Source: a virus | Strand: one strand, 5' to 3' | Length of the DNA stretch: 64,000 bases | IMG/VR virus record: IMGVR_UViG_3300002098_000002 | In this document: positions 1 to 64,000 of the stretch, piece by piece | Position numbering within the stretch: the first letter of the stretch is position 1 | Layout of the letters: each line of letters starts with the position of its first letter | Program-made: the position numbers and the translations under genes | The notes under the pieces: generated by a model | Database searches by the model: none | The model's input: only the letters and a program-made list of their open reading frames with translations | Told to the model about the DNA's origin: nothing

Positions 1-63
1 GTGTGGTTCAAGGAATATTTTATTTCCCTTCCTGATGAAATTGATAGAAAGGCTTCCTCATGA
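1..63 (+). CDS. hypothetical protein, C-terminal fragment (LPDEID-tail paralog 1)
   Basis: Frame 1 is open from the window edge and ends ...KEYFISLPDEIDRKASS. The stop overlaps the next ATG (ATGA). The tail matches the C-terminal motif of the ORFs at 60-365 and 501-740. Confidence 0.45.
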   Translation: MWFKEYFISLPDEIDRKASS

Positions 64-365
64 TGAAAAAACCTAGGGCTGGCACCAAGCTAATCTGCGT
101 GCTTCCTTATCACCCTTTGGACAGCTACCAGCCAGAAGTTGGTGCGGTCTATACCGTTGTGAAAAAAGGCTATCGTTACGCAACACAGATGGTTCTTGGC
201 CCTTTGCCAAAACAGCAAAGGGAGGGACGACTGTATTACAACGAGGATAGTTTCATCTCATGGCCAGATGAAATTGACTTATCCATAATCAAAGCAGAAA
301 AACGAAAGGTGGTAAATGCCAAAAGAAAGGCAAACGCTGACGCCAGAAGAGCTCTTCAAGGTTAA
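60..365 (+). CDS. hypothetical protein (LPDEID-tail paralog 2)
   Basis: 101 aa. ATGA overlap with the upstream ORF. The basic N-terminus plus GxxYxV core and the FISWPDEIDLS motif are shared with 501-740. Confidence 0.6.
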   Translation: MMKKPRAGTKLICVLPYHPLDSYQPEVGAVYTVVKKGYRYATQMVLGPLPKQQREGRLYYNEDSFISWPDEIDLSIIKAEKRKVVNAKRKANADARRALQG

Positions 366-504
366 CAAGATCTATCAGGTGATTAAGGATGAGGTTTGTG
401 CGGAAGACACGTGCGCTGATGGCGGTGGGTGTTGCACGTTAGATGACAACTCCGTTCATGACGCAGCCTTGGCCATCTTCAACACGCTTGAGGAGCTAAA
501 ATGA
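316..504 (+). CDS. hypothetical acidic Cys-rich protein
   Basis: 62 aa with AGGTGG just upstream of the ATG. The stop overlaps the next ATG (ATGA). It overlaps the last 50 nt of the previous ORF. Confidence 0.5.
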   Translation: MPKERQTLTPEELFKVNKIYQVIKDEVCAEDTCADGGGCCTLDDNSVHDAALAIFNTLEELK

Positions 505-740
505 AAAGAAGAGCAGAAATAGGTTCAAAAGTCTTATGTATTATGGAAAAATACTCACCCGAGTATTATAGGCAGCCTGTTAAAGGAAAAGTCTACCAAG
601 TAGAAAACAGATATGGTGACGAAGTTTTTTCATTAGCTGGTGAGTTTTCTGGAGCCCCCAACAACATTGTGATCAGTGTCTACACAAAACACTTCATGTC
701 ACTTCCAGATGAAATTGATCGGGCAAAAGGTGTGAAATGA
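501..740 (+). CDS. hypothetical protein (LPDEID-tail paralog 3)
   Basis: 79 aa. MKRRAEIGSKVLCI...GKVYQV...FMSLPDEIDRAKG aligns by eye with 60-365. Confidence 0.6.
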   Translation: MKRRAEIGSKVLCIMEKYSPEYYRQPVKGKVYQVENRYGDEVFSLAGEFSGAPNNIVISVYTKHFMSLPDEIDRAKGVK

Positions 741-907
741 CCACAGGCCAGCTAATCTTCATACTTTTCGTAGGTTTTGTCTCACTACCAGTTTCTGCCC
801 ATATCATCTGGGTTGAAACCAAATCATACATCCTGCCACTTCTGTCACTGCCCATAACCGTATTAGTTATGGTGGGACTAATTTACGTGTTTTCTATATT
901 TTCCTGA
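737..907 (+). CDS. small membrane protein (2 predicted TM helices)
   Basis: Below the ORF-track cutoff at 56 aa. The ATG overlaps the upstream stop (ATGA). Hydrophobic stretches LIFILFVGFVSLPV and LPITVLVMVGLIYVF. Confidence 0.45.
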   Translation: MTTGQLIFILFVGFVSLPVSAHIIWVETKSYILPLLSLPITVLVMVGLIYVFSIFS

Positions 908-924
908 AATAACGGAGTACGCTT

Positions 925-1773
925 ATGCACGAAGCTTTAATTGCCCAATTGGAAACAGAATTGTTACCCGGCTCACGAGCCAATGAACTAGTTTGCAGTG
1001 CCTTACGTGTCCCTTATGACAACGTAACTGACAGGGTGGACTACACTTTAAATCTAGTTAATCAGCAAACACACAATGCAGTGGTGTCTACCAAAGGCTG
1101 GGCACACTTGGTGCCAATCGTGCCTGACGGTGAAATGGCCGAATTCATTGAAGGGCGCAGGGAAGGTGAACCTGCGATTGCCTTATGCATTGCCCTGCTT
1201 AAGTTGAACTCTGAGCAACGTGCCGGTGAGGCAGAACCCGGTGAATACGACGTAGCTTCAGATACCATCAGGTATCAGGGTATCACTGCGGGCACCGTAA
1301 CCATGCGGACTGGTGGACCGGGCGATGCTTTTGTGTTGCCAGCGGCTGGCAGATCGGTTTTCACCCGTAGTGCTGCACGGGCCTACACGATGGCTGTAAC
1401 TACGGCACCTGCAACACAAGATCCGGTTCAGCAAGATCTTATTGAAGCCCGTATGCGGATTGAGCAATACCGTGCACAAGCAGATGTGCAGGCAACTACA
1501 CAGCTCTACAATCCGTTTCCATTGCCGCCAGTACCAGCAGAATATTACGGCGCACCAGATGCCCCAATGCGGCCACCACGGGCTGCTCGCAGGCCAACTG
1601 GCACCAATGAGGATTATTGGAGGCCTGAAGGTGAACGCAATCGCGTAGCTGTACCGGCTGGATTTGCGGCCCTTGCACCAGTTCGTTGGGTAGATGCTGT
1701 AACCGAACATTACCTGACGGAGAATGATCCGACGGTATTACCAGAAAACGGAGATGAACCAAATGGGGAGTAA
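925..1773 (+). CDS. hypothetical protein
   Basis: 282 aa ORF with GGAG 7 nt upstream of the ATG. Pro/Ala-rich C-terminal half. No family recognised. Confidence 0.6.
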   Translation: MHEALIAQLETELLPGSRANELVCSALRVPYDNVTDRVDYTLNLVNQQTHNAVVSTKGWAHLVPIVPDGEMAEFIEGRREGEPAIALCIALLKLNSEQRAGEAEPGEYDVASDTIRYQGITAGTVTMRTGGPGDAFVLPAAGRSVFTRSAARAYTMAVTTAPATQDPVQQDLIEARMRIEQYRAQADVQATTQLYNPFPLPPVPAEYYGAPDAPMRPPRAARRPTGTNEDYWRPEGERNRVAVPAGFAALAPVRWVDAVTEHYLTENDPTVLPENGDEPNGE

Positions 1774-2707
1774 ACCCACTTTTTCACGGGCTGAGAATCC
1801 GCGGACTGCTGACGAAGAAAACATCCTTAAAGGCTGTTTTGAAAGGCACATGACTGACAAGGAGACACAAGTTCTACTCCCTGACAGGTCAGTGCAGGCC
1901 ATTTCCATCCATAGGCGGGATATGGGTTTGGTAAAGCTGTTCAAACTGACGGGTGAGGAAAAAGCCTACCTTAAGGAGCAGTTCTTAGCGCATGTACCTG
2001 TTGAGGACATTGCCAAGGTTCTTAACCGTTCATATGGCGTCCTTAAGCAATGCATCCATAACATGGGCCTTAAGCGTGATGTTTCTAGGACCAAACTGGT
2101 GCAACGCTATGGCCTTGGTGTCCTTGATTTGGCTGATACGCCTGAGAAGATCAGGGCTGTTATCAAAGCCAGAACTGATGCTGAAAAGGAAGTTAAAAAG
2201 GCTGAACAAGCGCAAGCGGTAAACCATGCGCTTGACTACATGGTGACGGCTATTGAGGCAGGTGCGGCTAAACGTGACGCCATACAGCAAGCACGCCTAG
2301 CAGGGGTCACCTTGCAGCAAATAGGTACGCGGCTGGGTGGCATTACCCGTGAAAGGGTGCGGCAAATTTCCTTTGGCCTCACAGCCAAGCACCGATCCAG
2401 CAAGCCACAGGTACCACGCGAAAGGACTGTTGTTTGCCGTAAATGCTCTGACTCCTTTACAGTCACCACAAAAGGCAACTACTTCTACTGCAAAAAGTGC
2501 AAGCCTATTGTGGATGCGGTTGCTCATGAAGAGCGCCGTAAAAGGGCTAAGATTTACGCGCAAAACCACAGGGCCGAAGCGCGAGTGTATCAAGCGGAGC
2601 GCTTGAAGCTTGGGCGCGAGGCTACCCTTGTAGCCAAGCTGACTGATTTCAAGAAAGAGGATCCATCCCGATTTGCTGAAATTCTGGCTATGTTTAAAGA
2701 GGGTTAA
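1763..2707 (+). CDS. DNA-binding protein with sigma-70 region-4-like HTH and C-terminal zinc ribbon
   Basis: GVTLQQIGTRLGGITRERVRQI resembles a sigma70_r4/HTH motif. CRKC...CKKC forms a zinc ribbon. The start was chosen at the ATG with GGAG 9 nt upstream; the ORF is open from 1724. Confidence 0.55.
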   Translation: MGSKPTFSRAENPRTADEENILKGCFERHMTDKETQVLLPDRSVQAISIHRRDMGLVKLFKLTGEEKAYLKEQFLAHVPVEDIAKVLNRSYGVLKQCIHNMGLKRDVSRTKLVQRYGLGVLDLADTPEKIRAVIKARTDAEKEVKKAEQAQAVNHALDYMVTAIEAGAAKRDAIQQARLAGVTLQQIGTRLGGITRERVRQISFGLTAKHRSSKPQVPRERTVVCRKCSDSFTVTTKGNYFYCKKCKPIVDAVAHEERRKRAKIYAQNHRAEARVYQAERLKLGREATLVAKLTDFKKEDPSRFAEILAMFKEG

Positions 2708-3001
2708 ATGTCCCTTTTAACCATAATTTTGATAATCCTTGATGTAATTATCTGGTCCGTACTTTTGCTGATGGGCTTTTTCGTTATTTACCGGAGGCTC
2801 TGTGTCAACACCGCACATTGGCAAAGAATTAGAATCTGGGAATTTACACAGGGTAAATCCAGTTTAGGTTTTGAGTTGCTATACATAGAATTCGAGAAAG
2901 TTACCTTTCAAGAGCATATGAATTGTCTTGCCCTGTGGAAAGACCCCATAAAGCTCTATGGCCCCTGCACTCAGGCTATGTGGAAGCAAACCTATGGCTA
3001 A
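2708..3001 (+). CDS. membrane protein
   Basis: 97 aa. The ATG directly follows the upstream TAA. N-terminal TM helix LLTIILIILDVIIWSVLLLMGFFVIY. Confidence 0.55.
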   Translation: MSLLTIILIILDVIIWSVLLLMGFFVIYRRLCVNTAHWQRIRIWEFTQGKSSLGFELLYIEFEKVTFQEHMNCLALWKDPIKLYGPCTQAMWKQTYG

Positions 3002-3485
3002 TCTGACCAAGGACCAGATCCTTGCAGCATTACCGGGCCTAAGCAACGCCAGTTTAAGGGCCGTACAGGGGATTATTGGTAGCCTGCTAGGTGAGGTGGC
3101 CATTAGCAGCGCTAAGCCTGCCAGTGACCATGTGGCGTGGTTATATGACGCCCTAAGTCATCACATAGGGGCGCGGCAAAGCCTATCAACCTTTAAGGTT
3201 ACGGTAGCGGGGAAGCAATTCATGAAGAACGCCCCTATAGCTATCAGCTTTATCCAAACCAATTTTAAAGGTGCGCTTGAGAACAAGGTCAAGGCGCAGG
3301 GATTAATGCGTCACCTGACAGGTATCCTTCTTGCTGACATGAAGGCAGGTAAGATACCTATTACACGAAATACGGTGACAGCTAATCTGCACCGTATGAA
3401 CGATGCTTTTGAGCGGGCCTATCCAAATTACATTCAATCTGGATTGGCTATACTCGTTTTGAAAGCAATACTGAACAAGAAATGA
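2994..3485 (+). CDS. hypothetical protein
   Basis: The ORF is open from 2958. The internal ATG at 2994 (MANLTKDQ) overlaps the upstream stop and follows GGAAG. Confidence 0.55.
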   Translation: MANLTKDQILAALPGLSNASLRAVQGIIGSLLGEVAISSAKPASDHVAWLYDALSHHIGARQSLSTFKVTVAGKQFMKNAPIAISFIQTNFKGALENKVKAQGLMRHLTGILLADMKAGKIPITRNTVTANLHRMNDAFERAYPNYIQSGLAILVLKAILNKK

Positions 3486-3525
3486 AACCATTAGCCTTTA
3501 TGGCTAGTTAGTGGAGGCGATTGGA

Positions 3526-3699
3526 ATGTCAGCGCGAACCCTAGAACTAAAGCTGAAAGCGCCGGTTGCCTGCTTAGATTGTCAGTGGCTTGGCCGAACC
3601 GGGGAACTGATAACGGGAGGCTTCCACCTTCGATGCCCACAGTGCGATGGTGGCAACATCAAGTGGATCGAGAACGAGCCGCCTAAAGCAATTCAGTGA
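3526..3699 (+). CDS. zinc-ribbon protein
   Basis: CLDC...CPQC motif pair. GGAGG lies 8 nt upstream of the ATG at 3526. The ORF is open from a GTG at 3511. Confidence 0.5.
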   Translation: MSARTLELKLKAPVACLDCQWLGRTGELITGGFHLRCPQCDGGNIKWIENEPPKAIQ

Positions 3700-3766
3700 C
3701 GGTAACGTGTCGTAAAGGCCACAAGACGTAATTTCTATTTTACGGCAATTGTGTTGGATACCTGAA

Positions 3767-4612
3767 ATGAAAATTCTAGTAAGGCGTACCGGGGCTTTAG
3801 GGGATGTGTGTGACACCACCCCAGTTTTCGCACGTTTGCGTAGGGAAAACCCTGACGCAGAAATTGATGTAGAAACAGACTACCCTTACGTGTTTGAGGA
3901 CAGCCCTGACAGGATAGGTGTCAAACGCCCTATTGAGTATGACAAGTTCATCGACCTGAATATGTCATTTGAGAACAACCTGCGAAGGGTGGGCACGGTT
4001 GAAAGCTACATGGAAACCGCTTTCGGTGACCGTGAAGGCTCAACACAGTTAATCATCCCCCATGAATTGCCACCGGGTTCGGATCTGTTTGATTGGCCCA
4101 AAATAATAACAATTCATCCAGCACGTTCTTGGCCTCACAGAACTATGCCTTTCAAATTCTGGAATGATTTAGCCAGAATATTGGTTTCCCGTGGTTGGGG
4201 CATAATCGTTATTGGCACATCCCAAGATTGGCCAATAGAAGGTAAACGCATCATCAACACGCAGGATAAACTCATCTTCAAGCATCAGCTTGGGATCATT
4301 GGAGCATCTAGGCTTTTGATTGCTTCTGAATCCGGCCCGCTGTTTTTTGGGCAAGCAACAGATGTACCGATCCTTGGCTTGCTTACTATGGGTGAGCGAT
4401 GGATTGTTGAGCATGACCGTCAAGGTAAACGTGGTTGGGGGCTTCACACCATTAGTGCTGATATCCCCTGCACAGGGTGCTCTCACAAGTTTGACTACCC
4501 CCTGACATGGTTCGATTGCCCCCGGCACGACCATGCTTGTGTTTACACCTTTGATTCCAAAGTTATAGCTGACAAAGCAGAAGAGATTTTAAATGAAACT
4601 ACAACTTCCTGA
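3767..4612 (+). CDS. glycosyltransferase family 9 (heptosyltransferase-like)
   Basis: N-terminal MKILVRRTGALGDVCDTTPVFARLRRENPDAEI matches the GT9 signature (ILVIRxxALGDV...P). C-terminal LIASESGPLFFGQATDVPILGL matches the GT9 donor-binding region. Confidence 0.65.
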   Translation: MKILVRRTGALGDVCDTTPVFARLRRENPDAEIDVETDYPYVFEDSPDRIGVKRPIEYDKFIDLNMSFENNLRRVGTVESYMETAFGDREGSTQLIIPHELPPGSDLFDWPKIITIHPARSWPHRTMPFKFWNDLARILVSRGWGIIVIGTSQDWPIEGKRIINTQDKLIFKHQLGIIGASRLLIASESGPLFFGQATDVPILGLLTMGERWIVEHDRQGKRGWGLHTISADIPCTGCSHKFDYPLTWFDCPRHDHACVYTFDSKVIADKAEEILNETTTS

Positions 4613-5279
4613 TGTAACCCTTGTTGCTGTGGATACACGTTCTCACGCATTGACGAGGTTGGCACTAGATAAGTGTAAGCAGTTTGTAGATTTTGGTGAT
4701 GTTCAGTTCCACACTGACAAACCAGACTTCATGGAAGCCCTTGAAACTTATGTGAAAACTCCATTTTTCCAAGAGTTAACACATGTGGCGGCGTGGTGCT
4801 GGTATGGCGTCCCGCAAACAATTAAGACCAGCCACGTGCTGTTCATCCACTGGGATAGCTGGATACTAGATCCAACTGCTTGGACAGATGATTTCCTTAC
4901 ATATGACTACATCGGTGCCCCATGGGAATGGCACAAGGATGGCATGACTGTGGGGAATGGTGGCTTCTGTTTGCGCTCAAAGAAGTTGATGGATTTCCTA
5001 GTTGAACACAAAGAAGACTACCCGCTTATGAGTCCTGAAGATGACATGCTGTGCAGGCAGTACCGCAGGCCATACCTTGAGAAAGAAGGCTTCAAATGGC
5101 CTTCCACAGAAGTAGCCCTAAAGTTTGCTTTCGAACGCTCTGTACCACAAACAGAGCACTTTGGATTCCATGGTGCCTTTAACTGGTGGCGGGTGCTTAC
5201 ACCTGATGAATTCTCAGAACGGATCAAGTTGATAGCTGAAATTCCATCCATGCACAAAATGCTGTTCCAGCAACAATAG
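4593..5279 (+). CDS. glycosyltransferase-like protein (DUF5672-like)
   Basis: 228 aa overlapping the upstream gene by 20 nt. LPDVTLVAVDT..., IHWDSWIL and GNGGFCLRSKKL resemble what I recall of the DUF5672 family. Assignment is from memory only. Confidence 0.4.
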   Translation: MKLQLPDVTLVAVDTRSHALTRLALDKCKQFVDFGDVQFHTDKPDFMEALETYVKTPFFQELTHVAAWCWYGVPQTIKTSHVLFIHWDSWILDPTAWTDDFLTYDYIGAPWEWHKDGMTVGNGGFCLRSKKLMDFLVEHKEDYPLMSPEDDMLCRQYRRPYLEKEGFKWPSTEVALKFAFERSVPQTEHFGFHGAFNWWRVLTPDEFSERIKLIAEIPSMHKMLFQQQ

Positions 5280-5305
5280 CCTTTATGTTTAGGGAAGGAT
5301 AGGAA

Positions 5306-5464
5306 ATGCCATTATACGAATTATATAGCAATATTGTGGGCAGTTTGTTTCCGGGTCCAGAAGATAGACGGGAAAGGATGCGACGTAAAATAGCAGAAGA
5401 ATCTATTGGAAAACCAACGCCAAAAACTGATGATGAACCCCCGGACAATACAAAGAAAGCATAA
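5306..5464 (+). CDS. small hypothetical protein
   Basis: 52 aa, below the ORF-track cutoff. AGGGAAGGATAGGAA lies before the ATG. The TAA overlaps the next ATG (TAATG). Confidence 0.4.
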   Translation: MPLYELYSNIVGSLFPGPEDRRERMRRKIAEESIGKPTPKTDDEPPDNTKKA

Positions 5465-5664
5465 TGGGTTACGCAAAAGGATACCCTAAGGGTGCCCGTA
5501 TTATGCAGGAAGAGCGGGCCAAGGAAATAGTCAGGCTTTATCGGGAAGGTAAAGGATGGACCTGTATAGGTGACACCCTTGGTATGGATAAAAGCAATGT
5601 ACGCCGCACGTACATAAAAGAAGTGGCCGCTAAACCATTGAAAACAAAAGCCATCGTAAAATAA
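5464..5664 (+). CDS. small HTH protein
   Basis: 66 aa. IVRLYREGKGWTCIGDTLGMDKSNVRRTY looks like a resolvase/sigma-r4-type helix-turn-helix. Confidence 0.5.
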   Translation: MGYAKGYPKGARIMQEERAKEIVRLYREGKGWTCIGDTLGMDKSNVRRTYIKEVAAKPLKTKAIVK

Positions 5665-5687
5665 AAAGATAAAATGCAACGAAGTGC

Positions 5688-5716
5688 TTTACAAATGGTT
5701 TTACCCCCGCTAAATC
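5688..5716 (+). promoter_or_regulatory. candidate sigma70-type promoter ahead of the tRNA array
   Basis: TTTACA (5688-5693), a 17 nt spacer, then TAAATC (5711-5716). It is the first such match after the last early CDS and lies upstream of the structured leader and the tRNAs. Confidence 0.35.
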
Positions 5717-5722
5717 AAAATC

Positions 5723-6055
5723 ACGTTTTTGACTTTCAACCTTCTGAGAACGAACTTGCGCCACACGACGTATATTCAATCAGTCACCAGCCCCGGCCCG
5801 AAGTGGGCCGTGAGGGATAGTGCGCGACTGAATATGTGCTCGAAAGGCGAAACAGGGTTGATACAGAGTTAACTAAGCAGGGTCTAACCTCCCTGCTGAT
5901 GCAGGTGAAGGAAAAGACCCAAGCTACCCTACCGGGTCCTTCCCTTCACTTTAGAACACGCGGCTGGCCCCTCCTTAATTGGAAGCTTTGGGATTCCCGG
6001 CAAAGCGCTCACTGTGGAAAAGCGGCTTAGCTGCGCGCCTCACAGGCACTTATTT
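5723..6055 (+). ncRNA. candidate structured leader or ncRNA upstream of the first tRNA
   Basis: Roughly 330 nt without a convincing ORF. Stems seen: GGCCC-GAAGT-GGGCC, CAGGG...CCCTG, CCTGC-TGAT-GCAGG and CTGTG...CACAG. There is also a 16 bp helix, GTGAAGGAAAAGACCC/GGGTCCTTCCCTTCAC (5905-5950), with two A-C mismatches. Confidence 0.3.
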
Positions 6056-6130
6056 TCTGGCTTAGTTCAATGGGGAGAACACCGCCCTCGTAAAGCGGAG
6101 ACGGAAGTTCGATACTTCCAGCCAGAACCA
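6056..6130 (+). tRNA. tRNA-Thr(CGU)
   Basis: Acceptor TCTGGCT/AGCCAGA, D stem GTTC/GAAC, anticodon loop CTCGTAA, T arm GGAAG-TTCGATA-CTTCC, encoded ACCA. Confidence 0.85.
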
Positions 6131-6135
6131 ATACT

Positions 6136-6209
6136 GCCCTTGAAGCATTGTGACGATGCAGCGCCCTTGTAATGCGCAGAGCCGAGTTTGATTCTCGGCT
6201 GGGGCTCCA
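6136..6209 (+). tRNA. tRNA-Thr(UGU)
   Basis: Acceptor GCCCTTG/CTGGGGC with one mismatch, D stem GCAT/ATGC, anticodon loop CTTGTAA, T arm CCGAG-TTTGATT-CTCGG, encoded CCA. Confidence 0.8.
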
Positions 6210-6357
6210 AGCCGTGTGGTCTACCGCGTTGGCGAACTTGTAGACATCTGGCCCTGCACTTAATCCGGCTGACGATCTGCTGAAATGCAGTGAAACGCGA
6301 AAGCGCCCCGTGGAATCGCCCCAGCAGGGGAATAACTGGCGATCTAGGCCAACATTT
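6210..6357 (+). ncRNA. structured 148-nt spacer between tRNA-Thr genes (candidate ncRNA)
   Basis: No ORF. Hairpins: GTCTAC-N15-GTAGAC, CTGC-TGAAAT-GCAG, CGC-GAAA-GCG (GNRA loop) and CCCC-AGCA-GGGG, nested inside CGCC...GGCG. Confidence 0.3.
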
Positions 6358-6432
6358 GCTCCCTTAGTGCTAGTGGCAACACGCCCTCTTGGTATGGGGG
6401 AAAGACTGGATCGATACCAGTAGGGAGCACCA
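6358..6432 (+). tRNA. tRNA-Thr(GGU)
   Basis: Acceptor GCTCCCT/AGGGAGC, anticodon stem CCCTC/GGGGG, loop TTGGTAT, T arm ACTGG-ATCGATA-CCAGT, encoded ACCA. Confidence 0.8.
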
Positions 6433-6441
6433 TTTTAAAAT

Positions 6442-6523
6442 GCGCAAGTGGCGTAACGGTAGCCGCGCTGGTCTTAGAAACCAGTCCTTCGGGGTAGGAG
6501 TTCGAGTCTCCTCTTGCGCACCA
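6442..6523 (+). tRNA. tRNA-Leu(UAG)
   Basis: Acceptor GCGCAAG/CTTGCGC, anticodon stem CTGGT/ACCAG, loop CTTAGAA, long variable arm TCCTTCGGGGTA, T arm AGGAG-TTCGAGT-CTCCT, encoded CCA. Confidence 0.9.
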
Positions 6524-6527
6524 ATAC

Positions 6528-6601
6528 GGCCCCATAATTCAATGGTAGAATGCCTCCCTGTCACGGAGAGAACGCCGGATCATAACCGGCTGGGGTCGCC
6601 A
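6528..6601 (+). tRNA. tRNA-Asp(GUC)
   Basis: Acceptor GGCCCCA/TGGGGTC, D stem ATTC/GAAT, anticodon loop CTGTCAC, T arm GCCGG-ATCATAA-CCGGC, encoded CCA. Confidence 0.85.
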
Positions 6602-6606
6602 TTTAA

Positions 6607-6683
6607 CTCCGTGTAGCGCAGTCTGGTAGCGCGTCTGATTTGGGATCAGAAGGTCGCAGGTTCGAACCCTGCCACGGAGACCA
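6607..6683 (+). tRNA. tRNA-Pro(UGG)
   Basis: Acceptor CTCCGTG/CACGGAG, D stem GCGC/GCGC, anticodon stem TCTGA/TCAGA, loop TTTGGGA, T arm GCAGG-TTCGAAC-CCTGC, encoded CCA. Confidence 0.9.
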
Positions 6684-6689
6684 TTTCTT

Positions 6690-6764
6690 GGGGGTGTAGC
6701 TCAACGGTAGAGCTGGCTTTTCATAGGAGCTAGGTCGTGGGTTCAACTCCTACCGCCCCTACCA
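6690..6764 (+). tRNA. tRNA-Met-type (CAU), elongator Met or Ile2
   Basis: Acceptor GGGGGTG/CGCCCCT, D stem GCTC/GAGC, anticodon loop TTCATAG, T arm GTGGG-TTCAACT-CCTAC, encoded CCA. Confidence 0.85.
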
Positions 6765-6776
6765 TATAGGTGAAAC

Positions 6777-7136
6777 ATGCGCGTCGTTGCAAAGCTAGAT
6801 GGAAGCACAGTGCCAGCTTGCTTGTACCTGCACATCTTTGATGCCCCCGGCGATAGGCTGCATCAGAAGTACCGGCACATGATTGAACTCTACAGGCAGG
6901 CCCTTATCAAGGGATGTCATGAGTCCAAAATTCATCTACCGTTTACGACAACTATAGATTTGTGGGTGCATTTCATTGATCCATGTGCGCCTGACTACGA
7001 TCATCTACTCACTGCCCTTTACCAAGCCTTGGATGGTAAACTCCTAGGTAAGGGCGCAAAGCCAGTGCTGTTTTCAGATGACGGAATTGTAGGTACAGTC
7101 CGCAACATCAGTCAGTCAAAGACTACATACAAATAA
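6777..7136 (+). CDS. RusA-like Holliday junction resolvase (putative)
   Basis: 119 aa. PDYDHLLTALYQALDG...FSDDGIVG parallels the RusA DxDNxxKxxxDAL...DDxxV catalytic pattern. The gene sits inside the tRNA array. Confidence 0.5.
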   Translation: MRVVAKLDGSTVPACLYLHIFDAPGDRLHQKYRHMIELYRQALIKGCHESKIHLPFTTTIDLWVHFIDPCAPDYDHLLTALYQALDGKLLGKGAKPVLFSDDGIVGTVRNISQSKTTYK

Positions 7137-7213
7137 CGCCATATAGCTCAGCCGGACAGAGCGTAGGTTTCCGGAACCTAAGGCCAGAGGTTCGACTCCT
7201 CTTATGGTGACCA
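7137..7213 (+). tRNA. tRNA-Arg(CCG)
   Basis: Acceptor CGCCATA/TATGGTG, D stem GCTC/GAGC, anticodon stem TAGGT/ACCTA, loop TTCCGGA, T arm AGAGG-TTCGACT-CCTCT, encoded CCA. Confidence 0.85.
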
Positions 7214-7306
7214 AGTTTGACGGTGCTGCCGCTCAGCTTTCATCACATCGCGAGTGCGTTGAAAGTGATCCCTTGGTGATGCAGGATTAGGAGTACCGTC
7301 AAAACT
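7214..7306 (+). ncRNA. 93-nt stem-enclosed structured element (candidate small RNA)
   Basis: AGTTTGACGGT (7214-7224) pairs with ACCGTCAAAACT (7295-7306), giving 11 bp with one bulge. The enclosed part has CTTTCA...TGAAAG and CGC-GAGT-GCG hairpins. It occupies a slot between two tRNAs but has no T arm. Confidence 0.3.
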
Positions 7307-7315
7307 AACTAGTTA

Positions 7316-7403
7316 GGAAGGATGGCCGAGCGGATTATGGCAGCAGTCTTGAAAACTGAAGAACCGAAAGGTTCCGTGGGTTCGAATCCTACTCCTTCCG
7401 CCA
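7316..7403 (+). tRNA. tRNA-Ser(UGA)
   Basis: Acceptor GGAAGGA/TCCTTCC, anticodon loop CTTGAAA, long variable arm AGAACCGAAAGGTTCC, T arm GTGGG-TTCGAAT-CCTAC, encoded CCA. Confidence 0.88.
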
Positions 7404-8074
7404 TTTGTGAAGCATGTTCTGCCTTACATAACAGAGTGTATGGCAGTGGACGTTTCTGTGGCAGTACCTGTGCACGGTCCTTTTCTACCAAGAAGGATCG
7501 AATATGTATAAATGCAAAATTATCTGCGGCATCAAAACGCCTAGGCCTTAGGCCCCCTTCACAAAAAGGGAAAACAAGAAGTTTAGGGACACGCCAAAAG
7601 GTATCAGAAGCGTTGCTTAGGTTTTTTGAAACCAAAAACAATGGCCCTTCAAGAAGGGGCCGTTATGGGTTTCATGGCCCTACAAAAGAGAAACGTAATT
7701 GTAAAAATTGTGAGAAACCCTTCTTTTGTGATGGCTTTTCAGACGCAAAATGTTGCAAACCAAATTGCACACATGAAAGAAGGATTGCTGCTTATCAAGC
7801 AGAAGTTCTTGGGAAGGTTCTTCAAAACCTTCCAATTCAGAAAAAGCATTTACGTCGTTACTTGTTAAAAACATATGGTGTTTGTAAGACTTGTGGTATA
7901 AAGGAATGGCAAGGAAAACTTTTATCCCTTCAAATACACCATAAAGATTTTAATTCAAAAAATAACATTCTTTCCAATGTAGAACTGCTCTGTCCAAATT
8001 GTCATAGTTTGACAGACAATTATACTGGAAAAGGTAGTAAAGGGATTTCCAGGAAAAAGAAATCTGTTGCCTAA
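7403..8074 (+). CDS. HNH homing endonuclease with N-terminal zinc finger and NUMOD3-like motif
   Basis: HHKDFNSKNNILSNVELLCPNCH is an HNH motif. CEAC...GSGRFCGSTCA is a zinc finger. GKTRSLGTRQKVSEAL is NUMOD3-like. The ORF is open from inside tRNA-Ser (7322) and there is no ATG after the tRNA, so the start is uncertain (ATT 7403 or GTG 7436). Confidence 0.75.
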   Translation: MCEACSALHNRVYGSGRFCGSTCARSFSTKKDRICINAKLSAASKRLGLRPPSQKGKTRSLGTRQKVSEALLRFFETKNNGPSRRGRYGFHGPTKEKRNCKNCEKPFFCDGFSDAKCCKPNCTHERRIAAYQAEVLGKVLQNLPIQKKHLRRYLLKTYGVCKTCGIKEWQGKLLSLQIHHKDFNSKNNILSNVELLCPNCHSLTDNYTGKGSKGISRKKKSVA

Positions 8075-8139
8075 CCAAAATCATGTGACTTCGGATGTAA
8101 AAGCACATAGCTTGGGAGTACTAGCCCAGCACCATTTGA

Positions 8140-8216
8140 CGCGCTGTAGAGGAGTCCGGTTTCCTTGCCACGCTCATAACGTGGAGACACAGGTTCAAAT
8201 CCTGTCGGCGCAACCA
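8140..8216 (+). tRNA. tRNA-fMet-like (CAU) with C1-A72 mismatch
   Basis: Acceptor CGCGCTG/CGGCGCA leaves C1 opposite A72. D stem GAGG/CCTT, anticodon stem CCACG/CGTGG, loop CTCATAA, T arm ACAGG-TTCAAAT-CCTGT, encoded ACCA. Confidence 0.75.
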
Positions 8217-8230
8217 ATACGGAGTTACCC

Positions 8231-8419
8231 ATGCAATGGAAATATACTGCACTTTTTACTCTGGATGAAAAGACGGAGTGGAAGTCAGGTATAGTGGAAG
8301 CTAACAGCGCCAGCATTGCAGAAGATATGGTTTATGATCCCCTGCCGCTTGGAGCGCAGGGTGTTTGTATAAGTGCTGAGTCCTTAGGTGGACCTAATCA
8401 GTTACGGGTTGAGGAATAG
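8231..8419 (+). CDS. small hypothetical protein
   Basis: 62 aa with GGAG 7 nt upstream of the ATG. The stop lies 13 nt inside the predicted 5' end of the tRNA-Tyr-like gene, so either this ORF or that tRNA boundary is uncertain. Confidence 0.4.
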   Translation: MQWKYTALFTLDEKTEWKSGIVEANSASIAEDMVYDPLPLGAQGVCISAESLGGPNQLRVEE

Positions 8420-8494
8420 TGGCGACGGCAAGGTCACGGCGGACTGTAAACCCGCTCCTTATAGGCAGAGGTTCGACTCCTCCCTCACCCACCA
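8407..8494 (+). tRNA. tRNA-Tyr(GUA)-like, atypical acceptor and D region
   Basis: Anticodon loop CTGTAAA on stem GCGGA/CCCGC, long variable arm TCCTTATAGGC, T arm GAGG-TTCGACT-CCTC, 3' CTCACCC-A-CCA. The 5' acceptor GGTTGAG has one mismatch and the D region GTGGC-N9-GTCAC is oversized. Length without CCA is 85 nt, as in bacterial tRNA-Tyr. Confidence 0.55.
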
Positions 8495-8614
8495 GATGAG
8501 ACCGCATACAAGTAACAGCACGATGATGCTAATAAGGGTCTCAATCATGACAACCTCCAATGGTTATGTTTAGAACGTTCATGAACAGATTAAGTTTCAT
8601 CAAAGGAGTACAAC

Positions 8615-8995
8615 ATGACTACCCCTATTTTTTCTGGAAAAATAAATATGAAAGGCTGGGAGCTGGGGGAGAAAACCCAAGAAAAGATTATTAAGAGAAT
8701 AACAAAAGCGGCAGAGAAACTAACCACGTGGCTTCTTGCAGAAGAAAATGATCAACGCTTTGTTACTTTCGCAAGGAGCTTCCGCACCAAAATGGTTTCT
8801 CCTTTGGAGATTGATATCCTTTTTAGTGAACAGAAAAATTCCCCAAGACTGAGCTTCGATCTCAGCACAGTCATAGATGACTTGATTGAAAGTTACATGC
8901 ACGGTAACGATGATAAAGTTATTAGTGCTGTTCTTAAGCAATTGAAGAAAAAAGTAACTGAATTAGAAACTGTTATAGAGAAAAATAAAACTTAA
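8615..8995 (+). CDS. hypothetical protein
   Basis: 126 aa with AAAGGAG 7 nt upstream of the ATG. Charged and helical-looking. No family recognised. Confidence 0.65.
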   Translation: MTTPIFSGKINMKGWELGEKTQEKIIKRITKAAEKLTTWLLAEENDQRFVTFARSFRTKMVSPLEIDILFSEQKNSPRLSFDLSTVIDDLIESYMHGNDDKVISAVLKQLKKKVTELETVIEKNKT

Positions 8996-8996
8996 T

Positions 8997-9067
8997 GGGG
9001 ACTCCGGTGGGCCGGTCGCTGCACTTGCAATGCGGTACAGAGGATTCAATTTCCTCAGTCTCCACCA
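8997..9067 (+). tRNA. tRNA-Ala(UGC) with minimised D arm
   Basis: Acceptor GGGGACT/AGTCTCC includes a G3-U70 wobble, the Ala identity element. Anticodon stem CTGCA/TGCGG, loop CTTGCAA, T arm GAGGA-TTCAATT-TCCTC, encoded ACCA. The D region is only 15 nt (CCGG-TGGG-CCGG-TCG). Confidence 0.6.
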
Positions 9068-9074
9068 AGTTTAT

Positions 9075-9149
9075 TCTCCGGTAGCTGAGTGGTACAGCAG
9101 TCGCCTGTTAAGCGAATGATCGCACGTTCGATCCGTGCCCGGAGAGCCA
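9075..9149 (+). tRNA. tRNA-Asn(GUU)
   Basis: Acceptor TCTCCGG/CCGGAGA, D stem GCTG/CAGC, anticodon loop CTGTTAA, T arm GCACG-TTCGATC-CGTGC, encoded CCA. Confidence 0.88.
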
Positions 9150-9173
9150 ATTTAAGCTCAGAGAGTATTATAA

Positions 9174-9467
9174 ATGTCCGTAGAACAAAATAGAAAAGCT
9201 TATAAGAAATACTATAATACCCGTAGAGTAGTCCTTATTGCGCAAAGGCAGAAGTTTATTTCAGACTTAAAGTTAAATCTGGGCTGTTCTATTTGTGGAT
9301 ACAACAAGTGTGCTCGTGCCTTACACTTTCATCATAAAGAAAATAAAGATGAAGGCATTGCAAGAATGTGCCGGACTTCTGGACTACAAAGCATTAAATC
9401 TGAGATAGAAAAATGTATTCTTGTTTGCGCCAATTGCCATGCTGAGATTCATGATGCCATTAAATAG
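9174..9467 (+). CDS. HNH endonuclease
   Basis: 97 aa. CSICG...LHFHHKENKD...CILVCANCHAEIH is an HNH motif. It is paralogous by eye to the minus-strand ORF at 11005-11490. Confidence 0.8.
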   Translation: MSVEQNRKAYKKYYNTRRVVLIAQRQKFISDLKLNLGCSICGYNKCARALHFHHKENKDEGIARMCRTSGLQSIKSEIEKCILVCANCHAEIHDAIK

Positions 9468-9480
9468 GCAGTACCAATAA

Positions 9481-9557
9481 CTTCGCGTAGCTCAGCAGGA
9501 CAGAGCGCCCGTCTACGAAACGGGAGGTCGTAGGATCGAAGCCTACCGCGAAGGCCA
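9481..9557 (+). tRNA. tRNA-Arg(ACG)
   Basis: Acceptor CTTCGCG/CGCGAAG, D stem GCTC/GAGC, anticodon stem CCCGT/ACGGG, loop CTACGAA, T arm GTAGG-ATCGAAG-CCTAC, encoded CCA. Confidence 0.9.
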
Positions 9558-9596
9558 AGACGTATTGTTAAAACAAACCAACTGGAGTTAAGTAAA

Positions 9597-10814
9597 ATGC
9601 AAGGCAAAAGTATCTTAATCAGGTTCTTTGCTACTATTCTAGTGATTTTCGGATCAGGCATCGTTTCCAGCATATACAATCCGCAAGCTACCTTGATTGC
9701 TGGAAAAGTGGCAGGTCAGCAGTTTTCCCCAAGTGACGGAGCGTACCTTTCAGCGAGTTACATCCTTAGTTCACTAAGCACTGTGAACGTGATAATCGGG
9801 TTGCTTGCCCTGCTATTGCTAGTGTGCATCTGGTTTGCACCAGCGCGTTTACTGGTTGAAGCACTTAAAGCATCTTCAGTAGTTGCTTTGTTGGCTTTCT
9901 CAGGGATTGGAAGAGCTGATGCCTACTACGACACAAAAGATATAACTGAAGCCTACACCATCCTTCCAAATGAAAGTGCCTTTTGGATCCCCGATGTTGG
10001 TAACAACAAGGATGATCAAGCAAAGATGGATAGTGAGGCTTATTACGCAGCCAACAAACTGGCTGTAAAACGCTTCTTGATCCCCCACGTAAAACTCAGT
10101 GGTACTGGTGGTTCATGGGGGTGGGATGCTTACGTGCCCGCTGGCCGTTTGATCATTGTCCCGCGCACACCATATTCCCGTGAATGGGTGGATGCCCATG
10201 ATCGCGGTACTGCTAAAACTAAGCAGGGCTTCCCTTGTCAAACAAAAGAAGGTTTGAACATTACGGCAGGTGTATCGATTGGAACATCCGTCATGGAAGC
10301 AAATGCGGCCAAATACTTGTATAGGGCAGGCGTTGCTAACAGCACCACACAAGGTGCTGTAAGGACCGACCCCGCTGTAATTTTCCAATCAGTTTACTAT
10401 GGCCGTAGCCTTGAAAACTTTATGGATGACATCGGCAGAAAAAAGGTACAGACCCTGATTTGCGCCGAAATATCATCCAGAACCTTTGATCAAGCTAATG
10501 CAGATACAAACCCTATAATGGTCAAGGTTGAAAAGGATGCCAAGGACTACTTCGCTGCCTATGGCATTACCTTGGATTTCATTGGGTGGGCCGATACGTT
10601 CACCTTCGATGATCCTGTTCAGAAGGCTGTGAATGACAAATACATTGCCAACTCTTTGGCTTCAGCTATGACCACGCTTCAGGCTGTGGCACAGTTGAAG
10701 GTGCAAGAGGGCCTTGGCTCAGGCTTGGCTAATAAGGGGCTGCCAATCGTGGTTACCCCTGATATGATTAACGCTTTGATCGGGTTGGTTAAGGCACCAC
10801 CTCCGGTTAAGTAA
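9597..10814 (+). CDS. membrane protein, SPFH/band-7-like (putative)
   Basis: 405 aa with about three N-terminal TM helices. The soluble part follows an SPFH-like pattern: AFWIPDVG...RFLIPHV...GLNITAGVSIGTSV...AAKYLY...YGITLDFIGWADTFTFDDPVQKAVN. Confidence 0.45.
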   Translation: MQGKSILIRFFATILVIFGSGIVSSIYNPQATLIAGKVAGQQFSPSDGAYLSASYILSSLSTVNVIIGLLALLLLVCIWFAPARLLVEALKASSVVALLAFSGIGRADAYYDTKDITEAYTILPNESAFWIPDVGNNKDDQAKMDSEAYYAANKLAVKRFLIPHVKLSGTGGSWGWDAYVPAGRLIIVPRTPYSREWVDAHDRGTAKTKQGFPCQTKEGLNITAGVSIGTSVMEANAAKYLYRAGVANSTTQGAVRTDPAVIFQSVYYGRSLENFMDDIGRKKVQTLICAEISSRTFDQANADTNPIMVKVEKDAKDYFAAYGITLDFIGWADTFTFDDPVQKAVNDKYIANSLASAMTTLQAVAQLKVQEGLGSGLANKGLPIVVTPDMINALIGLVKAPPPVK

Positions 10815-10821
10815 CTGGTTT

Positions 10822-10895
10822 CGCCCCTTAGCTTAGTGATAAAGCAACGGACTCTGACTCCGTGGACCTCAGTTTGATTCTGAGAGGGGCTGCCA
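10822..10895 (+). tRNA. tRNA-Gln(CUG)
   Basis: Acceptor CGCCCCT/AGGGGCT with an unpaired 1-72 position. D stem GCTT/AAGC, anticodon stem ACGGA/TCCGT, loop CTCTGAC, T arm CTCAG-TTTGATT-CTGAG, encoded CCA. Confidence 0.8.
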
Positions 10896-10902
10896 ATTTC
10901 AT

Positions 10903-10976
10903 GGTGTGGTGGCCGAATGGTTAGGCTGGAGATTGCAACCCTCCCAATGCGTGTTCGATTCACGCCCACACCTCCA
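10903..10976 (+). tRNA. tRNA-Cys(GCA)
   Basis: Acceptor GGTGTGG/CCACACC, anticodon loop TTGCAAC, T arm GCGTG-TTCGATT-CACGC, discriminator T, encoded CCA. Confidence 0.85.
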
Positions 10977-10981
10977 AATTT

Positions 10982-11063
10982 GCCCTCGTAGCCAGTTAGG
11001 ACTTCTAATCCTTTATCTGTAGTGGAGCTGAAAACGCGGGTTCAAATCCTGCCGAGGGTGCCA
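10982..11063 (+). pseudogene. aberrant tRNA-like gene (possible Arg-UCU hairpin, no canonical D arm)
   Basis: The acceptor GCCCTCG/CGAGGGT and T arm GCGGG-TTCAAAT-CCTGC plus GCCA are good. The 47-nt core does not fold into a cloverleaf. The only hairpin is AGGA-CTTCTAA-TCCT. The 3' two thirds is antisense to the end of the HNH ORF. Confidence 0.4.
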
Positions 11064-11490
11064 GTCTCTTTAAAGAACTCTTTCCTGCACTTTCTTTTGC
11101 GTGATGTATCCTGTGACAATTTGAACAAAGGATAATACATTTTTCAATCTCTAACTTGGCCTTACTTATCTGACCTTTTCTAAAAAGGTTACTAACCTCA
11201 GAATCTTTAGATTTTGGATCTATGTGATGAAAATCTAAAGCTGCTGGATGAGAATTGAAACCACAATTTTTGCACCCTTTTCCAAGTTTTACAGAATCTA
11301 ACCAAGCCCTTTTAACTATCTTGCTTTGCGTGTTCTTTAAACCCAGACGTATTTTGTGTTTAAGATAATAGGCTTTGGCTGCGTTACTAGAACAATTTTT
11401 GCAAGATCTGGAAAAGCCATCTTTATGTGTTCTGTCTTTGCTAAAAGACGAGAGGGCTTGTAGTTGTTTACAACGGTAACACTTTTTCAT
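11005..11490 (-). CDS. HNH endonuclease
   Basis: 161 aa. CKNCGFNSHPAALDFHHIDPKSKD...CIILCSNCHRIHH is an HNH motif. This is the only minus-strand gene in the left arm. Its last 18 or so codons read antisense through the aberrant tRNA. Confidence 0.8.
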   Translation of the reverse strand: MKKCYRCKQLQALSSFSKDRTHKDGFSRSCKNCSSNAAKAYYLKHKIRLGLKNTQSKIVKRAWLDSVKLGKGCKNCGFNSHPAALDFHHIDPKSKDSEVSNLFRKGQISKAKLEIEKCIILCSNCHRIHHAKESAGKSSLKRLAPSAGFEPAFSAPLQIKD

Positions 11491-11518
11491 ATCTTTATGA
11501 TAAACAAGTTCTGAAAAA

Positions 11519-11550
11519 GTGTAAAGGTTCGAGTCCTCGCCGGAGCACCA
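11519..11550 (+). pseudogene. tRNA 3' fragment (T loop, acceptor 3' strand and CCA only)
   Basis: GGTTCGAGTCC-TCG-CCGGAGC-A-CCA is followed by the spacer AATAC seen after other tRNAs. There is no matching 5' acceptor (GCTCCGG) upstream, and the T stem pairs for only 3 bp. Confidence 0.45.
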
Positions 11551-11554
11551 ATAC

Positions 11555-11630
11555 GGTCACGTACATCAGAGGATAGATGGCCCCGGTCCTAACGGGGAGG
11601 CCGCAGGTTCGAATCCTGCCGTGATCACCA
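11555..11630 (+). tRNA. tRNA-Arg(CCU)
   Basis: Acceptor GGTCACG/CGTGATC, D stem CATC/GATG, anticodon stem CCCCG/CGGGG, loop GTCCTAA, T arm GCAGG-TTCGAAT-CCTGC, encoded CCA. Confidence 0.88.
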
Positions 11631-11637
11631 ATTCAAT

Positions 11638-11729
11638 GGAAAGATGGGTGAGTGGTTTAAACCAGCGGTTTGCTAAACCGCCGACTGCCGTAAAGCGGTC
11701 CGGGAGTTCGAATCTCCCTCTTTCCGCCA
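11638..11729 (+). tRNA. tRNA-Ser(GCU)
   Basis: Acceptor GGAAAGA/TCTTTCC, anticodon stem GCGGT/ACCGC, loop TTGCTAA, 20-nt variable arm, T arm GGGAG-TTCGAAT-CTCCC, encoded CCA. Confidence 0.88.
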
Positions 11730-11732
11730 ATT

Positions 11733-11806
11733 GCTGGTATAGCTCAATGGTAGAGCCACGGTCTTCCAAACCGTTGACGCGGGTCCGATTCCCGCTACCC
11801 GCTCCA
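11733..11806 (+). tRNA. tRNA-Gly(UCC)
   Basis: Acceptor GCTGGTA/TACCCGC with a 3-70 mismatch. D stem GCTC/GAGC, anticodon stem ACGGT/ACCGT, loop CTTCCAA, T arm GCGGG-TCCGATT-CCCGC, encoded CCA. Confidence 0.78.
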
Positions 11807-11809
11807 ATT

Positions 11810-11884
11810 GCCCCGTTAGTTTACTGGCTAGAACACTGGTCCTTCAAACCGGGAGAAGCGGATCGATACCGCTACGGGGTACCA
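11810..11884 (+). tRNA. tRNA-Glu(UUC) with C at position 33
   Basis: Acceptor GCCCCGT/ACGGGGT, D stem GTTT/GAAC, anticodon stem CTGGT/ACCGG, loop CCTTCAA, T arm AGCGG-ATCGATA-CCGCT, encoded CCA. Confidence 0.78.
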
Positions 11885-11889
11885 ATTAC

Positions 11890-11963
11890 AGCCGATTCGT
11901 TCAATGGTAGGACGCGAGACTTTGAAGCTCGCTACGAAGGTTCGATTCCTTCATCGGCTTCCA
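11890..11963 (+). tRNA. tRNA-Gln(UUG)
   Basis: Acceptor AGCCGAT/ATCGGCT, D stem GTTC/GGAC, anticodon loop CTTTGAA, T arm GAAGG-TTCGATT-CCTTC, encoded CCA. Confidence 0.85.
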
Positions 11964-11964
11964 G

Positions 11965-12035
11965 CGCGCTGCTTTCGGCAAAGGCTGGCCTTTCATACGG
12001 GCCACAAGTTGGATCGACACCAACCTGCGCGACCA
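11965..12035 (+). tRNA. tRNA (CAU) with minimised D arm, Met or Ile2
   Basis: Acceptor CGCGCTG/CTGCGCG with one mismatch. Anticodon stem GGCCT/GGGCC, loop TTCATAC, T arm GTTGG-ATCGACA-CCAAC, encoded ACCA. The D region is only 15 nt (CTTT-CGGC-AAAG-GCT), the same layout as the Ala gene. Confidence 0.55.
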
Positions 12036-12040
12036 TTTAT

Positions 12041-12116
12041 GCTAGGTAGGCCGATCAGGTGATGGCGCGGGGCTGTGGACTCCGTTAGGCTGGATCGATA
12101 CCAGCACCTAGTACCA
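12041..12116 (+). tRNA. tRNA-His(GUG), A73 and no encoded G-1/C73 pair
   Basis: Acceptor GCTAGGT/ACCTAGT, anticodon stem CGGGG/CTCCG, loop CTGTGGA, T arm GCTGG-ATCGATA-CCAGC, discriminator A, encoded CCA. The base before position 1 is T. Confidence 0.82.
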
Positions 12117-12120
12117 ATAC

Positions 12121-12198
12121 GGGAGTGTAGCTTAGCCTGGTCTAAAGCATGGAGCCCCAACCTCCAGATCGTGGGTTCAAATCCTACCTCTCTCGCCA
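12121..12198 (+). tRNA. tRNA-Trp(CCA) with C at position 33
   Basis: Acceptor GGGAGTG/CTCTCTC with one mismatch. D stem GCTT/AAGC, anticodon stem TGGAG/CTCCA, loop CCCCAAC, T arm GTGGG-TTCAAAT-CCTAC, encoded CCA. Confidence 0.78.
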
Positions 12199-12283
12199 TG
12201 TTTTATTCTGGGTTTACAGGGTTTTATCAGGGTGTTAAGCCGTGCCCGTTAACCTAGGTATTAACAACATAAGGATGTTCCTG

Positions 12284-12571
12284 ATGAAGAATGTACTTGC
12301 TGGACTTGCTGTTGGCGTTGCTCTCCTTGCCGCTGCCCCTGCTATGGCTGCGGATGCCAACGGTAACCGTTCATATACCCGTAGCAACGTCGTGCTGACC
12401 AGTATGCTTACTGGTGCTGTCGTTGGCGGTGTTGCTGCTGCCGTACTGTGCCCGCCTTGTAGCGTTGGCACGGTAGCCCTTACCAGCCTTGGAGCTGTGG
12501 GCGTAGGCGTAGGCGTAGGCGCTGGCACGGGCCTAGCCCTTGCCTATGCTACCAGCCGTGGTAACCTGTAA
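12284..12571 (+). CDS. secreted glycine-zipper protein
   Basis: Signal peptide MKNVLAGLAVGVALLAAAPAMA followed by ADANG. The C-terminal half has GxxxG-type repeats and GVGVGVGAG. AAGGA lies 9 nt upstream of the ATG at 12284. The ORF is open from 12242. Confidence 0.6.
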   Translation: MKNVLAGLAVGVALLAAAPAMAADANGNRSYTRSNVVLTSMLTGAVVGGVAAAVLCPPCSVGTVALTSLGAVGVGVGVGAGTGLALAYATSRGNL

Positions 12572-12594
12572 ACCTTACTAGGGACCTGCAACTA

Positions 12595-12627
12595 AGCCCC
12601 TCGGCCTTCATTGGCCGGGGGCTTTTT
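12595..12627 (+). terminator. rho-independent terminator
   Basis: AGCCCC(T)CGGCC-TTCATT-GGCCGGGGGCT followed by TTTTT. Confidence 0.8.
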
Positions 12628-12645
12628 CATTTGTGGAGTTAAAAA

Positions 12646-12891
12646 ATGACTTTGAGAGTAACAGTTGAAATAGTGCCCTTTGGTGATGAAGATAAGTCTT
12701 ATGAAATTGGCAGGCTGGACATCTTCAACAAAGGTCACGTTGATTTTGGCCACTGCGAATACGGTGTGCTGGATCTAAGTAAGGCCACAGATGCTGGCGA
12801 ATTCATTAAAACAGTCCTGCACAGGCGCGATCTTGGGGCTTGGGAGCTTATACGTAAGGCAATCACAGAATTAAAGATTACAGGCCCCTAA
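12646..12891 (+). CDS. hypothetical protein (terminator-bracketed single gene)
   Basis: 81 aa with TGGAG 8 nt upstream of the ATG. It lies between two intrinsic terminators. Confidence 0.6.
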   Translation: MTLRVTVEIVPFGDEDKSYEIGRLDIFNKGHVDFGHCEYGVLDLSKATDAGEFIKTVLHRRDLGAWELIRKAITELKITGP

Positions 12892-12904
12892 TCAGGGGCC
12901 TTTT
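12883..12904 (+). terminator. rho-independent terminator
   Basis: GGCCCCT-AATC-AGGGGCC followed by TTTT. It overlaps the stop codon of 12646-12891. Confidence 0.8.
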
Positions 12905-12947
12905 GCGTTCTTGGGCATTACGACGTATGGTTATTTACGCTCGTAAT
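12903..12947 (+). promoter_or_regulatory. candidate sigma70-type promoter with overlapping inverted repeat, ahead of the replication module
   Basis: TTGCGT (12903-12908), a 17 nt spacer, then TATGGT (12926-12931). The inverted repeat ATTACGA (12917-12923) / TCGTAAT (12941-12947) brackets the -10 element. Confidence 0.4.
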
Positions 12948-12967
12948 CAGTAAGGCCCCCAATCCAC

Positions 12968-14374
12968 ATGCTTGGCGTATTGCAGGAAAATCTGCTCGTA
13001 TTGCTTGCGTTTGACGATGAACGCTCAAAGGTAATCCGCCACACAATCCCCCCTGAAATGTTCGGTGGTCAGTACAAGCTGATCGCAGCGCGTATCTATG
13101 ACTACATTGATAAGTACAAGAAATCGCCAAATGATCATCTGGCCGACATTCTTGAAGACAAAATCACTAGCAGCAACAAACGCGAAGCTGACCTGTACAG
13201 TGACATTATTGGCAGCATCCATGAAGCCAAGGCCAACATCAATGCTGCATATGTCATGGCTCAAATGGGTACGTTTGGGCGTAGGCAGGCCCTACGTAGC
13301 GTTGCCGTTGACCTAGCCAAAGCCCTACAGCGTGATACTGAGGCAAGCCTAGGTGAAGCTGAAGCCTTGATAAAAAAGGCGCAAAGCAGCGCCATGAACG
13401 TGTTCGACCCCGGTGTCAGGCTGGGTGACAAAAAACTGGCTTTGAACTTCCTTGACATTCAACAGTCAAGCTTCCCAACCGGGATTGCTGAACTGGATAA
13501 GCGCGGGTTTGGCCCCACCCGTAAAGAATTCTGGATGATGATTGCCAGCACCAAGAAGGGCAAAAGCTGGGCTTTGGCTCATTTGGCAAAGATGGCAGTT
13601 ATGCATCGCCATAAGGTGCTCCACATTACCCTTGAAAATTCATGGGAGCGGACTGCACAGCGTTATTATCAGGCATTTTTCTCAATCTCTAAACGTAAGG
13701 AAAAGTATAACGTCGTCAAGTTTGAGAAGGACAGCCTAGGCCGTATCAGTGGTTTGGCAGATGCTGAACTTAAACCGGCTTTGAGTTTTGACGATCCACA
13801 TATCCGTGAAAAGCTTGAAAAGCGCATAGATAAGTGGGGTCCGCGCCTCCTTAACAACATCATAGTCAAGCAGTTTCCAACAGGCTCGCTGACCGTGCCG
13901 CAGTTGGAAGCCTACATGGATAACCTTGAAACCACAGAACGATTTACACCTGATTTATTGGTAATTGATTATCCAGATCTTATGAAGCAGACCAAGGATA
14001 ACCTGCGGGGCTCCCTTGATGAAACCTACAAGGATTTACGTGGATTATTTGTAGAACGTAACATTGCTGGGGCTGCTGTCAGTCAATCCAACCGTGGAGC
14101 TGCTTCAGCCAAAAGCGTTAAGATTGAAAACGTGGCTGAAGCATGGAGCAAGATTGCACATTGCGACACGGTAATAACTTACTCTCAAACTGAAGCTGAG
14201 AAGCAAATCGGCTTGGCTCGCCTTAACGTGGCGGCAGGCCGTAATGACGCCGATAACCTGACGATGGTTATTTCGCAAAACTACGGAACAGGCAATTTCG
14301 TGATTGATTCCGTGCCCATGACGGGCAACTATTTCCAATTACTCCCTGCTACGGAATTTGAAGAAGGTGAATAA
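12968..14374 (+). CDS. dnaB: DnaB-family replicative DNA helicase
   Basis: 468 aa with a DnaB-like N-terminal domain (LQENLLVLLAFDDE). Also GIAELDKRGFGP, Walker A IASTKKGKSW, Walker B LLVIDYPDLM and SQSNRG. Confidence 0.85.
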   Translation: MLGVLQENLLVLLAFDDERSKVIRHTIPPEMFGGQYKLIAARIYDYIDKYKKSPNDHLADILEDKITSSNKREADLYSDIIGSIHEAKANINAAYVMAQMGTFGRRQALRSVAVDLAKALQRDTEASLGEAEALIKKAQSSAMNVFDPGVRLGDKKLALNFLDIQQSSFPTGIAELDKRGFGPTRKEFWMMIASTKKGKSWALAHLAKMAVMHRHKVLHITLENSWERTAQRYYQAFFSISKRKEKYNVVKFEKDSLGRISGLADAELKPALSFDDPHIREKLEKRIDKWGPRLLNNIIVKQFPTGSLTVPQLEAYMDNLETTERFTPDLLVIDYPDLMKQTKDNLRGSLDETYKDLRGLFVERNIAGAAVSQSNRGAASAKSVKIENVAEAWSKIAHCDTVITYSQTEAEKQIGLARLNVAAGRNDADNLTMVISQNYGTGNFVIDSVPMTGNYFQLLPATEFEEGE

Positions 14375-14378
14375 GCAT

Positions 14379-14690
14379 ATGGGTAGAAAAGACGACTGGG
14401 AAATTAAGCGTAGCACAACTCAGAAATTCACGGCAGATGAAAAGGCCTTAATTGAGAAAAGATTCAAAGAAGGTGTGCTGCCACAATACGTGGCTAGGGA
14501 GCTTTTAGCTTCTTCAAGGACAATCCAAACACATTTCACCAAATTACGTGAGAAAGGTGTTCAGGGCACACCGCGTTCTAATCACGGGCCAATAGTCCGT
14601 AAGCGCGATGCTGAAATACCATACAGGGTAAAACGCCCTGCCCCGCCGAAGCATACCCGCTTCTATCATTCCACATTTGAACCAAGCTGA
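14379..14690 (+). CDS. HTH DNA-binding protein
   Basis: RFKEGVLPQYVARELLASSRTIQTHFTKLREKG is HTH-like. GAAGGTG lies upstream of the ATG at 14379. Confidence 0.55.
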   Translation: MGRKDDWEIKRSTTQKFTADEKALIEKRFKEGVLPQYVARELLASSRTIQTHFTKLREKGVQGTPRSNHGPIVRKRDAEIPYRVKRPAPPKHTRFYHSTFEPS

Positions 14691-14719
14691 TCACTAACGG
14701 AACATAAAGGAGCACGACG

Positions 14720-14890
14720 ATGGCTACTGGATGCTGCGGTCATGGGAAAAGATTTCAGGATAAATGCCGCGATTGCGGTCGCGGCTACCCGCAAAACAGA
14801 AAGCCGGTGAACTGGATCGGCCTCCTTATTTTGCTTGGGCTTGCCGCTGGCGTCGTCCAAATGGTTGCCACGGGCGCACGTTGGTATTGA
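14720..14890 (+). CDS. small Cys-rich membrane protein
   Basis: 56 aa, below the ORF-track cutoff. AAAGGAG lies 8 nt upstream of the ATG. MATGCCGHGKRFQDKCRDCGRGY is followed by the TM helix WIGLLILLGLAAGVVQMVA. Confidence 0.5.
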   Translation: MATGCCGHGKRFQDKCRDCGRGYPQNRKPVNWIGLLILLGLAAGVVQMVATGARWY

Positions 14891-14919
14891 GGACATTTCT
14901 ACGGAATAAACTCTAACAA

Positions 14920-16473
14920 GTGATCAACCAAGCGTCCATAAAAGCATTCCTGAAGCGCCCCCTTCTGTCCTTCGACTGGATGAAAGGTGAGGCGCTTCAA
15001 GCGTTGGACGCCGCACTCAGCGAACTGAAGCCTATACCCAAATTAGGAAAGCTGTGGGCGCACCAGAAAGCATGTTTTCTGCTTATTGAAGCCCTTAAAC
15101 GCTTCATGATCCATGCCGGTATGGGTGCAGGAAAAACTCTTCTGTGCTTGTCCATACTACGTTATCGAAAACAACGTAGCGAAAATCCAAAAGCTATAAT
15201 CTTTGTTCCCTACATAACCTCTGTAGAAACATGGGTTGAAGAAGTAAAAAAGCACACACCCGATCTTATGTGCGTACCGCTTTTAGGTACTTCAAAGGAA
15301 AACCTAGAAACGCTGAACACAGCAAAAGGTGACCTGTTTGTCATCTGTTATCAATCAGCCGTAGCCATGTTATCTGAGCCTGTAGCAGCACCGGGCAAGC
15401 GTAAAAAGAAATGGCATATTGATCCCAAGTTTGTGCGCAAAACCTTCGCCAGTTTTGACACTTTAATTCTTGACGAAGTGCACAAATGCAAATCCATTCA
15501 ATCACTTACATATAAACTTTGCAGGTCAATTTCCGCACAGTGTGAATATGTTATTGGCCTGACAGGTACCCCATTTGGTAGAAATCTAGAAGATCTGTGG
15601 CCGCAGTTCTACCTGATTGATTTTGGCGAAACCCTAGGGGAAACCTTAGGCCTTTTCAGGGAAGCCTTTTTCATTAAAAAGGATAAATACTGGGGTGGTG
15701 TAGAATACAAATTTCAAAAGAAAATGTTTGGCACACTACAGCGCATGATCAAGAATGTATCCATACGCTACAGCGTGGATGAATTTGCTGACATGCCCCC
15801 TAAACAGTACATCATTCAAAAAATACAGCCCCACGAAGGTATTAAGGCTTATGCTGACAAAGCCTTGCAGGAAATTAAGGGCATCGTAGCCCGTAAGGAC
15901 TCTGAAAAGTACAGAGCCGTTGAATCTGAATATATGCGCCTGAGGCAGTTGTCCTCAGGGTTCATGACTTTGAAGGGGGAAGACAACAATAAGCTTCAGG
16001 TTAAGTTTGACGAAAATCCCAAGCTCGATGCGCTGCAAGCGTTGGTAGAAGAAATGCCTCACGGCTGCAAAATGGTGGTGTTCCATCACTTTGTTTACAC
16101 CAACGAATTGATTAGCGAACGCTTGAAGGAAATGAAGGTCAAGCACGCTAGGGTCTATGGCAAATCCAAGGATCCTATTGCCGAGCTAAGGCGCTTTAAA
16201 AGCGACCCTGAGTGCACCGTTCTTGTTATCAACTCCAAATCAGGCAGTTCATCTCTAAATCTACAAATTGCGAATTACGTAGTTTTTATGGAACAACCAT
16301 CCGCAATAGACAGACAGCAGGCTGAAAGCAGGTGCTGGCGTCCGGGGCAGGAAAGACGTACTTTTATCTACGACCTGTTAATGCAACAGACCGCTGATGA
16401 ACACATGCACAAATGGAACAAGGAAGGTAAAGACATGCTTGTAGCCCTCCTTGATGGAACTGAGAAATTGTAA
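14920..16473 (+). CDS. SNF2-family DEAD/DEAH-box helicase
   Basis: Motifs GMGAGKTL (I), LILDEVHKCK (II), LTGTP (III), and the C-terminal helicase domain with QAESRCWRPGQ (VI). GTG start. Confidence 0.85.
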   Translation: MINQASIKAFLKRPLLSFDWMKGEALQALDAALSELKPIPKLGKLWAHQKACFLLIEALKRFMIHAGMGAGKTLLCLSILRYRKQRSENPKAIIFVPYITSVETWVEEVKKHTPDLMCVPLLGTSKENLETLNTAKGDLFVICYQSAVAMLSEPVAAPGKRKKKWHIDPKFVRKTFASFDTLILDEVHKCKSIQSLTYKLCRSISAQCEYVIGLTGTPFGRNLEDLWPQFYLIDFGETLGETLGLFREAFFIKKDKYWGGVEYKFQKKMFGTLQRMIKNVSIRYSVDEFADMPPKQYIIQKIQPHEGIKAYADKALQEIKGIVARKDSEKYRAVESEYMRLRQLSSGFMTLKGEDNNKLQVKFDENPKLDALQALVEEMPHGCKMVVFHHFVYTNELISERLKEMKVKHARVYGKSKDPIAELRRFKSDPECTVLVINSKSGSSSLNLQIANYVVFMEQPSAIDRQQAESRCWRPGQERRTFIYDLLMQQTADEHMHKWNKEGKDMLVALLDGTEKL

Positions 16474-17108
16474 TGACAGTCAAACAGATTAAAGGTATCT
16501 GGCTTCCAGCCACTGAGAAGCACTTTGCTGAAAGTCCATTCCTTGGGGATAAGTACCCAATCTTGGATGAAGCTTTAAAATTCATCCCTAAAAGTGAAAG
16601 GCACCTTGCAATAGATGTTGGAGCACACATAGGGCTATGGTCACGCTGGCTTGTTAAGGAATTCAAAGAGGTAATAGCCTTCGAGCCTTGTGAAGATTAC
16701 TCCGCAATCCTTAAGCAGAACGTGCCTGCTTCAAATCTAAAAATTGAGAAGTACGCCCTTGGTGCCTCATATGGATCGGTATCCATCAGAACTTATCCTG
16801 AAGACACAGGGCTGGCGCATATTGACGGGTATGGCACCATCCCAATGGTACCATTGGATAGCTACAGCATAAAGAACTTGAGCCTCATAAAGATTGATGT
16901 TGAAGGGTATGAACTCCAAGTCATCCGGGGCGCAACAGCGACCCTGACTAAAAACTCTCCAATAGTTGTCATCGAGCAAAAGGGGCACGACGTAATCAAT
17001 TTTGCTGAGAAACGTGATGCTGCCAGCGAAATGTTGATGGACCTTGGCTTCCACAAACTAGGCCATATTGGCGCAGATTACATCTTTGGTAAGTACAAAT
17101 ATGACTAG
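16473..17108 (+). CDS. FkbM-family SAM-dependent methyltransferase
   Basis: AIDVGAHIGLWSRWLVKEFKEVIAFEP (SAM-binding motif I plus the acidic loop) and IKIDVEGYELQVIRGA are typical of Methyltransf_21/FkbM. Confidence 0.7.
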   Translation: MTVKQIKGIWLPATEKHFAESPFLGDKYPILDEALKFIPKSERHLAIDVGAHIGLWSRWLVKEFKEVIAFEPCEDYSAILKQNVPASNLKIEKYALGASYGSVSIRTYPEDTGLAHIDGYGTIPMVPLDSYSIKNLSLIKIDVEGYELQVIRGATATLTKNSPIVVIEQKGHDVINFAEKRDAASEMLMDLGFHKLGHIGADYIFGKYKYD

Positions 17109-17457
17109 GATCTTTGTATTTGGATCAAACCTAGCGGGGCGGCATGGGGCAGGGGCCGCGCTTGCAGCCGCGAAACACTGCGGCGCTGAATATGGAAAGG
17201 GTGTGGGGCGTACTGGTAACTCCTACGCCATCCCAACAAAAGGACACAAACTGGAAGTTTTGACGCTCCCAGTTATAAAAGAGCATGTGCAGGATTTTAT
17301 CAACTATGCCAGAAAGCACCCTGAACTGACCTTTATATTAACGCCTATTGGATGTGGATATGCTGGGTACAAGCCCAAGCAAATTGCACCAATGTTCAAA
17401 GATGCACCATCTAACGTAAAGAAACCTGAAGCCTTCCTTGCAGTGAAACAGGAGTAA
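17101..17457 (+). CDS. conserved phage protein with GSNxxGxHGxGAA motif (possible SLOG/LOG-DprA-like fold)
   Basis: IFVFGSNLAGRHGAGAALAAAKHCGAEYGKGVGRTGNSYAIPTK. I recognise the motif as a recurrent phage/bacterial family but cannot name it. The ATG at 17101 overlaps the upstream stop. Confidence 0.5.
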   Translation: MTRIFVFGSNLAGRHGAGAALAAAKHCGAEYGKGVGRTGNSYAIPTKGHKLEVLTLPVIKEHVQDFINYARKHPELTFILTPIGCGYAGYKPKQIAPMFKDAPSNVKKPEAFLAVKQE

Positions 17458-17460
17458 AGC

Positions 17461-17649
17461 ATGAGCATTGAAATGGACGTACTGAAATACATGAAGGGTG
17501 AACGCCAGTGGACTCGTAACTGCCGTTACATTCACGCTAAAGCAAAGCTGAAAAAGGCTCAGGCAGCCAAAGACGCCTATCAGATAGACTTTTGGTCTCG
17601 CGTAGTGGAGGCCAATACACTCAGGGATCAGGCAATATGGAATCACTGA
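17461..17649 (+). CDS. hypothetical protein
   Basis: 62 aa, tightly packed in the operon, basic. Confidence 0.5.
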   Translation: MSIEMDVLKYMKGERQWTRNCRYIHAKAKLKKAQAAKDAYQIDFWSRVVEANTLRDQAIWNH

Positions 17650-17813
17650 ACGAAGTCCAAGTAGATCTGGATAGCGTTACGGTTGCCGATCAACCCATCA
17701 AACGGCCTGATCGGATCTCACGATCCGATTGGGTTAGGTTCTGGGAAGATGTTAAGTACAAGGCTGAATCTGTTACCTGTACGGAATGTGGCAATACAGA
17801 ATGGATTGGGTAG
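17637..17813 (+). CDS. hypothetical protein
   Basis: The internal ATG at 17637 overlaps the upstream stop region. 58 aa ending CTECGNTEW. Confidence 0.45.
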   Translation: MESLNEVQVDLDSVTVADQPIKRPDRISRSDWVRFWEDVKYKAESVTCTECGNTEWIG

Positions 17814-18757
17814 CCCTACTTGAAGATAACAGCATTCCTTACGTCACACGCGGGCCTAACACCAAACGTGGGGAAGTATCAGTCCATTGCCCTTTCTGCG
17901 GAGATGAAGACCCATCCGAACACATGGGTGTCGCTCTTGAACGGGAAGTATGGGGTTGTCACCGCAACGGTGCCCATCGCGGCAAGTCCCCTTTTAAACT
18001 GGTCCAAGCCCTATTGGGCTGTTCCTTCAGCCAAGCAAAACTGGTCGTTGCCCAATATTCACAAGCTGACCCAGAAACATTAGACCAAGCCCTTATAAGC
18101 CTTAACGCGGCCCCTGAAAGCCCTAGCAAGCCCCCTGAGCGGCTTACATGGCCCCCTGAGTTTAGGCCCATTGCTGACACGGGACTAAGGACCCGCTTTT
18201 ACAACTATCTACTGAAGCGTGGTTTTGACGATCCACTAGCTGTGGCCGAAGCCTATGACTTGAAATGCTGCCTGACAGGGCGCTGGAAAGACCGGCTTAT
18301 CATCCCTGTTTATCAGGGAGACGAACTTGTTGCTTGGACAGGGCGTGCTCTGACAAATCCTGTCAATGCCCCGCGCTACCTGTCCACTTCTGATGCCATT
18401 AAACGGTCCATTTTCAACGAAGACGAACTCGGCGCTGGTGGCAACACGCTGTTCATTACTGAAGGCCCGTTGGACGCCATTAAAGTTGATTTCTATGCAC
18501 AGGAATATGATGCTAGGGCTACCTGCGTTTTCGGTACTTCCATCACCATAGACCAGATATCAATCCTGCGGCAGGTGATGAAGAACTTTAAAAATACAGT
18601 GCTTTTATTGGACCCTGAGGCTGTGGAATCAGCCTTTGAAACGATTGAATGGTTGCCCGGCACAGTTATGGGGGCTGTACCCCTTGGGGTCGAAGATCCC
18701 GGTGCTATGAGTAAAGAACAAGTCATTGAATATGCAAAGCATTATACGTCTCAATAA
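17786..18757 (+). CDS. dnaG: DNA primase (zinc finger plus TOPRIM)
   Basis: CPFCGDEDPSEHMG...WGCHRNGAHRG is a zinc-binding domain. The TOPRIM-like acidic motifs are LFITEGPLDAIKV and VLLLDPE. Confidence 0.8.
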   Translation: MWQYRMDWVALLEDNSIPYVTRGPNTKRGEVSVHCPFCGDEDPSEHMGVALEREVWGCHRNGAHRGKSPFKLVQALLGCSFSQAKLVVAQYSQADPETLDQALISLNAAPESPSKPPERLTWPPEFRPIADTGLRTRFYNYLLKRGFDDPLAVAEAYDLKCCLTGRWKDRLIIPVYQGDELVAWTGRALTNPVNAPRYLSTSDAIKRSIFNEDELGAGGNTLFITEGPLDAIKVDFYAQEYDARATCVFGTSITIDQISILRQVMKNFKNTVLLLDPEAVESAFETIEWLPGTVMGAVPLGVEDPGAMSKEQVIEYAKHYTSQ

Positions 18758-18829
18758 AATCCTTTGCATCGGCCGGTGAATTTTACCACGCTGGCAAATC
18801 AACTGACTTAGCATCCATGGGGTAGGGTA

Positions 18830-19378
18830 ATGGCACGCCAGCGTGAGCGTATTGTGTGGTCCCCTGTTTGGACAGACGAGTACACCAAGTGGTCAAGAAG
18901 TTTCGTCAAAAGTAATCGCTGGCGTTGCGACCCGATGTATGACACAGACGACCTCGTCCAAGAGGCGTATTTCGTGTTTGATTATGTAGCAGCTACCTAT
19001 CCCCGCATCATAGACCCCGGTCATTTCATGGCGCTCTTTAAGCGTGCCATGATCAACAAGATGCATGACAGAAGTTGCCGCTATAACCGCAGAAAAGGCA
19101 CTGTAGAAGCGCCCATTTCCGTGGATATCTACGAAACTTTCTCAGGACGTATAGGGGAAGTGACAAACAGTGGCTATGTAGCCGCACTGTATGCTGAAGC
19201 ACCTGAGGAACTGAAACTTGTTATGAATATCTTGGCTGAAGGAAGCTTTGATCCTCCTACCAAGAAAAACCGTGAAACCCCCGTAAGCCAAACCATCACG
19301 ACACGTTTATGCCGTGCGTTGGGTGTGCCTGATGGGACTGACCCAATTGCCGAAATCAGGCAGTTACTTGCTACGTAA
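18830..19378 (+). CDS. ECF-like RNA polymerase sigma factor (putative)
   Basis: DTDDLVQEAYFVFDYVAATYP...FMALFKRAMINKMHDRSCRY matches the sigma-70 region 2 pattern (DLVQE...F...N...D..R). The C-terminal TITTRLCRALGV is weakly region-4-like. Confidence 0.55.
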   Translation: MARQRERIVWSPVWTDEYTKWSRSFVKSNRWRCDPMYDTDDLVQEAYFVFDYVAATYPRIIDPGHFMALFKRAMINKMHDRSCRYNRRKGTVEAPISVDIYETFSGRIGEVTNSGYVAALYAEAPEELKLVMNILAEGSFDPPTKKNRETPVSQTITTRLCRALGVPDGTDPIAEIRQLLAT

Positions 19379-19392
19379 AAGGAACGTAACGT

Positions 19393-20088
19393 ATGTCTAT
19401 TGAAACCGAACTGCTTAAAATCACTGGCTTTGAACCTAAGCGTAAGTACCCTGACCGCCAAGATTATCTAGCGGCACTGGCACGCGCTGCCAATCAACTT
19501 GAAGATGAAGATTTCGACAAGTTGTCTGAGAGTGCCATCGATTGGTTTAACGCTGCTGCCAAGGCCATTGGCAACAAGCGTGACATTGAAGAATTTGAAG
19601 CATTCCCTGTGACAGACATCCCCGGTAACGTACCTCAGGATGCTGAGGAAGAGGACCCGCTCGAAGCTGAGGTAGCTGAAGCGGACGCTGAAGAAGAGCC
19701 TGAAAAGCCCGTCAAACTCAAGAAAGACGGTACGCCACGTCAAGCAAATCGTGGCCCGGCACTAGGGAAGCGTTTCAACAAAAAGCTGCCGCCTGCTGCC
19801 ATAAAGTTGAAGCTTCCTGAAACGGATGACAACATTGTAGATGTCGAACTGGACAAGTTCGCGTGCATCCCCGGTACCAAGAATGCCAAGGCTGCTGCTT
19901 TGTTTGAGCAGGGTGCCCGCATGGCCGACGTCACCAAGACCATTGGTGGAACGTATTACAACCTTTTGGCCCGCCTGACTAAGCAAGGCCATAAGGTAGA
20001 GAAGGGCCTGCATGGTGTTATGCTTCTCACCCACAACTCAAAGGTAGTTGTGCCGCCAAAGAGCAAGTACACGAAGCCGAAAGAGTAA
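19393..20088 (+). CDS. hypothetical acidic protein
   Basis: 231 aa with an acidic central low-complexity stretch (EEEDPLEAEVAEADAEEEPEKP). No family recognised. Confidence 0.6.
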   Translation: MSIETELLKITGFEPKRKYPDRQDYLAALARAANQLEDEDFDKLSESAIDWFNAAAKAIGNKRDIEEFEAFPVTDIPGNVPQDAEEEDPLEAEVAEADAEEEPEKPVKLKKDGTPRQANRGPALGKRFNKKLPPAAIKLKLPETDDNIVDVELDKFACIPGTKNAKAAALFEQGARMADVTKTIGGTYYNLLARLTKQGHKVEKGLHGVMLLTHNSKVVVPPKSKYTKPKE

Positions 20089-20090
20089 AA

Positions 20091-21014
20091 GTGCTTTACC
20101 GGAAAGACGATAAAGCTTCAGGCAAAACTCTATTCCATTCCAAACCCCTCCTGATAAAGGCAAAGGACGCCTATGTCAGGCCGGGGCCGGGAAAGGATTG
20201 GTTTGCCACCACTACTACTGTGTGGCGTGTGGACGAACTTATCAGACGGCGTGTCCGCGACTGGCGCAGGCTTACTAACGAAACGGGGCACTCTGGCGCT
20301 AGAAATGAAACATTCCGAAAAGACCACGACTCCGCCTACACAGCCACGCATAGTGTATTTCCAGCTCCGTTGGTCGAATGGATTATCGTTAGATATGGAG
20401 GCCCTGTTGGCGGACGGATCTTGGATGCATTTGCAGGTGGACCCCCGCGAGGACTTGTTTCAGGAATTATGGGAATGGAATATGTCGGCTTTGAAATCCG
20501 ACAAAGCCAAATTGACGAAAACCAAGAAGTAATAAAAAGCCTTGGTTTAAAAAACGTCCATTATCATTTGGCGGATGGCCGGTTCCTTGAACCTGAGATT
20601 GGTCAGTTCGATATGGCCATGACGTGCCCCCCTTACTACGACCTTGAAGTCTACAGCGATCAGCCTGACGATATCAGTAGCTTTAAAAGCTACTCTGAAT
20701 TTAATGCATCTATGTGGATGTGTGCCCATGCTCACCGCCCAAAGATGAAACCCGGCTCTTTCGTATGTATTGTGGTTGGCCCCTTTCGAGACAAAAAGAC
20801 TGGTGAACTGATTGATTTTCCAGCACATACCGTGGAAAATTTCCAAGATGCTGGGTTCATTTACCATCAACAGATTGTCCTAAGTAAGAACTTTGGCAGC
20901 GCCACAATAAGATCGACCAACTCATGGAAGGGGAAAAAACTAATCCCTCAACATGAATTCCTTTTAGTATTCAGGACACCCGATGAACCGTATATCGTTG
21001 ATCAAGACTCTTGA
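20091..21014 (+). CDS. DNA methyltransferase (N6A/N4C type)
   Basis: SAM motif I ILDAFAGGPPRG is followed by the catalytic motif IV MTCPPYYDL. GTG start. Confidence 0.75.
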   Translation: MLYRKDDKASGKTLFHSKPLLIKAKDAYVRPGPGKDWFATTTTVWRVDELIRRRVRDWRRLTNETGHSGARNETFRKDHDSAYTATHSVFPAPLVEWIIVRYGGPVGGRILDAFAGGPPRGLVSGIMGMEYVGFEIRQSQIDENQEVIKSLGLKNVHYHLADGRFLEPEIGQFDMAMTCPPYYDLEVYSDQPDDISSFKSYSEFNASMWMCAHAHRPKMKPGSFVCIVVGPFRDKKTGELIDFPAHTVENFQDAGFIYHQQIVLSKNFGSATIRSTNSWKGKKLIPQHEFLLVFRTPDEPYIVDQDS

Positions 21015-22020
21015 ACTGGTGCAGCCTGCCGTAGCTGGGAGTGATTTAGTACCAATCTTCTCCTGCTATATGTTCAAAACGAACCATATCTCAGCATACA
21101 ACGACCAACTAGCCATTGAGGCTACGTTTGACTGTGGCGATACGCCTTTCGCTGTCAACGCAATGACATTGTTGGGGTTGTTGAAGAACACCCACACGGA
21201 AGAAGTTGAGTTTACCCTTGATAAGAATGATCTTGAGATCAAGGCAGGCAAAAGCAACCTGAAACTCCCCTATTTCAATTCAGATGAATTTCTCTTTGAG
21301 GAACCTGAAGAACAGTGGATGGCTGCGCTGCCGGTCAATGAAAACCTGACCAAAGGCATTGAAATCTGCCTGACCACGGCTTCCAATGACAACTCTCAGC
21401 CTGCCATTATGGGTGTGTGTTTCAACTTTGGAAAAACAGCCACATTGTACTCCTGTGACAGTGATGCTGTTACTCGTTTCAATCTTGAAGGCAAAGCCAG
21501 TGGTAAAGGCGTTTACACGGTATCAAACACCTTCTGTAGCGCCCTATTGAAAATCTGCGCTGAAACAAAAACCACTAAGGGCAAGATGGACCTTGGTGAA
21601 GGCTGGGTACGTGTTTCACTGGAAAACGGCTTCACCTTGTATGGCCGCTTGATCGTCAACGACAGCCCACTCAATCATGAAGAACTGATTGAAAAGACCA
21701 TGACGGGTGATACCCCATTTGTGGATGTACCCTTGGGATTCGACGAAGCCTTGGCCCGTGCCCGCGTAGTTGCCGATTCCAGCAGTGCTTCAACCTCCCT
21801 GAGCATCAAAAAGGGCGTCATGTCCCTGTTCACTGAGACGCCCAGCGGTGTGGTTGAGGATACAGTGAAGATTAAGGGTCACCCTGACGTTGAGGCTACC
21901 ATTCATGCCTCACTCGTGTGTAAATCACTCAATATCTGTAACGAAATATCTATCCGTGAAAATTGCGTTTCGTATCGAAACGGTGAAACCACGTTACAGG
22001 TTGTCAGTAATATAGGTTGA
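20983..22020 (+). CDS. dnaN: DNA polymerase III beta sliding clamp-like protein
   Basis: 345 aa. The N-terminus LIKTLELVQPAVAGSDLVPIFSCYMFKTNHISAYNDQLAIE follows the DnaN pattern. The size fits three clamp domains. Confidence 0.7.
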   Translation: MNRISLIKTLELVQPAVAGSDLVPIFSCYMFKTNHISAYNDQLAIEATFDCGDTPFAVNAMTLLGLLKNTHTEEVEFTLDKNDLEIKAGKSNLKLPYFNSDEFLFEEPEEQWMAALPVNENLTKGIEICLTTASNDNSQPAIMGVCFNFGKTATLYSCDSDAVTRFNLEGKASGKGVYTVSNTFCSALLKICAETKTTKGKMDLGEGWVRVSLENGFTLYGRLIVNDSPLNHEELIEKTMTGDTPFVDVPLGFDEALARARVVADSSSASTSLSIKKGVMSLFTETPSGVVEDTVKIKGHPDVEATIHASLVCKSLNICNEISIRENCVSYRNGETTLQVVSNIG

Positions 22021-24656
22021 TTCCTTTGGGTTTTTTCTTCTCTAAAAAGAAACAGGAAGCTAAACGGAGGCCTCAGGGCCTCCGCTCTGCTCCTGTGACC
22101 AAGCAAAACAAGGAAATCCTCAACAGGCTTGGCTGTAAAGCCTGCCCGTTGGATAAAGCCAAGGTTTGCACGCCTAAAATGCCCCCTGTGCTGGCTAAAG
22201 AAACCCTTATTTACTTCCTTGGTGACATACCCAGCCAATATGATGACGAACAAACTGGCAAGCCCCTTACTGGCGTTTACGGGAACGTTCTTCGTGAGTG
22301 CATCCCTAAGGGTGAACTTCCCTACTGCTCCTTTGACAACGTAGTCCGTGACAGGCCCCCGGAAGGCAGGCAGCCTACATGGAATGAGATAGAAGCATGT
22401 AGGGGCAACATCATTGCGAGCATTGAACGGGCAAAGCCCAAACTGATCGTAGGCTTGGGTGTTCCAACACTGTCATGGGCTTTAGGCTCAACCGACATGG
22501 ATGGGATGCGCGGGCGCGTGTTCTCCATCAAGGTTGGAAAGCACACATGCTGGTTCATGCCTACTTGGCACCCGGAACTGGTTTACAGGTTTGCTTACAA
22601 CAAGAAAAAGCCCCTGACCTCTAGGCTTGGGCACTGCCTGCGTATGGATATCCTGCGGGCATTTAAATCTGCCGATCAGCTACCTGAAGCCACGGTTGAC
22701 ACCGAAGAAATGGCTAGGGCGGGCGTACAGACGTTTGACGGGCATGGGGGCGCTAACAGCCTACAGACGCTGCTGGACCTCATGGCTGAAGCCCTGAAGG
22801 CCCCTGAAAAGGCTGTAGACATTGAAACGAGCTGCCTGCGTCCATTTGCACATAATTCCCGCATCCTTACGGTAGCAATCAGCTTTGGTGACACGCATTT
22901 CTCATTTGCCGTGGATCACCCTAAGGCGGGGTGGCAGAAACCTGACAAAATAAATATCCTGAACCTTTTGGAAGAAATCCTTAAGGATGACACCAAGAAA
23001 ATAGCCCATAATCTTCCATTTGAACTTGAATGGTTCATAGAATATTATGGTAAGGAAGTTGTTAATCATGCTGCTGGCGAATGCACCATGATGCAGGCTC
23101 ATTTGATAGATGAGCGCCGTGGTAAGCAGGTTAAAGGTGGCGATATAGATTCACGGCGCAGTGCTTATCAAAGCCTCGATTTCCTTATCAAGCAGTATTT
23201 TGGTATTGCCTATAAAGGGCTGTTTAAACTGAATAAAAAGGATATGGCCAGCGCTGATCTGGGTGAAACGCTGGTCTATAACGCAGTAGATACTAAATAC
23301 ACGTTGCGGCTACATAAGCATCAAAAAGCCATCCTGAAGCGTGAAGGCTTGTTACAAGCCTACGTTGATGCGTTGCCCCGTCAGTCCTCTGTAGCCATAA
23401 TGCAGCATATTGGCATCCATGTGTCTCAGGACGAAGTCAAAAAGGCACAGGAGAAGCTTGGTACTGAAATTGAAGGAATCCTTAAGCAAATTAAGGCCCT
23501 GCCGGTCATCAAGCAGTACATTAAAGATAAGAAAGAATTTAACCCACAATCTGGTGATGATGTAATCGCAGTCTTCAGGGACTACCTGAAGCGCCCTGAG
23601 ATTGAAATTACTGACAAAAAAGGTGTCACGAAAACATCAGTTGATAAGAACGTCCTTGATAAGATTGACCATCCTCTTTCACAGCTACTTATCCAGTTAC
23701 GAAACCGGGCAAAGGTCAAATCCGTCAATGTTGATCCCTTTGAATTAGGAAAGGGGGAGTACATTTGGCCAGATGGAAAAATACACACGAATTTCAACAC
23801 GACATTTACTGAAACAGCGCGCACATCTAGTGATTCGCCAAACCTTCAGAATTTTCCAAAACGTAATGATTCTTGGGTACGTAAGGAGATAAAACCTGAA
23901 AAAGGGCATGTGTTGCTGGCTTTCGACTACGGGCAGCTACAGGCATGTACTGCTGCTATGTGCTCCAAAGATAAGGCTTGGGTCAAAGCCTTGTGGGAGG
24001 ACTATGACACGCATATGGAATGGGCACAGCGTTTGAATAAGATTGATCCTGACCTGACTTTCCAGCACGTTAATGGTGATATGAAGGATCCAAAGACAGC
24101 CAAGAAATACAGATCAATAATCAAGAACAAACTAACCTTCCCCGCCATTTTTGGTGCAACGAATGAATCTATTGCCGGTTATTTAAATGCCAACCCTGAA
24201 TCCATTGAAAAGGTGATGAAAGACTTCTGGCGCACATTCTCAGGGCTAAAGAACTGGCAAGATGCCTTGATGCGCGGATATTATGAAAATGGGTATGTAA
24301 TAGACCCCGTTGGACGTAAGCACAATTACCCAATAACCCGCAACCAAGCCATCAACTATCCAGTTCAGGCTGCTGAAGCTATTATCGTTTGTGATGCCAT
24401 GAATAAACTCTCTATAGAAGCTTCAAAATCAGGGGATTGGTTCAGGCACCCAATCTTGAACATTCACGATGATCTGACCTTTGTCGTCCCTGATGATGAC
24501 AAAATAATCGAGGACGTTATAGAAAAGACTTACAAAATAATGCTTACCCCTAAATATGATTGGATCAATGTTCCATTGGCTGTGGAATGCAGCATTGGGC
24601 CGGACTGGTTCAACATGCAGGACGTTGGAAAGTTTTATTCGAATAAGGATCTCTAA
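22017..24656 (+). CDS. polA: DNA polymerase I (family A) with 3'-5' exonuclease and N-terminal family-4 UDG-like domain
   Basis: UDG-like: CKACPL, FLGDIPSQYDDEQTGKPLTGVYG, VVRDRPPEGRQPTWNEIEAC, KLIVGLG, TWHPE. Exo I: AVDIETS. Pol motifs: LAFDYGQLQ (A), RSIIKNKLTFPAIFGA (B), INYPVQ, NIHDDLTF (C). TTG start overlapping the upstream stop. Confidence 0.85.
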   Translation: MIPLGFFFSKKKQEAKRRPQGLRSAPVTKQNKEILNRLGCKACPLDKAKVCTPKMPPVLAKETLIYFLGDIPSQYDDEQTGKPLTGVYGNVLRECIPKGELPYCSFDNVVRDRPPEGRQPTWNEIEACRGNIIASIERAKPKLIVGLGVPTLSWALGSTDMDGMRGRVFSIKVGKHTCWFMPTWHPELVYRFAYNKKKPLTSRLGHCLRMDILRAFKSADQLPEATVDTEEMARAGVQTFDGHGGANSLQTLLDLMAEALKAPEKAVDIETSCLRPFAHNSRILTVAISFGDTHFSFAVDHPKAGWQKPDKINILNLLEEILKDDTKKIAHNLPFELEWFIEYYGKEVVNHAAGECTMMQAHLIDERRGKQVKGGDIDSRRSAYQSLDFLIKQYFGIAYKGLFKLNKKDMASADLGETLVYNAVDTKYTLRLHKHQKAILKREGLLQAYVDALPRQSSVAIMQHIGIHVSQDEVKKAQEKLGTEIEGILKQIKALPVIKQYIKDKKEFNPQSGDDVIAVFRDYLKRPEIEITDKKGVTKTSVDKNVLDKIDHPLSQLLIQLRNRAKVKSVNVDPFELGKGEYIWPDGKIHTNFNTTFTETARTSSDSPNLQNFPKRNDSWVRKEIKPEKGHVLLAFDYGQLQACTAAMCSKDKAWVKALWEDYDTHMEWAQRLNKIDPDLTFQHVNGDMKDPKTAKKYRSIIKNKLTFPAIFGATNESIAGYLNANPESIEKVMKDFWRTFSGLKNWQDALMRGYYENGYVIDPVGRKHNYPITRNQAINYPVQAAEAIIVCDAMNKLSIEASKSGDWFRHPILNIHDDLTFVVPDDDKIIEDVIEKTYKIMLTPKYDWINVPLAVECSIGPDWFNMQDVGKFYSNKDL

Positions 24657-25604
24657 ATGAGTTCTCTGCATGTTGACCTTAGACCCAAAACCTTTTCCGA
24701 GGTTGTTGGTCAAAAGGAAGCGGTTAAGGGCCTGAAGAAGGTCGTAGCTGATAAACGCGCACAGTGTTTTATCTTCACCGGGCCTTCAGGCACAGGCAAA
24801 ACCACGCTGGCCCGTATTCTGGCTAATGAATTTGCCGGTAAGGAAGCCACTGTAGCCAATATCCTTGAATTTGACGCTGCTACCAATTCAGGGGCAGCCG
24901 ATGTAAGGGCTATTGCAGCCAAAGCTCTTTACAGGGCCATTGGCACAAGCCCTGTGAAGGCTATCATCGTTGATGAAGCCCACAGGCTCAGTGCTACAGC
25001 ATGGGATGCACTACTTAAGCCCATAGAAGAGCCACCAAAGCACATCTATTGGATGCTTTGCACTACAAACGTGTCAAAGATACCAAAAACTATCCAAACA
25101 CGGTGCCTGCGTTATGACCTGAAGCCTGTATCTGAAGAAGACCTGCTGGTACTGCTTATCCATGCAGTTGATACCATTAAGTCCGAAGTACCGGATGAGG
25201 TACTTGAAGCCATTGCTGAGAACAGCGAGGGCAGCCCAAGGCAAGCCCTAGTCTACCTTGAAGCCTGCATACATTGCGAAAACGTGGCTGACGCGCTACG
25301 CATCATGCGTACAGCCGGACAAACCAAGGAAATTGTGGACATAGCCAGATTTTTAGTTTCTGGAAAAACCCAAACTTGGGCAGAAGCTATGCGCCTAATA
25401 GCAAAAATAGAAGATTTTGAATCTGAAAGTGCACGGATTGTAATTACAGCCTATGTGTCTGCGGTCCTTAAAGGATCTAAAACTGATAAAGAGGCCTCAC
25501 GATTGTTAACAATCCTAGATTGTTTTTCAAAACCCTATAATGCAAGCGATAAGATTGGGCCTCTCTTACTATCTATTGGTTTTGCTTTAGGGTTGGATCA
25601 GTGA
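24657..25604 (+). CDS. dnaX: AAA+ clamp-loader ATPase (DnaX gamma/tau-like)
   Basis: RPKTFSEVVGQ, Walker A GPSGTGKTT, Walker B IIVDEAHRL, sensor-1/SRC-like TRCLRYDL. Confidence 0.85.
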   Translation: MSSLHVDLRPKTFSEVVGQKEAVKGLKKVVADKRAQCFIFTGPSGTGKTTLARILANEFAGKEATVANILEFDAATNSGAADVRAIAAKALYRAIGTSPVKAIIVDEAHRLSATAWDALLKPIEEPPKHIYWMLCTTNVSKIPKTIQTRCLRYDLKPVSEEDLLVLLIHAVDTIKSEVPDEVLEAIAENSEGSPRQALVYLEACIHCENVADALRIMRTAGQTKEIVDIARFLVSGKTQTWAEAMRLIAKIEDFESESARIVITAYVSAVLKGSKTDKEASRLLTILDCFSKPYNASDKIGPLLLSIGFALGLDQ

Positions 25605-26074
25605 GCAAAATTAAATGTGCCTTTAATTCACAGAAATGTAGCTCTAGGAAAAGGGGGATACCTTTTCTTTTTACATTTGAAGGGTGGGTAAGCTGGTGGG
25701 AAACTCAACTAGGCCCTGATTGGTTCCAATTACGTGGCCGTGGAAAAGGGAAATACCAAATGGCTCGTAACAATGATGAAGGACCGTATGCTGAGTGGAA
25801 TGTTAAATGTCTCCTTCACGAGAAAAATATTAGTGACGGAAACCTTGGAAGAATTATGACCCCTGAACATAGAAGGAAACTTTCAATCGCCGGGTTCGGT
25901 AATAAGAAAGGTTGCCTGAACAAAGGTAAGCCTTTTACGCAAGGGCACAAAGACAATATAAGAAAATCAGCTTTGGGAAGAAAAGCCTCATTGTTGACCC
26001 GCGAGAAAATGAAAACGGCCCGCTTGAAATACTTTGAACGACTAAGAAAAACAAATAACCTGAATGCGACGTAA
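25601..26074 (+). CDS. NUMOD3-repeat DNA-binding protein, probable degenerate homing endonuclease
   Basis: Repeats of the NUMOD3-like pattern: MTPEHRRKLSIAG, GKPFTQGHKDNIRKSALG, LLTREKMKTARL. N-terminal CAFNSQKCSSRKRGIPFLFTFEGWVSWW. No clear catalytic motif seen. Confidence 0.5.
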   Translation: MSKIKCAFNSQKCSSRKRGIPFLFTFEGWVSWWETQLGPDWFQLRGRGKGKYQMARNNDEGPYAEWNVKCLLHEKNISDGNLGRIMTPEHRRKLSIAGFGNKKGCLNKGKPFTQGHKDNIRKSALGRKASLLTREKMKTARLKYFERLRKTNNLNAT

Positions 26075-26082
26075 TAAACATT

Positions 26083-26568
26083 ATGAAAATTGAAGAATTA
26101 AAGGCCCTGCTAGCCATAGACAAGAATGCACTGGATGACGAAGTAAGCCGTCACCCCATGCTTTTCTTTGAGGTTGCCGAAGCCTTTGTAGACGCCTCTG
26201 CAAAGCGTGATGCTTGCAAGGAAGAGTTGTCCACAGTTGATGCAGAACTTGATGGCGAAGTAAGGCGCAAGCTTGAAGCTGACGAGGTAAAGATCACTGA
26301 AGCTATGGTTAAGAACGGTATTCAAACACATACCCGCCACACCGAAGCTTTTGATACCTACATGGGGGCCAAGACTGAGGCTGACCTGTTAGGTGCCTTG
26401 AAAGAAGCTTTCCATTCAAGGGGTTACATGATCCGTGACCTTTGCTCCCTTAACGTGGCCTCATACTACGAAAGCACGTCAACCCAAGGCACCAATTCAA
26501 GCGATAAGGCTGCCTATGAACGCAGGCGTGAGCGTATAGCAGAAGCAAGGGGGAGGAAGGATGCCTGA
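26083..26568 (+). CDS. hypothetical coiled-coil protein
   Basis: 161 aa, helical and acidic, in the recombination/replication operon. Confidence 0.6.
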   Translation: MKIEELKALLAIDKNALDDEVSRHPMLFFEVAEAFVDASAKRDACKEELSTVDAELDGEVRRKLEADEVKITEAMVKNGIQTHTRHTEAFDTYMGAKTEADLLGALKEAFHSRGYMIRDLCSLNVASYYESTSTQGTNSSDKAAYERRRERIAEARGRKDA

Positions 26569-26731
26569 TCACATCCCTGCTTGGATGCAGGTGGGCTTAA
26601 TCATCCTTGGTGGCGGGGCTTTTTATTATGGTGCCCTTAGCCTGATTGAAGCATGGTTTAGACGTAAAGAACAATTCACACAACGAATTCACGAGCAGAT
26701 CAAAGGAACTACAGATGCCAAGAGAGAGTGA
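26561..26731 (+). CDS. small membrane protein
   Basis: 56 aa, below the ORF-track cutoff. GGGAGGAAGG lies immediately before the ATG, which overlaps the upstream stop. TM helix VGLIILGGGAFYYGALSLI. Confidence 0.45.
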   Translation: MPDHIPAWMQVGLIILGGGAFYYGALSLIEAWFRRKEQFTQRIHEQIKGTTDAKRE

Positions 26732-27746
26732 ACAGCGCAGCTTCAAGTACAAGGCCCGCACCAAGGAAGACGTCAAGTCACGCGCTAACATGCGCGGTGG
26801 CAATTTCGATTCCATCATCAAGCCTCAGTACAAGGTCTATAAGGTCAAGGAAGGCAAAAATCTTATCCGTATCCTTCCACCTACTTGGGAAGATGCCAAG
26901 CACTACGGCTACGATCTGTACGTCAACTACGGCATTGGCGCTGACAACCAGAGCTACCTGTCACTCAGCAAGATGAAGGGTGAAAAGGACCCGTTGCAGG
27001 AAGCCAAACGTGCGGCCGAAAGCGAGGGTGACAAGGAGACCGCCAAAGCCCTTAGCCCCACACAGCGCATTGCCATGTGGATTATTGACCGTCAGGCTGA
27101 GGATGAAGGCCCGCAACTTTGGCTGGCCCCGTTCACGGTAGACAAGGACATTTGCAACATCAGCTTTGATGAAGACACCAAGGAAGTGGTGTTTGTGGAC
27201 GATCCTGAAAACGGCTGTGACGTGCGCTTCTACAAGGAAGGTACTGGCCGCAATACCCGCTATGATGCCAGCAAGATGCGTCTGTTGAAGCCATCACCTC
27301 TCAGTGAGGATGAAGGTTTGCAAAATGAGTGGCTTGAATACGTGAATGACAATTCAATCCCGGATTGCATCCAGTTCTATGACTACGAACATATCTCCAT
27401 GGTGTTTGGCGGTCAGGCCCGTGTTGAAAAGGCTGACGATGACGAGGAAACACCACGTAGCCGCAGGGCAGCAAAGCCTGCTGCCGATGAAGATGAAGAA
27501 CCGGCACCAGCACGCCGCAGGCCAGCACCTGTTGAGGATGACGAGGAACCGGCCCCACGTAGCCGCCGTAAGCCTGTGGTAGAGGCTGATGAAGATGATG
27601 AAGAACCAGCCCCACCACCACGCCGTAGGGCTGCCGTAGTTGATGAAGAGGATGAGGAGCCTGCTGAAAAGCCAGCGGCTAGGCCCAGCATCAGGGACAG
27701 GCTCAAGAACCGCCGTGAAAAGCCGCCCTTTGACGAGGACGAATGA
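26715..27746 (+). CDS. ssDNA-binding protein (putative) with repeat-rich acidic C-terminal tail
   Basis: The internal ATG at 26715 gives MPRESEQRSFKYKAR. The globular N-terminal part is about 240 aa. It is followed by D/E-rich EEPAP-x-RR repeats and the terminal PPFDEDE. An acidic aromatic tail and this genomic position are typical of phage SSBs. Confidence 0.5.
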   Translation: MPRESEQRSFKYKARTKEDVKSRANMRGGNFDSIIKPQYKVYKVKEGKNLIRILPPTWEDAKHYGYDLYVNYGIGADNQSYLSLSKMKGEKDPLQEAKRAAESEGDKETAKALSPTQRIAMWIIDRQAEDEGPQLWLAPFTVDKDICNISFDEDTKEVVFVDDPENGCDVRFYKEGTGRNTRYDASKMRLLKPSPLSEDEGLQNEWLEYVNDNSIPDCIQFYDYEHISMVFGGQARVEKADDDEETPRSRRAAKPAADEDEEPAPARRRPAPVEDDEEPAPRSRRKPVVEADEDDEEPAPPPRRRAAVVDEEDEEPAEKPAARPSIRDRLKNRREKPPFDEDE

Positions 27747-27845
27747 GCGACGGGCTGCCTTACTAGCTAGGGGCGGGATCGATCCTATACGGGTTGATAC
27801 CCGCCCCCTTAGTCAAATCATCAACGACGAGATTCCGTACTCCAA

Positions 27846-28175
27846 ATGGCAAAAGCAACTAAGGGTAATAAAAAGGGCCGGTCACAAAGGGTGGCAAGAC
27901 TGGTTATTGAAGAAACACCAGAAGACATCCAGCGACGGGTAGGCTATGAGGTAGTAAGCATCCTTGTGCCTACCCTTCAGGATTGGTTCCGTGACCAATA
28001 TGATGAAAAAAGCCCTGATGTAGACCCAGCCTTGTTTACTCGGATGGCCTGCGTTGCCCTGCTAAATGCAGCCGCCGTGCTTGGGGTAGATGTTGGGATG
28101 CTTCGTGAACAGTTCTTGGCAGTGTGTGACTCCTGCTACAACGATGCCAATGTCAAAGCGCCGAGGTTTGCCTGA
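27846..28175 (+). CDS. hypothetical protein
   Basis: 109 aa. The stop overlaps the RecA-like ATG (TGATG). No obvious Shine-Dalgarno sequence. Confidence 0.5.
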   Translation: MAKATKGNKKGRSQRVARLVIEETPEDIQRRVGYEVVSILVPTLQDWFRDQYDEKSPDVDPALFTRMACVALLNAAAVLGVDVGMLREQFLAVCDSCYNDANVKAPRFA

Positions 28176-29194
28176 TGGCTAAGAGAGAAAAGATAGTTAC
28201 CGAGAAAAACTCATATTTTACTGGGGAAAAGGAAAATCTTCAGTTCTTTTCAACAGGTTGCACACTTTTGGACTGTGCCATTGGTGGCGGCATTGTCCTT
28301 GGCCGCATGACCAACATTGTTGGCGACAAGAGCACGGCTAAAACTGGCTTAGCTACAGAATGCCTTATCAATTTCACCAGAAAATACCCTGAAGGCAACG
28401 CAGCCTACCGCGAGGTGGAAGCAGCTTGGGACCCCGGCTACGCTGGAGCAATGGGATTGCCCCTTGATAAGATTGACTTCGGTGACCCTGACAAACCCCT
28501 TCAAACTGTTGAAGAATTTGCCAAGGATCTGGAAGCATTCGTTGATAAGTGCATCAAAGCCGATAAGCCGGGGCTGTACGTACTGGATTCCCTTGATGCA
28601 CTTTCAGATGATGCTGAAATGGAGCAGGATTTTGGTGCAGCTACTTACGGTATGGCTAAGGCCAAGCTTCTAAGCATCATGTTCCGTAAACTGACCCGCA
28701 AGATTGAACGCAGCAAGGTCAACCTTCTGATCATCAGTCAGGTTCGTGACAACATCAACGCCGTAGCCTTTGGTGAGAAGCAAAAACGTAGCGGTGGTAA
28801 AGCTATGGACTTCTACGCCTCACAAGTAGTTTGGCTGGCCCATATTAAAGCCCTGAAGAAGACCATCAAGAAGGTTGAACGGGTTTATGGGATTACAATC
28901 CGTGCCAAAGTCAAAAAGAACAAGGTTGGCATGTCATTCAGGGAAGCTGAGTTTGACTTCCTGTTTGGTTTCGGCGTTGACGATCACGGTGCCAGCGTCC
29001 ATTGGCTAAAGGAAATTGGTCGCTTGGGTGATATTGACGTGAAGGACACTGAGTTTAAAGCCTACCTACAGGAGGTAGCTGAAATGGATGATGCTGCCTT
29101 TAAGGCAGAAGTAAAAGCTGTTTCAGATACGGTAAAACGGGTTTGGGCTGAGGTTGAGAACACCTTTATCCCCGTCAGAAAAAAATACGCATGA
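28175..29194 (+). CDS. RecA-superfamily recombinase ATPase
   Basis: CTLLDCAIGGGIVLGRMTNIVGDKSTAKT (Walker A), LYVLDSLDAL (Walker B), LLIISQVR. Confidence 0.75.
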   Translation: MAKREKIVTEKNSYFTGEKENLQFFSTGCTLLDCAIGGGIVLGRMTNIVGDKSTAKTGLATECLINFTRKYPEGNAAYREVEAAWDPGYAGAMGLPLDKIDFGDPDKPLQTVEEFAKDLEAFVDKCIKADKPGLYVLDSLDALSDDAEMEQDFGAATYGMAKAKLLSIMFRKLTRKIERSKVNLLIISQVRDNINAVAFGEKQKRSGGKAMDFYASQVVWLAHIKALKKTIKKVERVYGITIRAKVKKNKVGMSFREAEFDFLFGFGVDDHGASVHWLKEIGRLGDIDVKDTEFKAYLQEVAEMDDAAFKAEVKAVSDTVKRVWAEVENTFIPVRKKYA

Positions 29195-29442
29195 GAAAAC
29201 ATAAACCAGATCATAATATGCGTCCAAGCGCCTTAATTGCCGCAGGCAATTCATTACACTCCTATTTACAATACCGGGCTGCTGAAAAAGGAGTTGGCTA
29301 TAGTTTTAGCCCCGAGTTCTTTACGGCTGCCATTAAAGATGGCTGTACTGAATTTTTTGGGATTGTATTTAACAATAGAGGACAATTGATCTGGGACAAT
29401 GAAAAACCTGATTTGTTTAAAACATGGAAGCTTAAAAACTAA
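29191..29442 (+). CDS. hypothetical protein
   Basis: 83 aa with ATGA overlaps on both sides. Confidence 0.55.
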   Translation: MRKHKPDHNMRPSALIAAGNSLHSYLQYRAAEKGVGYSFSPEFFTAAIKDGCTEFFGIVFNNRGQLIWDNEKPDLFKTWKLKN

Positions 29443-29963
29443 TGAGAAAAGGTGGAGGGAAGGCCAAGGGATCTGCTTTTGAGCGTGAAATCTGTGGCAA
29501 GCTGTCCCTATGGGTCAGTCATGGCAAGCAAGAGGACGTGTTCTGGCGCAGCGCTATGAGCGGGGGCCGCTCTACAGTGGCACACCGTAAGGGGAAGAAC
29601 CTTGCCTCACACGCTGGTGACATTTCCTGCACACACTCCATAGGTGAGCCACTAACCAACCGGTTCTTCATTGAGTGCAAGGCTTACGCTGACCTTAACT
29701 TCGCTGGCCTTTTGACAGGTAAAGGTCACCTTGTTGAGTTTTGGAAGATAGCCACAAGGGAAGCCACCAACTACAACAAACTGCCCTTCCTGATTGCCAA
29801 ACAGAACCGTATGCCCACCGTTATCTGCCTAAGCCTTGAAGGAATGTTGATCCTGATGCTTGGCCCACAGTCAACCATAATGACTGTACCGAAGCTTGAT
29901 ATGTACATCCTTGATGCTGAAGAATTCTTTAAAGTGCCAGCCAATGTACCTAATAATCGGTGA
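29442..29963 (+). CDS. PD-(D/E)XK nuclease, Holliday-junction-resolvase-like
   Basis: KGSAFEREICGKLSLW..., GDISC and FIECKAY fit the G-x-x-x-E ... D ... E-x-K arrangement of archaeal-Hjc/RecB-type nucleases. Confidence 0.55.
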   Translation: MRKGGGKAKGSAFEREICGKLSLWVSHGKQEDVFWRSAMSGGRSTVAHRKGKNLASHAGDISCTHSIGEPLTNRFFIECKAYADLNFAGLLTGKGHLVEFWKIATREATNYNKLPFLIAKQNRMPTVICLSLEGMLILMLGPQSTIMTVPKLDMYILDAEEFFKVPANVPNNR

Positions 29964-30924
29964 TCCACATTTTACGGACAGGCCCCGTGATGAATACAGG
30001 TTTGGCCTGTTTCCATGGATCAGGAAACAACAACTAAAATACAAGCCATCAGCCACCATCATCCTTGGTGACCTGTGTGATAAAAAGGATCGTCATTCAG
30101 CCAAGCTAGTGAACCGGATTGTTGAAGGTATTGATAGCCTTGAACGCCCAATTTACGTCCTCATGGGCAATCATGACTACATTGACCCTGATAACCCCTT
30201 CTTCAAGTTCCTGAACCGCCTTGATGGCGTTGAGTTCTTTGTTCACCCCACCACGGTAGGTGAGCTAGGATTTATCCCCCACTGCCATGATGAAGCTGAT
30301 TTTAAGGAAGCTATTAAGGCTGTGAACGGCTGCAAAGTTCTGTTCCTTCATAACACCTTTGAAGGGGCTATAGCTGAAACCGGGGCGGCATTATCAGGCT
30401 TCAGCATGGCCCCCCTGAAGGCTTTAAAAGGCCCTGTGAGCGTTTTTGCGGGTGACGTGCACCGGCCACAACAAAGTGGCCCAATAACCTACGTAGGGGC
30501 ACCCTATAGCGTTAGGTTCGGTGATGATTTCACCCCTAGGTGCCTGCTCGTTCATGGTGATGGCACCTTAAACAATCTGTTCTTTGATTGCCCGCGCAAA
30601 TGGGGGCTGACCATCAAATCAGCCAAGGAACTACTGAAAAACGAAGAACTACTCGAAGGTGATCAGATCAAGGTCACGCTTGAACTGCCGCGTGAGGAAA
30701 TTGTGAACTGGAAAGAGCATAAGCAGGAAGTTCTTGATGCCTGCGCAAAGCTGAAGCTGGAAGTGTACGGTGTGAACATGAAGGGCAACGAACCGGTAAA
30801 GCGTGATAAGGTTTACGTGCCTATTTCAGCCCAGCAACCTTCTGACACACTGGCAGCCTTCTGTAAGGCTGAAAAGCTGGCAACTGAAATTGTCAGCATG
30901 GGTAAAGAGTTCCTGAAAGGCTGA
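29944..30924 (+). CDS. sbcD: SbcD/Mre11-like metallophosphoesterase nuclease
   Basis: MYLIIGDPHF (motif I), IILGDLCD (II), VLMGNHD (III), GDVH. The start at the internal ATG 29944 overlaps the upstream gene. Confidence 0.8.
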   Translation: MYLIIGDPHFTDRPRDEYRFGLFPWIRKQQLKYKPSATIILGDLCDKKDRHSAKLVNRIVEGIDSLERPIYVLMGNHDYIDPDNPFFKFLNRLDGVEFFVHPTTVGELGFIPHCHDEADFKEAIKAVNGCKVLFLHNTFEGAIAETGAALSGFSMAPLKALKGPVSVFAGDVHRPQQSGPITYVGAPYSVRFGDDFTPRCLLVHGDGTLNNLFFDCPRKWGLTIKSAKELLKNEELLEGDQIKVTLELPREEIVNWKEHKQEVLDACAKLKLEVYGVNMKGNEPVKRDKVYVPISAQQPSDTLAAFCKAEKLATEIVSMGKEFLKG

Positions 30925-30926
30925 CC

Positions 30927-32783
30927 GTGTTTGATATTCACCAGATCTGGCTGGACAATTTTAAGTCATTCAGGGGCAAGCACACCTTCAGGTTTCCTGA
31001 AGAAACCGGGCTGTATTTTGTCACCGGCAAAAACGAGGATTCGCCCCGGCTGGGTGCCAATGGCATTGGCAAGAGCACTTTGTTAGACGCTATCTACTGG
31101 TGCCTGTACGGGCGGACCCTTCGTGGCCTCAAAGCCAATGACGTTATTACGTGGGATGAGAAAACCTGCACAGTTTCATTGACTATGCAAGTAGGGGAAA
31201 TTCCTTTTAAAGTGACACGCGGGCAGAGCCCCAATTATCTTTCAATTGATGGCGTCAAAGTCGAACAGGAAGCTGTAAACGATCTTATCCGCCTGACCCC
31301 TGAAGCCTTTGTTTACGGGGTGATGCTCCCCCAATTTGGCCAGTCCTTCTTTGAACTAAAGCCCGCTGACAAGCTGACGTTATTCTCCCAAATCATGGGG
31401 TTGGATTACTGGCTTGAACGAAGTGAAAAGGCTGCCACTACAACAAAACAGTTTGAAGATGATATAGCAGCCGTAAGCAGCGCCATTGCTACAAGCAAAC
31501 GCCGCAAGGATGACACCCTTATTGATCTGAAAACACTGGAACGAAATGCTGAAATGGCTGAGGAGGCGGCAAAGGCTGCTGCTTTGGCTGTGAAGAAAGA
31601 AGCTGCTGCTTTATCCGCTCAAATCAAGATAATACTTGATAATTTCAATGATGCGGATGCTTGGCACAAAGAGCTGTTGGCAGAAGTTGAAATCAAGGAA
31701 GACAGCATTGAGCAAATGAAGAAGGTCGAGAAGGTTTACCTTGACCGCTCAAAGGCCCTGCACACAGAGCGCACCACACTGGGTGCACGTATGGAAGTGG
31801 CTTTTGAAGCCAAAGAATTACTCAACAAGCTTAAGGATGTTTGCCCTACCTGTAAGCAAAAGGTTGATAAGAAGCACTTAAATCAAGAACGGGCCAACCT
31901 TGAAAAAGCGCTTGAGGAACACCGGGTTGCTTTTGATGCTATGACCAAGAAGTGGGATATTGCCTACAGGTTTTATGAAAAGACGATGGTTTCCATTGAA
32001 GAGGCCAATAACGCCCTTAAAGCCGTAAACAGGGACGTCAGCAAAGCCCTTGTGAAGAAACAAACTGCCAATTCAGAGCTTTCATACCTTAAAAGCCGCA
32101 AGAAAGACATTGATGGTAAAGTCACTGTTAAGGAAAACCCTTACCGTGCAATGATTGAGTCCAAACTCACACAGCACGACAAACTGACCAAGGAAATAGC
32201 TACAGGCACACAGAAGCTGAATGACCTGAACGCTCAACATGCGGCTGCTATCTACTGGGTGGCAGGATTCAAGCGTGTTAGGCTCTTCATTATTGAGGAA
32301 ACCCTTAAGGCCCTTGAAATGGAAGTTAACAGCAGCCTGACCAGCCTTGGCCTTGTTGATTGGCAGATTGAGTTTGACGTTGAGCGCGAGAACAAGTCAG
32401 GGGGCGTCACCAAGGGCTTTGTGGTCTTTGTGCGCAGCCCTGACCACCCTGAGCCTGTACGCTTTGAAAGCTGGTCGGGCGGTGAAACACAGCGGCTTCA
32501 ATTGGCCGGTGACCTAGGGTTAGCCAACCTAATTATGCAGCAAGCCGGGCTTGTCAGCACAATAGAGATGCTTGATGAACCTTCGGAACATTTAAGCACT
32601 GAGGGGGTCATGGACCTTGTTGAAACACTGGCACAGCGTGCTATCCATGATGACAAGCGTATCCTGCTTGTGGATCACCGCACCATTGATTTCAGTGGTT
32701 TCACGGATACGATCAACATCATCAAAACTGAAGATGGCTCTGCCTTTGAAAAGAGGCCCGCTCTAGTTAAAGAGCGGGCCTGA
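30927..32783 (+). CDS. sbcC: SbcC/Rad50-like SMC ATPase
   Basis: N-terminal Walker A GANGIGKSTLLDAIYWCLYG, a long coiled coil with a CPTCKQ zinc hook, signature SGGETQRL, Walker B MLDEP. GTG start. Confidence 0.85.
   Translation: MFDIHQIWLDNFKSFRGKHTFRFPEETGLYFVTGKNEDSPRLGANGIGKSTLLDAIYWCLYGRTLRGLKANDVITWDEKTCTVSLTMQVGEIPFKVTRGQSPNYLSIDGVKVEQEAVNDLIRLTPEAFVYGVMLPQFGQSFFELKPADKLTLFSQIMGLDYWLERSEKAATTTKQFEDDIAAVSSAIATSKRRKDDTLIDLKTLERNAEMAEEAAKAAALAVKKEAAALSAQIKIILDNFNDADAWHKELLAEVEIKEDSIEQMKKVEKVYLDRSKALHTERTTLGARMEVAFEAKELLNKLKDVCPTCKQKVDKKHLNQERANLEKALEEHRVAFDAMTKKWDIAYRFYEKTMVSIEEANNALKAVNRDVSKALVKKQTANSELSYLKSRKKDIDGKVTVKENPYRAMIESKLTQHDKLTKEIATGTQKLNDLNAQHAAAIYWVAGFKRVRLFIIEETLKALEMEVNSSLTSLGLVDWQIEFDVERENKSGGVTKGFVVFVRSPDHPEPVRFESWSGGETQRLQLAGDLGLANLIMQQAGLVSTIEMLDEPSEHLSTEGVMDLVETLAQRAIHDDKRILLVDHRTIDFSGFTDTINIIKTEDGSAFEKRPALVKERA
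32755..32780. terminator. perfect 10-bp GC-rich hairpin at the convergence point of the two arms
   Basis: GGCCCGCTCT-AGTTAA-AGAGCGGGCC lies within the last codons of the SbcC-like gene. The first minus-strand stop is 41 nt away. No flanking T runs. Confidence 0.45.
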
Positions 32784-32820
32784 GTTTCAACAGGAGAAGG
32801 CCATGACTACATGGCCCACC

Positions 32821-32985
32821 TTATGTAACATTCATACCGCGCAGAACCAAGTAAATTAAACCGCAAGCCACGGCCCCAATGGCACTAAAAATTCCATAGT
32901 AGACCCAAGTGATGAAACGGTAGGTGTATGGCTCCGATTTAACGAAGCCATAAGCACCACATTCCTTGATGTACTTTACTTTCAT
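32821..32985 (-). CDS. small membrane protein
   Basis: 54 aa, below the ORF-track cutoff. The ATG overlaps the upstream TGA (ATGA). C-terminal TM helix YYGIFSAIGAVACGLIYLVL. Confidence 0.5.
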   Translation of the reverse strand: MKVKYIKECGAYGFVKSEPYTYRFITWVYYGIFSAIGAVACGLIYLVLRGMNVT

Positions 32986-33563
32986 AGGCTAGCCAAACTT
33001 CCGTGCGGATTAACTATCTTGTATCCACGGATATCGCGCTCATGTAGCCGTGATTGGTGACCACCTGAGTTGTAGTCGGCCACAAGCCACACGGTGCCTT
33101 GCACATGCTGCCTTAGGACAAATACATGGTGGCTGCGGACTGCTACCATTTTATAGGCCGGTGCGGCTGGTGGAAACTTATAAAAAGCCCTTGCTGGCCA
33201 CAGATCACGATGATCTCTACCGTTGCCACCAAGGACATCTACAGCAGCACCACAGGCACAAAAAGCGGTGCGTGGACACCCAGCGGGGTGAGGCAAGAAT
33301 GTTACGTTACCTGCAACACGGGTGCGCTTCTCAGAACGCTGCACAGCCTGATAGTTCGTGCTGATAACCCGGCACCGGCCGTCGTTGTCACATTCATTTA
33401 CTGCAACAGGCTGCACCACGTCTGTTCGAATTCGCTTCTGATGGTGACGCTTATAGTGCTTTGCATCAGCAACACCGATGCTCAAAACTGTTACTGCCAA
33501 CAAGGCGGTAAAAAATCGCAGTATCATGTCATAGCTCCGTATTTGTTTTCGGGGCGTGTCCAA
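32982..33563 (-). CDS. secreted cysteine-peptidase-like protein (NlpC/P60- or CHAP-like, putative)
   Basis: Signal peptide MILRFFTALLAVTVLSIGVADA, starting at the second ATG (33527). CPRTAFCACGAAV ... HHVFVL ... DYNSGGH gives a Cys...His...polar spacing reminiscent of CHAP/NlpC amidases. Confidence 0.4.
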   Translation of the reverse strand: MDTPRKQIRSYDMILRFFTALLAVTVLSIGVADAKHYKRHHQKRIRTDVVQPVAVNECDNDGRCRVISTNYQAVQRSEKRTRVAGNVTFLPHPAGCPRTAFCACGAAVDVLGGNGRDHRDLWPARAFYKFPPAAPAYKMVAVRSHHVFVLRQHVQGTVWLVADYNSGGHQSRLHERDIRGYKIVNPHGSLASL

Positions 33564-33617
33564 CGGACACAGGCAAGACTTGCGCTCAACTGACTCCGTG
33601 TTGTTGGTGATGTGCTG

Positions 33618-33646
33618 AATTTAGCGGCTGACCAAAAGCGGGTCAA
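33618..33646 (-). promoter_or_regulatory. candidate sigma70-type promoter for the secreted peptidase-like gene
   Basis: Read on the minus strand: TTGACC (33646-33641), a 17 nt spacer, then TAAATT (33623-33618). Confidence 0.4.
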
Positions 33647-33679
33647 GCAGAATTGACTAGGTTAAAAACCCTAGGATAT

Positions 33680-34036
33680 TCAGCGCATAATCTTGTTATT
33701 AGATTCCATGAATCTATCTAATTTGTCTTCGTATCTGTCCATGCGGGCCTCTATAGCCTTTGTCAGCTCCTGAAAGCTGTCGCGACGCATGAATACTTTG
33801 TATGCCTCTAGTTCTACTACGGCTATTTTTTCACGGATAGCAGAAACGGATTCACCAAAAGAACGGGCCATGTTGTCAATATCCGCGTCTGTTTGCTCCC
33901 GCATTTTATTTATTTCTTTGTGGAGCTGATCACGGACAGTATCCTTGATTTTGCCAAGCCCTACCGTCAGGGCGACAAAAGCTACAATTATGTTTAAGAA
34001 GAATGACGCTAGGGCAATCCATTCAGCAACCCCCAT
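33680..34036 (-). CDS. type-II membrane protein with coiled-coil ectodomain
   Basis: 118 aa. N-terminal TM WIALASFFLNIIVAFVALTVGLG, then a charged helical domain. It is the last gene of the lysis cluster. Confidence 0.6.
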   Translation of the reverse strand: MGVAEWIALASFFLNIIVAFVALTVGLGKIKDTVRDQLHKEINKMREQTDADIDNMARSFGESVSAIREKIAVVELEAYKVFMRRDSFQELTKAIEARMDRYEDKLDRFMESNNKIMR

Positions 34037-34045
34037 AAGATCCTC

Positions 34046-34342
34046 TTATTTTCCTGCTTCAAATCGGTTTCTTACGCCTTCGAAACAGGAACGTGCCTTT
34101 ATGATCCTGCCATTCGCCAAGCCCAACTTTTGCCTGTATTTCGCAAGAAGAGCAAGGGCGCTGTCAGCTATCTTTGCGGTATCAATGGGGTCAGGAACTG
34201 TAACTAGGATACTTTCACAGGCTTCAGGAACGGCCGTCTGAAGCGTAGGTGTACCGAAGTCACTTGATCCCGCGCAATTGGTTAAGATCGTTAGCGTCGA
34301 GAGGGCAACTGCCACCCTGCCTAGTTGCCAGCTTTTTCTCAT
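34046..34342 (-). CDS. o-spanin-like lipoprotein (putative, atypical lipobox)
   Basis: The internal ATG gives MRKSWQLGRVAVALSTLTILTNCAGSS, a signal-like segment ending in Cys. It starts inside the 3' end of the i-spanin-like gene in another frame (overlapped architecture). The -1 residue N is non-canonical for a lipobox. Confidence 0.45.
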   Translation of the reverse strand: MRKSWQLGRVAVALSTLTILTNCAGSSDFGTPTLQTAVPEACESILVTVPDPIDTAKIADSALALLAKYRQKLGLANGRIIKARSCFEGVRNRFEAGK

Positions 34343-34718
34343 AATTATCAATCTGCTTTTGAAACGAATCTGCCTGCTTCTGCAACTCAACCTGAGCCGC
34401 CTTAACCTTGGCTTCAGCTTCTTTCCTGATATTTGTAGCCAGTTCAGCCTTTTCCTGCACAACCTTAAGGTTGGCTGCATCCCAACGGCCCTTACACTCA
34501 GCTTCCCCAGCGTTATAGCCAGTTGAGAAGAAGTATGCCTGAGCTACCGTAAAAACGGTAGTGGCTATGGCTATGTTAAGAAGTTGATGCTTGTAAGTGA
34601 CAAGCAGCGCGGGGGTAAAGAACCATGCGGCCCAAGCCGCTGCCGCTACGATGGCACCTATGCCACCCCAACTGAAGACCTCGTTATAAATCCAACCCCA
34701 AATAATACTCAACATCAA
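34260..34718 (-). CDS. i-spanin-like protein with two N-terminal TM segments
   Basis: 152 aa. Hydrophobic GGIGAIVAAAAWAAWFFTPALLV and LLNIAIATTVFTVAQAYFF, then the coiled coil NLKVVQEKAELATNIRKEAEAKVKAAQVELQKQADSFQKQIDNYEKKL. ATGA overlap with the holin-like gene. Confidence 0.5.
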   Translation of the reverse strand: MMLSIIWGWIYNEVFSWGGIGAIVAAAAWAAWFFTPALLVTYKHQLLNIAIATTVFTVAQAYFFSTGYNAGEAECKGRWDAANLKVVQEKAELATNIRKEAEAKVKAAQVELQKQADSFQKQIDNYEKKLATRQGGSCPLDANDLNQLRGIK

Positions 34719-35038
34719 TCTGCCCTCGAAGATTTAACAACGCTTCGTTCAGACATGGCAAGTTGGCGCTCTTGTGAGCCTTTCCACACATGAACACCAA
34801 GGACGGCAAAGCGCCCGGTTAGATAAAAAGTTATAATTGGAGTCAAGTCTACTAGGGCTTTGACTACAAACTGGTGCCCCATTGCTACCGAAAACATAGT
34901 CCCGGCAACAACAAGGGGCATTTCAATTGTAAGTTCCCATGCCTGAACAGCACGCCAGCGGCCCCACCAGCCATCCCCAGTGGCCTGCTGGTCTAAAAGA
35001 TCATCTGTGGCGTCATCATTAGCCACTTGCCCACTCAT
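34715..35038 (-). CDS. holin-like protein (2 TM)
   Basis: 107 aa immediately after the endolysin. Two hydrophobic helices (MPLVVAGTMFSVAMGHQFVV and LTPIITFYLTGRFAVLGV) and a charged C-terminus. Confidence 0.5.
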   Translation of the reverse strand: MSGQVANDDATDDLLDQQATGDGWWGRWRAVQAWELTIEMPLVVAGTMFSVAMGHQFVVKALVDLTPIITFYLTGRFAVLGVHVWKGSQERQLAMSERSVVKSSRAD

Positions 35039-35654
35039 TTGTCAGTTCTTCATCAGTACCTGCGTAACTGTCCATATCAATTTGGTTGCCGGGGTTAATA
35101 CCGGGTACAGTTATCTCGTTGTTGTTTACACCATCTCCTGAGAACTGATGCAAAAAATAATTATCCCAAGCCGGTGGCCACTTAGGTTTGTTGTTGTAGT
35201 GTGCCAGCCAGAGCTTATGCGATCCGAAGAATTCACTGTCAGCATCACCAAGTTGTTCCTTGATCAGGTTACCGCTGTAAAGGACAAGCTTACGGCCTAG
35301 CTGGTCACGGGCGCTTTCAAGGAAAGCCTGAGCTCCATCTAAATCAAGTTCGTTGCCCTTGTTTGGCTCATGATCCAAAGCCATGAGGGTGTTGGCATCA
35401 GCACCGGCTACATCAAGGAAGTGCTTAACCTGAAGGTCTACATCGTCAGCCGTGGCAAAATGGTAAAAGCCAATAAGGAGGCCAGCTTTTTTGGCTGCTT
35501 CAGCTCGGGGTTTCGCTGTTGGATCTATGTAAGCAACACCTTGTGTTGCTTTAAAAATAACACCTCTTATGCCAAAAGCATACATCTTCTCAAAGCCGCC
35601 CGGATCAACAGTATTGTGATGCGAAATATCAATGACCTTAAGGTTCGGCATCAA
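35019..35654 (-). CDS. glycoside hydrolase family 25 endolysin (muramidase)
   Basis: VIDISHHN, GIRGVIFKATQG, FYHFA and LALDHEP match the GH25 lysozyme pattern. Confidence 0.85.
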   Translation of the reverse strand: MMPNLKVIDISHHNTVDPGGFEKMYAFGIRGVIFKATQGVAYIDPTAKPRAEAAKKAGLLIGFYHFATADDVDLQVKHFLDVAGADANTLMALDHEPNKGNELDLDGAQAFLESARDQLGRKLVLYSGNLIKEQLGDADSEFFGSHKLWLAHYNNKPKWPPAWDNYFLHQFSGDGVNNNEITVPGINPGNQIDMDSYAGTDEELTNEWASG

Positions 35655-36163
35655 ACACCCCTTGCGTAAGAACTGTTAATTTTAATAGCTTTTTCCACAT
35701 AAGCTGTGTGTGCTTCTTCAGGGGTATTAAAATACCCTAATTGAACTCTTTTACCATTAATCATAATAGAAGACCGCCATTTATTACATTTCTTAGATAC
35801 ACCTTTGTACAGATTCTTAGAATCTGATCTTTTCTTTCTGTTTGCGCAATTTTGTTTTGGTGTTGCTTCCCTTAAGTTATTAAACCTGTTGTTGCTTTTA
35901 TTAAGATCTTTATGATCAACTTCAGAAGTTGCCCAAGCACCTGTTTTATAAAACCACACCAAGCAATGCACCAGATACGTAAAACCATCGATCTTCAAAC
36001 GAACATATCCATCTTTGGATATATTTCCTGCAATAGACCCAATTTTTGCAAGTCTGCCTCTATGCACTTTCCAAGTAAACTTCCCTGAATCTTCCTCATA
36101 GACAAGAAGTTCTTTAATACGCAAAAGTGTCAAGCCACGATCACGGTACTTGTGATGCTTCAT
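35651..36163 (-). CDS. HNH_3 homing endonuclease with AP2-like DNA-binding domain
   Basis: GKFTWKV...GY...YLVHCLVWF...EVDHKDLNKSNNRFNNLREAT is an HNH_3 motif. YKGVSKKCNKWRSSIMINGKRVQLGYFNTPEEAHTAY is an AP2-like domain. Confidence 0.8.
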   Translation of the reverse strand: MKHHKYRDRGLTLLRIKELLVYEEDSGKFTWKVHRGRLAKIGSIAGNISKDGYVRLKIDGFTYLVHCLVWFYKTGAWATSEVDHKDLNKSNNRFNNLREATPKQNCANRKKRSDSKNLYKGVSKKCNKWRSSIMINGKRVQLGYFNTPEEAHTAYVEKAIKINSSYARGV

Positions 36164-36169
36164 ATGTTT

Positions 36170-36604
36170 TTACCTTACTAGGTAGCCGCCTGATGATCTG
36201 GGGTACAGGTAGATGGACTGGTAAGCAGTTGTCAGTGTCCGGGTTGCTGAGCCGTTGATGGTGTCACCACCAGAGCAGAGCAGAACTGAGTTTGTACCGC
36301 TAAAGATAGTGCCAGCAGCGCCATAAATAACAATTGGGCCAGTCTTTACCGAACTCAATGGCAATGTAATCGTTGGTGCTGGGGCAGTAATAAGGATTGT
36401 TGTGTCAGTCGCCAGAACTGTGAAACTACCAGATGATGAAATTGTGCGTGGTGTCGGAAGAAATATTCCTTCCCCCAATTGTGTTAGTGCTGTTGATAGA
36501 TCAGTGAAGATTGAATTCCATGTTGCAGAACGGATAACTTCGCCCGGTGCCGCATTCTGTGCACCAGTTGGGGGGGTATACACGCCTGAATTTGAGAACG
36601 GCAA
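36170..36604 (-). CDS. tail fibre-associated protein (shares N-terminal module with 36677-37585)
   Basis: MPFSNSGVYTPPTGA...ATWNSIFTDLSTALTQLG parallels MPRNGSGQYSLPEAA...AVNSDFSDIASALTGSV of the neighbouring fibre. Confidence 0.55.
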   Translation of the reverse strand: MPFSNSGVYTPPTGAQNAAPGEVIRSATWNSIFTDLSTALTQLGEGIFLPTPRTISSSGSFTVLATDTTILITAPAPTITLPLSSVKTGPIVIYGAAGTIFSGTNSVLLCSGGDTINGSATRTLTTAYQSIYLYPRSSGGYLVR

Positions 36605-36676
36605 GTTACTGGCCCCCCTTGTATTTTAAACCGGCAACAGAAAAGAAAGAGTTAACGCCTGCTGCATTAAATGGCA

Positions 36677-37585
36677 TTATGGGTGCCCCGCGAAGATAAT
36701 CTTATTCACAATAAGTGTTGGTTGTACGTTATTATGTGACACATCTGAACCCATGGCACTTGTTGTGCCAGTAATTGCCCCTGTAGAAACAAGGCCGATA
36801 CCAGTGCCAACACCAAGGGAACCCAAAGGTGGGCCAGTGTCTGGTGGAGTCTGAAGACCCCCGAAATTAAGAATATCAGATCTCGTTGACGTAACAGTTG
36901 CAGAACCTGAAACAGTCAATCCTGCTGATGGAAGATTGGCTTGTGAAAGTTGAATGGTTTGTGCACCACCCACACCACCGACTGTGTTTGCGTCAGGGGA
37001 AATAATTGTTGACGTAAGTCTGCCAGCGCCACTGCCCCCCATATTGTCGCGGCCAGCGGTAACGCGGCCACGGCAGTCAGGCAAATTGAAAGTGGTGGAT
37101 CCGTCACCAGAACCGAATGTTGTGCCAATTACTTGAAATAGCTCAACATATGTTGTCCTAGAAACAGCCTGACCGTATGGCAAGAACCATCCCACAGGGG
37201 CAGTACTGCCACCATAATCCAATATGATACCAATAGGTATCAGGACTGCGCTCCCCTGACCAAGCAAACCAGAACCAGCGTTTGCTGTGGGGGCTGTGAA
37301 CAGAAAACCTTCTATTCCTATAAGTGCTAAACCTACAATACCAGCGCTTAGATGGTAAAAACCATCATTTGTATTGGTGTTAAAAGTAACTGACGGCGCA
37401 GATGGGCTGCCATCTGAGAACTTCAGGGGGGCACTGATGGGTGTTTGACCGTCAGACGCAACCGATCCGGTCAGTGCGCTTGCAATATCACTGAAATCAC
37501 TGTTAACAGCGCTAGAAGATATAGTACTTCCGGGGATAAAAGCTGCCTCTGGAAGACTGTATTGCCCGCTGCCGTTTCTTGGCAT
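36677..37585 (-). CDS. tail fibre protein with phage tail-collar domain
   Basis: TTFNLPDCRGRVTAGRDNMGG ... HNNVQPTLIVNKIIF matches the Collar domain signature (F-x-LPD-x-RGR ... H-x-N-x-QP). Confidence 0.75.
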   Translation of the reverse strand: MPRNGSGQYSLPEAAFIPGSTISSSAVNSDFSDIASALTGSVASDGQTPISAPLKFSDGSPSAPSVTFNTNTNDGFYHLSAGIVGLALIGIEGFLFTAPTANAGSGLLGQGSAVLIPIGIILDYGGSTAPVGWFLPYGQAVSRTTYVELFQVIGTTFGSGDGSTTFNLPDCRGRVTAGRDNMGGSGAGRLTSTIISPDANTVGGVGGAQTIQLSQANLPSAGLTVSGSATVTSTRSDILNFGGLQTPPDTGPPLGSLGVGTGIGLVSTGAITGTTSAMGSDVSHNNVQPTLIVNKIIFAGHP

Positions 37586-37770
37586 CTTTTTACCTTAAAG
37601 CATGAGATTTAAGTGCGTTACTTCTTTATGTTACTCACCTTCTTCGTACTCATACTTTTAGTTCATAAGGTAGTCCGTTGGGGTGTCAGTATTAACCCTA
37701 TCTGGACCTTTATCCTTGGTATGACCCTCTTAACGTCAATCGCTGTTTACATCGATAGAAAAGAAGGCCG

Positions 37771-39921
37771 TTACTGACGGTCACTCAGACCAAACGGTAG
37801 CTGTTGCATTGCCGGGGTGTTCTGACCGCCAAGGGCCTTTACGACTGCTGCTGTATTTAATCCTGCCTGCGCACCATTAGCCCCCGGTGCCTTGTAACGC
37901 AGCAAAGCCCTAGCAATTTCCTGAGCCTCAGGGCCTTGTGTCGTATAAAGCTTTCCAAGGGCGTCACGCATCTCCTCATACTGCTTAAGCTGACGCTTTT
38001 CTAGAAAGCGTCCAATAGGCGTCAAAGGAGCTTTAAGCGGGGTAACATGAAGAGAATACTCATGACGTAATTTGTTAATTGGAAGATTGGCAGGGTTCGC
38101 CACCATCTCCTTCATACCATTTTCGATAATATTTTCTTCAGCCGATGTACCAAGTTTCTTTGCGGCCTCTTTTTCCAATGCAAGATGATCTAGGCTCTTG
38201 ATGAAGCCTTCAGGGTCGTACCCCTTACGCATGGTAAGGTACCGGAACTTGTCAGCATTGTTCTCAGTTCGAAGAAAGTTGCCAACCTTCTCAGCACCAA
38301 CACCTTCAACGTACCTACCACTGTGCTCGGCAAGCGCGGCGCGTGAACCTTCCTTGAAAGCAGCACGCTCAGCAGCCGACATGTCAGTAAGGTCTTGAAG
38401 CATTTGATCCTTGGTGTACTTAGGATTCCATGCATTCAAGCCCTGCTTACGTGCGTTATCAATGGCTTTAGAAGTGCCCCAGATTTCACGGGCTTCGTCC
38501 CAAACCTTCTTGGTTTCTGGGCTAGAATCACCAATAACTTTGTCAATACGCGCCTTTATCTGACGCAGATCCCGTGTTGCCTGTGTGGGCAAACCATGAG
38601 CGTCATAAGACGCTGCAATTCTTTTATCAACTGCTTGTTTTACATGACTCCAAGATTCAGTAGTTGGCCAATTTTTTTTGGCTCCGGTAGTGAAAAAGTC
38701 TTCCATTGGAGAAATTGGCGCACCTGTACCAAGTGATTTATCAAGTGCGACCTGACGGGCTTCTGCCAAGTATCCGGCTTTATCCAATTGCTCTGTGAGG
38801 GTTTTAACCTCAGGTGTTGGATGAACCTGCATCTCTCTGAATTGATCAAACAACGGACCAGCATCTTTTTGACGCTGTTCAGCATTTTCAAGGGTTGTCT
38901 GAGTTATATTCGTGGGCTTACCCATGCCTTCATTAAGACCCTCTTCAATACGGGCAGTGCGCGCAGGGACAGCTCCACGCGCTTCATAGGACTCAAGAAT
39001 TGCATTCTTACCGGCTTTGCCCGGCGCAGCAGCGATACCTGCACCATGACCAAACATCTCCGGGGCATATTCCATTAGAAAGGCTTGCGGGCCTTTCGTA
39101 TTGATCATGTTGGCAATGGCTTCGTCTGTAAGGCCAGCGGCCTTTGCCGACGTGCTTGCCTTTTCAAGGGCGAGCTTGTTGACACCTTTAAGGACGCCTT
39201 CAGCTTGTGGGGTCAGAAGTTTTAAAATGCCAGTAAAGATGCCACCAACAGCCTTACCAACAATGGGGATTGCGCCACTTATCAGCCCTTCAGTTGCGGC
39301 ATTTTTAAGGATTGGTTCACCCCTAATGGCAGCATCTGCCCCGCCAAGTACGGTACCGGAGCCAACAGCCGTTAACGTATTACCAAAAAGGCCCGCTGCC
39401 GCGTCCAAACCAAACAATTCAGGCGCAGCCATCATGATCGGTGCCATCATAAGTGCTGTACCGACGCCCTTACCTACAGCAGCAGCATCAGGGTACTGCT
39501 CCTTCAGTTTCTTGGTCTTTTCCTGAACGCCCTTTAGTTCTTCGTCATAAGACTTACCACCAGCCAAGGTCTTGCCAATAGCAACGATGCGGTCAGTAGA
39601 GCCTTTAAGGGCAGGACCAATAATTGGGGGGTCAAGTGCTGAGTCGGCAAAGGCACCCATTGCGCCTCCAGTGTCAATGGCTTGCTGCTTAGACGGCAGC
39701 GTGTTTGTGTATGCGCCCCCTAGGGGCATACCCATTGCATCTGTGCTAACTTCTTCAGTAGGCGCAGGGGTGGTATCTGGCGGATTAAAACCGATTTTGG
39801 CATAATAATCTGCCTTAGGCATGTCAGCATAAAACTTCTGATGCAGGGCATCAGCAAGAGCTGCATCCGGCATGTCATTATACTGAGGAAACTGCCGCCT
39901 GATTTCGCCAATTGTAGGCAT
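37771..39921 (-). CDS. large virion protein (internal/ejection protein candidate)
   Basis: 716 aa with an Ala/Gly-rich hydrophobic central region. Adjacent to and translationally coupled with the transglycosylase-bearing protein. Confidence 0.5.
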   Translation of the reverse strand: MPTIGEIRRQFPQYNDMPDAALADALHQKFYADMPKADYYAKIGFNPPDTTPAPTEEVSTDAMGMPLGGAYTNTLPSKQQAIDTGGAMGAFADSALDPPIIGPALKGSTDRIVAIGKTLAGGKSYDEELKGVQEKTKKLKEQYPDAAAVGKGVGTALMMAPIMMAAPELFGLDAAAGLFGNTLTAVGSGTVLGGADAAIRGEPILKNAATEGLISGAIPIVGKAVGGIFTGILKLLTPQAEGVLKGVNKLALEKASTSAKAAGLTDEAIANMINTKGPQAFLMEYAPEMFGHGAGIAAAPGKAGKNAILESYEARGAVPARTARIEEGLNEGMGKPTNITQTTLENAEQRQKDAGPLFDQFREMQVHPTPEVKTLTEQLDKAGYLAEARQVALDKSLGTGAPISPMEDFFTTGAKKNWPTTESWSHVKQAVDKRIAASYDAHGLPTQATRDLRQIKARIDKVIGDSSPETKKVWDEAREIWGTSKAIDNARKQGLNAWNPKYTKDQMLQDLTDMSAAERAAFKEGSRAALAEHSGRYVEGVGAEKVGNFLRTENNADKFRYLTMRKGYDPEGFIKSLDHLALEKEAAKKLGTSAEENIIENGMKEMVANPANLPINKLRHEYSLHVTPLKAPLTPIGRFLEKRQLKQYEEMRDALGKLYTTQGPEAQEIARALLRYKAPGANGAQAGLNTAAVVKALGGQNTPAMQQLPFGLSDRQ

Positions 39922-42398
39922 TAACGTATTCCAAGTGGGTCAGCCGCTGGGCCTGCTGAGGCCGCTGGTTCTTGTGCATCCTTAGCTGTCATACCAAGGC
40001 CAGCAGCCTTGATAAACTCAGCCTTCGTCTTTTCATAAGGCACGGCTGCATTTGGCTTTGCCGTTTTATCGGCAATAGCGAATGTATTCCCGATGTCTTT
40101 GATTTGATCATCAGTCAGAAGTGGATTTGCCTTTGTGTAGTTATCTACAGCTTCATGCAAGCCAGCGTTCGTTGGTGGCCCTTGACGCCGTGTCCAGTTG
40201 CCTTTTGGATCAAGAACCCAGCCTTTATCATATTGTGTGGCAATCGTACCAACATTGTGTGCCTGTTCACCTGTAGCAATCATTAGTTGCAGGACTGCAC
40301 GGTTGGCCGCTGGTGTATTGTACTTGTTGGCAACCGACTTCGTGATCAAGTCAATTTCAGCCAAACGGATTTGACCCAAACCACCCAATTGCGTCTTCAA
40401 AGCCTGCACGATGCTGCCCGAAAGGATCTTTTGGAAGATTTCCATTGGGGCAGCGGCAGCCTTATCACCACCAAAACCAAATTCAGCGAGGCCTGCCTTA
40501 CCTTTTTGCAGGATTTCCCATGGATCATTAAATAGACCGCTGTAGTAACGCTTATCATTGGTCAGCTCTAAAGCCGATTTCAGCAGAGGCAGGTTATTTA
40601 AAGAAGAGGTACCTATCTGTGCATAATCCTGAACATTTTTAGTGTACGCCTTGGCATCGTCAGCAGCCAAAGACTCACGACGTTTGTATTCAATACCTTC
40701 GTCCATAAGCCTGTTACGGCGCTCTTGGTTGGTTTCAGCAACCTGAACACCGGGCGGACTTACAGGTGGCGGCGCATTGAGGACCGCAGCCATTTTATCA
40801 CCCATTGGTGAGGCAGCGGCTGGCCCTGCACCCGGAATACCGGCAGGCATTATAGCCGCCTGAGCCTTGTCTATAGCCTGTGAGCCAGTTTCGGCTGGGG
40901 CTGCCAATGGGGCACCCTTTGCCGCTGCCGCTGCCACGGCCTGTGAGACAGGCGTTGCGGCGTCAGAAACCGGGCCACCGTCATTGTAGGCCAATATATT
41001 TGAAGGCGGTGCAGGTAATTCCAAAGCACCCGACTTGCCCGGAGCTTCGGCTGGCTCTGCTGGTGTAATAGGGGTGCGTGGTGGCAACGGCGGCGGCGGT
41101 GCCCCAACAGGGGCACTTGTGGTACCGGGCGCTGAAGGGGTTGAACCGTCTTCAAGGCGTCTAACCTTTAAATCAGGTCCAATAGTTTCATAAGTTGGGT
41201 ATTCACCACCACCGGGTACCTTTTCAGTACCCTTCTGAAGGTCAGGGACGAAGTAACCTTTGCCACCACCGGGCGGCACAATGATCTTGCCGCCAGTCGT
41301 TGGAATAGACTGTGGGTTAACCTGCGTATTCATGTAAAGGCTAAGTGCATTGTCATGCAGCTTTTCATTAATGAAAGGATTAACAGCCAGATTACCGATT
41401 TGGCCCTTTGTGTAAGTAGATGCTGGAGGCAAAATTCCTTTTGGAACATCGATTGGGTTAGAAAATGGACCGACTGGGGCTTGTGCGACGTGCACACCTG
41501 CTGGCGCACCAGAAGGAGGTGCTGCGGCAGGGGTACCCTTAGCCAAAGCCATCGTTATAGCACGGGCAGCATCTCCACCGGGCGCGGCAGGCTGACCATT
41601 GAAGGCCATAGCCGTTCCACCTTCGGCAGACGTACCCTGACCAAGTGCCTTTACAAAATTCTTGCCATAACTATCAACAGTGGTCCCAAGAGCATCGCGC
41701 CTATTAGGGTGGTCAACCCCGCCATCACCGCCAAGCCAAGCTCTACCGGCACCTTCTGGGCCATACTTCGCGATGTATTGACCCATTTTACCACGGTAAA
41801 CAGCATCTTGCGCACCTTTATCTGCAAGGAACTCTTCAGGGGTCATTTCCTTGCCAAGAACTTCTTTAGTCCAAGGGCCTACATTGAAATCCATAACGCC
41901 GTATTTACCAAGCGCACTTTGTGGCACGCCAGTCTTCACGTTGTTTGTGGTCGTTACGTTATCATAACGACCACCACTCTCTTGCTTGGATGTAGCCTTT
42001 GCGGCTCTATCCAGTAGGTCGCTGCCCTCCTTTGAAGCATAATTAGACGCACCCTCAGGGAGGGCAGACCTTTTATCCGAAGGTGCGTCACCGCTTGCAT
42101 CAGGCATTGGCTTAGGGGCGCTAGGAATTTGGTTTGAGTATTCAGTCTGCCCATGCTTAATGCCCATGTTCTGAAGCTGAGCAGCACGGTTATCCACCAT
42201 GCCACCTACCAGTGCATTGACCATATTAGAAACGCCCTGTGACCAGTGCTGCACAGGCATTTGTGAGTTCTTGGCCAAGAGAGCCGCATACTCATTCATA
42301 GCCTTAATTTGCTGGGCGTTTGAAATTGGAGTAGTAGAATTATCATACATAGGCTGAACTGTAGGTGGCTGCCTAAGATCAGTCAGGTCTAGCGCCAT
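39921..42398 (-). CDS. internal virion protein with lytic transglycosylase domain
   Basis: 825 aa. SKQESGGRYDNVTT...ALGKYGVMDFNVGPW...AQDAVYRGKMGQYI is SLT/lysozyme-like with a catalytic E-S-G. The middle part is Pro/Ala-rich low complexity. Confidence 0.65.
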   Translation of the reverse strand: MALDLTDLRQPPTVQPMYDNSTTPISNAQQIKAMNEYAALLAKNSQMPVQHWSQGVSNMVNALVGGMVDNRAAQLQNMGIKHGQTEYSNQIPSAPKPMPDASGDAPSDKRSALPEGASNYASKEGSDLLDRAAKATSKQESGGRYDNVTTTNNVKTGVPQSALGKYGVMDFNVGPWTKEVLGKEMTPEEFLADKGAQDAVYRGKMGQYIAKYGPEGAGRAWLGGDGGVDHPNRRDALGTTVDSYGKNFVKALGQGTSAEGGTAMAFNGQPAAPGGDAARAITMALAKGTPAAAPPSGAPAGVHVAQAPVGPFSNPIDVPKGILPPASTYTKGQIGNLAVNPFINEKLHDNALSLYMNTQVNPQSIPTTGGKIIVPPGGGKGYFVPDLQKGTEKVPGGGEYPTYETIGPDLKVRRLEDGSTPSAPGTTSAPVGAPPPPLPPRTPITPAEPAEAPGKSGALELPAPPSNILAYNDGGPVSDAATPVSQAVAAAAAKGAPLAAPAETGSQAIDKAQAAIMPAGIPGAGPAAASPMGDKMAAVLNAPPPVSPPGVQVAETNQERRNRLMDEGIEYKRRESLAADDAKAYTKNVQDYAQIGTSSLNNLPLLKSALELTNDKRYYSGLFNDPWEILQKGKAGLAEFGFGGDKAAAAPMEIFQKILSGSIVQALKTQLGGLGQIRLAEIDLITKSVANKYNTPAANRAVLQLMIATGEQAHNVGTIATQYDKGWVLDPKGNWTRRQGPPTNAGLHEAVDNYTKANPLLTDDQIKDIGNTFAIADKTAKPNAAVPYEKTKAEFIKAAGLGMTAKDAQEPAASAGPAADPLGIR

Positions 42399-42871
42399 GA
42401 AATGACTCCTTCATTCATTTTTTTCATTACTCTGTCAGCGAATTTAACGCAAACTATTGTGTTTTCAGTGTCTTTTGTTTTCTCAAAATAATTGCATTGG
42501 TCTTCCAAGAGACTGGCACAACACAGTGCGGCCCTTACCTCTACACCATCCTTCGTTATTTCCATAACAGTAATAGAAGGTTCGACCTTATCTAGGACAT
42601 CCTGTTTACTGTACGGCCCCAATTCTAAAAACACGTTTTCTCTTCTATTTTTGCTCAACTCTAAAAGAGTTTCTTTATCAATCATTCTTGGGTTATAATG
42701 AAAAACCCCACGGGCATTTTTTATTCGTTCAAAACCAATTAGTAATGGCAGTTCCTGCGTACCGGTGGGGAACATTTGGACTGACCTTTTTCCCCTTCGC
42801 AACCTTTCTTGTTGAAGAAGGAGAGTTTCATAACTTTCAATCGCATTTAAACCCGTATCGTCATACTTCAT
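42389..42871 (-). CDS. hypothetical virion-module protein
   Basis: The start was moved to the internal ATG (MKYDDTG), which forms an ATGA overlap with the upstream stop. The upstream Cys/Trp-rich extension overlaps the previous gene. Confidence 0.55.
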   Translation of the reverse strand: MKYDDTGLNAIESYETLLLQQERLRRGKRSVQMFPTGTQELPLLIGFERIKNARGVFHYNPRMIDKETLLELSKNRRENVFLELGPYSKQDVLDKVEPSITVMEITKDGVEVRAALCCASLLEDQCNYFEKTKDTENTIVCVKFADRVMKKMNEGVISWR

Positions 42872-43752
42872 ATAAACATTTCCGGTAAAGCACTTGCTGC
42901 TAGATCGGCAAAGGCAGCATCGCCAGCCGTACCGCCAGCAGCAGCATCGCCACCCAGACCAGCAAAACCACCCTTCGCCCAACCGCCCAACGCCGCTGTT
43001 GGAATACCAAACAAACCGGACATCATTGCAGTCTGCTGCTTCATTTGTGCATCGTAAGCTTTCATCTGTGCATCATTGTAGCTAGATGTAGCCCCGGTGT
43101 AGTCCGCAGGGTTAATCTTCAACTGTGCCGGGTTAACAAGGCCAGTCGTAGCGTTCGTGGCACCGTTGTTAAGCATCCCAGCTTCCTGTGAAGCTGTTTT
43201 CAATGGGAGCAGGTATTCGTTCGTAGCCTGCTGGTATGCGGCTGGCTGGATCTGTGCAAGGTAACCGTTCACACCTTGGTTCTGGCTTTGTGTAAGATTG
43301 TTCATAGCCTGCTTATAGGCAGGCGTGCCGGGGGTAAATCCCTGATTGGTTAGTTTCGAATCGAGTTGGCTGGTTTGAGCATCATAATACGGCTTAAGGT
43401 AGGATAGCTGCTGATCAAGCCCTTCCTTGACCATTCCATTCGTCATATTGCCAATTGTTGCAGTTGGATCTGAACTGCCGTAATTAGCCTTACCAAGTGA
43501 TCCCGTCACGTCACCTTGCAACTGGCTGACGATTGCCTGCATTTGCGGGCTGAGCGAAGACGTAGATGTGTAAAGGGGAACGCCACCGGGGCCAGTACCA
43601 GTCTGCGCATAGGTAAGACTGCCGTAAGGCGTGTACTGATTGACGTTGCTGCCTGCCTGACTTTGGGTGGCAGAATTGGTGTTGTAGTCCTGCTGCGTGG
43701 CAGCAACGGAACCGGGCTGTTCTGGGGTTGGTGGGCTCGAAGAGTCACCCAT
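42868..43752 (-). CDS. hypothetical virion protein (Q/N/T/G-rich)
   Basis: 294 aa, tightly packed in the structural operon. Confidence 0.6.
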   Translation of the reverse strand: MGDSSSPPTPEQPGSVAATQQDYNTNSATQSQAGSNVNQYTPYGSLTYAQTGTGPGGVPLYTSTSSLSPQMQAIVSQLQGDVTGSLGKANYGSSDPTATIGNMTNGMVKEGLDQQLSYLKPYYDAQTSQLDSKLTNQGFTPGTPAYKQAMNNLTQSQNQGVNGYLAQIQPAAYQQATNEYLLPLKTASQEAGMLNNGATNATTGLVNPAQLKINPADYTGATSSYNDAQMKAYDAQMKQQTAMMSGLFGIPTAALGGWAKGGFAGLGGDAAAGGTAGDAAFADLAASALPEMFI

Positions 43753-43753
43753 A

Positions 43754-44002
43754 TTACATCCCTCCCTTAAGAGCCTTGGCCATCATCATATTTGGATTGC
43801 CTTTGGGCTGATTGTAATACGCATTGGCGGCAGGGACAGCAGATGGTACCGAATAGCTTGATGGCGCGGCATAACTTGAACGGAATGGGTTTGCTGGATA
43901 ACCCTGCGCTATATTTCCCTGCTGACCGGGGACAGCTTGCGTACCAATATTCTGCCTATTAACGGCAGAAGCGTTGTATCCCGGTGGAGGTGAAAAAAGC
44001 AT
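43754..44002 (-). CDS. small Pro/Ala/Tyr/Asn-rich protein
   Basis: 82 aa of low complexity, 1 nt from the downstream gene. Confidence 0.5.
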   Translation of the reverse strand: MLFSPPPGYNASAVNRQNIGTQAVPGQQGNIAQGYPANPFRSSYAAPSSYSVPSAVPAANAYYNQPKGNPNMMMAKALKGGM

Positions 44003-44004
44003 AA

Positions 44005-44463
44005 CTAACCTTGCTGCTTCTGTACTTCTGCTTGAGGTACTCCAGCAACTCTTTCAATCTGATCACGGAAAGCTACGAAACGGACAGCGGTATTCCTGCT
44101 GCAATCACGGATACCATACTGACAACGCTGGACACCTTCAAGTTTAAATCCGAACCTTTGAAGGGATCGCATCAATCTTTTGTTCTTTTTCGAAGTCAGG
44201 ACAGTCATTCGACTGGCATTGAATTCGTGTACAACAATCTTTGAGATAACGCGAACGATACCTAAAGTAAGTGTCCATGGCCCGTAATAGCTCAGTTCCA
44301 CATTGTAGCCGTTATAGTTGGTGAAGAGAATGGCCCCCACCAAAACACCGTCATCATTATCAACTATCCCAAGAACCCTATTATAGGTAACAGGAATACG
44401 CTGGAAATGCGTAAAAGCCCAGCTAGCAATTCGTTCATCGTCACCGATTAATATTCCGTACAT
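44005..44463 (-). CDS. GNAT-family N-acetyltransferase (putative)
   Basis: 152 aa. GVLVGAILFTNYNGYNVELSY ... MRSLQRFGFKLEGVQR fits the GNAT beta4-alpha3 and C-terminal GF-x-x-EG pattern. Confidence 0.5.
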   Translation of the reverse strand: MYGILIGDDERIASWAFTHFQRIPVTYNRVLGIVDNDDGVLVGAILFTNYNGYNVELSYYGPWTLTLGIVRVISKIVVHEFNASRMTVLTSKKNKRLMRSLQRFGFKLEGVQRCQYGIRDCSRNTAVRFVAFRDQIERVAGVPQAEVQKQQG

Positions 44464-44988
44464 TTAACCCATCATTCCTACTGGTGGTGCTTGTAATGGT
44501 GCTGGGGGTTGTGGAGGTGGCATACCAAGCATCCCGTAATTAGGCTGCTGTGGTGCTTCTGGTGGAGGTACATCACCCAAGTAAGGCATCGGGGCGTAAC
44601 CTTGTGCCATTGGCGTACTCATTGGTGTTGCCGTCGTTGCCCCACCAAGCCCAGTATTGCCCAAGGCAGCGACCATTTGAGCAGCCTGATCATTCCCTGC
44701 GTTTTGTGTGGCTGGGTCGGCACCAAAGGTGCCTCCGGCTGGTGCCAGTGGCATGTCACCAGCTCCACCAAGGTTCGTGCCAAATTGTGGCGGGGCAGCA
44801 CCTTGAGAAGGAACAGAGTTTGTCGCCATGGGCGCAGAAGAAAGCCCATTAGGCATCCCACCATTCATTCCAAATGGGTCAGACCCTATACCAAGTGAGG
44901 TATCCTGACCTGTGGGTTGAGGCTGCTGTTGCGACAACAGTGCAAGCATTTGTTGCACGGTATCTGGTGACATCCCGTTAGTATCCAT
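44464..44988 (-). CDS. Pro/Gln/Gly/Met-rich low-complexity protein
   Basis: 174 aa with no predicted globular segment. Ends GMPPPQPPAPLQAPPVGMMG. GGTGGGAT lies before the ATG. Confidence 0.55.
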   Translation of the reverse strand: MDTNGMSPDTVQQMLALLSQQQPQPTGQDTSLGIGSDPFGMNGGMPNGLSSAPMATNSVPSQGAAPPQFGTNLGGAGDMPLAPAGGTFGADPATQNAGNDQAAQMVAALGNTGLGGATTATPMSTPMAQGYAPMPYLGDVPPPEAPQQPNYGMLGMPPPQPPAPLQAPPVGMMG

Positions 44989-45090
44989 ATCCCACCTTTA
45001 GAAATGACGTGCAAAACCGCCGTGAAGTTCTTCTCTTAATTTACAAAGTTTCCTACGTTTATTCATAAGTATCTGATTTTTCTATAAAAA

Positions 45091-46743
45091 TCATATGAAA
45101 CCGCCAAGCTCTAATATCGTGTTGAATGAATTTACTTGGAGAATCGAAGCAGCGCCCGCACTGCTCTCAGAATTAAAGGTAGCAGCATCGAACTCTCCTA
45201 TATCAAACCCACCAATAACAACTGTTGTCGCAGCTTGTACGTTAACTTGCATACGGATGGCTAGAGCATGGCCAATGGCGTCAACACTTAACCAAGGTTG
45301 CACAACCACTGTGTTTTCTGGCCACAAGGCTATATCCCAAGATGAGAAGTCCCAAAGAGCGCCGCCTCGAAGAATAGAAATCGGTGCCGAAGTGGTAGCA
45401 GTGTTGAAGTCTTCGTCAACCGAAATGGTGGGCGTGATAGAGCCACTGGCCACCATTTGAGGCTGAACCATAGTTACTCTTTTTAGGCGACCCGGATCAT
45501 CAAAATAGTTAAAGGCGCACTGCATGTCAGCCATAATTGGCTGATCGAAGTCAGTGCCACTGTCAAAAGCTTTATTCACGCTTCCGTCATTGGAGCCAAA
45601 ATAAAGATCTTCATTAAAGATCTCAAAACAGTTAGCACTCCAACCATCAATTTCGCACCATGCGCCTGTTAAGGCACACATAACATACTGAATTTGTTGA
45701 ACATTTTCAGTAAGAGGTACATTCAAGATAGCTAACTGCTCGGCTGGAAAACCTAGAACCTGCCAACCAAAGTTATTTCTGGCCTGTGTGATAGCTTGAG
45801 CCATGGCGTTCTGAATACGGGCAGTAATGGCCACGCTTCTATCAGCGCTTGGATCAAACGGAAGTGCCTGAGAAAGAGGAAGAACCCCCTGAAGGGTGAT
45901 AACAGCCACGTCCGAACCAACACGGGTGCAGCAACGGTAACTGATAGGTGGTGAAATATCGAAAGTACCTACCAAATTCCAATTGGCAGCATTGGTTGGG
46001 TCACCACCAGCATAAATACTGATCTGCCCACGGGAAGACAAGAACACCGCATAGTCTTGAGGGCCGCTGCCACCGTCAATAGTCCAATCGGCCATGGCCA
46101 CAAGCCAGCCGCCCTTTGACCAAAGCTGACCAAAATCAAGGTATCCAGCGATAGCGCCTGTAATGGCCCCCGTAGGCATGAAAGCAATGATGGTAGTATC
46201 CTTAAGGACGTACCAAAGGCGGCTTTTCTGAGCGTAGATGTTTACGATGCTGGCAGTCGTAGCCGCATTGGGCAACCCAGTGATGGCTGGCGTGGACCAC
46301 GCTGTGCCATTGTACTGACGCAGGCTGTCTACACCGTTAACGCATTGAATAACCGTAGTTCCAGCCGGTGGTGTGAATGACGAATACTGCCAACGGGCCG
46401 ATGAAAGCCCTGAAACTACAGATGAATAGGCTCCATATGTTGAAACATCATAGATATTGGTGCCCGCTGCTGCGAACATTTCCTCAGCATTACCCGGTGG
46501 CCTGTAAACCATCAAAGTTTCTACAGGCGAATCAGTCATTTTTCTGACCCAACCTGTGTAACCAGCACGCAGTTCAATCCAACCGGGGCGCGGTATCCAG
46601 TTGGTCAAGATGGGCGCACGCTTGGGGTCCATAGACGACAATGGCGAAATAGCATCCATACCCTCAGTCGGCGCTGGAACCACTTTTGTGATCGTATCAG
46701 GCGCTGGAAATGGTGCTTTTTGTAGGGATTCTACTTTACGCAT
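45091..46743 (-). CDS. virion structural protein (tail/nozzle candidate)
   Basis: 550 aa beta-rich ORF in the structural operon. No motif recognised. Confidence 0.6.
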   Translation of the reverse strand: MRKVESLQKAPFPAPDTITKVVPAPTEGMDAISPLSSMDPKRAPILTNWIPRPGWIELRAGYTGWVRKMTDSPVETLMVYRPPGNAEEMFAAAGTNIYDVSTYGAYSSVVSGLSSARWQYSSFTPPAGTTVIQCVNGVDSLRQYNGTAWSTPAITGLPNAATTASIVNIYAQKSRLWYVLKDTTIIAFMPTGAITGAIAGYLDFGQLWSKGGWLVAMADWTIDGGSGPQDYAVFLSSRGQISIYAGGDPTNAANWNLVGTFDISPPISYRCCTRVGSDVAVITLQGVLPLSQALPFDPSADRSVAITARIQNAMAQAITQARNNFGWQVLGFPAEQLAILNVPLTENVQQIQYVMCALTGAWCEIDGWSANCFEIFNEDLYFGSNDGSVNKAFDSGTDFDQPIMADMQCAFNYFDDPGRLKRVTMVQPQMVASGSITPTISVDEDFNTATTSAPISILRGGALWDFSSWDIALWPENTVVVQPWLSVDAIGHALAIRMQVNVQAATTVVIGGFDIGEFDAATFNSESSAGAASILQVNSFNTILELGGFI

Positions 46744-47273
46744 TATTTCTTGCCTTTAAGGGCGTCAAGAAGCTTCTGAATAACATCCTGTGATGGTGGT
46801 GGCAATGGTGGGCGCATCGTGTTCATCAAATCACCCATTGCCGGAGTATAGATTTTGTATTTACCAGCGCCATAAGACAGGGGCATGTAATCAGCAGGAT
46901 GGAAAGTTTCATCCGTCAGTTTATCCGGTGAAATGATCTTAGTAGGATTATCACCGGGCAATTCAGGCGGTGGCAAGATAGACGGATCAGGGAGCATGTG
47001 GGTAAATGCCTTATCAATCCTTTGTTCTAAATCCCTAGCATCTTGCTGGGCTGTCGGGCTGTCATTATAGGCACCACCGCCTAATTCATAAGGCATACCT
47101 TTATTGATTTTATCTAGTTTGGGGCGGACGTGTTGTTCAAAAATAGCGTCCATTTCGGCGTTACTAGGGCCTTGTGGTGGCACAGGCGGAATAGGCGTAG
47201 CTGGGGAAGTCATGGGGCCTAACCCATTCCAAAGTGCGTCTGCCGCGCCTTTCTGGTCAAGATACGTAGGCAT
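46743..47273 (-). CDS. hypothetical virion-module protein
   Basis: 176 aa with ATGA-type coupling on both sides. Confidence 0.6.
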   Translation of the reverse strand: MPTYLDQKGAADALWNGLGPMTSPATPIPPVPPQGPSNAEMDAIFEQHVRPKLDKINKGMPYELGGGAYNDSPTAQQDARDLEQRIDKAFTHMLPDPSILPPPELPGDNPTKIISPDKLTDETFHPADYMPLSYGAGKYKIYTPAMGDLMNTMRPPLPPPSQDVIQKLLDALKGKK

Positions 47274-48013
47274 TAGTTTGGACCCATTGGGTGACGTCGT
47301 GCTATTTCTAGCGCAGCAGCGTCTTCCAATTCTTTTATTCGTCCAGGATTGGCTTTCAGCACAGCCTGACCGGAAGCCACTTGTTTATCCCCTGCATCAC
47401 CTCGGCCCTGCTCAATAGGGCCAAAATGTTTGAGCATCAAAGCTCGTACCCAAGTTTCCTCAGGTGAAAAGATAGGGCCATGTGTAGTCGGCACATTGCC
47501 CAGCATCTCCATCCCACGGTGCGTGGATTCATGAATTTCGTTTGATGGGCTTCTATTGTCATACCAAAGTTTATTAAGATCCGGGGCAAAGAAGCCCCCA
47601 TGTGTCAGTTTCGGGGTTGATGAATCTGTTGGGGTGGTAAGGTTATCCCCACGCTGAAAGCCCAGAGCTGCCACAGGACTGCGGTTGGCCGCTAAATAAG
47701 CGGCATACTCACGATCACGGTCAGCTTGCTGCATTGGAACCCGTTTTATGTTCCAAGGTTCATCAGTATTGTGGGCGTTCATGACGTCTTTAATTGTAGG
47801 GAGAACCCCTTGCCTTTGGCCGGGGGTATCTATCCCAGCAGAAGGCCTCCCATAAGTCATGTCATTCTTACGTGCAAAAGCCACGTCGTCAGCAGACGGG
47901 TAATCTGTCCTTGGAGGGGGTGACCAAACAGGCTGCTTAGCAGGGTCAGAACTGCCCCACAAAGCCTTGATCATGTTTGAGATGATGCCGTCGTCAGCCA
48001 CGTTAGCATCCAA
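47273..48013 (-). CDS. hypothetical virion-module protein
   Basis: 246 aa. Contains NEIHESTHRGMEM, a possible HExxH-like metal site but not an exact one. Confidence 0.55.
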   Translation of the reverse strand: MDANVADDGIISNMIKALWGSSDPAKQPVWSPPPRTDYPSADDVAFARKNDMTYGRPSAGIDTPGQRQGVLPTIKDVMNAHNTDEPWNIKRVPMQQADRDREYAAYLAANRSPVAALGFQRGDNLTTPTDSSTPKLTHGGFFAPDLNKLWYDNRSPSNEIHESTHRGMEMLGNVPTTHGPIFSPEETWVRALMLKHFGPIEQGRGDAGDKQVASGQAVLKANPGRIKELEDAAALEIARRHPMGPN

Positions 48014-48976
48014 TTAGTTGCTACTACCAGATCCGGGGCCGGGAAAAAACCCGTCCTGAACATTCATACTTGAGATCAACAGATTGTTCTGACTCTTAGC
48101 CAAACTCAAGGTCTTGGCAGCGCCGTCACGGGCAATTTGCCTGTTAACGTAGTCCACCCAGCGGTTCTGCATCGACTGGAAGTTGAAGCCTTTGCGCTCC
48201 CAGAACATCCATTCAATACCAAGCTTGATGGCTTGATCGTCAAGAAGTGGCTGATCGTCATCATTCTCAAAATACTGAGCAAATACAGTGTTGGAACCAT
48301 TAACTGCCACGGCATTGATGCTCAGGTATTCAAAGACGAGCTGCAAGGGTGTGGCAATTTCAAACGGAGGTGGCCAAATACGGAATTGATCCGCATAGGG
48401 GCCAATCTTTCTGAAATGCCTACGTGGGCCAGTATTAATAATGCCGGAGCGGTGCCACTGATCTAGCTGCGGGCTGTCAGGACCAAGCAATTCCCAGAAA
48501 TTGGTACGATCCCACATGGTCCTGTTGTTGAACCAATCAAAGCCTGACGGCATGGGGTAAGTATCTTGGCCAAAAATAATGGTATCCCCTACTACTGGGG
48601 AAGTATTCAACGATTCCATAGAAATCGTTACCTGTGTTGCCGAATCCACGCTGACAATGCGGGCAGCATCAGGGATATTATCGTTTGAAATAGCAAAGAT
48701 ATTCGCAGCAAGCCCGCTTGTGTCAGGGATATTCGTTAGAATATTTGAACTTGGGGCAATATCACAGGTTGTTGTGACAGGGGTATTAACAATAAGATCA
48801 TATTCAAACTGCTGAACAGTCCACCTGTTCATGCGACGCAGTTCGTCCAATACGTTATTCGCCAAATAGTACATTTGCGTCGTGGTGGCATCTGTGTTGC
48901 CAATCACAGACGTGCAAATAGGCAGCCCAAGTTCGCCTTGGGCTGCCTGCACTATCTGAAGGAGAGTAAGGGACAT
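48014..48976 (-). CDS. virion structural protein (adaptor/tail candidate)
   Basis: 320 aa. The N-terminus MSLTLLQIVQAAQGELGLP...QMYYLANNVLDEL resembles adaptor-type proteins I have seen in podoviruses. Assignment from memory only. Confidence 0.55.
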   Translation of the reverse strand: MSLTLLQIVQAAQGELGLPICTSVIGNTDATTTQMYYLANNVLDELRRMNRWTVQQFEYDLIVNTPVTTTCDIAPSSNILTNIPDTSGLAANIFAISNDNIPDAARIVSVDSATQVTISMESLNTSPVVGDTIIFGQDTYPMPSGFDWFNNRTMWDRTNFWELLGPDSPQLDQWHRSGIINTGPRRHFRKIGPYADQFRIWPPPFEIATPLQLVFEYLSINAVAVNGSNTVFAQYFENDDDQPLLDDQAIKLGIEWMFWERKGFNFQSMQNRWVDYVNRQIARDGAAKTLSLAKSQNNLLISSMNVQDGFFPGPGSGSSN

Positions 48977-48989
48977 TTTAGCCCCCTAC

Positions 48990-49352
48990 TTAGGCTGTCA
49001 GGTTAGTAGACCAGTTATTCAACTTGTACTGGATCATAATAACCGCCTTCTTCTGCGCCAGCGTGAACGTGTCATTCTGGACAGTGTTCAAAAACTGACC
49101 TGATGGCACGTAAATAACTGCTGAAGTCGAAGACGAGCAGTAGATGTAATAAGGTGTACCCACCTTAGCCGTAGATGGAAGAGCTGCACCTGTGGCACCA
49201 CCAGCAGCTACCAATTCAGGAATGTGTGAGCGGATAGCAGCCGCCGTACCAAGGGTGGTACCTGCGCAAGTTACTGTCTGTGGGTCATTACCTATCACTG
49301 ACGCCAAAAATGGCGACATGCCAAGGCCGCAAAGATCTGTTGCTGTAGGCAT
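48990..49352 (-). CDS. hypothetical virion-module protein
   Basis: 120 aa with GGAGAG upstream of the ATG. Confidence 0.6.
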   Translation of the reverse strand: MPTATDLCGLGMSPFLASVIGNDPQTVTCAGTTLGTAAAIRSHIPELVAAGGATGAALPSTAKVGTPYYIYCSSSTSAVIYVPSGQFLNTVQNDTFTLAQKKAVIMIQYKLNNWSTNLTA

Positions 49353-49372
49353 TCGTATCTCTCCTTCAGAGA

Positions 49373-50149
49373 TTAGATTTTAGAACGCGAACGCTTTCTT
49401 ACACGCTCTTTAACAATATCTGCTGTGTGATGTACAGCATTGATCTGCGCTGTCTGCGGATCAAATACTGGATCAAGTTGACGGCCAACTGGGTAGGTAG
49501 GGCGTCCCTGTTGTGCAGCAATCAGGGCTTTAACCTGATTAAGGTCTACAGTCTGACCAGCATTTTCACGAAGCTGTGCAACCGTATCTTTCAGTGTTTC
49601 CACCGTTTTTACGAGAGTTGCGATCTGACGATCCTTCTCTTCGCTTTCACGGCGGTACTGTGCCGCGTCAACGCCCTTGGAAGACATCTTTAGGTAGTTG
49701 GCAGCAGCGTTTACATAACGCTGGGAGCCCATACCTACGGACTCAATAGCATTGGCTGAAAGTTCTGCGCATTGCTCAATCGTGTGGACACCGTTTGCCT
49801 TAAGCATTGCCCCAATAGAAGGTTGATCTGGGTAAAGAAGATCAATGGGGGTGCCCTCTGCGGTCTGTTCCTTGTTTTCCTTGAACTGTGCCCACTGCAT
49901 AGGCCAACGGCGCGTATCTGACTGATTGGCAGGGCGTTCAACGATGTTCAAGCGCTCGCCGGGAGGGGCAATACGTACAAAGGTCTGATCTTCATAAATT
50001 GGCCTGCCAGCTTCAGCCGACTTGGCTGGATTGTGCGTTGGGCGTGTGTAGAAGAATACAATCATACTGCGGTCACCACCGCCGTATTCGACCTTGCCTA
50101 CATTTCCGTTCCAGGAAATGTCTGTATGCCTCATAAAGTCGTCACTCAT
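49373..50149 (-). CDS. hypothetical virion-module protein
   Basis: 258 aa with AAAGGAG upstream of the ATG. Confidence 0.6.
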   Translation of the reverse strand: MSDDFMRHTDISWNGNVGKVEYGGGDRSMIVFFYTRPTHNPAKSAEAGRPIYEDQTFVRIAPPGERLNIVERPANQSDTRRWPMQWAQFKENKEQTAEGTPIDLLYPDQPSIGAMLKANGVHTIEQCAELSANAIESVGMGSQRYVNAAANYLKMSSKGVDAAQYRRESEEKDRQIATLVKTVETLKDTVAQLRENAGQTVDLNQVKALIAAQQGRPTYPVGRQLDPVFDPQTAQINAVHHTADIVKERVRKRSRSKI

Positions 50150-50173
50150 AAAACACTCCTTTGGGGGTTAGGC

Positions 50174-50410
50174 TTACCGTCTAGCTGTTGTTCTATTCAT
50201 CCAAGCTTCTAACACACTCATGGGAATAGGTGCAATCTTTGGATCCTTCATTTGGCCTGTAACGTAGGGGGCCGACAAAGGTGTTGGGCCTGTGGCCCCG
50301 CCTGTGGGCTGCATAGGCAACGGCACCACGTCTCCAGCTACCTGTTGACCCTGTGGCCCACGCTGAAGCGCCGCAATCATTGCTAGACGTGGATCAATAG
50401 GGTCCTGCAT
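50174..50410 (-). CDS. small hypothetical protein
   Basis: 78 aa. Starts 1 nt after the TPR-GT gene stop. Confidence 0.5.
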   Translation of the reverse strand: MQDPIDPRLAMIAALQRGPQGQQVAGDVVPLPMQPTGGATGPTPLSAPYVTGQMKDPKIAPIPMSVLEAWMNRTTARR

Positions 50411-51832
50411 TTATGCCGCCTGTGTTTCTGTGTTTTGTTCCACAAACTCATGCAAAGCGTCGGCTAATTGTCCCATGACAGGCGTCCAATCATTGGGGGC
50501 TGTCTGGTTAAACAGGCGTACACTAGGGTACCAAGGCGTATCTGTGCGGTCTTTAAGCCAACGCCAGCAACCATCCCACCTGCTAAGAATCCAAGTAGGC
50601 TTACCTAGGGCTGCTGCAAGGTGCGCCACCGCCGTATCGACAGTGATAACAAGATCGAGTTCTTTAATCAAGGTTGCCGTATCGTAGAAATCGTCCAGAT
50701 CAGGCGTCCAATCGCCAATAGTCATGCCGCGCATTGGCGTGTTAATCTGTTCAGCAGGCGGACCCTTTTGAAGGGATACCCAGCTTACACCCTTGATCGA
50801 AGCAGCGGGGGCGAAACTAGCCAGCGTGGTTGACCTGAGCCTGTCCACATTCTGTGCCTGTGGGTTGTCAGCCCTGCTCATTCCAGCCCAGCAAATACCA
50901 ACCCTAAAACCCGGTGGGAGTTTGGCTAGTTCCGCCTTCCAGTAATCATGACGGTTATCGTCAATGTTGAAATAGGGGCCATTCCACACAGGTTCTTCAA
51001 AGTCATGTGGCTTTGTAAGGGAACCAAGAACACGGGGGATAGACATCATTGAAACAGCGTAATCAACGCCTTCAGGAATCTTCTCCCCAAAAGAAATGAC
51101 CTGATCAATCCCCTTAACCGTCTTGATCAAGCGAACTAGGGGGTTCCGCACTTCCACTATAACATAGCAGTTATAGTGGGCTTTCAAGATAGGGGCGTAG
51201 CGAACAAATTGAAGGGCATCACCAAAACCTTGTTCGGCGTAAACAAGGATGGTTTTTCCATGCAGGGGTTCACCCTTCCACTCAGGGATCTTCAGACCAC
51301 GGGGCTTAAGTTGATCTGACTTCCAGCGCCATTCAAATTCCTTCCAACCTTCTTCAAGTTGGCCGTCCATAAGCAACGCAAAGCTGAGGTTAAGGTGAGC
51401 GTCTACATAATCTGGATTGGCTTCCACGGCTTTGCGGTAATAATCAATGGCCTCTTTAAGTCTGCCGGACCACTTAGAAGTCCGACCCAGATTCATAAGG
51501 GTTTCGGGGAGATTGGGATCGATTTCGATGGCTTTTTTGTACGCTTCAATAGCTTTTTCAGTGCTAATTTCACTGTCAAAAAGAGCAGCGCCCTTATTAT
51601 TGTAGTAACTAGGCTCTTGAGGAGCCAAAGCAATAGCTCTATCAAAATTGAGTATTGCATCGAAATATGCGCCTAGCTGCATAAGGGCCACGCCACGATT
51701 ATTCCAAGCTAGTGGAATATCTTCATTGGCTACTAGGACTTTTGTAAGGATTTCTAGGGATTCCGCTGCCTGACCCTTATTCAGTAAATCAATGGCGCGG
51801 ACGCAATTTTGCTGGATACTTTCAGAACTCAT
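50411..51832 (-). CDS. TPR-repeat protein fused to GT9-like glycosyltransferase domain
   Basis: The N-terminal 150 or so aa carry TPR repeats (AWNNRGVALMQLGAYFDAILNFDRAIALAP..., AIEAYKKAIEIDPN, AIDYYRKAVEANP). The C-terminal part has GKTILVYAEQGFGDALQFVRYAPIL ... LVITVDTAVAHLAAALGKPTWIL, typical of GT9-type GT-B folds. Confidence 0.7.
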   Translation of the reverse strand: MSSESIQQNCVRAIDLLNKGQAAESLEILTKVLVANEDIPLAWNNRGVALMQLGAYFDAILNFDRAIALAPQEPSYYNNKGAALFDSEISTEKAIEAYKKAIEIDPNLPETLMNLGRTSKWSGRLKEAIDYYRKAVEANPDYVDAHLNLSFALLMDGQLEEGWKEFEWRWKSDQLKPRGLKIPEWKGEPLHGKTILVYAEQGFGDALQFVRYAPILKAHYNCYVIVEVRNPLVRLIKTVKGIDQVISFGEKIPEGVDYAVSMMSIPRVLGSLTKPHDFEEPVWNGPYFNIDDNRHDYWKAELAKLPPGFRVGICWAGMSRADNPQAQNVDRLRSTTLASFAPAASIKGVSWVSLQKGPPAEQINTPMRGMTIGDWTPDLDDFYDTATLIKELDLVITVDTAVAHLAAALGKPTWILSRWDGCWRWLKDRTDTPWYPSVRLFNQTAPNDWTPVMGQLADALHEFVEQNTETQAA

Positions 51833-51855
51833 AACTTCGTCCTTGTTACAGGGTT

Positions 51856-51897
51856 ACACAAAAACCCCTACGCCAAATTGGATTTTGGCGTAGGGGG
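51856..51897 (-). terminator. rho-independent terminator after the 194-aa gene
   Basis: 13-bp stem CCCCTACGCCAAA/TTTGGCGTAGGGG (51865-51896), followed on the minus strand by TTTTTGTGT. Confidence 0.8.
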
Positions 51898-51905
51898 ATT
51901 TCTTC

Positions 51906-52490
51906 TTAGGCGCTTGAGCCTACAACTGGGTAGTTAAGTACCGCAGTGTTAGGGCCTGCAACCGAACCAGTGGCCTGTGTGATGACAATGCCATTGATCT
52001 GATACGTGGTACCAGCACCACCAGCCGTGGTGCTCACGATACCAAGGGTGGTAGCGCTCGAGTACAGTTGGGCGTTCTTGGTGGTCGAAGCCGCTGACTT
52101 GATGCCTTGGGTGTTACCCGCACGTTGCAGCCAGAAGTATGAACCAGTCTGACTACCCGATGGGGCAGGAACAGCAAGGCTGCCGTTAGCACCGCTAACA
52201 ACACCAACAAGCTGCCCAACAGGGGCAGAAGCGGCAGCGATGGTAGAGCCGCCGATTGCGGCTACTGACCAAGAACCCGGCACTGCTGACACAACGACAA
52301 CAGAACCAGCCGCAAGGGTTACGCTTGCGGTGCAGTAAACGAACTCAGAACCATCCGTGCCCCAAGCAAGTTCGCCGGGAAGGAACGGAGGAGCTGGGTA
52401 CTCAGGGTATTGCGCCACGTTCAGGAGGAAGACATTGTTAATGTCGATGCCTTCCTGCGTTGTGGTACTATAAATTGCTGCGGCCATCAT
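51906..52490 (-). CDS. abundant virion protein candidate (Ser/Thr/Ala/Gly-rich)
   Basis: 194 aa with AAAGGAGG upstream of the ATG, followed by a strong terminator. Beta-rich composition. Confidence 0.6.
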   Translation of the reverse strand: MMAAAIYSTTTQEGIDINNVFLLNVAQYPEYPAPPFLPGELAWGTDGSEFVYCTASVTLAAGSVVVVSAVPGSWSVAAIGGSTIAAASAPVGQLVGVVSGANGSLAVPAPSGSQTGSYFWLQRAGNTQGIKSAASTTKNAQLYSSATTLGIVSTTAGGAGTTYQINGIVITQATGSVAGPNTAVLNYPVVGSSA

Positions 52491-52583
52491 GGCCTCCTTT
52501 GTTTAAGAAGAAGTTTAGTCACTTAAGGGGCCACATGGATTGGTTTCCATGAGAAACTTTAGAAAGCCTGTGTTTTCGTTATC

Positions 52584-52895
52584 TTACACAAGCAGTAGAC
52601 AAGCTTTATAGACAAGATTTGCTGATGCAAAAACCTGTCCAATCCTATTCTTAAGGAAGTTTAGCTCTTTTGTCGATAAGGTGATTGGCTTGTTAGCCTG
52701 AATAGATACACCAATCTTATCAACAAGCTTACCTCGTTCCAATTTTACTTCCAAGGCTTCACCCTTATCAGTGTCAAGAACCGAATCAAGCGCTACGAGC
52801 GCCATGCGCCCCAACGTAAGCGGTGGCCCATCCTTTTCAGCAATAGTCTGACCACTGATATCGAGCATAAGCGTATCGAACTTAACTTTAGACAT
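52584..52895 (-). CDS. hypothetical protein
   Basis: 103 aa with TGGAGAT upstream of the ATG. Confidence 0.55.
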   Translation of the reverse strand: MSKVKFDTLMLDISGQTIAEKDGPPLTLGRMALVALDSVLDTDKGEALEVKLERGKLVDKIGVSIQANKPITLSTKELNFLKNRIGQVFASANLVYKACLLLV

Positions 52896-52969
52896 ACTTT
52901 TATCTCCATTTTACTTAAATAGCGGGTTTGTTTTTCTAAACAGAATAACAGGTTAAGATCAACTAAATC

Positions 52970-55473
<2,504 letters not shown>

Positions 55474-55483
<10 letters not shown>

Positions 55484-55806
55484 TGTGCCACACCGAGGTT
55501 GACGGAACCGCTAGTATAAGCGGTCACTTTCAAACGGACCCCGGTTACTGGATAAGCAATGTTGCTGTTAGCACTGGCTGTAAGGCCAGTTAGAATATCA
55601 TGGTCATTCCAATTGCCAGTAGCGCTGGGGATTTGATCCGCAGTTACTTGCACTGAATAGGTCAGGCTTCCACCTGATGAAACTGTGACGATGAGGCCAA
55701 GGGCATAAGCAGGCGCTGCCTGCCACAACATATTCTGTGGTGGGCTGACTTTAATAGGTGTTGCTGAACCTACAGCGCTCAGTGATGAAGAAGCATATGC
55801 GCTCAT
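55474..55806 (-). CDS. hypothetical virion-module protein
   Basis: 110 aa, beta-rich, overlapping neighbours by a few nt. Confidence 0.55.
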
Positions 55807-56336
55807 TACGAAGCCCTTATTCTTTCACGCTTCCAAACCCTTGAGGCATATTCAGGGCTGTCTTCTTTATCGATTTCAGCCTGTGCTACTTGTGCGCTGT
55901 CGATCTTCATAGCAGTACCAAGCCTGATGCTCAACGATCGGACTTGTGCTTGGAGCAAATTAACTTGTTCTGTCGAACTTTCAATCTTTTTCTCAGCGAC
56001 AGCCAAGAGCTCTTCAGCCGCAGCAAGTTTCTCAGCAGCTTGCTCTTCCTTTATTGCAAGCGCCTTAACGCGGGCATCAATCTTGGCTTGTTGTGTTTTG
56101 AAATCTTTTGCGTCAGTGAAGAACTTGGTTTGATTAACAATCACTTCGGCATTTTCAAAGGTCTGTGCCGCTTCAAGCAGCATGGCTGGAAAACATTCGT
56201 CACAAGCGTGAATGTTTGGGCCAATTTCACCGTCTTTAGACAGCCTTATATCCAATCCAACCAGATCAAATTTCCTTGAACCTGCTGTAGCTGGATTGCA
56301 CGGGTTGTCACAGCGATCACAAAACGCTTTTAACAT
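55806..56336 (-). CDS. coiled-coil protein with CxxC pairs
   Basis: 176 aa. CDRCDNPC and CDEC near the N-terminus, then a long helical region. Confidence 0.55.
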   Translation of the reverse strand: MLKAFCDRCDNPCNPATAGSRKFDLVGLDIRLSKDGEIGPNIHACDECFPAMLLEAAQTFENAEVIVNQTKFFTDAKDFKTQQAKIDARVKALAIKEEQAAEKLAAAEELLAVAEKKIESSTEQVNLLQAQVRSLSIRLGTAMKIDSAQVAQAEIDKEDSPEYASRVWKRERIRAS

Positions 56337-56345
56337 ACACAGACC

Positions 56346-56669
56346 TCAAATCCCGTTACCGGGGGTAAAGTACACAATAGGGGTACCTGCACCGCAAATA
56401 GCGGCTACATGTGTGACCAGATCACCTATAGAAACAATTATGGATTCGCCGGGGCCTACAGGGAATGAACCACCCGTAGCGCCACTAGGGACAGTAGCAA
56501 CAATTGTAGAAGCACCAAAAGCCACAAAGGCTGTGTTGGTAGCATCAACGTTCTTAATTCGAACTGTTGTAGCGTGTTTTGGGACGAGGGCCACGTTGGC
56601 TGTAGTAACAGCACTGGTAATGCTGACAGTAGCCTGTGTGTTTGGACTAAAAGGTTGAGCAGCGGGCAT
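56346..56669 (-). CDS. hypothetical small beta-rich virion-module protein
   Basis: 107 aa with GGGAATAACGG upstream of the ATG. Confidence 0.55.
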   Translation of the reverse strand: MPAAQPFSPNTQATVSITSAVTTANVALVPKHATTVRIKNVDATNTAFVAFGASTIVATVPSGATGGSFPVGPGESIIVSIGDLVTHVAAICGAGTPIVYFTPGNGI

Positions 56670-56712
56670 CCGTTATTCCCTTTTTAGGGCGAACTCAGGG
56701 TCAAGTTTAGCT

Positions 56713-57426
56713 CTAAACAATCTGTTCCTGATTGTCGATACAGGTAATCTTTTGTTCAGATTTTCTCTTCTTTAGAAGAGCTGCTTTCTTATTAGCTAGT
56801 GCTAATTGGGCCAAGCCGCGTGCTCTATATTCAGGATCTAACCATCTTTCTTTAGCCCTAACCCTTCTTTTCTCAATAACTTCTGGATCCATATTCATCA
56901 AAGCAAAACTTTTTCGATATTCATCACGCCGGGCGTCAGCTTCAGGCCTAGTCCAAGCTTCTTTAACTTTCGAACTAATGACTTTAGAATTTCTCTTTTT
57001 GCCTTCTGTGGCCTTTGCCTGAAATTCAGGGGAAGACATATGCTTAACCCTCTCAGCACGTTGCGCTGGGCTAAGGTTTTGCCAATAAGATTTATGCGCT
57101 TCCTGCATCCGTACACTTGGTGTGCGTTGTGCTACTGGAAAAGCACAATTAAATCCAAATTCAGCTTCTGAAGCTTTGGTTTTAAGGATCCAATCCTGCT
57201 CTACCCTTTTAAGAAATTCTTCAGGGCAGGCTTGAATTACTTTTTTCTCAAAAGCACCAGCTCCATACTTATCCCAAGCGGATTGAAGATGCCTGTTGCC
57301 ATGCTTGCCTTTTCGCAATGCTCTGAAATGATCTTGCAGCCGGGTTTTGCAATCAATCGAAGAGCCGATGTATATCTTCCCAGAAATGGTACAACGTATT
57401 TCATAAATACCAGATATTTTAGTCAT
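56713..57426 (-). CDS. GIY-YIG homing endonuclease
   Basis: SGIYEIRCTISGKIYIGSS...R...H...GKHGNRHLQSAW is the GIY-YIG catalytic domain. The start was taken at the internal ATG (MTKISGIY) just after the capsid-gene hairpin. Confidence 0.8.
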   Translation of the reverse strand: MTKISGIYEIRCTISGKIYIGSSIDCKTRLQDHFRALRKGKHGNRHLQSAWDKYGAGAFEKKVIQACPEEFLKRVEQDWILKTKASEAEFGFNCAFPVAQRTPSVRMQEAHKSYWQNLSPAQRAERVKHMSSPEFQAKATEGKKRNSKVISSKVKEAWTRPEADARRDEYRKSFALMNMDPEVIEKRRVRAKERWLDPEYRARGLAQLALANKKAALLKKRKSEQKITCIDNQEQIV

Positions 57427-57433
57427 AAAGACT

Positions 57434-57477
57434 CCTACGGCGCAGAACCGGTTTTTAGCCGAAAACTGCGCCGTAGG
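57434..57477 (-). terminator. strong hairpin downstream of the major capsid gene (terminator/attenuator)
   Basis: 12-bp stem CCTACGGCGCAG/CTGCGCCGTAGG with a 20-nt loop. The T tract after it on the minus strand is short (AGTCTTTATG). Confidence 0.5.
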
Positions 57478-57508
57478 CAATTTAACTTTGGGTTGTAATC
57501 TTGGTAGA

Positions 57509-58540
57509 TTACGCGCCGAGATAGCCTTGCAGAAACGAGTTCGAGACTGTCATGTTCCCGGCCCAGCCAATGAGGCGTACCATTGCATCTTGGTTAACTG
57601 AGAACCTGTCGGGGTCTAACGGCACCATGTTTCTTCGGCTGTGTGGCCTCCAATGTAGATATTTTGTATTCAACATGTACATCGTCGTAGATGGAATGCC
57701 ACCCAAGCCACTGGTGCTGCTGCTGGTCTGCGGAGGCAGCGGATCACTGCTGAAGCCTTGGAAGCCACCGTCAAGCACGACGTCGGCGTTCAGGTACTTC
57801 AGCGACTGGAATCCAGCCTCAGCCATATCAGGGGCAGCGTTCTCGGTCTGAATACGCTGAATAGCCTGTAGGGCGTTCAGGTAATACTTATACATCACGT
57901 TATCCGCGATGATCAGATCCGGGAAGTCACGGCCACGGATCAGCTTCACCCACAGCGAGTCCATTTGCTGAAGGATGGTAGCTGAACTGAGAACCGCGTT
58001 ACCGTCAGTAGCAGCCGACCACGTCTGGTTCTGCCAGAAGGTCCACTGCGAACGGTCAATACCACCAACCGTGCCGGTCGAAGGCGAAGCAGCAACAAGG
58101 AGCTGCAAGCCACCAATCGAGTTGGTTACGGTACCGTCACCATAGATGCCCTGTGAAAGGCCGTTCATGAACGTGTCTTCCGCGTTCATAATGCGGCTTT
58201 CAAGCAAGTCGATGATGGCTTCCTCACCTGAGTTCTGGAGCTCTTCCAGACCAGAGATAGAAACGGCCACAGCCGACTGGCGGATTGGGAATTCCGCCGC
58301 CGTGAACACTTGGCTAGGCGCAATGTTCAGGGTCTGGTAACCAGAGTACCATTGATAGGTCTGGTTATCAGCGTAGTTCAGTTCTTGAACGATGGTACGA
58401 CCACCGCTGAATGTCTTGAGATTGCCCTTACGAGTCAAGCGCAGCAGCGTGGCGTTGTTGCGGGTCATGTTGTCCGCAAGTTCACCGGTACGGTTGCGCA
58501 GAGTCGTGGTGACAATTTCCGACAGATTTGGAAATGCCAT
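57509..58540 (-). CDS. major capsid protein
   Basis: 343 aa located directly after the scaffold-like gene and downstream of the portal. AAAGGAG precedes the ATG. It has a long structured 5' UTR and a 3' hairpin. The N-terminus MAFPNLSEIVTTTLRNRTGELADNMTRNNATLLRL resembles podoviral capsid proteins as I recall them. Confidence 0.7.
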   Translation of the reverse strand: MAFPNLSEIVTTTLRNRTGELADNMTRNNATLLRLTRKGNLKTFSGGRTIVQELNYADNQTYQWYSGYQTLNIAPSQVFTAAEFPIRQSAVAVSISGLEELQNSGEEAIIDLLESRIMNAEDTFMNGLSQGIYGDGTVTNSIGGLQLLVAASPSTGTVGGIDRSQWTFWQNQTWSAATDGNAVLSSATILQQMDSLWVKLIRGRDFPDLIIADNVMYKYYLNALQAIQRIQTENAAPDMAEAGFQSLKYLNADVVLDGGFQGFSSDPLPPQTSSSTSGLGGIPSTTMYMLNTKYLHWRPHSRRNMVPLDPDRFSVNQDAMVRLIGWAGNMTVSNSFLQGYLGA

Positions 58541-58769
58541 AACTGGCTCCTTTAGAATGAAAGAAGAACGAATTCAGTTAATGACACCGCCTATCGCTGC
58601 CGGGGATGAAACCGTTGTCGGTTTCTGGGGCACGTTTTGGCGCTCGTATCACTTCTACTCTTAGAAGGATACGGTAGAGTGCTTGTAGACACTCTACCGT
58701 TAAGGTCTTGCGGGACTTTTGTGGAAGCCCGAATTCTACTCTTACGAGTAGAGGAACTTTAGATGCGCG
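58541..58769 (-). promoter_or_regulatory. 229-nt structured leader of the capsid gene
   Basis: Four stable hairpins, in plus-strand coordinates: 58608-58625 GAAACCG-TTGT-CGGTTTC; 58652-58667 CTTCTA-CTCT-TAGAAG; 58671-58700 with an 11-bp stem; 58735-58752 TCTACTC-TTAC-GAGTAGA. The 11-mer TTCTACTCTTA occurs twice (58653-58663 and 58734-58744). Confidence 0.45.
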
Positions 58770-59981
58770 TCAAGACGAAAGTTCTTCTCTCGCTGCCATC
58801 AGGGACTCACGAACAGACATGCCCTTGCCTTTTGGCTTGGCAGTAGCAGCAGCACCGCTACCCGGCGCAGAAGGTGAAAGGCTTCCAGCAGCCCTACGGG
58901 ACTTCTCAGCCTGCGCCTGTTGGGCAGCCTTCTCAGCCTTTGCCTTGGCAACAGCTTCAGCCTGTGCGGACTTCTGTTGTGCTTCCAACATTTGCTGACG
59001 TACTTCCGGGTTGGCAAACACTGCCATATCGTAAGCACGGTCCAAATCCACATTACCGTTATTCAACGGTACCGCGCCGCTCGCAATGAACTGAGCCATC
59101 AAGCCACGGACAGCTTCAAAGTGAGGCTTATCCTTGGACCAGTTGGCGAGGATCTGGTGAGTCTTTTCCTCAGACTGTTGCTGGAACGTCTGCTCCAAAC
59201 CGCCAATCTTTTGCTGCAACGCCTGCTCCAAACCACCCAGCTTCTGTTGCATTTCAACAAACAGCTTTTGTGCAGCCGGTGGAAGATCATCAACAACAGC
59301 ATTTCCAGTTTGATCTTGCGCTGGGGCCTGCGCCTGTTGCTGACCTTCAACAAAGGAATTGATATCCTGACCAAAGCTCTTGGCTAGGGCTGGGAAAGCA
59401 ACCTTTGGGTTGACTGACAGTGCTTGGAACCAAGCGAACAACTGCTCAACAGCCTTTGCAGGGCTGTTTCCAGTACGCCTGATTGCTTCCATATGCGGGG
59501 CAATTGCTGCGTCAAAACCAGCATACTTCTGCTTGATTTCCTCAACGCCCTTTGCCGAATCAGCAAGGCGCTTGGTAACAGCAGCAGCTACGACTGGGGG
59601 TACCTTAGCCCACTCAGACTTGGCTTCCTTGGAAAGGCCCTCAGGGGCAGCAATAGCCTGTTCAGGGGTTCCTGTTTCAGCGAGTTCAGTGCCTTCCTGA
59701 GCTTCCTCAGTAGTTGCCTCAACCTCTTCATCAACAGCAGCACCACCAGCTACACGGCGCGGGGTCTTTTCACGTTCCTTGGCAGCCTTTTCGTCGCGAG
59801 CTTGAGAGCCCTTACGATCGGATTCAAAATTTGTTTCGAGCTGCTTGCGTAGTGCGGATCTGCCAGATCCGGGGCCACCTTCATCAATTACTGGCGGCGG
59901 TGCTGTCTCAGTACCGGTATCTACACCAGCTTCGTTTTCAGGGGCGAACAAAGGCTTCAGGAACAAACGATCAATAAGCAT
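58770..59981 (-). CDS. scaffolding protein
   Basis: 403 aa, Ala/Glu/Gln/Lys-rich and helical. Internal repeat QQKLGGLEQALQQKIGGLEQTFQQ. Located between the portal and capsid genes. Confidence 0.65.
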   Translation of the reverse strand: MLIDRLFLKPLFAPENEAGVDTGTETAPPPVIDEGGPGSGRSALRKQLETNFESDRKGSQARDEKAAKEREKTPRRVAGGAAVDEEVEATTEEAQEGTELAETGTPEQAIAAPEGLSKEAKSEWAKVPPVVAAAVTKRLADSAKGVEEIKQKYAGFDAAIAPHMEAIRRTGNSPAKAVEQLFAWFQALSVNPKVAFPALAKSFGQDINSFVEGQQQAQAPAQDQTGNAVVDDLPPAAQKLFVEMQQKLGGLEQALQQKIGGLEQTFQQQSEEKTHQILANWSKDKPHFEAVRGLMAQFIASGAVPLNNGNVDLDRAYDMAVFANPEVRQQMLEAQQKSAQAEAVAKAKAEKAAQQAQAEKSRRAAGSLSPSAPGSGAAATAKPKGKGMSVRESLMAAREELSS

Positions 59982-60029
59982 ACAAACTCTCCATGGTTCA
60001 GGCGGGTTGTCCGGCCTGTAAGCGAACTG

Positions 60030-60710
60030 TTAAAAGGTTGGAACCCAACTGTCGATGTTTTCTTCCGTAAGGTCCTCAACTTCGGCAGATAGGTAAAGGG
60101 AACGCTCATACAAAGCTGACCATTCCTTGGACAGATCGTTCTTCAGCTTGATGAACTCATTATCTTCATCAGTCCTATCCTTTGCCTTCTTGGCATTACC
60201 CAACATAGCTTTAAACTCGATAAGCTTGGCTTTTCCCTTTGGCATAAGGTCATCAAATTTCTCCTGCATAAGTACGCTTATTTTATGCAGTAGAAGATCC
60301 TTTTTATCCTGCAAGGTTGGTGCAGCCGGTGTGTCATCGATGATTTCATAAGGAAGGATTACAAAATCATCAGGCTTACCCGGTGCCTGAACCCTTCCAA
60401 TGCACTGCTCAATAAGATCAGGCGCTGTAGGGCGCGGTTCGCCGGGGTGTGCAGCAATTGCTGCGCGTGCAGGCTTGCCCGGAATAGCTGGTCTACCGGG
60501 CCTTGCAGGCTTGATGATATCGCCCCTACGGTTCGTAACTGCTGGCGTGTCTTTAATAGCTGGTTGAGGCGGTATGGCAGGGGCACCCGGCACATACTGA
60601 CGGGCAGGCTCAGAAAACCTGTGAGCAAGCAACGCCTGACGGCACTCCTCCACTGCCGCAGCAAAGTCGGGTGCAATTTTATCTGCATCTGATTTAAGGA
60701 TCGTGATCAT
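60030..60710 (-). CDS. hypothetical head-module protein
   Basis: 226 aa with a Pro/Ala-rich centre. Confidence 0.55.
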   Translation of the reverse strand: MITILKSDADKIAPDFAAAVEECRQALLAHRFSEPARQYVPGAPAIPPQPAIKDTPAVTNRRGDIIKPARPGRPAIPGKPARAAIAAHPGEPRPTAPDLIEQCIGRVQAPGKPDDFVILPYEIIDDTPAAPTLQDKKDLLLHKISVLMQEKFDDLMPKGKAKLIEFKAMLGNAKKAKDRTDEDNEFIKLKNDLSKEWSALYERSLYLSAEVEDLTEENIDSWVPTF

Positions 60711-61031
60711 TTAATGCCCCTGTAGCTGACGTATTGCACGCCTGATTTCGTTTCGCCTGTCTGTACGGCTCAGTTGTACAGGCTTCCGTGGTTTTGTAAC
60801 TGTAGCTAGCTCGTTGCCCACTTCCACACACCCAGCGCGTTTAGTGGCCTTTCTGAACTCGGATTTGCTGTCATAATGCTTTCCATCAGCCATATGGCGT
60901 GTCATGCCCATGGAATCACTGATAACACCGGGCGCTGATGCTGGTTCATAGTCTGAACCAATCAGATCAACGTCAACAGTTCCAAATTCGTCAGCTAGCG
61001 GATGATTTGGCCTATAAATATAACGACTCAT
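60711..61031 (-). CDS. hypothetical head-module protein
   Basis: 106 aa immediately after the portal gene. Confidence 0.55.
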   Translation of the reverse strand: MSRYIYRPNHPLADEFGTVDVDLIGSDYEPASAPGVISDSMGMTRHMADGKHYDSKSEFRKATKRAGCVEVGNELATVTKPRKPVQLSRTDRRNEIRRAIRQLQGH

Positions 61032-61033
61032 AC

Positions 61034-63670
61034 TTAACCCTCTTTTTTCACAGGTGGTGCAGGATCTGGCTTCTTGGCTTCACGGTCAACACGCATTTGT
61101 TCAATCTCAAGTTTCATAGCTTGCGTCTCTTTTTGGAACTCAAGCTTCATTTCTTGTACCCGCCTCTGGTAATCAAGGTCCCTTGCTTGTGCTTCCCTCT
61201 CCAAGGAAGCCTGCATTTCCATCATTCTCATATCCATAGACTTCCCTTGCAGGTCAGCCTGTGCATTTGCAGCTTCACCTTGGTTCTCAATGCGCTGACG
61301 CTCAACCTCGGCAGCATCTTGCTGCTGCTGTGCCATGGCTTCTTGCTGAGCGGCTTGTGCATCCGCAGCCATTTTGGCTTTTTCGTTAGCACTCTTGTCT
61401 TGAAGTGACTGTGCGGTGGCTTTGGCCTTCAACATAGTAGCTTCGGCAGTGATCTGACGTGGATCCTGCTTTTGCATCATCTGTTCTTGATGCTGCTTCG
61501 CCAATTTTGGCGCTTCATCACAGAAATCCTCAATCGCGGACTCAAGATCACGGCCAACACGGAAGCCACGCACGCCAAACTGCAAGAATTTGCCCAAAAG
61601 TGGTGCAATTTCAGGGAGTTGTGACGTAATAGCCATGGTTTGCTGGATATACTGCGTAACTGTCTGCAAGAATTGGGTACGATCGGCCTTTTCCTGAGCC
61701 GAATCGCCATAAACAGTAGAATCTACCTCAATATCCACCCTAAATCCGCGCAAACGTTCGTTACGGATAAGGGCAATAGCCTTCCCAATGCGCTGAATGG
61801 CCTCCATTTTGGCCAGCATTTCAGGATTAGGCGGTGGAGGCGGCGGCAACATGCCGGGACCCGGTGGCATTTGCGGGCCACCAGCCATAGGCGGTGGTGG
61901 ACTTGCTGGGAACGGAATTACATTACCACCCATAGCTGGGGGTGGATTAGCAGCCCCCATAGGTGGCATAGGGGGCGGCGGTGGGCCACCCGGTCCAGCC
62001 ATAGGCATTGGGGGCGGAGGAGCGCCACCAGCCATAGGTGGTGCCCCCGGTGGCGGCATTGGGGGCGCACCCATAGGCGGTCCACCATTGTGCCCCATCA
62101 TTGGGGGTGCTGGCGGTGGTGGATTTAGTGCCGTCAGGTCAGGCATATCATCAGGGCCTAAACCTTCCTCATACAAAGCACCTGAAACCTCAATCAGGGA
62201 CTGTGGTGAGAAATGCTGCGCCATGATATCGGCCATGATCCGCACAGTGTCACGGGCAAGGCGTGCCACTTCGTTCTGGCGGCGCTGAAGGCGTGTACCT
62301 GTGTTGTTGGTCTTAAGGCGCTGACCACCTAAGGTTTCACGGGGGTCTGTAGTACCGCGCATAACGTCATTGATACCGGTAAGCCGGTCCAACTCAACAA
62401 TTTGCTTTTCCTTCATTTGCTGAAGTTCGTTAATAACGCCGATGATTTCCTTCAGCGGCATAAACGATATGTTGCCAGCAACACCGCCCTTTTCAGCGAA
62501 GGCAGCCCAATCATCAACAGGGATCAATTGGTTCTCAACAGACTCGTCAAACAGCCGCGCAATGTCCTTGGCAGCGGCATTGTAAACACCGGCCACCTTA
62601 CATGCCTTAACGAGCATGTAGACGCGCTGGGTCAGTTCATCAACCTGCGCAGCCTGATCCTGATATTCCATATAGTCTGGGACAGGTACAAGCGTGCCAT
62701 TGGTTTGGTTTGAAAAGATAGGGCGTGGGCAGGGGAAGAACTTCTCAAGGTTGAGCGGATCGTCCTTGCGGTCACAAAGGAAGTCATAGCCTTCAGCAAT
62801 CCAGAAAACGGCCTTGTCAACCATTGACCAGATTTCAAAGACTTCACCCTTATCGTCAGGCGCTTCCTTTTGCGCGCCGTCACGCTGGTCACGGTCGTCC
62901 TTCTGCAAAGGAACGGCCTTACCAATGGTTTTGCCGAAGCGTTGAACCATCTGATCGCGCGTCATGTAAACGCGCTTACCTACAGCAGTGACTTCCTTCC
63001 AAGTACGGGCATTGAATGGAATGATGAAGAAGTCTTCCCAGTTGATAAAATCAACAGGGGTGGATTCACGGGTGATGCGGTCGCCAGTTTCACGCAGTTT
63101 TACTGCGTCTGGTGACATATCCTCGTCATCATCATCATGCTCGCCATCATTGCCGTCAGTATCAAGCTGGCCTTCAGAGACCAGCGATACGCCGGGGCCA
63201 ATTTCAGGCTCATAGCGAACCCACAGGGTGCCACGGCCAGCCAGCAAGTAGTCGCCAACAGCCTGTTCCATGGCTTCATTGAAGCCACAGATTTCAATTT
63301 CATTGCGGAGGGCACGCTCAAGAATTTGAGCAGCGCCACGGCCAACCGGGTCCTTATCCCTGAAACGGCGTTCAGCCATAGGGGTAGGGCACTTGCCATA
63401 GATGGCAGGCGTCAGAATTTCAATGTTAGACCACAGTACGTTGTAACGGCGCGAACCGTCTTCAACTGAGCGCGTGCGCTCGTCCCTATAACGGCGCTCA
63501 ATGGCGTAAGCACGCTTCTGCCAGCGCTTATTCCGGGTATCGTCTTTAATGTTCTGAAGCTGTTTATGCCAAAAAGAGGCCAGTTCACGGCCTTCATCAC
63601 CAGCATCCGGGCCAACCAGCTCGTCTACATCAGGTTCGCGAATCCGCTCGCGTGGTAGTCTAGTCGCCAC
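61034..63670 (-). CDS. portal protein with Pro/Met/Gly-rich insertion and C-terminal coiled coil
   Basis: 878 aa, the largest head-module ORF. RRYNVLWSNIEILTPAIYGKCPTPMAERRF...DPVGRGAAQILERAL resembles the conserved N-terminal portal segment of podoviruses as I recall it. The position upstream of scaffold and capsid fits. Confidence 0.65.
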   Translation of the reverse strand: MATRLPRERIREPDVDELVGPDAGDEGRELASFWHKQLQNIKDDTRNKRWQKRAYAIERRYRDERTRSVEDGSRRYNVLWSNIEILTPAIYGKCPTPMAERRFRDKDPVGRGAAQILERALRNEIEICGFNEAMEQAVGDYLLAGRGTLWVRYEPEIGPGVSLVSEGQLDTDGNDGEHDDDDEDMSPDAVKLRETGDRITRESTPVDFINWEDFFIIPFNARTWKEVTAVGKRVYMTRDQMVQRFGKTIGKAVPLQKDDRDQRDGAQKEAPDDKGEVFEIWSMVDKAVFWIAEGYDFLCDRKDDPLNLEKFFPCPRPIFSNQTNGTLVPVPDYMEYQDQAAQVDELTQRVYMLVKACKVAGVYNAAAKDIARLFDESVENQLIPVDDWAAFAEKGGVAGNISFMPLKEIIGVINELQQMKEKQIVELDRLTGINDVMRGTTDPRETLGGQRLKTNNTGTRLQRRQNEVARLARDTVRIMADIMAQHFSPQSLIEVSGALYEEGLGPDDMPDLTALNPPPPAPPMMGHNGGPPMGAPPMPPPGAPPMAGGAPPPPMPMAGPGGPPPPPMPPMGAANPPPAMGGNVIPFPASPPPPMAGGPQMPPGPGMLPPPPPPNPEMLAKMEAIQRIGKAIALIRNERLRGFRVDIEVDSTVYGDSAQEKADRTQFLQTVTQYIQQTMAITSQLPEIAPLLGKFLQFGVRGFRVGRDLESAIEDFCDEAPKLAKQHQEQMMQKQDPRQITAEATMLKAKATAQSLQDKSANEKAKMAADAQAAQQEAMAQQQQDAAEVERQRIENQGEAANAQADLQGKSMDMRMMEMQASLEREAQARDLDYQRRVQEMKLEFQKETQAMKLEIEQMRVDREAKKPDPAPPVKKEG

Positions 63671-63851
63671 TGGTGACCCTTTCTACTTTTTTGTGAAATA
63701 CCATTTTTGCTTTATGGTCCATCACGAAGAACTTATAGCCCGGTGCTGATTTGTAAGTCAAAAGGACATGCAGGAGCAGGGGCTTATATTTTTCATCCAT
63801 ATCACTTCTTTCAATCCAAACTAAAGGTGCTGGGCCTAGTTGGATTGGCAT
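63660..63851 (-). CDS. small hypothetical protein
   Basis: The internal ATG at 63851 (MPIQLG) follows AAGGA and lies 10 nt after the stop of the partial HTH ORF. The longer ORF-track version (to 63983) overlaps that ORF. Confidence 0.45.
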   Translation of the reverse strand: MPIQLGPAPLVWIERSDMDEKYKPLLLHVLLTYKSAPGYKFFVMDHKAKMVFHKKVERVTSGD

Positions 63852-63861
63852 CAGGCTATCC

Positions 63862-64000
63862 TTAAAGGTGCTTCCACGTTTTACGTACCCGTATCTCGTG
63901 CACCCTTGACACACCAATTCCGAAATCTTTGGCAACTTCTCGTAAAAGCCTTTTGTCAGCACGGATTGCCAGAACCTGTTCAACCGTTAATTTGGCTCGC
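63862..64000 (-). CDS. C-terminal fragment of an HTH-containing protein
   Basis: Open to the window edge. It reads RAKLTVEQVLAIRADKRLLREVAKDFGIGVSRVHEIRVRKTWKHL, an HTH pattern common in homing-endonuclease-associated and small regulatory proteins. Confidence 0.5.
   Translation of the reverse strand, partial: RAKLTVEQVLAIRADKRLLREVAKDFGIGVSRVHEIRVRKTWKHL

What the first reader, a model, noticed from the sequence alone, without database searches (positions are those of the whole stretch)
5688..12198. Very large phage tRNA array with genes and structured spacers interleaved
Manual cloverleaf folding gives 24 tRNA genes on the plus strand, and every one encodes its CCA. The set is Thr x3, Leu, Asp, Pro, three CAU-anticodon tRNAs, Arg x3, Ser x2, Tyr, Ala, Asn, Gln x2, Cys, Gly, Glu, His and Trp. 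I saw no Val, Phe, Lys or Ile(GAU). There is also one aberrant tRNA-like gene and one 3' fragment. Three HNH genes, a RusA-like gene, an SPFH-like membrane protein, two small ORFs and three non-coding structured segments interrupt the array. An array of this size and breadth suggests either translational autonomy or replacement of host tRNAs destroyed by anticodon nucleases.
Basis: partly seen in the sequence, partly recalled or inferred. Interest (0 to 1): 0.65.

Follow-up and report, generated by a model that had tools for sequence, protein, structure and literature searches.

The report
Phage tRNA operon with sensor-like leader
This uncultured phage carries a real operon of 24 tRNA genes, a worn-down copy of a ~36-tRNA operon shared by many phages and some Bradyrhizobium genomes, and it is preceded by a conserved leader whose tiny reading frame uses almost every amino acid, which suggests a switch that senses tRNA shortage.

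Summary
They also recover one degenerate tRNA and one 3' tRNA fragment, three HNH genes and an SPFH-like gene.

The array is not unique to this phage. At least 20 viral contigs (GC 44-62%) and several Bradyrhizobium genomes carry the same array in the same gene order, with up to about 36 tRNAs covering all 20 amino acids. The window copy has lost about 11 tRNAs and has been invaded by homing endonuclease genes. One of these destroyed tRNA-Arg(UCU).

It is the operon leader, made of a sigma-70-like promoter, a 38-codon upstream ORF and hairpins.

In array-associated leaders the peptide holds 19-20 of the 20 amino acids. In the window, its codons match 21 of the 22 array anticodons (0 of 20,000 random windows reach this).

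The same leader RNA precedes rtcB, an RNA repair ligase gene, in Bradyrhizobium.

My inference is a translation-sensing leader that links tRNA shortage to expression of the array. The "RusA-like" call is not confirmed, and the codon-usage test is negative.

The parts
5688..5716 (+). Sigma-70-like promoter of the tRNA operon (TTTACA, 17 nt, TAAATC)
   Evidence: Read from the sequence. TTGACA-N17-TAnnnn sits at the equivalent place in 7 relatives (alignment A4). TTTACAAAT is also found in the Bradyrhizobium rtcB leaders. Not among the top hits of the generic promoter scan.
5756..5872 (+). Leader upstream ORF: TTG start (inferred), 37 sense codons, TAA stop. Peptide (M)RHTTYIQSVTSPGPKWAVRDSARLNMCSKGETGLIQS
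   Evidence: Its stop lies 4 nt before hairpin A; in 29 homologues the stop (TAA, TAG or TGA) lies 0-4 nt before hairpin A. The peptide has 19 of 20 amino acids. Its codons are cognate to 21 of 22 array anticodons, with 0 of 20,000 random windows as high.
5794..5810 (+). Hairpin inside the upstream ORF (CGGCCC GAAGT GGGCCG)
   Evidence: Relatives have a hairpin at the same place with different sequence: CCGC..GCGG in L060 and GCCGG..CCGGC in the rtcB leaders. This was read by eye and not scored.
5877..5896 (+). Leader hairpin A (segment 1 GCAGGGUCU, segment 2 CCUCCCUGC)
   Evidence: RNAfold MFE. Homologous to GGCAGNGGG..CCCUCUGCC in relatives.
5901..5949 (+). Leader hairpin B: GUGAAGG / CCUUCAC closing stem, conserved internal motif AAAAGACCC, inner stem GACCC/GGGUC
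   Evidence: RNAfold. Relatives close the same hairpin with GGCAG/CUGCC, so the window's stem is fully compensatory.
5950..6055 (+). 3' domain of the leader, including a 22-nt block (6017-6038) identical in relative L041
   Evidence: blastn and nhmmer (E = 2.7e-5). No Rfam match at E <= 10.
6056..6209 (+). tRNA-Thr(CGU) 6056-6130 and tRNA-Thr(UGU) 6136-6209
   Evidence: ARAGORN; Rfam 60.5 and 36.9 bits; CCA encoded.
6210..6357 (+). Spacer S2: a lineage-specific 148-nt insert with no support as a structured RNA
   Evidence: z = +0.53. No homologue in relatives. Thr-UGU and Thr-GGU are adjacent in L142. The equivalent gaps in other relatives hold unrelated sequence and tRNA-half remnants.
6358..6764 (+). 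tRNA-Thr(GGU) 6358-6432, Leu(UAG) 6442-6523, Asp(GUC) 6528-6601, Pro(UGG) 6607-6683, CAU no. 1 6690-6764 (probably Ile2, AUA-reading)
   Evidence: ARAGORN and Rfam. The orthologue of CAU no. 1 in L039 carries anticodon UAU.
6777..7136 (+). Conserved array-embedded protein (119 aa; 'RusA-like' not confirmed)
   Evidence: Sits between the same two tRNAs in at least 15 related arrays. 413 homologous clusters. No Pfam or PHROG hit. Foldseek found no PDB match.
7137..7213 (+). tRNA-Arg(CCG)
7214..7315 (+). Spacer S3: a 102-nt hairpin with complementary ends (AGUUUGACGGUGCU / AGUACCGUCAAAACU), specific to this lineage
   Evidence: z = -2.16. Arg-CCG and Ser are adjacent in L033, L142 and L143. No other copy in the window.
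7316..7403 (+). tRNA-Ser(UGA)
7322..8074 (+). HNH homing endonuclease gene 1. The open frame runs back into tRNA-Ser, so the true start is uncertain.
   Evidence: Pfam HNH E = 4e-4; PHROG HNH families down to 1e-17.
8140..8216 (+). CAU no. 2, initiator-like (C1 x A72 mismatch)
8406..8494 (+). tRNA-Tyr(GUA), non-canonical (irregular acceptor and T stems), CCA at 8492-8494
   Evidence: ARAGORN -ps90. Weak Rfam tRNA-Sec hit of 22.1 bits. Positional orthologues in relatives.
8615..8995 (+). ORF of 126 aa, unknown function, inserted in the array
   Evidence: Called in all population copies. No family hit. No homologue in the related arrays.
8997..9149 (+). tRNA-Ala(UGC) 8997-9067 (compact D arm, G3:U70 kept) and tRNA-Asn(GUU) 9075-9149
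   Evidence: ARAGORN -ps90 and default. The Ala orthologue is called at default settings in L033 and others, with compensatory D-stem changes.
9174..9467 (+). HNH homing endonuclease gene 2
   Evidence: PHROG 2255 E = 1.8e-22. In L035 a GIY-YIG-like ORF occupies the same post-Asn site.
9481..9557 (+). tRNA-Arg(ACG)
9597..10814 (+). SPFH/Band-7-like membrane protein, an insert not shared by related arrays
   Evidence: Pfam Band_7 23.1 bits against a cut-off of 23.6. Homologues elsewhere are not next to tRNAs.
10822..10976 (+). tRNA-Gln(CUG) 10822-10895 and tRNA-Cys(GCA) 10903-10976
10982..11063 (+). Degenerate tRNA ('X'): a remnant of tRNA-Arg(UCU). Acceptor and T arms are intact; D and anticodon arms are scrambled.
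   Evidence: Rfam 31.3 bits. ARAGORN structure. An intact Arg(UCU) occupies this slot in L027, L033, L036, L039, L041, L042, L045, L046 and L142. Alignment A1.
11005..11490 (-). HNH homing endonuclease gene 3 on the minus strand. Its last 19 codons and its stop lie inside X.
   Evidence: Pfam HNH 22.1 bits; PHROG 2255 E = 2.9e-38. Promoter-like site at 11525-11497.
11523..11550 (+). 3' tRNA fragment (partial T arm, acceptor 3' strand, CCA), closest to the 3' end of Arg(UCU) in L027
   Evidence: Sequence; alignment A2.
11555..12198 (+). tRNA-Arg(CCU) 11555-11630, Ser(GCU) 11638-11729, Gly(UCC) 11733-11806, Glu(UUC) 11810-11884, Gln(UUG) 11890-11963, CAU no. 3 11965-12035 (compact D arm), His(GUG) 12041-12116, Trp(CCA) 12121-12198
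   Evidence: Same order in L027, which has 74% DnaB identity.
12598..12621 (+). Intrinsic-terminator-like hairpin, the probable end of the transcription unit (after the small ORF 12242-12571)
   Evidence: 9 pairs, 8 of them G-C, followed by a T run.

Best explanation
SHOWN.
- Window 5688-12621 is one plus-strand unit of an uncultured phage: promoter, about 340-nt leader, 24 CCA-encoding tRNA genes and a terminator.
- It is a derived member of a conserved-order tRNA operon family found in at least 20 viral contigs and in Bradyrhizobium genomes. The consensus is about 36 tRNAs for all 20 amino acids, with one conserved 115-aa protein between tRNA-CAU and tRNA-Arg(CCG).
- The window copy lacks about 11 of the consensus tRNAs. 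It has acquired three HNH homing endonuclease genes, an SPFH-like gene, an unknown ORF and two short inserts.
- One HNH gene sits where tRNA-Arg(UCU) used to be. It has left a degenerate tRNA on one side and a 3' fragment on the other.
- The leader holds a roughly 38-codon ORF that ends a few bases before two conserved hairpins.
- In array-linked leaders the peptide contains 19-20 of the 20 amino acids. Its codons call on almost every tRNA species that the array encodes.
- A homologous leader precedes rtcB in Bradyrhizobium.

INFERRED. The array is a stand-by tRNA supply, and the leader ORF works as a general sensor of tRNA availability.
1. When all charged tRNAs are present, ribosomes reach the stop codon and cover segment 1 of hairpin A. 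Segment 2 then pairs with segment 3.
2. When any tRNA is scarce or cleaved, for example by a host anticodon nuclease, ribosomes stall upstream. Hairpins A and B then form.
3. One of these two states lets transcription or processing continue into the tRNAs. In the rtcB version it frees the ribosome-binding site.

Which state is 'on' is not established, and neither is the regulated step for the tRNA version.
For: tRNA genes..

Phage identity. PHROG hits to portal, DNA polymerase and helicase. There is no close cultured relative.

Family and conserved order..

Functional constraint on the tRNAs. Stems change by compensation between the window and L027 or L033. G3:U70 is retained in the Ala tRNA.

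HNH disruption of Arg(UCU)..

Accessory island. DnaB relatives at 58-64% identity have no tRNAs at this locus.

Leader conservation.. The leader pattern lies 149-269 nt upstream of Thr-first arrays in 11 of 15 viral hits, and 359-467 nt upstream of 14-18-tRNA arrays in 5 Bradyrhizobium genomes.

Upstream ORF.
- In 28 of 29 homologues an open frame of more than 40 codons ends in TAA, TAG or TGA 0-4 nt before hairpin A; L107 keeps the stop but only 15 open codons. Relatives have GAGA-N5-6-ATG starts.
- The same arrangement is present in L142 and L145, which were found through the protein rather than the RNA pattern.

Amino-acid diversity of the peptide.
- Array leaders: 19-20 distinct amino acids. 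Background 38-aa windows: mean 15.6, P(20) = 0.0019.
- Fixed window of the last 34 codons: array leaders mean 18.7, rtcB leaders 13.8, other reading frames 14.4.

Anticodon sampling. The window's leader samples 21 of 22 anticodons, against a background of 12.1 +/- 2.05 (0 of 20,000 random windows). Six relatives give P from below 1e-4 to 0.04.

Alternative folds when segment 1 is masked..

Compensatory variants of the pairing between segment 1 and the hairpin-B loop..

Links to RNA repair. rtcB lies downstream of the homologous leader. rtcB directly follows the array in phage L142. rsr lies beside arrays in L027, L034, L035, L037 and L043.

Literature. Long tRNA arrays are co-induced with rtcB and an HNH gene under translational stress in Anabaena (PMC8421152).
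Against: - There are no expression, ribosome-profiling or structure-probing data.
- The window's upstream ORF has no ATG and needs a TTG start.
- In the window, hairpin B is still predicted to form when segment 1 is masked, so the switch is less clear here than in L060 or L041.
- No U-rich terminator follows hairpin B, so the step being regulated is unidentified.
- The hairpin arms are highly conserved in sequence and partly palindromic. Many homologues were retrieved with a pattern that fixes those arms, so covariation there cannot be measured. A protein-binding site, on DNA or RNA, would fit the same data.
- Individual helices between segment 1 and the B loop are not significant alone (shuffle P 0.03-0.9).
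- One population variant (L017) carries an 82-bp deletion that breaks the upstream ORF, so the ORF is not indispensable in every genome.
- The array has lost many tRNAs and several survivors are non-canonical, which could equally mean decay.
- The host is unknown.
Confidence: 0.55

Rival explanations
1. Codon-usage compensation. The phage keeps tRNAs for codons that it uses more than its host does, so that its own genes, especially late genes, are translated efficiently.
For: Eight of the 22 anticodons have U34 and read A-ending codons. That fits a 48% GC phage if the host has a higher GC content. This is the classical explanation for phage tRNAs (reviewed in PMC10264068).
Against: - The encoded tRNAs cover 55% of codons in both the early-strand and the late-strand genes. 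They often miss the preferred codons (GGU/GGC, CUU, GCU/GCC) and serve rare ones (GGA/GGG, CGG, CUA).
- The same anticodon set and order persist in genomes from 44 to 62% GC, so the set is not tuned to each genome.
- The host is unknown, so the key comparison could not be made.
Confidence: 0.2
2. Selfish or decaying cassette. The array is a mobile tRNA cassette spread by homing endonucleases and recombination. In this phage it is eroding and contributes little. On this reading the leader ORF is incidental.
For: - Three HNH genes lie inside the array, and one of them destroyed a tRNA.
- About 11 consensus tRNAs are missing.
- Several tRNAs fall below the standard detection thresholds.
- The whole 9.4-kb region is absent from the syntenic site in DnaB relatives.
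- There is a natural deletion in the leader.
- T4 SegB is a precedent for endonuclease-driven inheritance of a tRNA region (PMC8421152 citing Brok-Volchanskaya 2008; PMC13096335).
Against: - Stems are maintained by compensatory changes across relatives, and CCA ends and G3:U70 are retained.
- Gene order is conserved over large sequence divergence.
- The leader peptide composition is far from random, and this is specific to array leaders.
Confidence: 0.15
3. The leader hairpins are binding sites for a regulator (a DNA operator or an RNA-binding protein), or a processive antitermination or processing signal. On this reading the small ORF is either a functional micro-protein or is not translated.
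For: - GGCAGAG / CTCTGCC occurs as near-perfect inverted and direct repeats with very high sequence conservation.
- A boxA-like TGTTCTTCGT lies just before the first tRNA in five relatives.
- In Anabaena the array and rtcB share promoter repeats bound by an unknown factor (PMC8421152).
Against: - The window and L041 change the arm sequences but keep the pairing (GCAGGG/CCCUGC; GUGAAGG/CCUUCAC).
- The spacing between arms varies from 3 to 14 nt.
- The elements lie about 190 nt downstream of the promoter.
- The fixed position of the stop codon and the all-amino-acid composition are not explained by this rival.
Confidence: 0.1

Closest known systems
tRNA gene regions of phages T4 and T5 with free-standing homing endonucleases (SegB in T4; HNH genes in the T5 tRNA region)
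   Same: Clustered same-strand tRNA genes in a lytic-type phage, interleaved with small ORFs and homing endonuclease genes. Endonuclease activity can reshape or amplify the region (PMC13096335; SegB reference cited in PMC8421152). Phage tRNAs can rescue translation from host tRNA nucleases (PMC11464382, PMC11555353).
   Different: There is no sequence relationship: no megablast hit to any deposited phage and no homologue of the embedded protein in INPHARED. The gene order is different and is conserved across a separate uncultured clade. As far as I know and could find, no leader ORF of this type has been described for T4 or T5.
Bacterial long tRNA arrays ('L-arrays'), e.g. the Anabaena sp. PCC 7120 trn operon (Santamaria-Gomez et al. 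2021, PMC8421152)
   Same: Long, non-periodic, horizontally transferred arrays that add redundant tRNAs. They are linked to an HNH endonuclease gene and to rtcB. They are proposed to be a stand-by tRNA set induced when translation is impaired.
   Different: In Anabaena the shared control element is a pair of 9-nt repeats over the -10 box and start site. Here the shared element is a transcribed leader of 340-400 nt with an upstream ORF and hairpins. The carrier here is a phage, and the taxonomic setting is alphaproteobacterial rather than cyanobacterial. Homology between the two array families was not tested.
Ribosome-mediated attenuators of amino-acid operons (trpL, hisL, leuL, thrL) and drug-sensing leader peptides (ermCL, catA86L)
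   Same: A short leader ORF with its own ribosome-binding site, followed immediately by mutually exclusive hairpins. The position of the ribosome is expected to choose the fold.
   Different: Classical leaders are enriched in one or two amino acids. This one carries about one codon for each of the 20. The regulated genes are tRNAs (or rtcB), not biosynthetic enzymes. No U-tract terminator follows the 3:4 hairpin.
rsr-Y RNA-rtcBA RNA repair operon of Salmonella (Hughes et al. 2020, cited in PMC8421152) and Ro60/Y RNA modules of mycobacteriophages
   Same: Relatives of this array sit next to rsr (Ro60) or rtcB, and the homologous leader lies directly upstream of rtcB.
   Different: The window has neither rsr nor rtcB. 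The leader gives no hit to Y RNA or YrlA models. Known rtcBA control is by the sigma-54 activator RtcR, not by a leader ORF.

Membership tests
Phage tRNA gene array | Many tRNA genes at high density on one strand | tested here: met
   24 tRNA genes plus 1 degenerate tRNA in 6.1 kb, all on the + strand.
Phage tRNA gene array | Located in a phage genome | tested here: met
   PHROG hits to portal (1e-170), DNA polymerase, DnaB-like helicase and amidase in the same window. The source contig is 87 kb.
Conserved-order tRNA operon family defined here (Thr-Thr-Thr-Leu...His-Trp) | Shared gene order, including the embedded 115-aa protein between tRNA-CAU and tRNA-Arg(CCG) | tested here: met
   The window keeps the order of all the genes it retains.
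Conserved-order tRNA operon family defined here | Conserved leader (promoter, upstream ORF, hairpins A and B) upstream of the first tRNA-Thr | tested here: met
L-arrays sensu Santamaria-Gomez et al. 2021 | Long non-periodic array, horizontally acquired, adding redundant tRNAs | tested here: met
   Non-periodic order. Absent from the syntenic site in DnaB relatives. The same array occurs in phages and in Bradyrhizobium genomes.
L-arrays sensu Santamaria-Gomez et al. 2021 | Association with an HNH gene and with rtcB | tested here: met
   Three HNH genes in the window. rtcB follows the array in L142 and shares the leader in Bradyrhizobium. rtcB itself is absent from the window.
L-arrays sensu Santamaria-Gomez et al. 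2021 | Silent in normal growth, induced by translational stress | not testable with these tools
   Needs expression data.
Ribosome-mediated attenuator | Translatable leader ORF with start codon and ribosome-binding site | tested here: inconclusive
   Relatives have GAGA-N5-6-ATG or GTG. The window has only TTG, preceded by GAGAACGAAC. Translation has not been shown.
Ribosome-mediated attenuator | Mutually exclusive hairpins (1:2, 2:3, 3:4) placed so that ribosome position selects the fold | tested here: inconclusive
   Met in L060 and L041. In the window, hairpin B persists when segment 1 is masked.
Ribosome-mediated attenuator | The 3:4 hairpin is an intrinsic terminator with a U tract | tested here: not met
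   Hairpin B is followed by AGAAGAA or UUUAGAAC. No + strand terminator is predicted between 5688 and 12598 outside tRNAs.
Ribosome-mediated attenuator | Leader enriched in codons of the regulated amino acid | tested here: not met
   The leader instead holds 19-20 different amino acids, about one to three of each. This is the variant feature.
RusA Holliday-junction resolvase (for ORF 6777-7136) | Match to Pfam PF05866 or to a RusA structure | tested here: not met
   No Pfam or PHROG hit for the window protein. Only 2 of 45 homologues touch RusA, at E about 0.03. The PDB profile search was empty. The AlphaFold model (pLDDT 71.9) has no Foldseek hit at E <= 1e-3. Three JGI records carry the name.
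Intron-containing or split tRNA (for X + HNH + fragment) | 5' and 3' exon halves that pair with each other across a group I intron carrying the endonuclease | tested here: not met
   X closes its own acceptor stem. The fragment's acceptor strand (CCGGAGC) does not pair with the 5' end of X (GCCCUCG). The HNH gene is on the opposite strand. There is no intron hit in Rfam.
Y RNA / YrlA, RNase P RNA, tmRNA (for the leader) | Covariance-model match | tested here: not met
   No Rfam hit at E <= 10 in the window leader, in L040 or in L070. ARAGORN finds no tmRNA.

The most novel reading that the evidence does not exclude
The 38-codon leader ORF is a 'pan-tRNA' sensor. It contains roughly one codon for every amino acid, and for 21 of the 22 tRNA species in the array. 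Loss of any one charged tRNA, for example through a host anticodon nuclease, would therefore stall the ribosome and refold the leader. That would switch on a stand-by tRNA operon in phages and Bradyrhizobium, and the tRNA repair ligase RtcB through a homologous leader. This would be a new class of attenuator that reports general tRNA integrity rather than the level of one amino acid.
Probability: 0.4. Interest if true: 0.85.

Novelty: new variant of a known kind. Interest (0 to 1): 0.7.

Why it matters
Why phages carry tRNAs has been debated for about 50 years. The current candidates are codon compensation and escape from host tRNA nucleases.

This locus offers a testable regulatory handle. 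It has a conserved leader whose small ORF appears built to test the supply of all tRNAs. The same leader RNA is wired to an RNA repair ligase in bacteria.

If the leader works as proposed:
- Some phage tRNA arrays would be inducible emergency supplies rather than constitutive helpers.
- Phage arrays would be connected to the bacterial 'L-array plus rtcB' translational-stress response.
- A new logic would be added to leader-peptide attenuation.

The family also shows how homing endonucleases erode and reshape tRNA arrays. It contains several conserved non-canonical tRNAs that standard detectors miss.

Tried and rejected
1. RNase P RNA-like leader. By eye, GAAGGAAAAGACCC and GGAAAAGCGGCUUAGC recalled CR-I and CR-V/P4 of RNase P RNA. 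No Rfam hit appeared in three searches, and the 3' motif is absent from most relatives. Dropped.

2. Group I intron. AAAGACUAAACGGCAGC resembles the P7/P9 region of tRNA introns. However, the TAA in it is the stop codon of the upstream ORF and varies to TAG and TGA. Dropped.

3. Y RNA or tmRNA. No model hits were found, and the window has no rsr.

4. Split or intron-bearing tRNA-Arg(UCU). Rejected; see the membership test.

5. S2 and S3 as conserved structured RNAs. Rejected.

6. RusA-like fold for ORF119. Not confirmed.

7. Anchors that did not lead to arrays.
- DnaB in IMG/VR gave six relatives without tRNAs.
- The SPFH homologue gave three loci without arrays.
- The junction motif CCAATACGG gave one unrelated array.
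- A tRNA-Gln pattern gave nothing.
- One scan only returned a locus already held.
The productive anchors were the tRNA-His pattern, the DnaB scan of metagenomes and the ORF119 alignment.

8. Formal covariation scoring of the whole leader. This was abandoned. Hairpin B varies too much in length for a reliable alignment, and the arms of hairpin A were fixed by the search pattern.

9. Host identification. Not achieved.

Full report
**1. The observation**

ARAGORN at default settings finds 21 tRNA genes, all on the plus strand, between 6056 and 12198. Rfam's tRNA model in sensitive mode gives 22 hits above its gathering score: the same 21 plus 10982-11060 at 31.3 bits.

Lowering the ARAGORN threshold to 90% adds exactly four calls. 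All are on the plus strand and all sit in gaps between other genes. They are Tyr-GUA (8409-8490, with ACCA following), Ala-UGC (8997-9067), a third CAU tRNA (11958-12035) and the aberrant element at 10982-11063. False positives on either strand appear only at 80% and below.

Every gene ends in NCCA. The 3' fragment lies at about 11523-11550.

The three HNH genes are confirmed. The SPFH assignment is borderline.

**2. What carries the array**

The window is phage DNA. PHROG matches include portal, DNA polymerase, helicases, SbcC-like nuclease and amidase.

It has no near match among 50,697 deposited phages, and its polymerase is only about 30% identical to the best of them.

The window derives from an 87-kb JGI metagenome contig. 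Copies that are about 99.98% identical occur in several other assemblies.

**3. The array belongs to a family**

Relatives with 58-64% DnaB identity have no tRNAs at this locus. In them, the homologue of window ORF 2958-3485 abuts dnaB, so about 9.4 kb of the window (3486-12967) is an accessory island.

A closer relative (L027, 74% DnaB identity) has Gln-Cys-Arg(UCU)-Arg(CCU)-Ser-Gly-[Glu]-Gln-CAU-His-Trp upstream of dnaB. This is the same order as in the window.

A tRNA-His pattern and an alignment of the embedded 119-aa protein then retrieved more than a dozen viral contigs with GC from 44 to 62%. Their arrays follow one order:

Thr(CGU), Thr(UGU), Thr(GGU), Leu(CAG/UAG), Leu(CAA), Val, Ile(GAU), Lys(UUU), Lys(CUU), Leu(GAG), Asp, Pro, CAU, [115-aa protein], Arg(CCG), Ser, CAU, Tyr, Gly(GCC), Phe, Ala, Asn, Glu(CUC), Arg(ACG), Pro(CGG), Gln, Cys, Arg(UCU), Arg(CCU), Ser(GCU), Gly(UCC), Glu(UUC), Gln(UUG), CAU, His, Trp.

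The window keeps this order but lacks about 11 members.

Stems differ between relatives by compensatory changes. The tRNAs that standard thresholds miss (Tyr, Ala, third CAU) have orthologues at the same positions.

- The Ala tRNA keeps G3:U70.
- The Ala tRNA and the third CAU tRNA share an unusual compact D arm: a 4-bp stem that starts at nucleotide 8, with a tetraloop.
- The first CAU tRNA is probably Ile2, because its orthologue in L039 has anticodon UAU.
- The second CAU tRNA has the initiator hallmark, a C1 x A72 mismatch.

**4. Erosion by homing endonucleases**

Compact relatives such as L033 fit about 25 tRNAs into 3 kb with no endonuclease genes. The window has three HNH genes, an SPFH-like gene, a 126-aa ORF and two short inserts.

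In nine relatives an intact tRNA-Arg(UCU) sits between Cys and Arg(CCU). In the window this slot holds three things:
- element X, whose acceptor and T arms are intact and homologous to Arg(UCU), while its D and anticodon arms are scrambled;
- a minus-strand HNH gene whose last 19 codons and stop codon lie inside X;
- a 3' tRNA fragment.

Other relatives carry endonuclease genes at other positions. L035 has a GIY-YIG-like gene exactly where the window has HNH-2, and L040 has two HNH homologues.

**5. The three "structured spacers"**

S2 (6210-6357) is no more stable than shuffled sequence and has no homologue. It is absent from L142.

S3 (7214-7315) is a hairpin with complementary ends. It is also absent from relatives.

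S1 (5688-6055) is different. It is conserved upstream of the first tRNA-Thr in every relative for which that region is held. It has no Rfam match.

**6. Anatomy of the leader**

A sigma-70-like promoter (window 5688-5716) lies about 340 nt before the first tRNA. Downstream are hairpin A (GGCAGNGGG..CCCUCUGCC; GCAGGG/CCCUGC in the window) and hairpin B. Hairpin B is closed by GGCAG/CUGCC in relatives and by GUGAAGG/CCUUCAC in the window. It has a conserved internal motif, A(G)AAAGACCC.

What looked like a conserved RNA motif (AAAGACUAA) is a stop codon. In 29 homologues, TAA, TAG or TGA lies 0-4 nt before hairpin A, and in 28 of them it ends an open frame of more than 40 codons. Relatives have GAGA-N5-6-ATG or GTG starts that give peptides of 35-50 aa. 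The window's ORF runs 5756-5872 and needs a TTG start.

L142 and L145 were found through the protein rather than the RNA. They show the same arrangement.

**7. The leader peptide is compositionally extraordinary**

In leaders that precede tRNA arrays, the peptide contains 19 or 20 of the 20 amino acids. In 20,000 windows of 38 aa taken from the phage's own proteins, the mean is 15.6 and all 20 occur with frequency 0.0019.

The result does not depend on my choice of start codon. Over a fixed window of the last 34 codons, the values are:

| Set | Mean number of distinct amino acids |
|---|---|
| Array leaders | 18.7 |
| Homologous rtcB leaders | 13.8 |
| Other reading frames of the same stretch | 14.4 |

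In the window, the 37 sense codons are cognate to 21 of the 22 distinct array anticodons. The background is 12.1 +/- 2.05, and 0 of 20,000 random windows reach 21. Six relatives give P from below 1e-4 to 0.04.

**8. Link to RNA repair**

A pattern built on the hairpins hits viral contigs mostly just upstream of Thr-first arrays (11 of 15 hits). In bacterial genomes it is concentrated in Bradyrhizobium and related alphaproteobacteria.
- In five Bradyrhizobium genomes the pattern precedes arrays of 14-18 tRNAs.
- In about 15 genomes, a homologous leader with promoter, upstream ORF, hairpins A and B and further hairpins precedes a gene with RtcB signature motifs.
- In those rtcB leaders, read by eye in four loci and not scored, the 3' arm of hairpin B is complementary to the rtcB ribosome-binding region.

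Phage L142 has rtcB (Pfam PF01139) directly after tRNA-Trp. Five relatives have a Ro60 (rsr) gene beside the array. The window has neither gene.

Published work on Anabaena shows a long tRNA array, an HNH gene and rtcB co-induced by translational stress through shared promoter repeats (PMC8421152). I found no paper that describes a leader ORF for tRNA arrays or for rtcB.

**9. Proposed mechanism (inference)**

The leader ORF may act as a general probe of tRNA supply.
1. A ribosome that reaches the stop codon would cover segment 1. Segments 2 and 3 then pair and hairpin B dissolves. RNAfold predicts this for L060 and L041.
2. A ribosome stalled upstream for lack of any tRNA would leave hairpins A and B intact.

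The regulated step for the tRNA version is not identified, because no U-tract terminator follows hairpin B. In the window itself hairpin B is predicted to survive masking of segment 1. One population variant has an 82-bp deletion that removes the stop codon from frame.

A regulator-binding or antitermination role for the repeats remains possible.

**10.

By standard wobble the array covers 37 of 61 codons. That is 55% of codon usage in both the early-strand and the late-strand genes, and there is no preference for the phage's favoured codons. Autonomy and simple codon matching are therefore not supported for this copy. The comparison with the host could not be made.

The tRNA-replacement idea fits the context described above and recent literature (PMC10264068, PMC11464382, PMC11555353). 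It is untested here.

**11. The embedded protein**

ORF 6777-7136 is the one protein conserved inside the array, with 413 homologous clusters of about 115 aa. The alignment shows invariant Asp residues and an IHDAPHRRMH motif.

It has no Pfam or PHROG hit, and the PDB profile search was empty. Its AlphaFold model (pLDDT 71.9) has no Foldseek match. Its function is unknown, and "RusA-like" rests only on three database names.

**12. Verdict**

The array is real and belongs to a known kind of feature: phage tRNA arrays, or L-arrays, with homing endonucleases. It is also a member of a previously undescribed, widely distributed family.

The conserved leader with its all-amino-acid ORF, shared in its RNA part with rtcB, is the unexpected element. 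It makes the "why do phages carry tRNAs" question experimentally approachable.

Noticed in passing
window 8459-8548 (- strand): Small hydrophobic ORF on the minus strand (MIETLISIIVLLLVCGLIWWVREESNLCL*). GGAGG lies 5 nt upstream of its ATG, and its 3' end overlaps tRNA-Tyr on the other strand. It could be a membrane peptide or toxin-like gene.
   Followed up: partly
L017 (population variant), window 5788-5869: One near-identical contig lacks 82 bp between CAGT repeats. The deletion puts the leader ORF's stop out of frame, so the ORF reads through both hairpins. It may be a natural regulatory mutant or an assembly artefact.
   Followed up: partly
window 6358-6432, 11810-11884, 11965-12035, 12041-12116: Four tRNAs (Thr-GGU, Glu, third CAU, His) have the T-loop AUCGAUA/AUCGACA, with A54 instead of the near-universal U54. 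The same loop recurs in relatives such as L033.
   Followed up: no
window 8997-9067 and 11965-12035; L033 1769-1840 and 2805-2900: tRNA-Ala(UGC) and the third CAU tRNA have a miniaturised D arm: a 4-bp stem directly after the acceptor stem, then a tetraloop. The arm is conserved with compensatory changes. Rfam's tRNA model misses both even at E <= 10.
   Followed up: partly
L040 8378-8479, L041 8699-8780, L046 8740-8828: In three relatives the gap between the second and third tRNA-Thr holds a tRNA 3' half (T arm plus acceptor strand), then a small hairpin, then a tRNA 5' half. The halves are in permuted order, and their anticodon-stem strands are complementary (CUCCC / GGGAG). This could be a duplication-deletion scar or something stranger.
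   Followed up: no
L041 4419-4489: A relative carries a tRNA with anticodon CUA, an amber-suppressor type that ARAGORN labels 'Pyl'. It lies 4 kb upstream of its array and scores 56.8 bits with Rfam, with a partial tRNA beside it.
   Followed up: no
L009 8930-9320: A viral contig found through the SPFH homologue encodes a permuted (two-piece) tmRNA and a tRNA-Arg(UCU).
   Followed up: no
window 6127-6135, 6520-6527, 8213-8222, 11547-11556, 12113-12122: The motif CCAAUAC(G/U)G recurs at five tRNA 3' junctions, and CCAAU(U) occurs at many others. It may be a processing signal or a trace of duplication.
   Followed up: no
window 7322-7403: The open frame of the first HNH gene extends back through almost the whole of tRNA-Ser(UGA), with no in-frame ATG after the tRNA. 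A CxxC motif begins right after the tRNA's CCA, so the gene's start probably overlaps the tRNA.
   Followed up: no
window 3749-5279 and 12242-12571: The accessory island also holds two glycosyltransferase-like genes (one with DUF5672). After the array it holds a Gly/Ala-rich small membrane-like ORF, followed by a strong terminator at 12598-12621.
   Followed up: no
L063, L075, L099, L106, L138 (Bradyrhizobium genomes): Cultured Bradyrhizobium strains carry 14-18-tRNA arrays with the same leader and a related gene order. This suggests prophage-derived or mobile arrays, and it points to Rhizobiales as hosts of the GC-rich relatives.
   Followed up: partly

Follow-up and report, generated by a model that had tools for sequence, protein, structure and literature searches.

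Compact tRNA cores have been described in several systems. The tRNAPyl of Methanomethylophilus alvus has a connector of 0 nt, a D loop of 4 nt, an anticodon stem of 6 bp, and a variable arm of 3 nt; it is L-shaped, is served by ordinary elongation factors and ribosomes, and works on bacterial ribosomes (PMC7609411). Mammalian mitochondrial tRNASer(UCN) (type I), also L-shaped, combines a reduced connector and a small D loop with an anticodon stem of 6 bp and a variable loop of 3 nt, and it keeps G18, G19, and TPsiC (PMC7609411). The engineered ZtRNA, whose identity is not Pyl, joins a tRNAPyl-type augmented D helix to standard D/T-loop pairs and is active in E. coli translation (PMC6337575). 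tRNASec and allo-tRNAs have a 4-nt D loop that holds G18G19 (PMC7609411). Irregular tRNAs of phage and metagenomic tRNA clusters include 8/4 Ser and His tRNAs (Mukai et al. 2017, PMC5389517).

We analyzed a 64,000-nucleotide stretch of viral DNA (IMG/VR record IMGVR_UViG_3300002098_000002; here called the window) that carries two tRNA genes of unusual layout, a tRNA-Ala(UGC) and a tRNA with the anticodon CAU (Table 1). Both have the layout of the described compact cores, with a connector of 0 to 1 nt, a D loop of 4 to 5 nt, a 6-bp anticodon stem, and a 3-nt variable loop. We consider it probable, at roughly 0.7, that both encode genuine elongator tRNAs that function with a compact core.

The window genes share with tRNAPyl those core lengths and a canonical 7/5 acceptor/T branch. 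However, tRNAPyl has neither G18G19 nor TPsiC, its anticodon is CUA, its discriminator is G73, and its synthetase is PylRS, whereas the window genes have the GG, a TPsiC-type T loop (TTC/ATC), the anticodons UGC and CAU, A73, Ala determinants, and a place in a phage array. We rejected them as tRNAPyl proper on the basis of their anticodons, A73, the GG, and the T loop. tRNASer(UCN) differs from them in having a connector of 1 nt rather than 0, and it is mitochondrial and serine-specific, with a dedicated mt-SerRS. ZtRNA is also a compact core with G18G19-T loop pairs; however, it is synthetic and was selected in the laboratory, whereas the phage tRNAs are natural and carry bacterial Ala, Arg, or CAU features. 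In tRNASec the D stem is 6 bp, the linker is 2 nt, the branch is 8/5 or 9/4, and the variable arm is long, in contrast to the 7/5 branch, 4-bp D stem, and 3-nt variable loop of the window genes.

Compared with a canonical bacterial class-I tRNA (RF00005), the window genes keep the 7-bp acceptor, U33 and R37 in an anticodon loop of 7 nt, a T stem of 5 bp whose 7-nt loop is of the TTCNANN type (T55 and C56), the discriminator, and the CCA. However, only the GG of the D arm is retained. The connector is 0 nt and not 2, so that there is no U8/N9; there is no A14, R15, or A21; and the D loop has 4 nt and not 7 to 11. With tRNAPyl, tRNASer(UCN), and ZtRNA, there are three working precedents for such a core. 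An earlier reading made from the sequence only (the sequence-only reading) had proposed a possibly undescribed architecture. The fold type is in fact known already, from tRNAPyl and tRNASer(UCN). What we did not find in the open-access literature is an account of a compact D arm in tRNAs that serve standard amino acids in phages or mobile arrays, and a 2020 review of non-canonical tRNAs does not mention phages (PMC7609411).

Table 1. Coordinates of the tRNA array, the two compact genes, and their parts in the window
Feature	Position	Strand	Description
tRNA array	6056..12198	+	21 canonical tRNA genes and two compact ones; small ORFs and HNH genes interleaved
tRNA-Ala(UGC), compact core	8997..9067	+	68 nt plus encoded CCA
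Ala D hairpin	9004..9015	+	stem CCGG/CCGG, 9004-9007 with 9012-9015
Ala anticodon arm	9018..9036	+	6-bp stem, 9018-9023 with 9031-9036; loop CUUGCAA; anticodon 9026-9028
Ala T arm and acceptor 3' strand	9040..9064	+	GAGGA/TTCAATT/TCCTC; AGTCTCC, U70 opposite G3; discriminator A73
CAU-anticodon tRNA (elongator Met or Ile2), compact core	11965..12035	+	68 nt plus encoded CCA
CAU D hairpin	11972..11983	+	stem CUUU/AAAG, loop CGGC; 0-nt linker

The two genes and their array

The Ala gene reads, segment by segment, GGGGACT-CCGG-TGGG-CCGG-TCG-CTGCA-CTTGCAA-TGCGG-TACA-GAGGA-TTCAATT-TCCTC-AGTCTCC-A-CCA. Its D hairpin follows acceptor base 7 directly, with a linker of 0 nt. The D loop, UGGG at 9008-9011, corresponds to N, G18, G19, and G20, with G20 taken as the base after the GG. 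The top pair of the anticodon stem, G9018-U9036, is the equivalent of 26:44. The unconstrained minimum-free-energy (MFE) fold of the gene is the compact cloverleaf, in which the 4-bp D helix comes right after base 7, two unpaired bases separate it from an anticodon stem of 6 bp, and the variable loop has 3 nt. Neither of the two bases above 26:44 is able to pair with the variable loop, unlike those of some relatives. All five bacterial Ala determinants in Table 1 of PMC9976931 (A73, G2-C71, G3.U70, G4-C69, and G20) are present. The gene starts 1 nt past the stop codon of an ORF at 8615-8995.

The CAU gene reads CGCGCTG-CTTT-CGGC-AAAG-GCT-GGCCT-TTCATAC-GGGCC-ACAA-GTTGG-ATCGACA-CCAAC-CTGCGCG-A-CCA. 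With the 26:44-type pair U11986-A12004, its anticodon stem comes to 6 bp and its variable loop to 3 nt. The gene lies between tRNA-Gln and tRNA-His, with spacers of 1 nt and 5 nt. The sequence-only reading was accurate base for base in giving both genes 15 nt between the acceptor and anticodon stems, no 8-9 linker, a 4-bp D stem, and a 4-nt loop, and the G3-U70 of the Ala gene and the GG of both tetraloops that it named are present in the sequence. It had also described the acceptor, anticodon, and T arms of the Ala gene as regular. The CAU gene has a T6xT67 acceptor mismatch, A54 in place of T54, U32, and C38, none of which had been mentioned.

The CAU gene is the weaker case of the two. Its T loop, AUCGACA, carries A60 as well as A54. 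Its MFE fold is near the compact cloverleaf, but the register of the D helix is off by one and two acceptor pairs are open. Neither the Met nor the Ile determinant set (PMC9976931) is complete. A73, G2-C71, C3-G70, and CAU of the Met set are present, but 4:69 is G-C and not U4-A69, and 5:68 is C-G and not A5-U68. C29-G41 and A37 (and A73) of the Ile set are present, but C4-G69 and A38 are absent. Because AUA makes up 14% of the Ile codons of the phage, it is plausible that the CAU gene serves as tRNA-Ile2.

We rejected two other assignments for the CAU gene. It is not a bacterial initiator, because C1-G72 is paired (there is no C1xA72) and the stem GGCCU/GGGCC is without the three G-C pairs at 29-31:39-41. 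Nor is it a recent copy of the initiator-like tRNA at 8140-8216, which has C1xA72. The two have the 5' acceptor strand CGCGCTG in common and little else.

All tRNAs of the array have an encoded CCA and short spacers, and the compact genes are spaced like their canonical neighbors. The compact Ala gene is the sole tRNA-Ala of the array in both default and relaxed ARAGORN runs, and Ala accounts for about 10% of the codons in the long ORFs of the window. Two other stretches of the array are odd and tRNA-like. The first (10982-11060) scores 31.3 bits on RF00005, is not called by default ARAGORN, and overlaps the end of a minus-strand HNH ORF. The second (8406-8490) scores 22 bits on tRNA-Sec and is called, as Tyr(gta), only at ARAGORN -ps90.

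The window is a piece of a phage genome and codes for a portal, a family-A DNA polymerase, an amidase, and homologues of DnaB and SbcC. The identity of its polymerase to that of any cultured phage is only about 30%, and a BLAST search of the compact genes against 50,697 cultured-phage records gave no match, that is, no cultured carrier. Phages with a 58 to 64% identical DnaB helicase (L046-L051 and L001, one of them rated 100% complete) have zero tRNA genes. We also looked for the compact loci in relatives by synteny, using homologues of an SPFH-like protein encoded in the array and of the DnaB encoded just past it, and were led to phages without tRNA genes nearby or anywhere. Because these relatives lack tRNA genes, the 6-kb array and the HNH genes in it would be a lineage-specific acquisition, and it looks like a recent one. 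No close relative carries the two genes; therefore, the conservation shown here is that of the design, not of these two loci.

Detection, recurrence, and covariation

The sequence-only reading had suggested ARAGORN as a check. Default ARAGORN called neither compact gene. At a 95% threshold (-ps) or in mitochondrial mode (-mt) it called both, but with forced folds. The -ps call at 8997-9067 is Ala(tgc), drawn with a linker CC, a G.U-rich 3-bp D stem, and a 6-bp anticodon stem. For the CAU gene, the result was either a 78-nt fold running into tRNA-Gln or, with -mt, a mitochondrial "D-loop" fold (11965-12035). We rejected the 78-nt fold (11958-12035), which takes in the tRNA-Gln 3' end and has two acceptor mismatches. 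A search of 7.5 kb with Rfam RF00005 (gathering cut-off, 29 bits) at an E-value of ≤10 gave no match to either gene.

Compact relatives fared similarly. Only 1 of 13, from eight short loci, passed the RF00005 cut-off, at 31.2 bits, and the others had no match or had sub-threshold matches to tRNA-Sec, tmRNA, and tymovirus tRNA-like models. The best sub-threshold model was tRNA-Sec for compact Arg and tmRNA for compact Ala (L121:388-456, L126:475-543, L093:1171-1241, and L077:4-74). One further sequence, L116:1150-1226, scored 47.3 bits, which reaches the tmRNA gathering score, with just 77 nt matched. Because the Rfam tRNA model misses most compact tRNAs and ARAGORN misses or mis-folds them, phage tRNA repertoires, and the conclusions on codon usage and reassignment that are drawn from them, are incomplete.

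We searched other arrays for the same 68-nt pattern, as the sequence-only reading had also suggested, and found it widely. The IMG/VR pattern (GGGG, 20 to 25 N, CTTGCAA, 14 N, TTCNA, 10 N, CTCC) describes an Ala(UGC) with a 5' half that is 2 to 7 nt short. It gave 35 loci, with only a few chance matches estimated. Most of these loci are inside arrays of 10 to 43 tRNAs, and many show the window layout, with the D stems CCUA/UAGG, CUGA/UCAG, CUAA/UUAG, CCAA/UUGG, GUUG/CAAC, and GCGU/ACGC. A stricter pattern, in which YGGG was fixed at the right distance and the stem was unconstrained, gave 86 loci in metagenomes. Eighty of them have at least three default-ARAGORN tRNAs, and the median is 3 tRNAs per kb. 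The stricter pattern also matched 7 times in 185,579 prokaryote species (one genome each). All 7 matches are on contigs of metagenome-assembled genomes (MAGs), inside arrays of 6 to 30 tRNAs in ≤8 kb. The same geometry was found in more than 100 distinct sequences, and tRNA clusters of the phage type that contain the design number over a hundred.

In the MAGs with matches, 68-nt sequences that score at least 55 bits on the compact model fall on the array contigs and on one other contig, and ordinary tRNAs of 71 to 73 nt score at most 44 bits. PHROG searches of the flanks of two MAG contigs with compact tRNAs gave one match only, a DNA methyltransferase.

We also ran our own cloverleaf scanner, which requires acceptor, anticodon, and T stems, U33, R37, and an NTCRANN T loop, over 988 kb. 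It returned 876 class-I tRNA-like matches, and 0 in a reversed-sequence control. The D-region lengths were 14 nt (n = 12), 15 nt (n = 48), 16 nt (n = 39), 17 nt (n = 25), 18 nt (n = 232), 19 nt (n = 266), 20 nt (n = 168), and 21 nt (n = 85), in proportions that are biased because the scanned loci had been chosen for their compact Ala genes. Within the window, the two genes in Table 1 were the only ones with a D region of ≤16 nt.

To examine the fold, we aligned every distinct sequence (n = 37) in which the D region is 15 nt, the variable segment is 4 nt, and the loop holds GG. The alignment was gap-free, and the D stem was unfiltered. The acceptor, anticodon, and T helices are uninformative, because the filters imposed them; no filter acted on the D helix or on 26:44. 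Pairing in the D helix amounts to 91% (n = 37), with four to five standard pair types at each of its four positions, and to 97.9% in a 12-sequence set. The alignment pair 22:40, which is equivalent to 26:44, is formed in 36 of the 37 sequences (CG 23, UA 7, GU 4, and UG 2). When the 3' partners were slid by 1 to 3 columns, only 36 to 51% were paired, and none of 500 shuffles reached the observed values. This covariation gives a layout in which a 7-bp acceptor stem leads directly (0 nt) into a 4-bp D stem and its 4-nt loop; after two bases come an anticodon stem of 6 bp, a variable loop of 3 nt, and a T stem of 5 bp. It also changes one detail of the sequence-only reading, which had a 3-nt linker after the D stem: two of those bases are unpaired, but the last pairs with the first variable base as 26:44. 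We rejected an anticodon stem of 7 or 8 bp as a feature of the class. Extra pairing between linker and variable loop occurs in L009, L036, and L014, but it is at about chance level overall by a hand count, and there is none in the window.

A covariance model (R1) was built from 35 sequences from outside the window. Its top two matches in the window were the Ala gene, at 63.6 bits (E-value, 7e-16), and the CAU gene, at 49.6 bits (E-value, 7e-12), both full-length and gap-free; the E-values of this home-made model are rough. The best of the canonical tRNAs of the window reached 35.3 bits, with an indel in the D arm. The sequence-only reading had argued from two genes with one non-canonical design. 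The layout is indeed shared, and the design recurs elsewhere with covariation and identity bases. The opposite case that it had raised, a recent deletion with no conservation, is not what we found, because the design is conserved in other arrays and all four D-stem pairs are compensated.

Isotypes and identity bases

The unique compact tRNAs with a D region of ≤16 nt comprise 33 Ala, 23 Arg, 14 CAU, 5 Trp, and a few others, frequencies that are biased because the loci were gathered with Ala-specific patterns. The base after the GG is G in 32 of the 33 compact Ala tRNAs, and in all 9 of those for which the pattern had left this base free. Among the 23 compact Arg tRNAs, it is A in 18. Canonical tRNAs for Ala and Arg from these loci show similar proportions. 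G20 is a bacterial determinant for tRNA-Ala, and A20 is the main one for tRNA-Arg (PMC9976931, Table 1). The retention of G20 or A20 in a loop of 4 to 5 bases is hard to explain unless these RNAs are presented to synthetases. AlaRS mainly uses the acceptor stem and G20, ArgRS uses A20 and the anticodon, and MetRS uses the anticodon and the acceptor (PMC9976931). These needs may explain why Ala, Arg, and CAU dominate.

A compact CAU family in seven arrays (L040-L044, L122, and L131, from Gemmataceae-labeled MAGs and soil metagenomes) has exactly the geometry of the window gene. It has the same CGGC tetraloop and covarying stems (GGGC/GCCC and GGAU/GUCC). The seven arrays also resemble the window in having a compact Ala gene alongside the compact CAU gene.

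Two further observations concern these seven arrays. Their compact Ala tRNAs, on the Gemmataceae/Fimbriiglobus MAG and soil contigs, have a conserved A5xA68 acceptor mismatch. The arrays contain one or two compact CAU tRNAs each, one of which has the loop GUCAUGA (G32, G37).

Proposed function and alternative explanations

The recurrence in unrelated arrays, the compensation in the D stem, and the isotype-specific bases support the view that the compact design is maintained by selection. We suggest that the D helix and its tetraloop would present G18-G19 to Psi55/C56 of the T loop at the elbow and would retain the "variable pocket" base at position 20. The two unpaired bases and the Watson-Crick 26:44 pair would replace the lower D stem and the tertiary layers 8:14 and 15:48. 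Because the D helix begins at base 7, it would sit higher than a canonical D stem, and the space below it would be filled by the 6-bp anticodon stem, the two unpaired bases, and the short variable loop. The stacked layers (6 + 2 + 4) equal those of a canonical tRNA (5 + 1 for 26:44 + 4 + 2 for 8:14 and 15:48). By this count, the distance from the anticodon to the elbow should be kept, and with it the L shape.

In this scheme, the array transcript would be cut by host RNase P and 3' nucleases, with the CCA already encoded. The compact tRNAs would most likely be charged by host enzymes. Host AlaRS would recognize the Ala tRNA through A73, G2-C71, G3.U70, G4-C69, and G20, and the charged tRNA would read GCA/GCG(/GCU). 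The CAU tRNA would be charged as Met, or as Ile after lysidine formation. The design may have been selected because it makes the tRNAs less dependent on being modified or recognized by the host, or because it lets them evade tRNA-targeting nucleases. The escape from tRNA-directed nucleases is an attractive hypothesis, and a structurally distinct tRNA would be an obvious candidate for evading tRNA-cleaving immunity.

A much larger claim can be built on these elements, and we regard it as doubtful. It holds that compact tRNAs (Ala, Arg, Met/Ile, and others) form a widespread, discrete class that occurs almost only in phage and mobile arrays and is charged by the host through identity bases. The class would have been selected as a poor substrate for the tRNA-targeting defense nucleases of the host, or for the phage's own destroyers of host tRNAs. 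A phage could thus tell its own tRNAs from those of the host, and phage tRNA complements would have been systematically undercounted, because most compact tRNAs escape annotation with covariance models.

We think it unlikely that the two genes make tRNA-shaped RNAs that are perhaps charged but do not decode, and that serve as decoys for defense nucleases or as RNase P/RNase Z punctuation for neighboring mRNAs. The Ala gene adjoins the ORF at 8615-8995, as punctuation would. However, a pure processing signal would not need an anticodon arm, and both genes have canonical 7-nt anticodon loops with U33, a purine at 37, and standard anticodons. Some irregular array tRNAs are charged in vitro yet do not decode in vivo (PMC5389517), and phage tRNAs are reported to be counter-defense tools (eLife 2023; Nat Commun 2024). 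The deviations of the CAU gene at U32, C38, and A54 would also suit an RNA that does not decode. Against this, isotype-specific identity bases are kept, and the compact Ala gene supplies the only tRNA-Ala of the array.

Decay into nonfunctional pseudogenes, that is, canonical tRNA genes that have lost 4 to 5 nt of the D arm, seems quite improbable to us. It is at odds with a geometry that is found in more than 100 distinct sequences and has compensatory changes at every D-stem pair. The other stems are perfect or near perfect, the CCA is intact, and the R1 matches are full-length and gap-free, with 0 matches in the reversed-sequence control. Decay would account for the rejection of both genes by standard tools and for the acceptor mismatch of the CAU gene, and around the HNH gene at 10982-11550 the array does hold tRNA-like remnants that are plainly aberrant.

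An ordinary cloverleaf, in which positions 8-9 form a 2-nt linker and the D stem is very weak (2 to 3 bp), as in the -ps drawing of the Ala gene, is hardly tenable, because the first two D pairs covary (8:19 is CG 22, GC 9, AU 1, and UA 1; 9:18 is UA 12, CG 9, and GC 9), the thermodynamic fold has a 4-bp helix, and the ARAGORN folds of relatives require shifted, mismatched acceptor stems.

If the two genes are functional elongator tRNAs, mitochondria and the Pyl system may not be the only settings in which a tRNA can do without the conserved tertiary core (U8:A14, R15:Y48, and the base triples), as long as G18G19 and the identity base at position 20 are kept. The dominant isotypes, Ala, Arg, and CAU, would then be natural test cases for the tolerance of synthetases to a compact core. 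The genes would also be natural compact scaffolds, presumably charged by ordinary bacterial synthetases, and possible starting points for tRNA design.

Two variants of the layout were seen among the loci collected. In the second compact Ala subtype, one T separates the acceptor and D stems, and the first T-stem pair is a G49xA65 mismatch (L014, L020, L036, L058, L061, L074, L076, L090, L113, and others); the two features co-occur in nearly every sequence, as counted by eye. T8 could pair with A65 to give an 8/4 acceptor/T branch for Ala, of the kind reported for phage Ser and His tRNAs (PMC5389517). The third subtype (L017, L032, L054, L068, L069, and L125) has a GT linker, a 3-bp D stem CTA/TAG, and a YGGG loop. 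Its anticodon stem extends to about 8 bp, as the 3' linker (CACYG) pairs with YGGG in the variable region.

Follow-up and report, generated by a model that had tools for sequence, protein, structure and literature searches.

A TPR-fused, distantly GT9-like glycosyltransferase encoded beside a predicted capsid cement protein: a candidate virion-glycosylation enzyme of metagenomic phages

What might a glycosyltransferase modify when its gene lies in the middle of a phage virion operon? The question is raised by a gene in IMG/VR record IMGVR_UViG_3300002098_000002, analysed here as a window of 64,000 nucleotides (the whole stretch of DNA considered), from a phage that is known from metagenomes alone and whose host is probably Gram-negative and possibly a member of the Acidobacteriota. 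Its product, TPR-GT, couples TPR repeats to a GT-B domain, and a first-pass annotation had tentatively assigned it to the glycosylation of virion surface proteins, an interpretation that the present analysis partly supports. Experimental proof that phages glycosylate their particles with enzymes of their own comes almost entirely from some mycobacteriophages, in which the modification alters antibody recognition. The favoured reading, held with about even confidence, is that TPR-GT is a late-expressed, FlmG/OGT-like protein O-glycosyltransferase that acts on a virion protein, the most likely acceptor being p194, the product of the upstream gene. The gene and its parts are:

50411..51832, minus strand: TPR-GT gene, an open reading frame with an ATG start encoding 473 aa
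51320..51832, minus strand: N-terminal TPR domain, aa 1-171, from Pfam, AF2 and PDB profile matches
50414..51319, minus strand: C-terminal GT-B domain (CTD), aa 172-473, distantly GT9-like, from AF2, BFVD and hhalign
51218..51235, minus strand: EQGFGD motif, aa 200-205, invariant and directly after the first β-strand of the GT domain
50597..50641, minus strand: VDTAVAHLAAALGKP signature, aa 398-412, a GT9-type nucleotide-sugar-binding motif by alignment

The two-part architecture named in the first-pass annotation is borne out. Pfam TPR models cover approximately aa 10-165 with scores that far exceed the gathering cutoffs (TPR_11, 87.1 bits against a cutoff of 26.8; TPR_1, 76.1; TPR_2, 74.3), which places TPR-GT among the TPR repeat proteins. 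In the AF2 model (pLDDT 93.2, pTM 0.90), aa 3-171 form ten helices arranged as five TPR-like pairs, and in a PDB profile search this N-terminal part matches OGT and SPY in their TPR regions. The remainder has the two-lobed layout of a GT-B fold, with Rossmann-like α/β halves (194-~300 and 309-442) and a C-terminal helix (450-472), all at pLDDT >90. Whole-chain Foldseek against the PDB gives SPY, OGT, and XCC0866 as the best matches (E 2.5e-14 to 2e-10), in a list that consists mostly of TPR-containing chains and therefore yields no ranking of GT-B families. No TM helices are predicted and the maximum 19-residue hydropathy is 1.54; TPR-GT thus appears to be soluble and to act in the cytoplasm, the site of virion assembly. 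An identical protein is carried by 41 contigs, the longest of 90,954 bp. Contigs of 87-94 kb come from soil or peat samples.

The GT domain is only distantly GT9-like. Pfam Glyco_transf_9 (PF01075) reaches 28.2 bits (cutoff 22) over 29 residues only (aa 385-413), and the NCBIfam models for heptosyltransferase I, RfaQ, and RfaC match the same stretch below their cutoffs (13-23 bits versus 170-467). By hhalign, the CTD profile reaches probabilities of 76% with WaaC and 62% with WaaF, in each case over only 32 aligned columns. Canonical GT9 membership was rejected because phmmer of the CTD alone returned no match among PDB sequences and the profile matched HepI and HepII only, with E values of 0.18-0.47. 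Homology to bona fide heptosyltransferases over the entire catalytic domain was not found, the likeness being confined to ~30-50 residues; the earlier label “GT9-like” therefore holds for the motifs and fails for full-length homology. Structural matches in BFVD are proteins named “Glycosyl transferase family 9” (TMt 0.75-0.77), as well as RfaF and Aah/TibC-like proteins. A 302-aa “GT9” gene of locus L002 was considered as a relative of the CTD and rejected (hhalign probability 0.7%).

At the level of motifs, both GT9 hallmarks, an aspartate after β-1 and a D-T/S-G-x-x-H motif, have invariant counterparts in G204-D205 and D399-T400...H404. EQGFGD does not vary among 55 full-length and 40 CTD sequences of the family, and its G204-D205 sit where E. 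coli WaaC, with the N-terminus VLIVKTSSMGDVLHTLP, has G12-D13. D205 thereby matches D13, the catalytic base of HepI. The VDTAVAHLAAALGKP signature aligns with VSVDTGLSHLTAALDRP of WaaC and with the WaaF motif, and the pattern VDTxxxHLAAALGxP is common to TPR-GT and E. coli WaaC. Across 55 homologues (45-59% identity), E200, Q201, G202, G204, D205, D399, T400, and H404 are invariant, and the catalytic-type residues stay so down to 35% identity. This constancy bears on the view that TPR-GT catalyses nothing and is instead a chaperone of assembly or a minor structural component, in which the TPRs and a degenerate GT fold serve only for binding. Chaperone roles are frequent among TPR proteins, the Pfam GT9 match is short, and the gene lies among assembly genes, but the view is highly improbable in light of these residues and of the sugar-synthesis and sugar-tailoring genes that co-localise with TPR-GT, as such accessory genes are sensible only with an active transferase.

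Because full-length heptosyltransferase homology is lacking, a heptose donor cannot be assumed. No heptose-pathway genes for an ADP-heptose donor were seen, and the NDP-hexose-type epimerase/dehydratase and C-methyltransferase genes of relatives point, if anything, to donors other than ADP-heptose. No nucleotide-sugar pathway genes occur in the surveyed regions (the 64-kb window plus a 10-kb flank), a point against the favoured reading.

Characterised enzymes provide partial parallels. FlmG, the flagellin O-glycosyltransferase of Caulobacter and Brevundimonas, was rightly described in the first-pass annotation as TPR plus GT (the latter a GT-B domain; PMC7591256); its TPR region binds the acceptor, and its GT-B domain sets donor specificity (PMC7591256; bioRxiv 10.1101/2022.03.25.485807). 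TPR-GT, compared in architecture only, is likewise a soluble protein with an N-terminal TPR region and a C-terminal GT-B domain, of which aa 1-171 are proposed to be the acceptor-binding module. The substrate of FlmG is a Ser/Thr-rich, surface-exposed structural subunit modified in the cytoplasm before assembly. FlmG differs in size (596 aa, with a longer TPR region at 1-313), in transferring pseudaminic or legionaminic acid, and in being encoded with flagellin and nonulosonate genes. No FlmG model was matched in the NCBIfam search of TPR-GT, and no flagellin or Pse/Leg genes were found in the window or among the ±4 neighbours of 80 bacterial homologues.

The GT41 enzymes OGT, SPINDLY, and Xanthomonas XCC0866 also have a TPR superhelix feeding a GT-B domain and use protein Ser/Thr as acceptors, whereas the catalytic motifs of TPR-GT are of the GT9 and not the GT41 type. 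Pfam Glyco_transf_41 (PF13844) gave no match to TPR-GT at E<=1, and the OGT/SPY-type structural matches (TMq ~0.35) are largely TPR-driven. The GT9 heptosyltransferases WaaC/HepI and WaaF/HepII share the G-D after β-1 and the VDTxxxHLAAALxxP signature; unlike TPR-GT, they have no TPRs, and they act on lipid A-Kdo. TibC and Aah (BAHTs) combine a GT9-like fold with protein Ser O-glycosylation and thus set a precedent for GT9 relatives acting on proteins; among the phage proteins of BFVD, one labelled Aah/TibC matches weakly in structure. BAHTs differ from TPR-GT in having no TPRs. They form dodecamers and have a Cys-rich iron-finger, and the presence of a single invariant Cys (C422) in 55 TPR-GT family sequences argues against a 4-Cys finger in TPR-GT.

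The acceptor is best approached through the genomic setting:

57509..58540, minus strand: MCP, the head-module anchor (phrog_9953, E 3e-106)
52970..55483, minus strand: 837-aa Ser/Thr/Gly-rich fibre, a possible alternative acceptor (Ser+Thr 24.5%, rank 2 of 77)
51906..52490, minus strand: p194, 194 aa (193 aa in the gene call, which starts at the second Met)
51855..51896, minus strand: intrinsic-terminator-like hairpin plus T-run in the p194/TPR-GT gap (13-bp stem, 8 G-C pairs)
50174..50410, minus strand: 78-aa ORF with an ATG immediately adjoining the stop codon of TPR-GT

The genes follow the order TerL, HNH, an 878-aa portal-sized protein, proteins of 106, 226, and 403 aa, MCP, GIY-YIG, proteins of 107, 176, and 110 aa, the fibre, a 103-aa protein, p194, TPR-GT, and proteins of 78, 258, 120, and 320 aa, the last being SU10-adaptor-like (tail phrog_6013). 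TPR-GT is thus placed in the late operon between head genes and adaptor genes, which agrees with the earlier statement that it lies in the middle of the virion operon. The MCP is 52% identical to that of Bradyrhizobium phage ppBjS10J-1 and 46% identical to that of Mx8. p194 was also said to be strongly terminated, and the 73-nt gap that separates it from TPR-GT indeed holds a stem followed by TTTTTGTGTA, which ranks best in the 10-kb region scanned. All related genomes examined have a terminator hairpin 3′ of their p194 homologue, and these hairpins are conserved in structure with unrelated sequences, as expected for an abundant structural gene. On this reasoning, p194 would be an abundant late protein.

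p194 is a clade-restricted ORFan with 397 homologues, all of ~190 aa; it has no Pfam, PHROG, or NCBIfam family, none of 50,697 phage genomes gave a match, and the PDB profile match is at E 1.1 only. Its AF2 model (pLDDT 80) is all-β, and the best four Foldseek matches in the PDB are all auxiliary capsid proteins, at modest TM-scores of 0.37-0.57. The top match (probability 1.0, E 1.2e-3, the only one near 1e-3) is the 166-residue capsid chain G of Pam3, most likely cement protein gp6 (PMC9942802), followed by a capsid chain of HFTV1 and two base chains of the phi29 head fibre gp8.5, with a Sf11 capsid chain lower down. p194 is therefore a putative capsid cement or decoration protein of the β-tulip type and would then be present in virions. 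In the smaller relatives L008 and L012, p194 lies within ~0.5-1 kb downstream of MCP.

Composition is a less specific guide. The Ser+Thr content of p194 is 21.6%, which ranks 6/77 among window proteins (median 11.4%) and confirms the Ser/Thr-richness noted at first pass; the fibre and several small head-module proteins match or exceed it. By position, p194 lies upstream of TPR-GT in 15/15 distinct related genomes, three of which were retrieved through p194 and not through the GT, and the two genes are adjacent or separated by one small ORF or a sugar cassette. Since TPR-GT consistently follows shortly after the gene of a predicted cement protein of the capsid surface, the enzyme most likely serves to sugar-coat the virus particle, with p194 as the prime candidate acceptor. 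Synteny of the two genes within one clade can also stem from shared ancestry and not from functional coupling.

In the mechanism that would follow, the N-terminal TPR superhelix would dock a structural protein of the phage, most likely p194 as the presumably abundant cement/decoration protein encoded immediately upstream, and the GT-B domain would move a sugar from a host nucleotide-sugar onto Ser or Thr, using the Asp after β-1 and the D-T-x-x-x-H nucleotide-sugar motif. Further enzymes encoded elsewhere in the genome would probably extend or methylate the glycan, and the end product would be a glycan-coated capsid. Two candidates lie in the window:

4593..5279, plus strand: DUF5672 protein (PF18922), 45 kb from TPR-GT
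16473..17108, plus strand: FkbM-family methyltransferase (PF05050; TIGR01444, 83.5 bits)

The DUF5672 protein is likely an accessory glycan-tailoring enzyme. It has no sequence relative in the PDB, and a literature search gave nothing relevant. Copies that are 40-45% identical adjoin TPR-GT in L001, L005, L006/L010, and L008/L009 as well as in the bacterial loci L105 and L109, and L063 has another copy ~8 kb from its TPR-GT. The FkbM-family protein is possibly a sugar O-methyltransferase, and FkbM genes adjoin TPR-GT genes in L001, group-B phages, and MW202512. Among relatives, the p194/TPR-GT junction forms a variable sugar-tailoring island, as three genomes illustrate:

L005, p194/TPR-GT junction: DUF5672 alone
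L001, p194/TPR-GT junction: FkbM methyltransferase, radical SAM/SPASM, a 253-aa protein, and DUF5672
L006, p194/TPR-GT junction: DUF5672, a sugar C-methyltransferase, two NDP-sugar epimerase/dehydratase genes, and others

Among phage GTs, GT-B enzymes that add glucose to DNA are known, as are diverse enzymes of DNA hypermodification; TPR-GT might instead modify phage DNA through base glycosylation or act on another non-protein molecule. This is the least credible of the alternatives: the 64-kb window and 10-kb flank hold no hydroxymethyl-pyrimidine/TET-type pathway, only an N6/N4 methyltransferase and standard replication genes; the gene resides in the head module and not in the DNA-metabolism module; and the TPR arm suggests a protein partner.

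A virion protein other than p194 could be the acceptor, namely the 837-aa fibre, the MCP, or another head-module protein, with the adjacency of p194 being only positional. For the fibre, which the first-pass annotation also named, this idea draws on its Ser+Thr rank within the window and on two other phages: in L016, the start of TPR-GT overlaps with the stop of the gene for a fibre-like protein (706 aa, 32% Ser+Thr) that has repeats in common with the 837-aa fibre, and in S-SRM01 the TPR protein is downstream of a putative tail fibre. The MCP, in turn, is the glycosylated protein of mycobacteriophages. The idea is nonetheless considered unlikely. The stretch between MCP and p194 is hypervariable among relatives, the fibre is not conserved there or is absent, and p194 itself is constant; of the earlier claim, the nearby Ser/Thr-rich fibre therefore stands and its link to TPR-GT among relatives does not. 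The MCPs of relatives are 79-96% identical and, at a cursory look, have no obvious Ser/Thr-rich extension.

The wider TPR-GT family comprises 39,092 cluster representatives, with at least 543 IMG/VR contigs carrying a member; the literature searched describes none that has been characterised. Of 86 viral loci, 50 have an MCP near TPR-GT, at a median distance of 1.5 kb and drawn from three unrelated families, as against 0/80 bacterial loci. In MW202512, the order is MCP, two small proteins, TPR protein, FkbM, and GalT-like. Bacteria hold many homologues, including tandem paralogues, and the ±4-gene neighbours of 80 of them contain no conserved partner or acceptor gene except paralogous TPR-GTs. 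Consequently, a cellular function could not be transferred to TPR-GT, nor is a function known for any member of this exact family.

These bacterial homologues imply cellular substrates, and together with the LPS heptosyltransferases as the closest sequence signature and a TPR domain that could equally bind a host protein, they raise the question of a host target, such as the LPS core, a surface or flagellar protein, or a cytoplasmic factor, in superinfection exclusion, takeover, or receptor masking. Such a target is judged more doubtful again than a different virion acceptor, since TPR-GT is located within the late structural operon and not in early or moron regions, has neither a membrane anchor nor Gtr-type partners, and lies near capsid genes in three or more phage lineages that are unrelated to one another, and since the sugar island sits specifically between p194 and the GT. 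PADLOC, through which a role in defence or anti-defence was considered and rejected, gave a trivial TPR match only.

Returning to glycosylation of a capsid protein, a more general and tentative proposal, judged less likely than not, is that TPR-GT9-like enzymes prime a modular glyco-coating of capsids that is widespread among environmental phages. The TPR region would dock a lineage-specific capsid accessory protein, and a hypervariable sugar island, likened here to O-antigen or flagellin glycosylation islands, would diversify the glycan into “glyco-serotypes”. A substrate family conserved across lineages was rejected, with hhalign probabilities of 0.07-2.6% between p194 and Ser/Thr-rich TPR-GT neighbours from two other phage groups. 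A functional precedent is found in the mycobacteriophages Che8 and Rita, in which phage-encoded GTs are reported to modify virion proteins and form a glycan shield (Freeman et al. 2023, as cited in PMC11256854 and PMC12582341). In those phages, the GT genes lie near the genome 3′ end, the reported acceptor is the MCP, the hosts are actinobacterial, and no TPR-fused GT is described; TPR-GT is TPR-fused and encoded in the head module beside a cement-like protein.

If the function suggested by context is true, glycan-coated capsids would be common in soil and freshwater phages of Gram-negative hosts, and, under the broader proposal, capsid “glyco-serotypes” would recur in many phage lineages that are unrelated to one another, with at least three or four capsid families represented. 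A locus that pairs a conserved anchor with a variable sugar cassette would also lend itself to studies of how surface chemistry is diversified in phages, for example as it affects adhesion, stability, or the evasion of recognition by the host, by grazers, or by the immune system. A TPR targeting arm joined to a GT-B domain would also be a portable design for engineering glycosylated phage particles. TPR-GT and p194 are a good lead for experiments: at 473 and 193 aa, the proposed enzyme-substrate pair is small enough for heterologous reconstitution, which would give the family a function. The 78-aa ORF that follows TPR-GT is absent from most relatives and has a homologue in L001.

The protein encoded at 50411-51832 on the minus strand (TPR-GT) is very likely an active glycosyltransferase. 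The first-pass annotation had its coordinates exactly right, with an ATG start and 473 residues, and its N-terminal TPR module is borne out by several Pfam TPR families that score far over their cutoffs across residues ~10-165. In an AF2 model built on an alignment of 55 homologues (pLDDT 93.2, pTM 0.90), residues 3-171 form ten helices, or five TPR pairs. Two Rossmann-like α/β halves come next, then a C-terminal helix, in the arrangement of a GT-B enzyme. TPR-GT has no hydrophobic segment of transmembrane strength (maximum 19-residue hydropathy 1.54) and is therefore expected to be a soluble cytoplasmic protein. As a whole chain, the model resembles the TPR-GT-B protein glycosyltransferases SPINDLY, OGT, and Xanthomonas XCC0866, its best matches (E 2.5e-14 to 2e-10), with TM-scores of only ~0.35 and a score driven in large part by the TPR portion. 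No Pfam GT41 match was found on TPR-GT.

The initial description of the catalytic domain as GT9-like holds in part. PF01075 (Glyco_transf_9) exceeds its Pfam cutoff (28.2 versus 22 bits) and two GT9-type motifs are present, but the match spans residues 385-413 only and the domain is not a canonical heptosyltransferase; NCBIfam heptosyltransferase I, RfaQ, and RfaC overlap the same short stretch with scores well under their cutoffs. The motifs, EQGxGD directly after the first β-strand (compare VLIVKTSSMGDVLHTLP in WaaC) and VDTxxxHLAAALGxP, are invariant in the TPR-GT family. The catalytic base of HepI is Asp13. Against a viral structure library, the catalytic half finds entries annotated as “Glycosyl transferase family 9” (TMt 0.75-0.77), “RfaF”, and “Aah/TibC”. 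Built from 40 phage and bacterial sequences, a profile restricted to the C-terminal domain has just four matches among PDB sequences, all heptosyltransferases I or II with marginal E values of 0.18-0.47. hhalign gives probabilities of 76% against E. coli WaaC and 62% against WaaF with only the 32-column nucleotide-sugar signature aligned. The invariant motifs, together with this short and marginal likeness, therefore mark the domain as distantly related to GT9, its catalytic-type residues intact. Assignment as a heptosyltransferase was rejected, and with a likeness confined to 32 columns and marginal PDB E values the donor sugar is not deducible from it.

TPR-GT does lie in the middle of a virion operon, as was first proposed. 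This minus-strand late structural operon runs from the large terminase through an HNH gene, an 878-aa portal-sized protein, and proteins of 106, 226, and 403 aa to the major capsid protein (MCP; phrog_9953, 52% identical to that of Bradyrhizobium phage ppBjS10J-1 and 46% to that of Mx8). It continues with a GIY-YIG endonuclease, proteins of 107, 176, and 110 aa, an 837-aa fibre, a 103-aa protein, the Ser/Thr-rich p194 (51906-52490), and TPR-GT, and then with proteins of 78, 258, and 120 aa, a 320-aa SU10-adaptor-like/tail phrog_6013 protein, and onward. The window also encodes two candidate sugar-related enzymes, and the p194/TPR-GT junction, which in the window (51833-51905) holds a terminator alone, carries a variable sugar-gene island in related phages:

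4593-5279, plus strand: DUF5672 gene in the early region, 45 kb from TPR-GT
16473-17108: FkbM methyltransferase (TIGR01444, 83.5 bits)
Island in relative L005, 9295-9984: DUF5672 alone
Island in relative L001, 6478-10001: FkbM methyltransferase, radical SAM/SPASM protein, 253-aa protein, and DUF5672
Island in relatives L006/L010, L006:2414-9785: DUF5672, sugar C-methyltransferase (Methyltransf_13/14), two NDP-sugar epimerase/dehydratase/reductase genes, DUF6016, and others

The distal DUF5672 of the window is 40-45% identical to island copies beside TPR-GT in several related phages and similarly close to copies flanking TPR-GT homologues in two bacterial genomes (L105 and L109); DUF5672 has no sequence relative in the PDB. 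The window DUF5672 and FkbM proteins are probable tailoring enzymes. A glycan-tailoring island at the junction would be hard to explain if TPR-GT were not an active transferase, and a role as a non-catalytic chaperone is highly improbable. DNA or another non-protein substrate is more improbable still: a replication module (DnaB-like, SNF2 helicase, N6/N4 methyltransferase, UDG-PolA, clamp-loader-like AAA, gp32-like, RecA, and Mre11/Rad50-like genes) makes up the other half of the window and contains neither a nucleotide-sugar nor a hydroxymethyl-pyrimidine pathway.

The prime candidate acceptor is p194, a protein of 193 residues as called. It has 397 homologues, all of ~190 residues, with identities of 66-100% among the matches listed, and is conserved more strongly than the enzyme. 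Neither p194 nor its homologues match a Pfam, PHROG, or NCBIfam family, and none occurs in sequenced phage isolates. Its AF2 model is all-β (pLDDT 80, pTM 0.79), and all of its best four PDB matches are auxiliary capsid proteins. One is a 166-residue chain from the capsid of cyanophage Pam3 (E 1.2e-3, probability 1.00), another a capsid chain of HFTV1, and the remaining two belong to the base by which the phi29 head fibre gp8.5 binds the capsid. Two phi29 prohead chains, an Sf11 capsid chain, and weak gpD/SHP matches rank lower. The Pam3 cement protein gp6 combines a β-tulip domain with a β-strand domain and forms trimers at the three-fold axes (PMC9942802). With moderate confidence, and with modest TM-scores (0.37-0.57), p194 is predicted to be a capsid cement/decoration-like protein, in agreement with its position ~0.5-1 kb past the MCP gene in smaller relatives. 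The first-pass annotation called p194 strongly terminated, and the 73-nt p194/TPR-GT gap indeed contains the strongest terminator-like hairpin of the region (13-bp stem, 8 G-C pairs, then TTTTTGTGTA). Every relative has a G+C-rich hairpin 3′ of p194, with a T-run except in L006/L010; these hairpins are unrelated in sequence and present whatever gene comes next. The pattern appears to mark a structural gene with high expression, read-through presumably yielding the enzyme at a lower level.

An identical TPR-GT protein is encoded on 41 contigs, the longest of 90,954 bp, and full-length homologues (45-59% identity) on many contigs of 87-94 kb. The order MCP, p194, TPR-GT, ~260 aa, ~120 aa, and ~320 aa is kept across 15 distinct related genomes; three of these were retrieved through p194 rather than the transferase, and all three encode a 467-475-aa TPR protein 73-83 nt downstream. 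The MCP-to-p194 stretch is hypervariable and holds fibres of 505-1,120 aa, arabinofuranosidase-like or laminin-G-like domain proteins, or almost nothing. This segment corresponds to 52584-57480 in the window; upstream of p194 in L002 and L174-L176 it contains PF09206 arabinofuranosidase-catalytic-like proteins (312 and 515 aa) and a laminin-G_3 protein, and such variable proteins may be head fibres or glycan-binding appendages. The C-terminal ~190 residues of the 837-aa fibre (52970-53560, minus strand) are extremely Gly-rich, with GGGGG/GSG runs preceded by Ser/Thr-rich repeats; they match no Pfam or PHROG family and share only short segments with the fibres of L005, L002, and L016.

A word-indexed search with TPR-GT returned >4,500 matches. 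IMG/VR accounts for at least 543 confirmed matches; bacterial genomes, among them those of Azospirillum, Bradyrhizobium, Paraburkholderia, Planctomycetes, and cyanobacteria, account for at least 591. The catalytic domain alone has 39,092 cluster representatives; its top-scoring relatives (P0241-P0390) are giant proteins of 800-3,140 aa with 2-6 tandem domain copies. Of 86 viral loci, 50 have an MCP gene from one of three unrelated families near TPR-GT, at a median distance of 1.5 kb and at most 7.4 kb. None of 80 bacterial loci does; there, paralogues are the only recurrent neighbours and 15 loci hold tandem paralogue arrays. A second phage group (group B, 29 loci) flanks TPR-GT with a 239-aa ORFan (24% Ser+Thr), near a stand-alone GT9-like protein, FkbM and other methyltransferases, GT25, and a Mu-gpT-like MCP. 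This GT9-like protein, of 255 aa and with a GGMGD motif, is encoded directly downstream of TPR-GT (group-B loci L019-L059, e.g., L033:1739-2506). hhalign matches it to the catalytic domain of TPR-GT across 184 columns with a probability of 69%, a sign that this lineage may have a second GT9-like transferase that stands alone. A third group pairs TPR-GT with a 275-319-aa Ser/Thr-rich neighbour and a phrog_138 MCP. Podovirus MW202512 has the order MCP, two small proteins, TPR protein, endonuclease, FkbM, and GalT-like, and in cyanophage S-SRM01 a tail-fibre gene precedes that for the TPR protein, with a sulfotransferase and a glycosyltransferase nearby. The Ser/Thr-rich neighbours of the other groups were ruled out as p194 homologues, and in L016 the stop codon of a fibre-like partner overlaps the start of TPR-GT; the acceptors, if acceptors they are, would therefore be lineage-specific.

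It is proposed that TPR-GT would be a late cytoplasmic protein O-glycosyltransferase modifying a virion protein before or during assembly, with DUF5672 and FkbM as probable tailoring enzymes. The original comparison with FlmG is apt, as both combine TPR and GT-B; in FlmG, acceptor binding falls to the TPR and donor specificity to the GT-B domain (PMC7591256; bioRxiv 10.1101/2022.03.25.485807). The chance that the target is a virion protein is judged somewhat better than even, and p194 specifically is a tentative choice. Another virion protein such as the fibre or MCP is unlikely, the fibre-like partner in L016 and the strict pairing with p194 pulling in opposite directions. A host target, either the LPS core or a host protein, is likewise improbable given the placement among capsid genes, even with the family widespread in bacteria; TPR-GT matches no defence system. 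Che8 and Rita, two mycobacteriophages, provide known cases of virion glycosylation by phage-encoded enzymes (Freeman et al. 2023, as cited in PMC11256854 and PMC12582341). FlmG, OGT, and SPY are already known as TPR-GT-B protein glycosyltransferases, and no characterised TPR-GT family member was found in the literature searched. What is new is a TPR-fused, distantly GT9-like predicted transferase inside phage head modules, its strict pairing with the cement-like ORFan p194, the hypervariable sugar island at their junction, and its recurrence across several capsid lineages. Virion glycosylation by TPR-GT is a prediction, not a demonstration.

Other genes merit mention. A GNAT-type acyl-CoA N-acyltransferase (phrog_4470; 44005-44463, minus strand) in the structural operon is 46-56% identical in relatives, with a GNAT gene at a comparable position in ppBjS10J-1, and could provide a second virion-protein modification, acetylation. 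Low-complexity Pro/Gln/Gly/Met-rich proteins of 82 and 174 aa in this operon (43754-44002 and 44464-44988, minus strand), which match no family, could be internal or ejection proteins. The 550-aa protein at 45091-46743 (minus strand), among conserved structural genes, matches phrog_5107 (“amidase / lysis”, E 6e-100) and contains no Pfam amidase domain; a separate GH25 lysozyme lies at ~35019-35654, and the PHROG label may mislead. The GIY-YIG homing endonuclease (56713-57480, minus strand), immediately downstream of the MCP gene, is found in only some relatives (L002 and L011), consistent with a mobile insertion, and a second endonuclease (HNH), whose gene falls just beyond the edge of the window (L171:5665-6120), separates the terminase from the portal. 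A single 879-aa ORF (22017-24656, plus strand) joins UDG, a 3′-5′ exonuclease, and a family-A DNA polymerase. Two phage-sized contigs in Acidobacteriota MAGs, one of ~92 kb from the window clade (L002; GCA_035710845.1, “Candidatus Angelobacter sp.”) and one of 92,186 bp with a 37%-identical TPR-GT homologue (L154; “Terracidiphilus sp.”), give a weak hint of an acidobacterial host.
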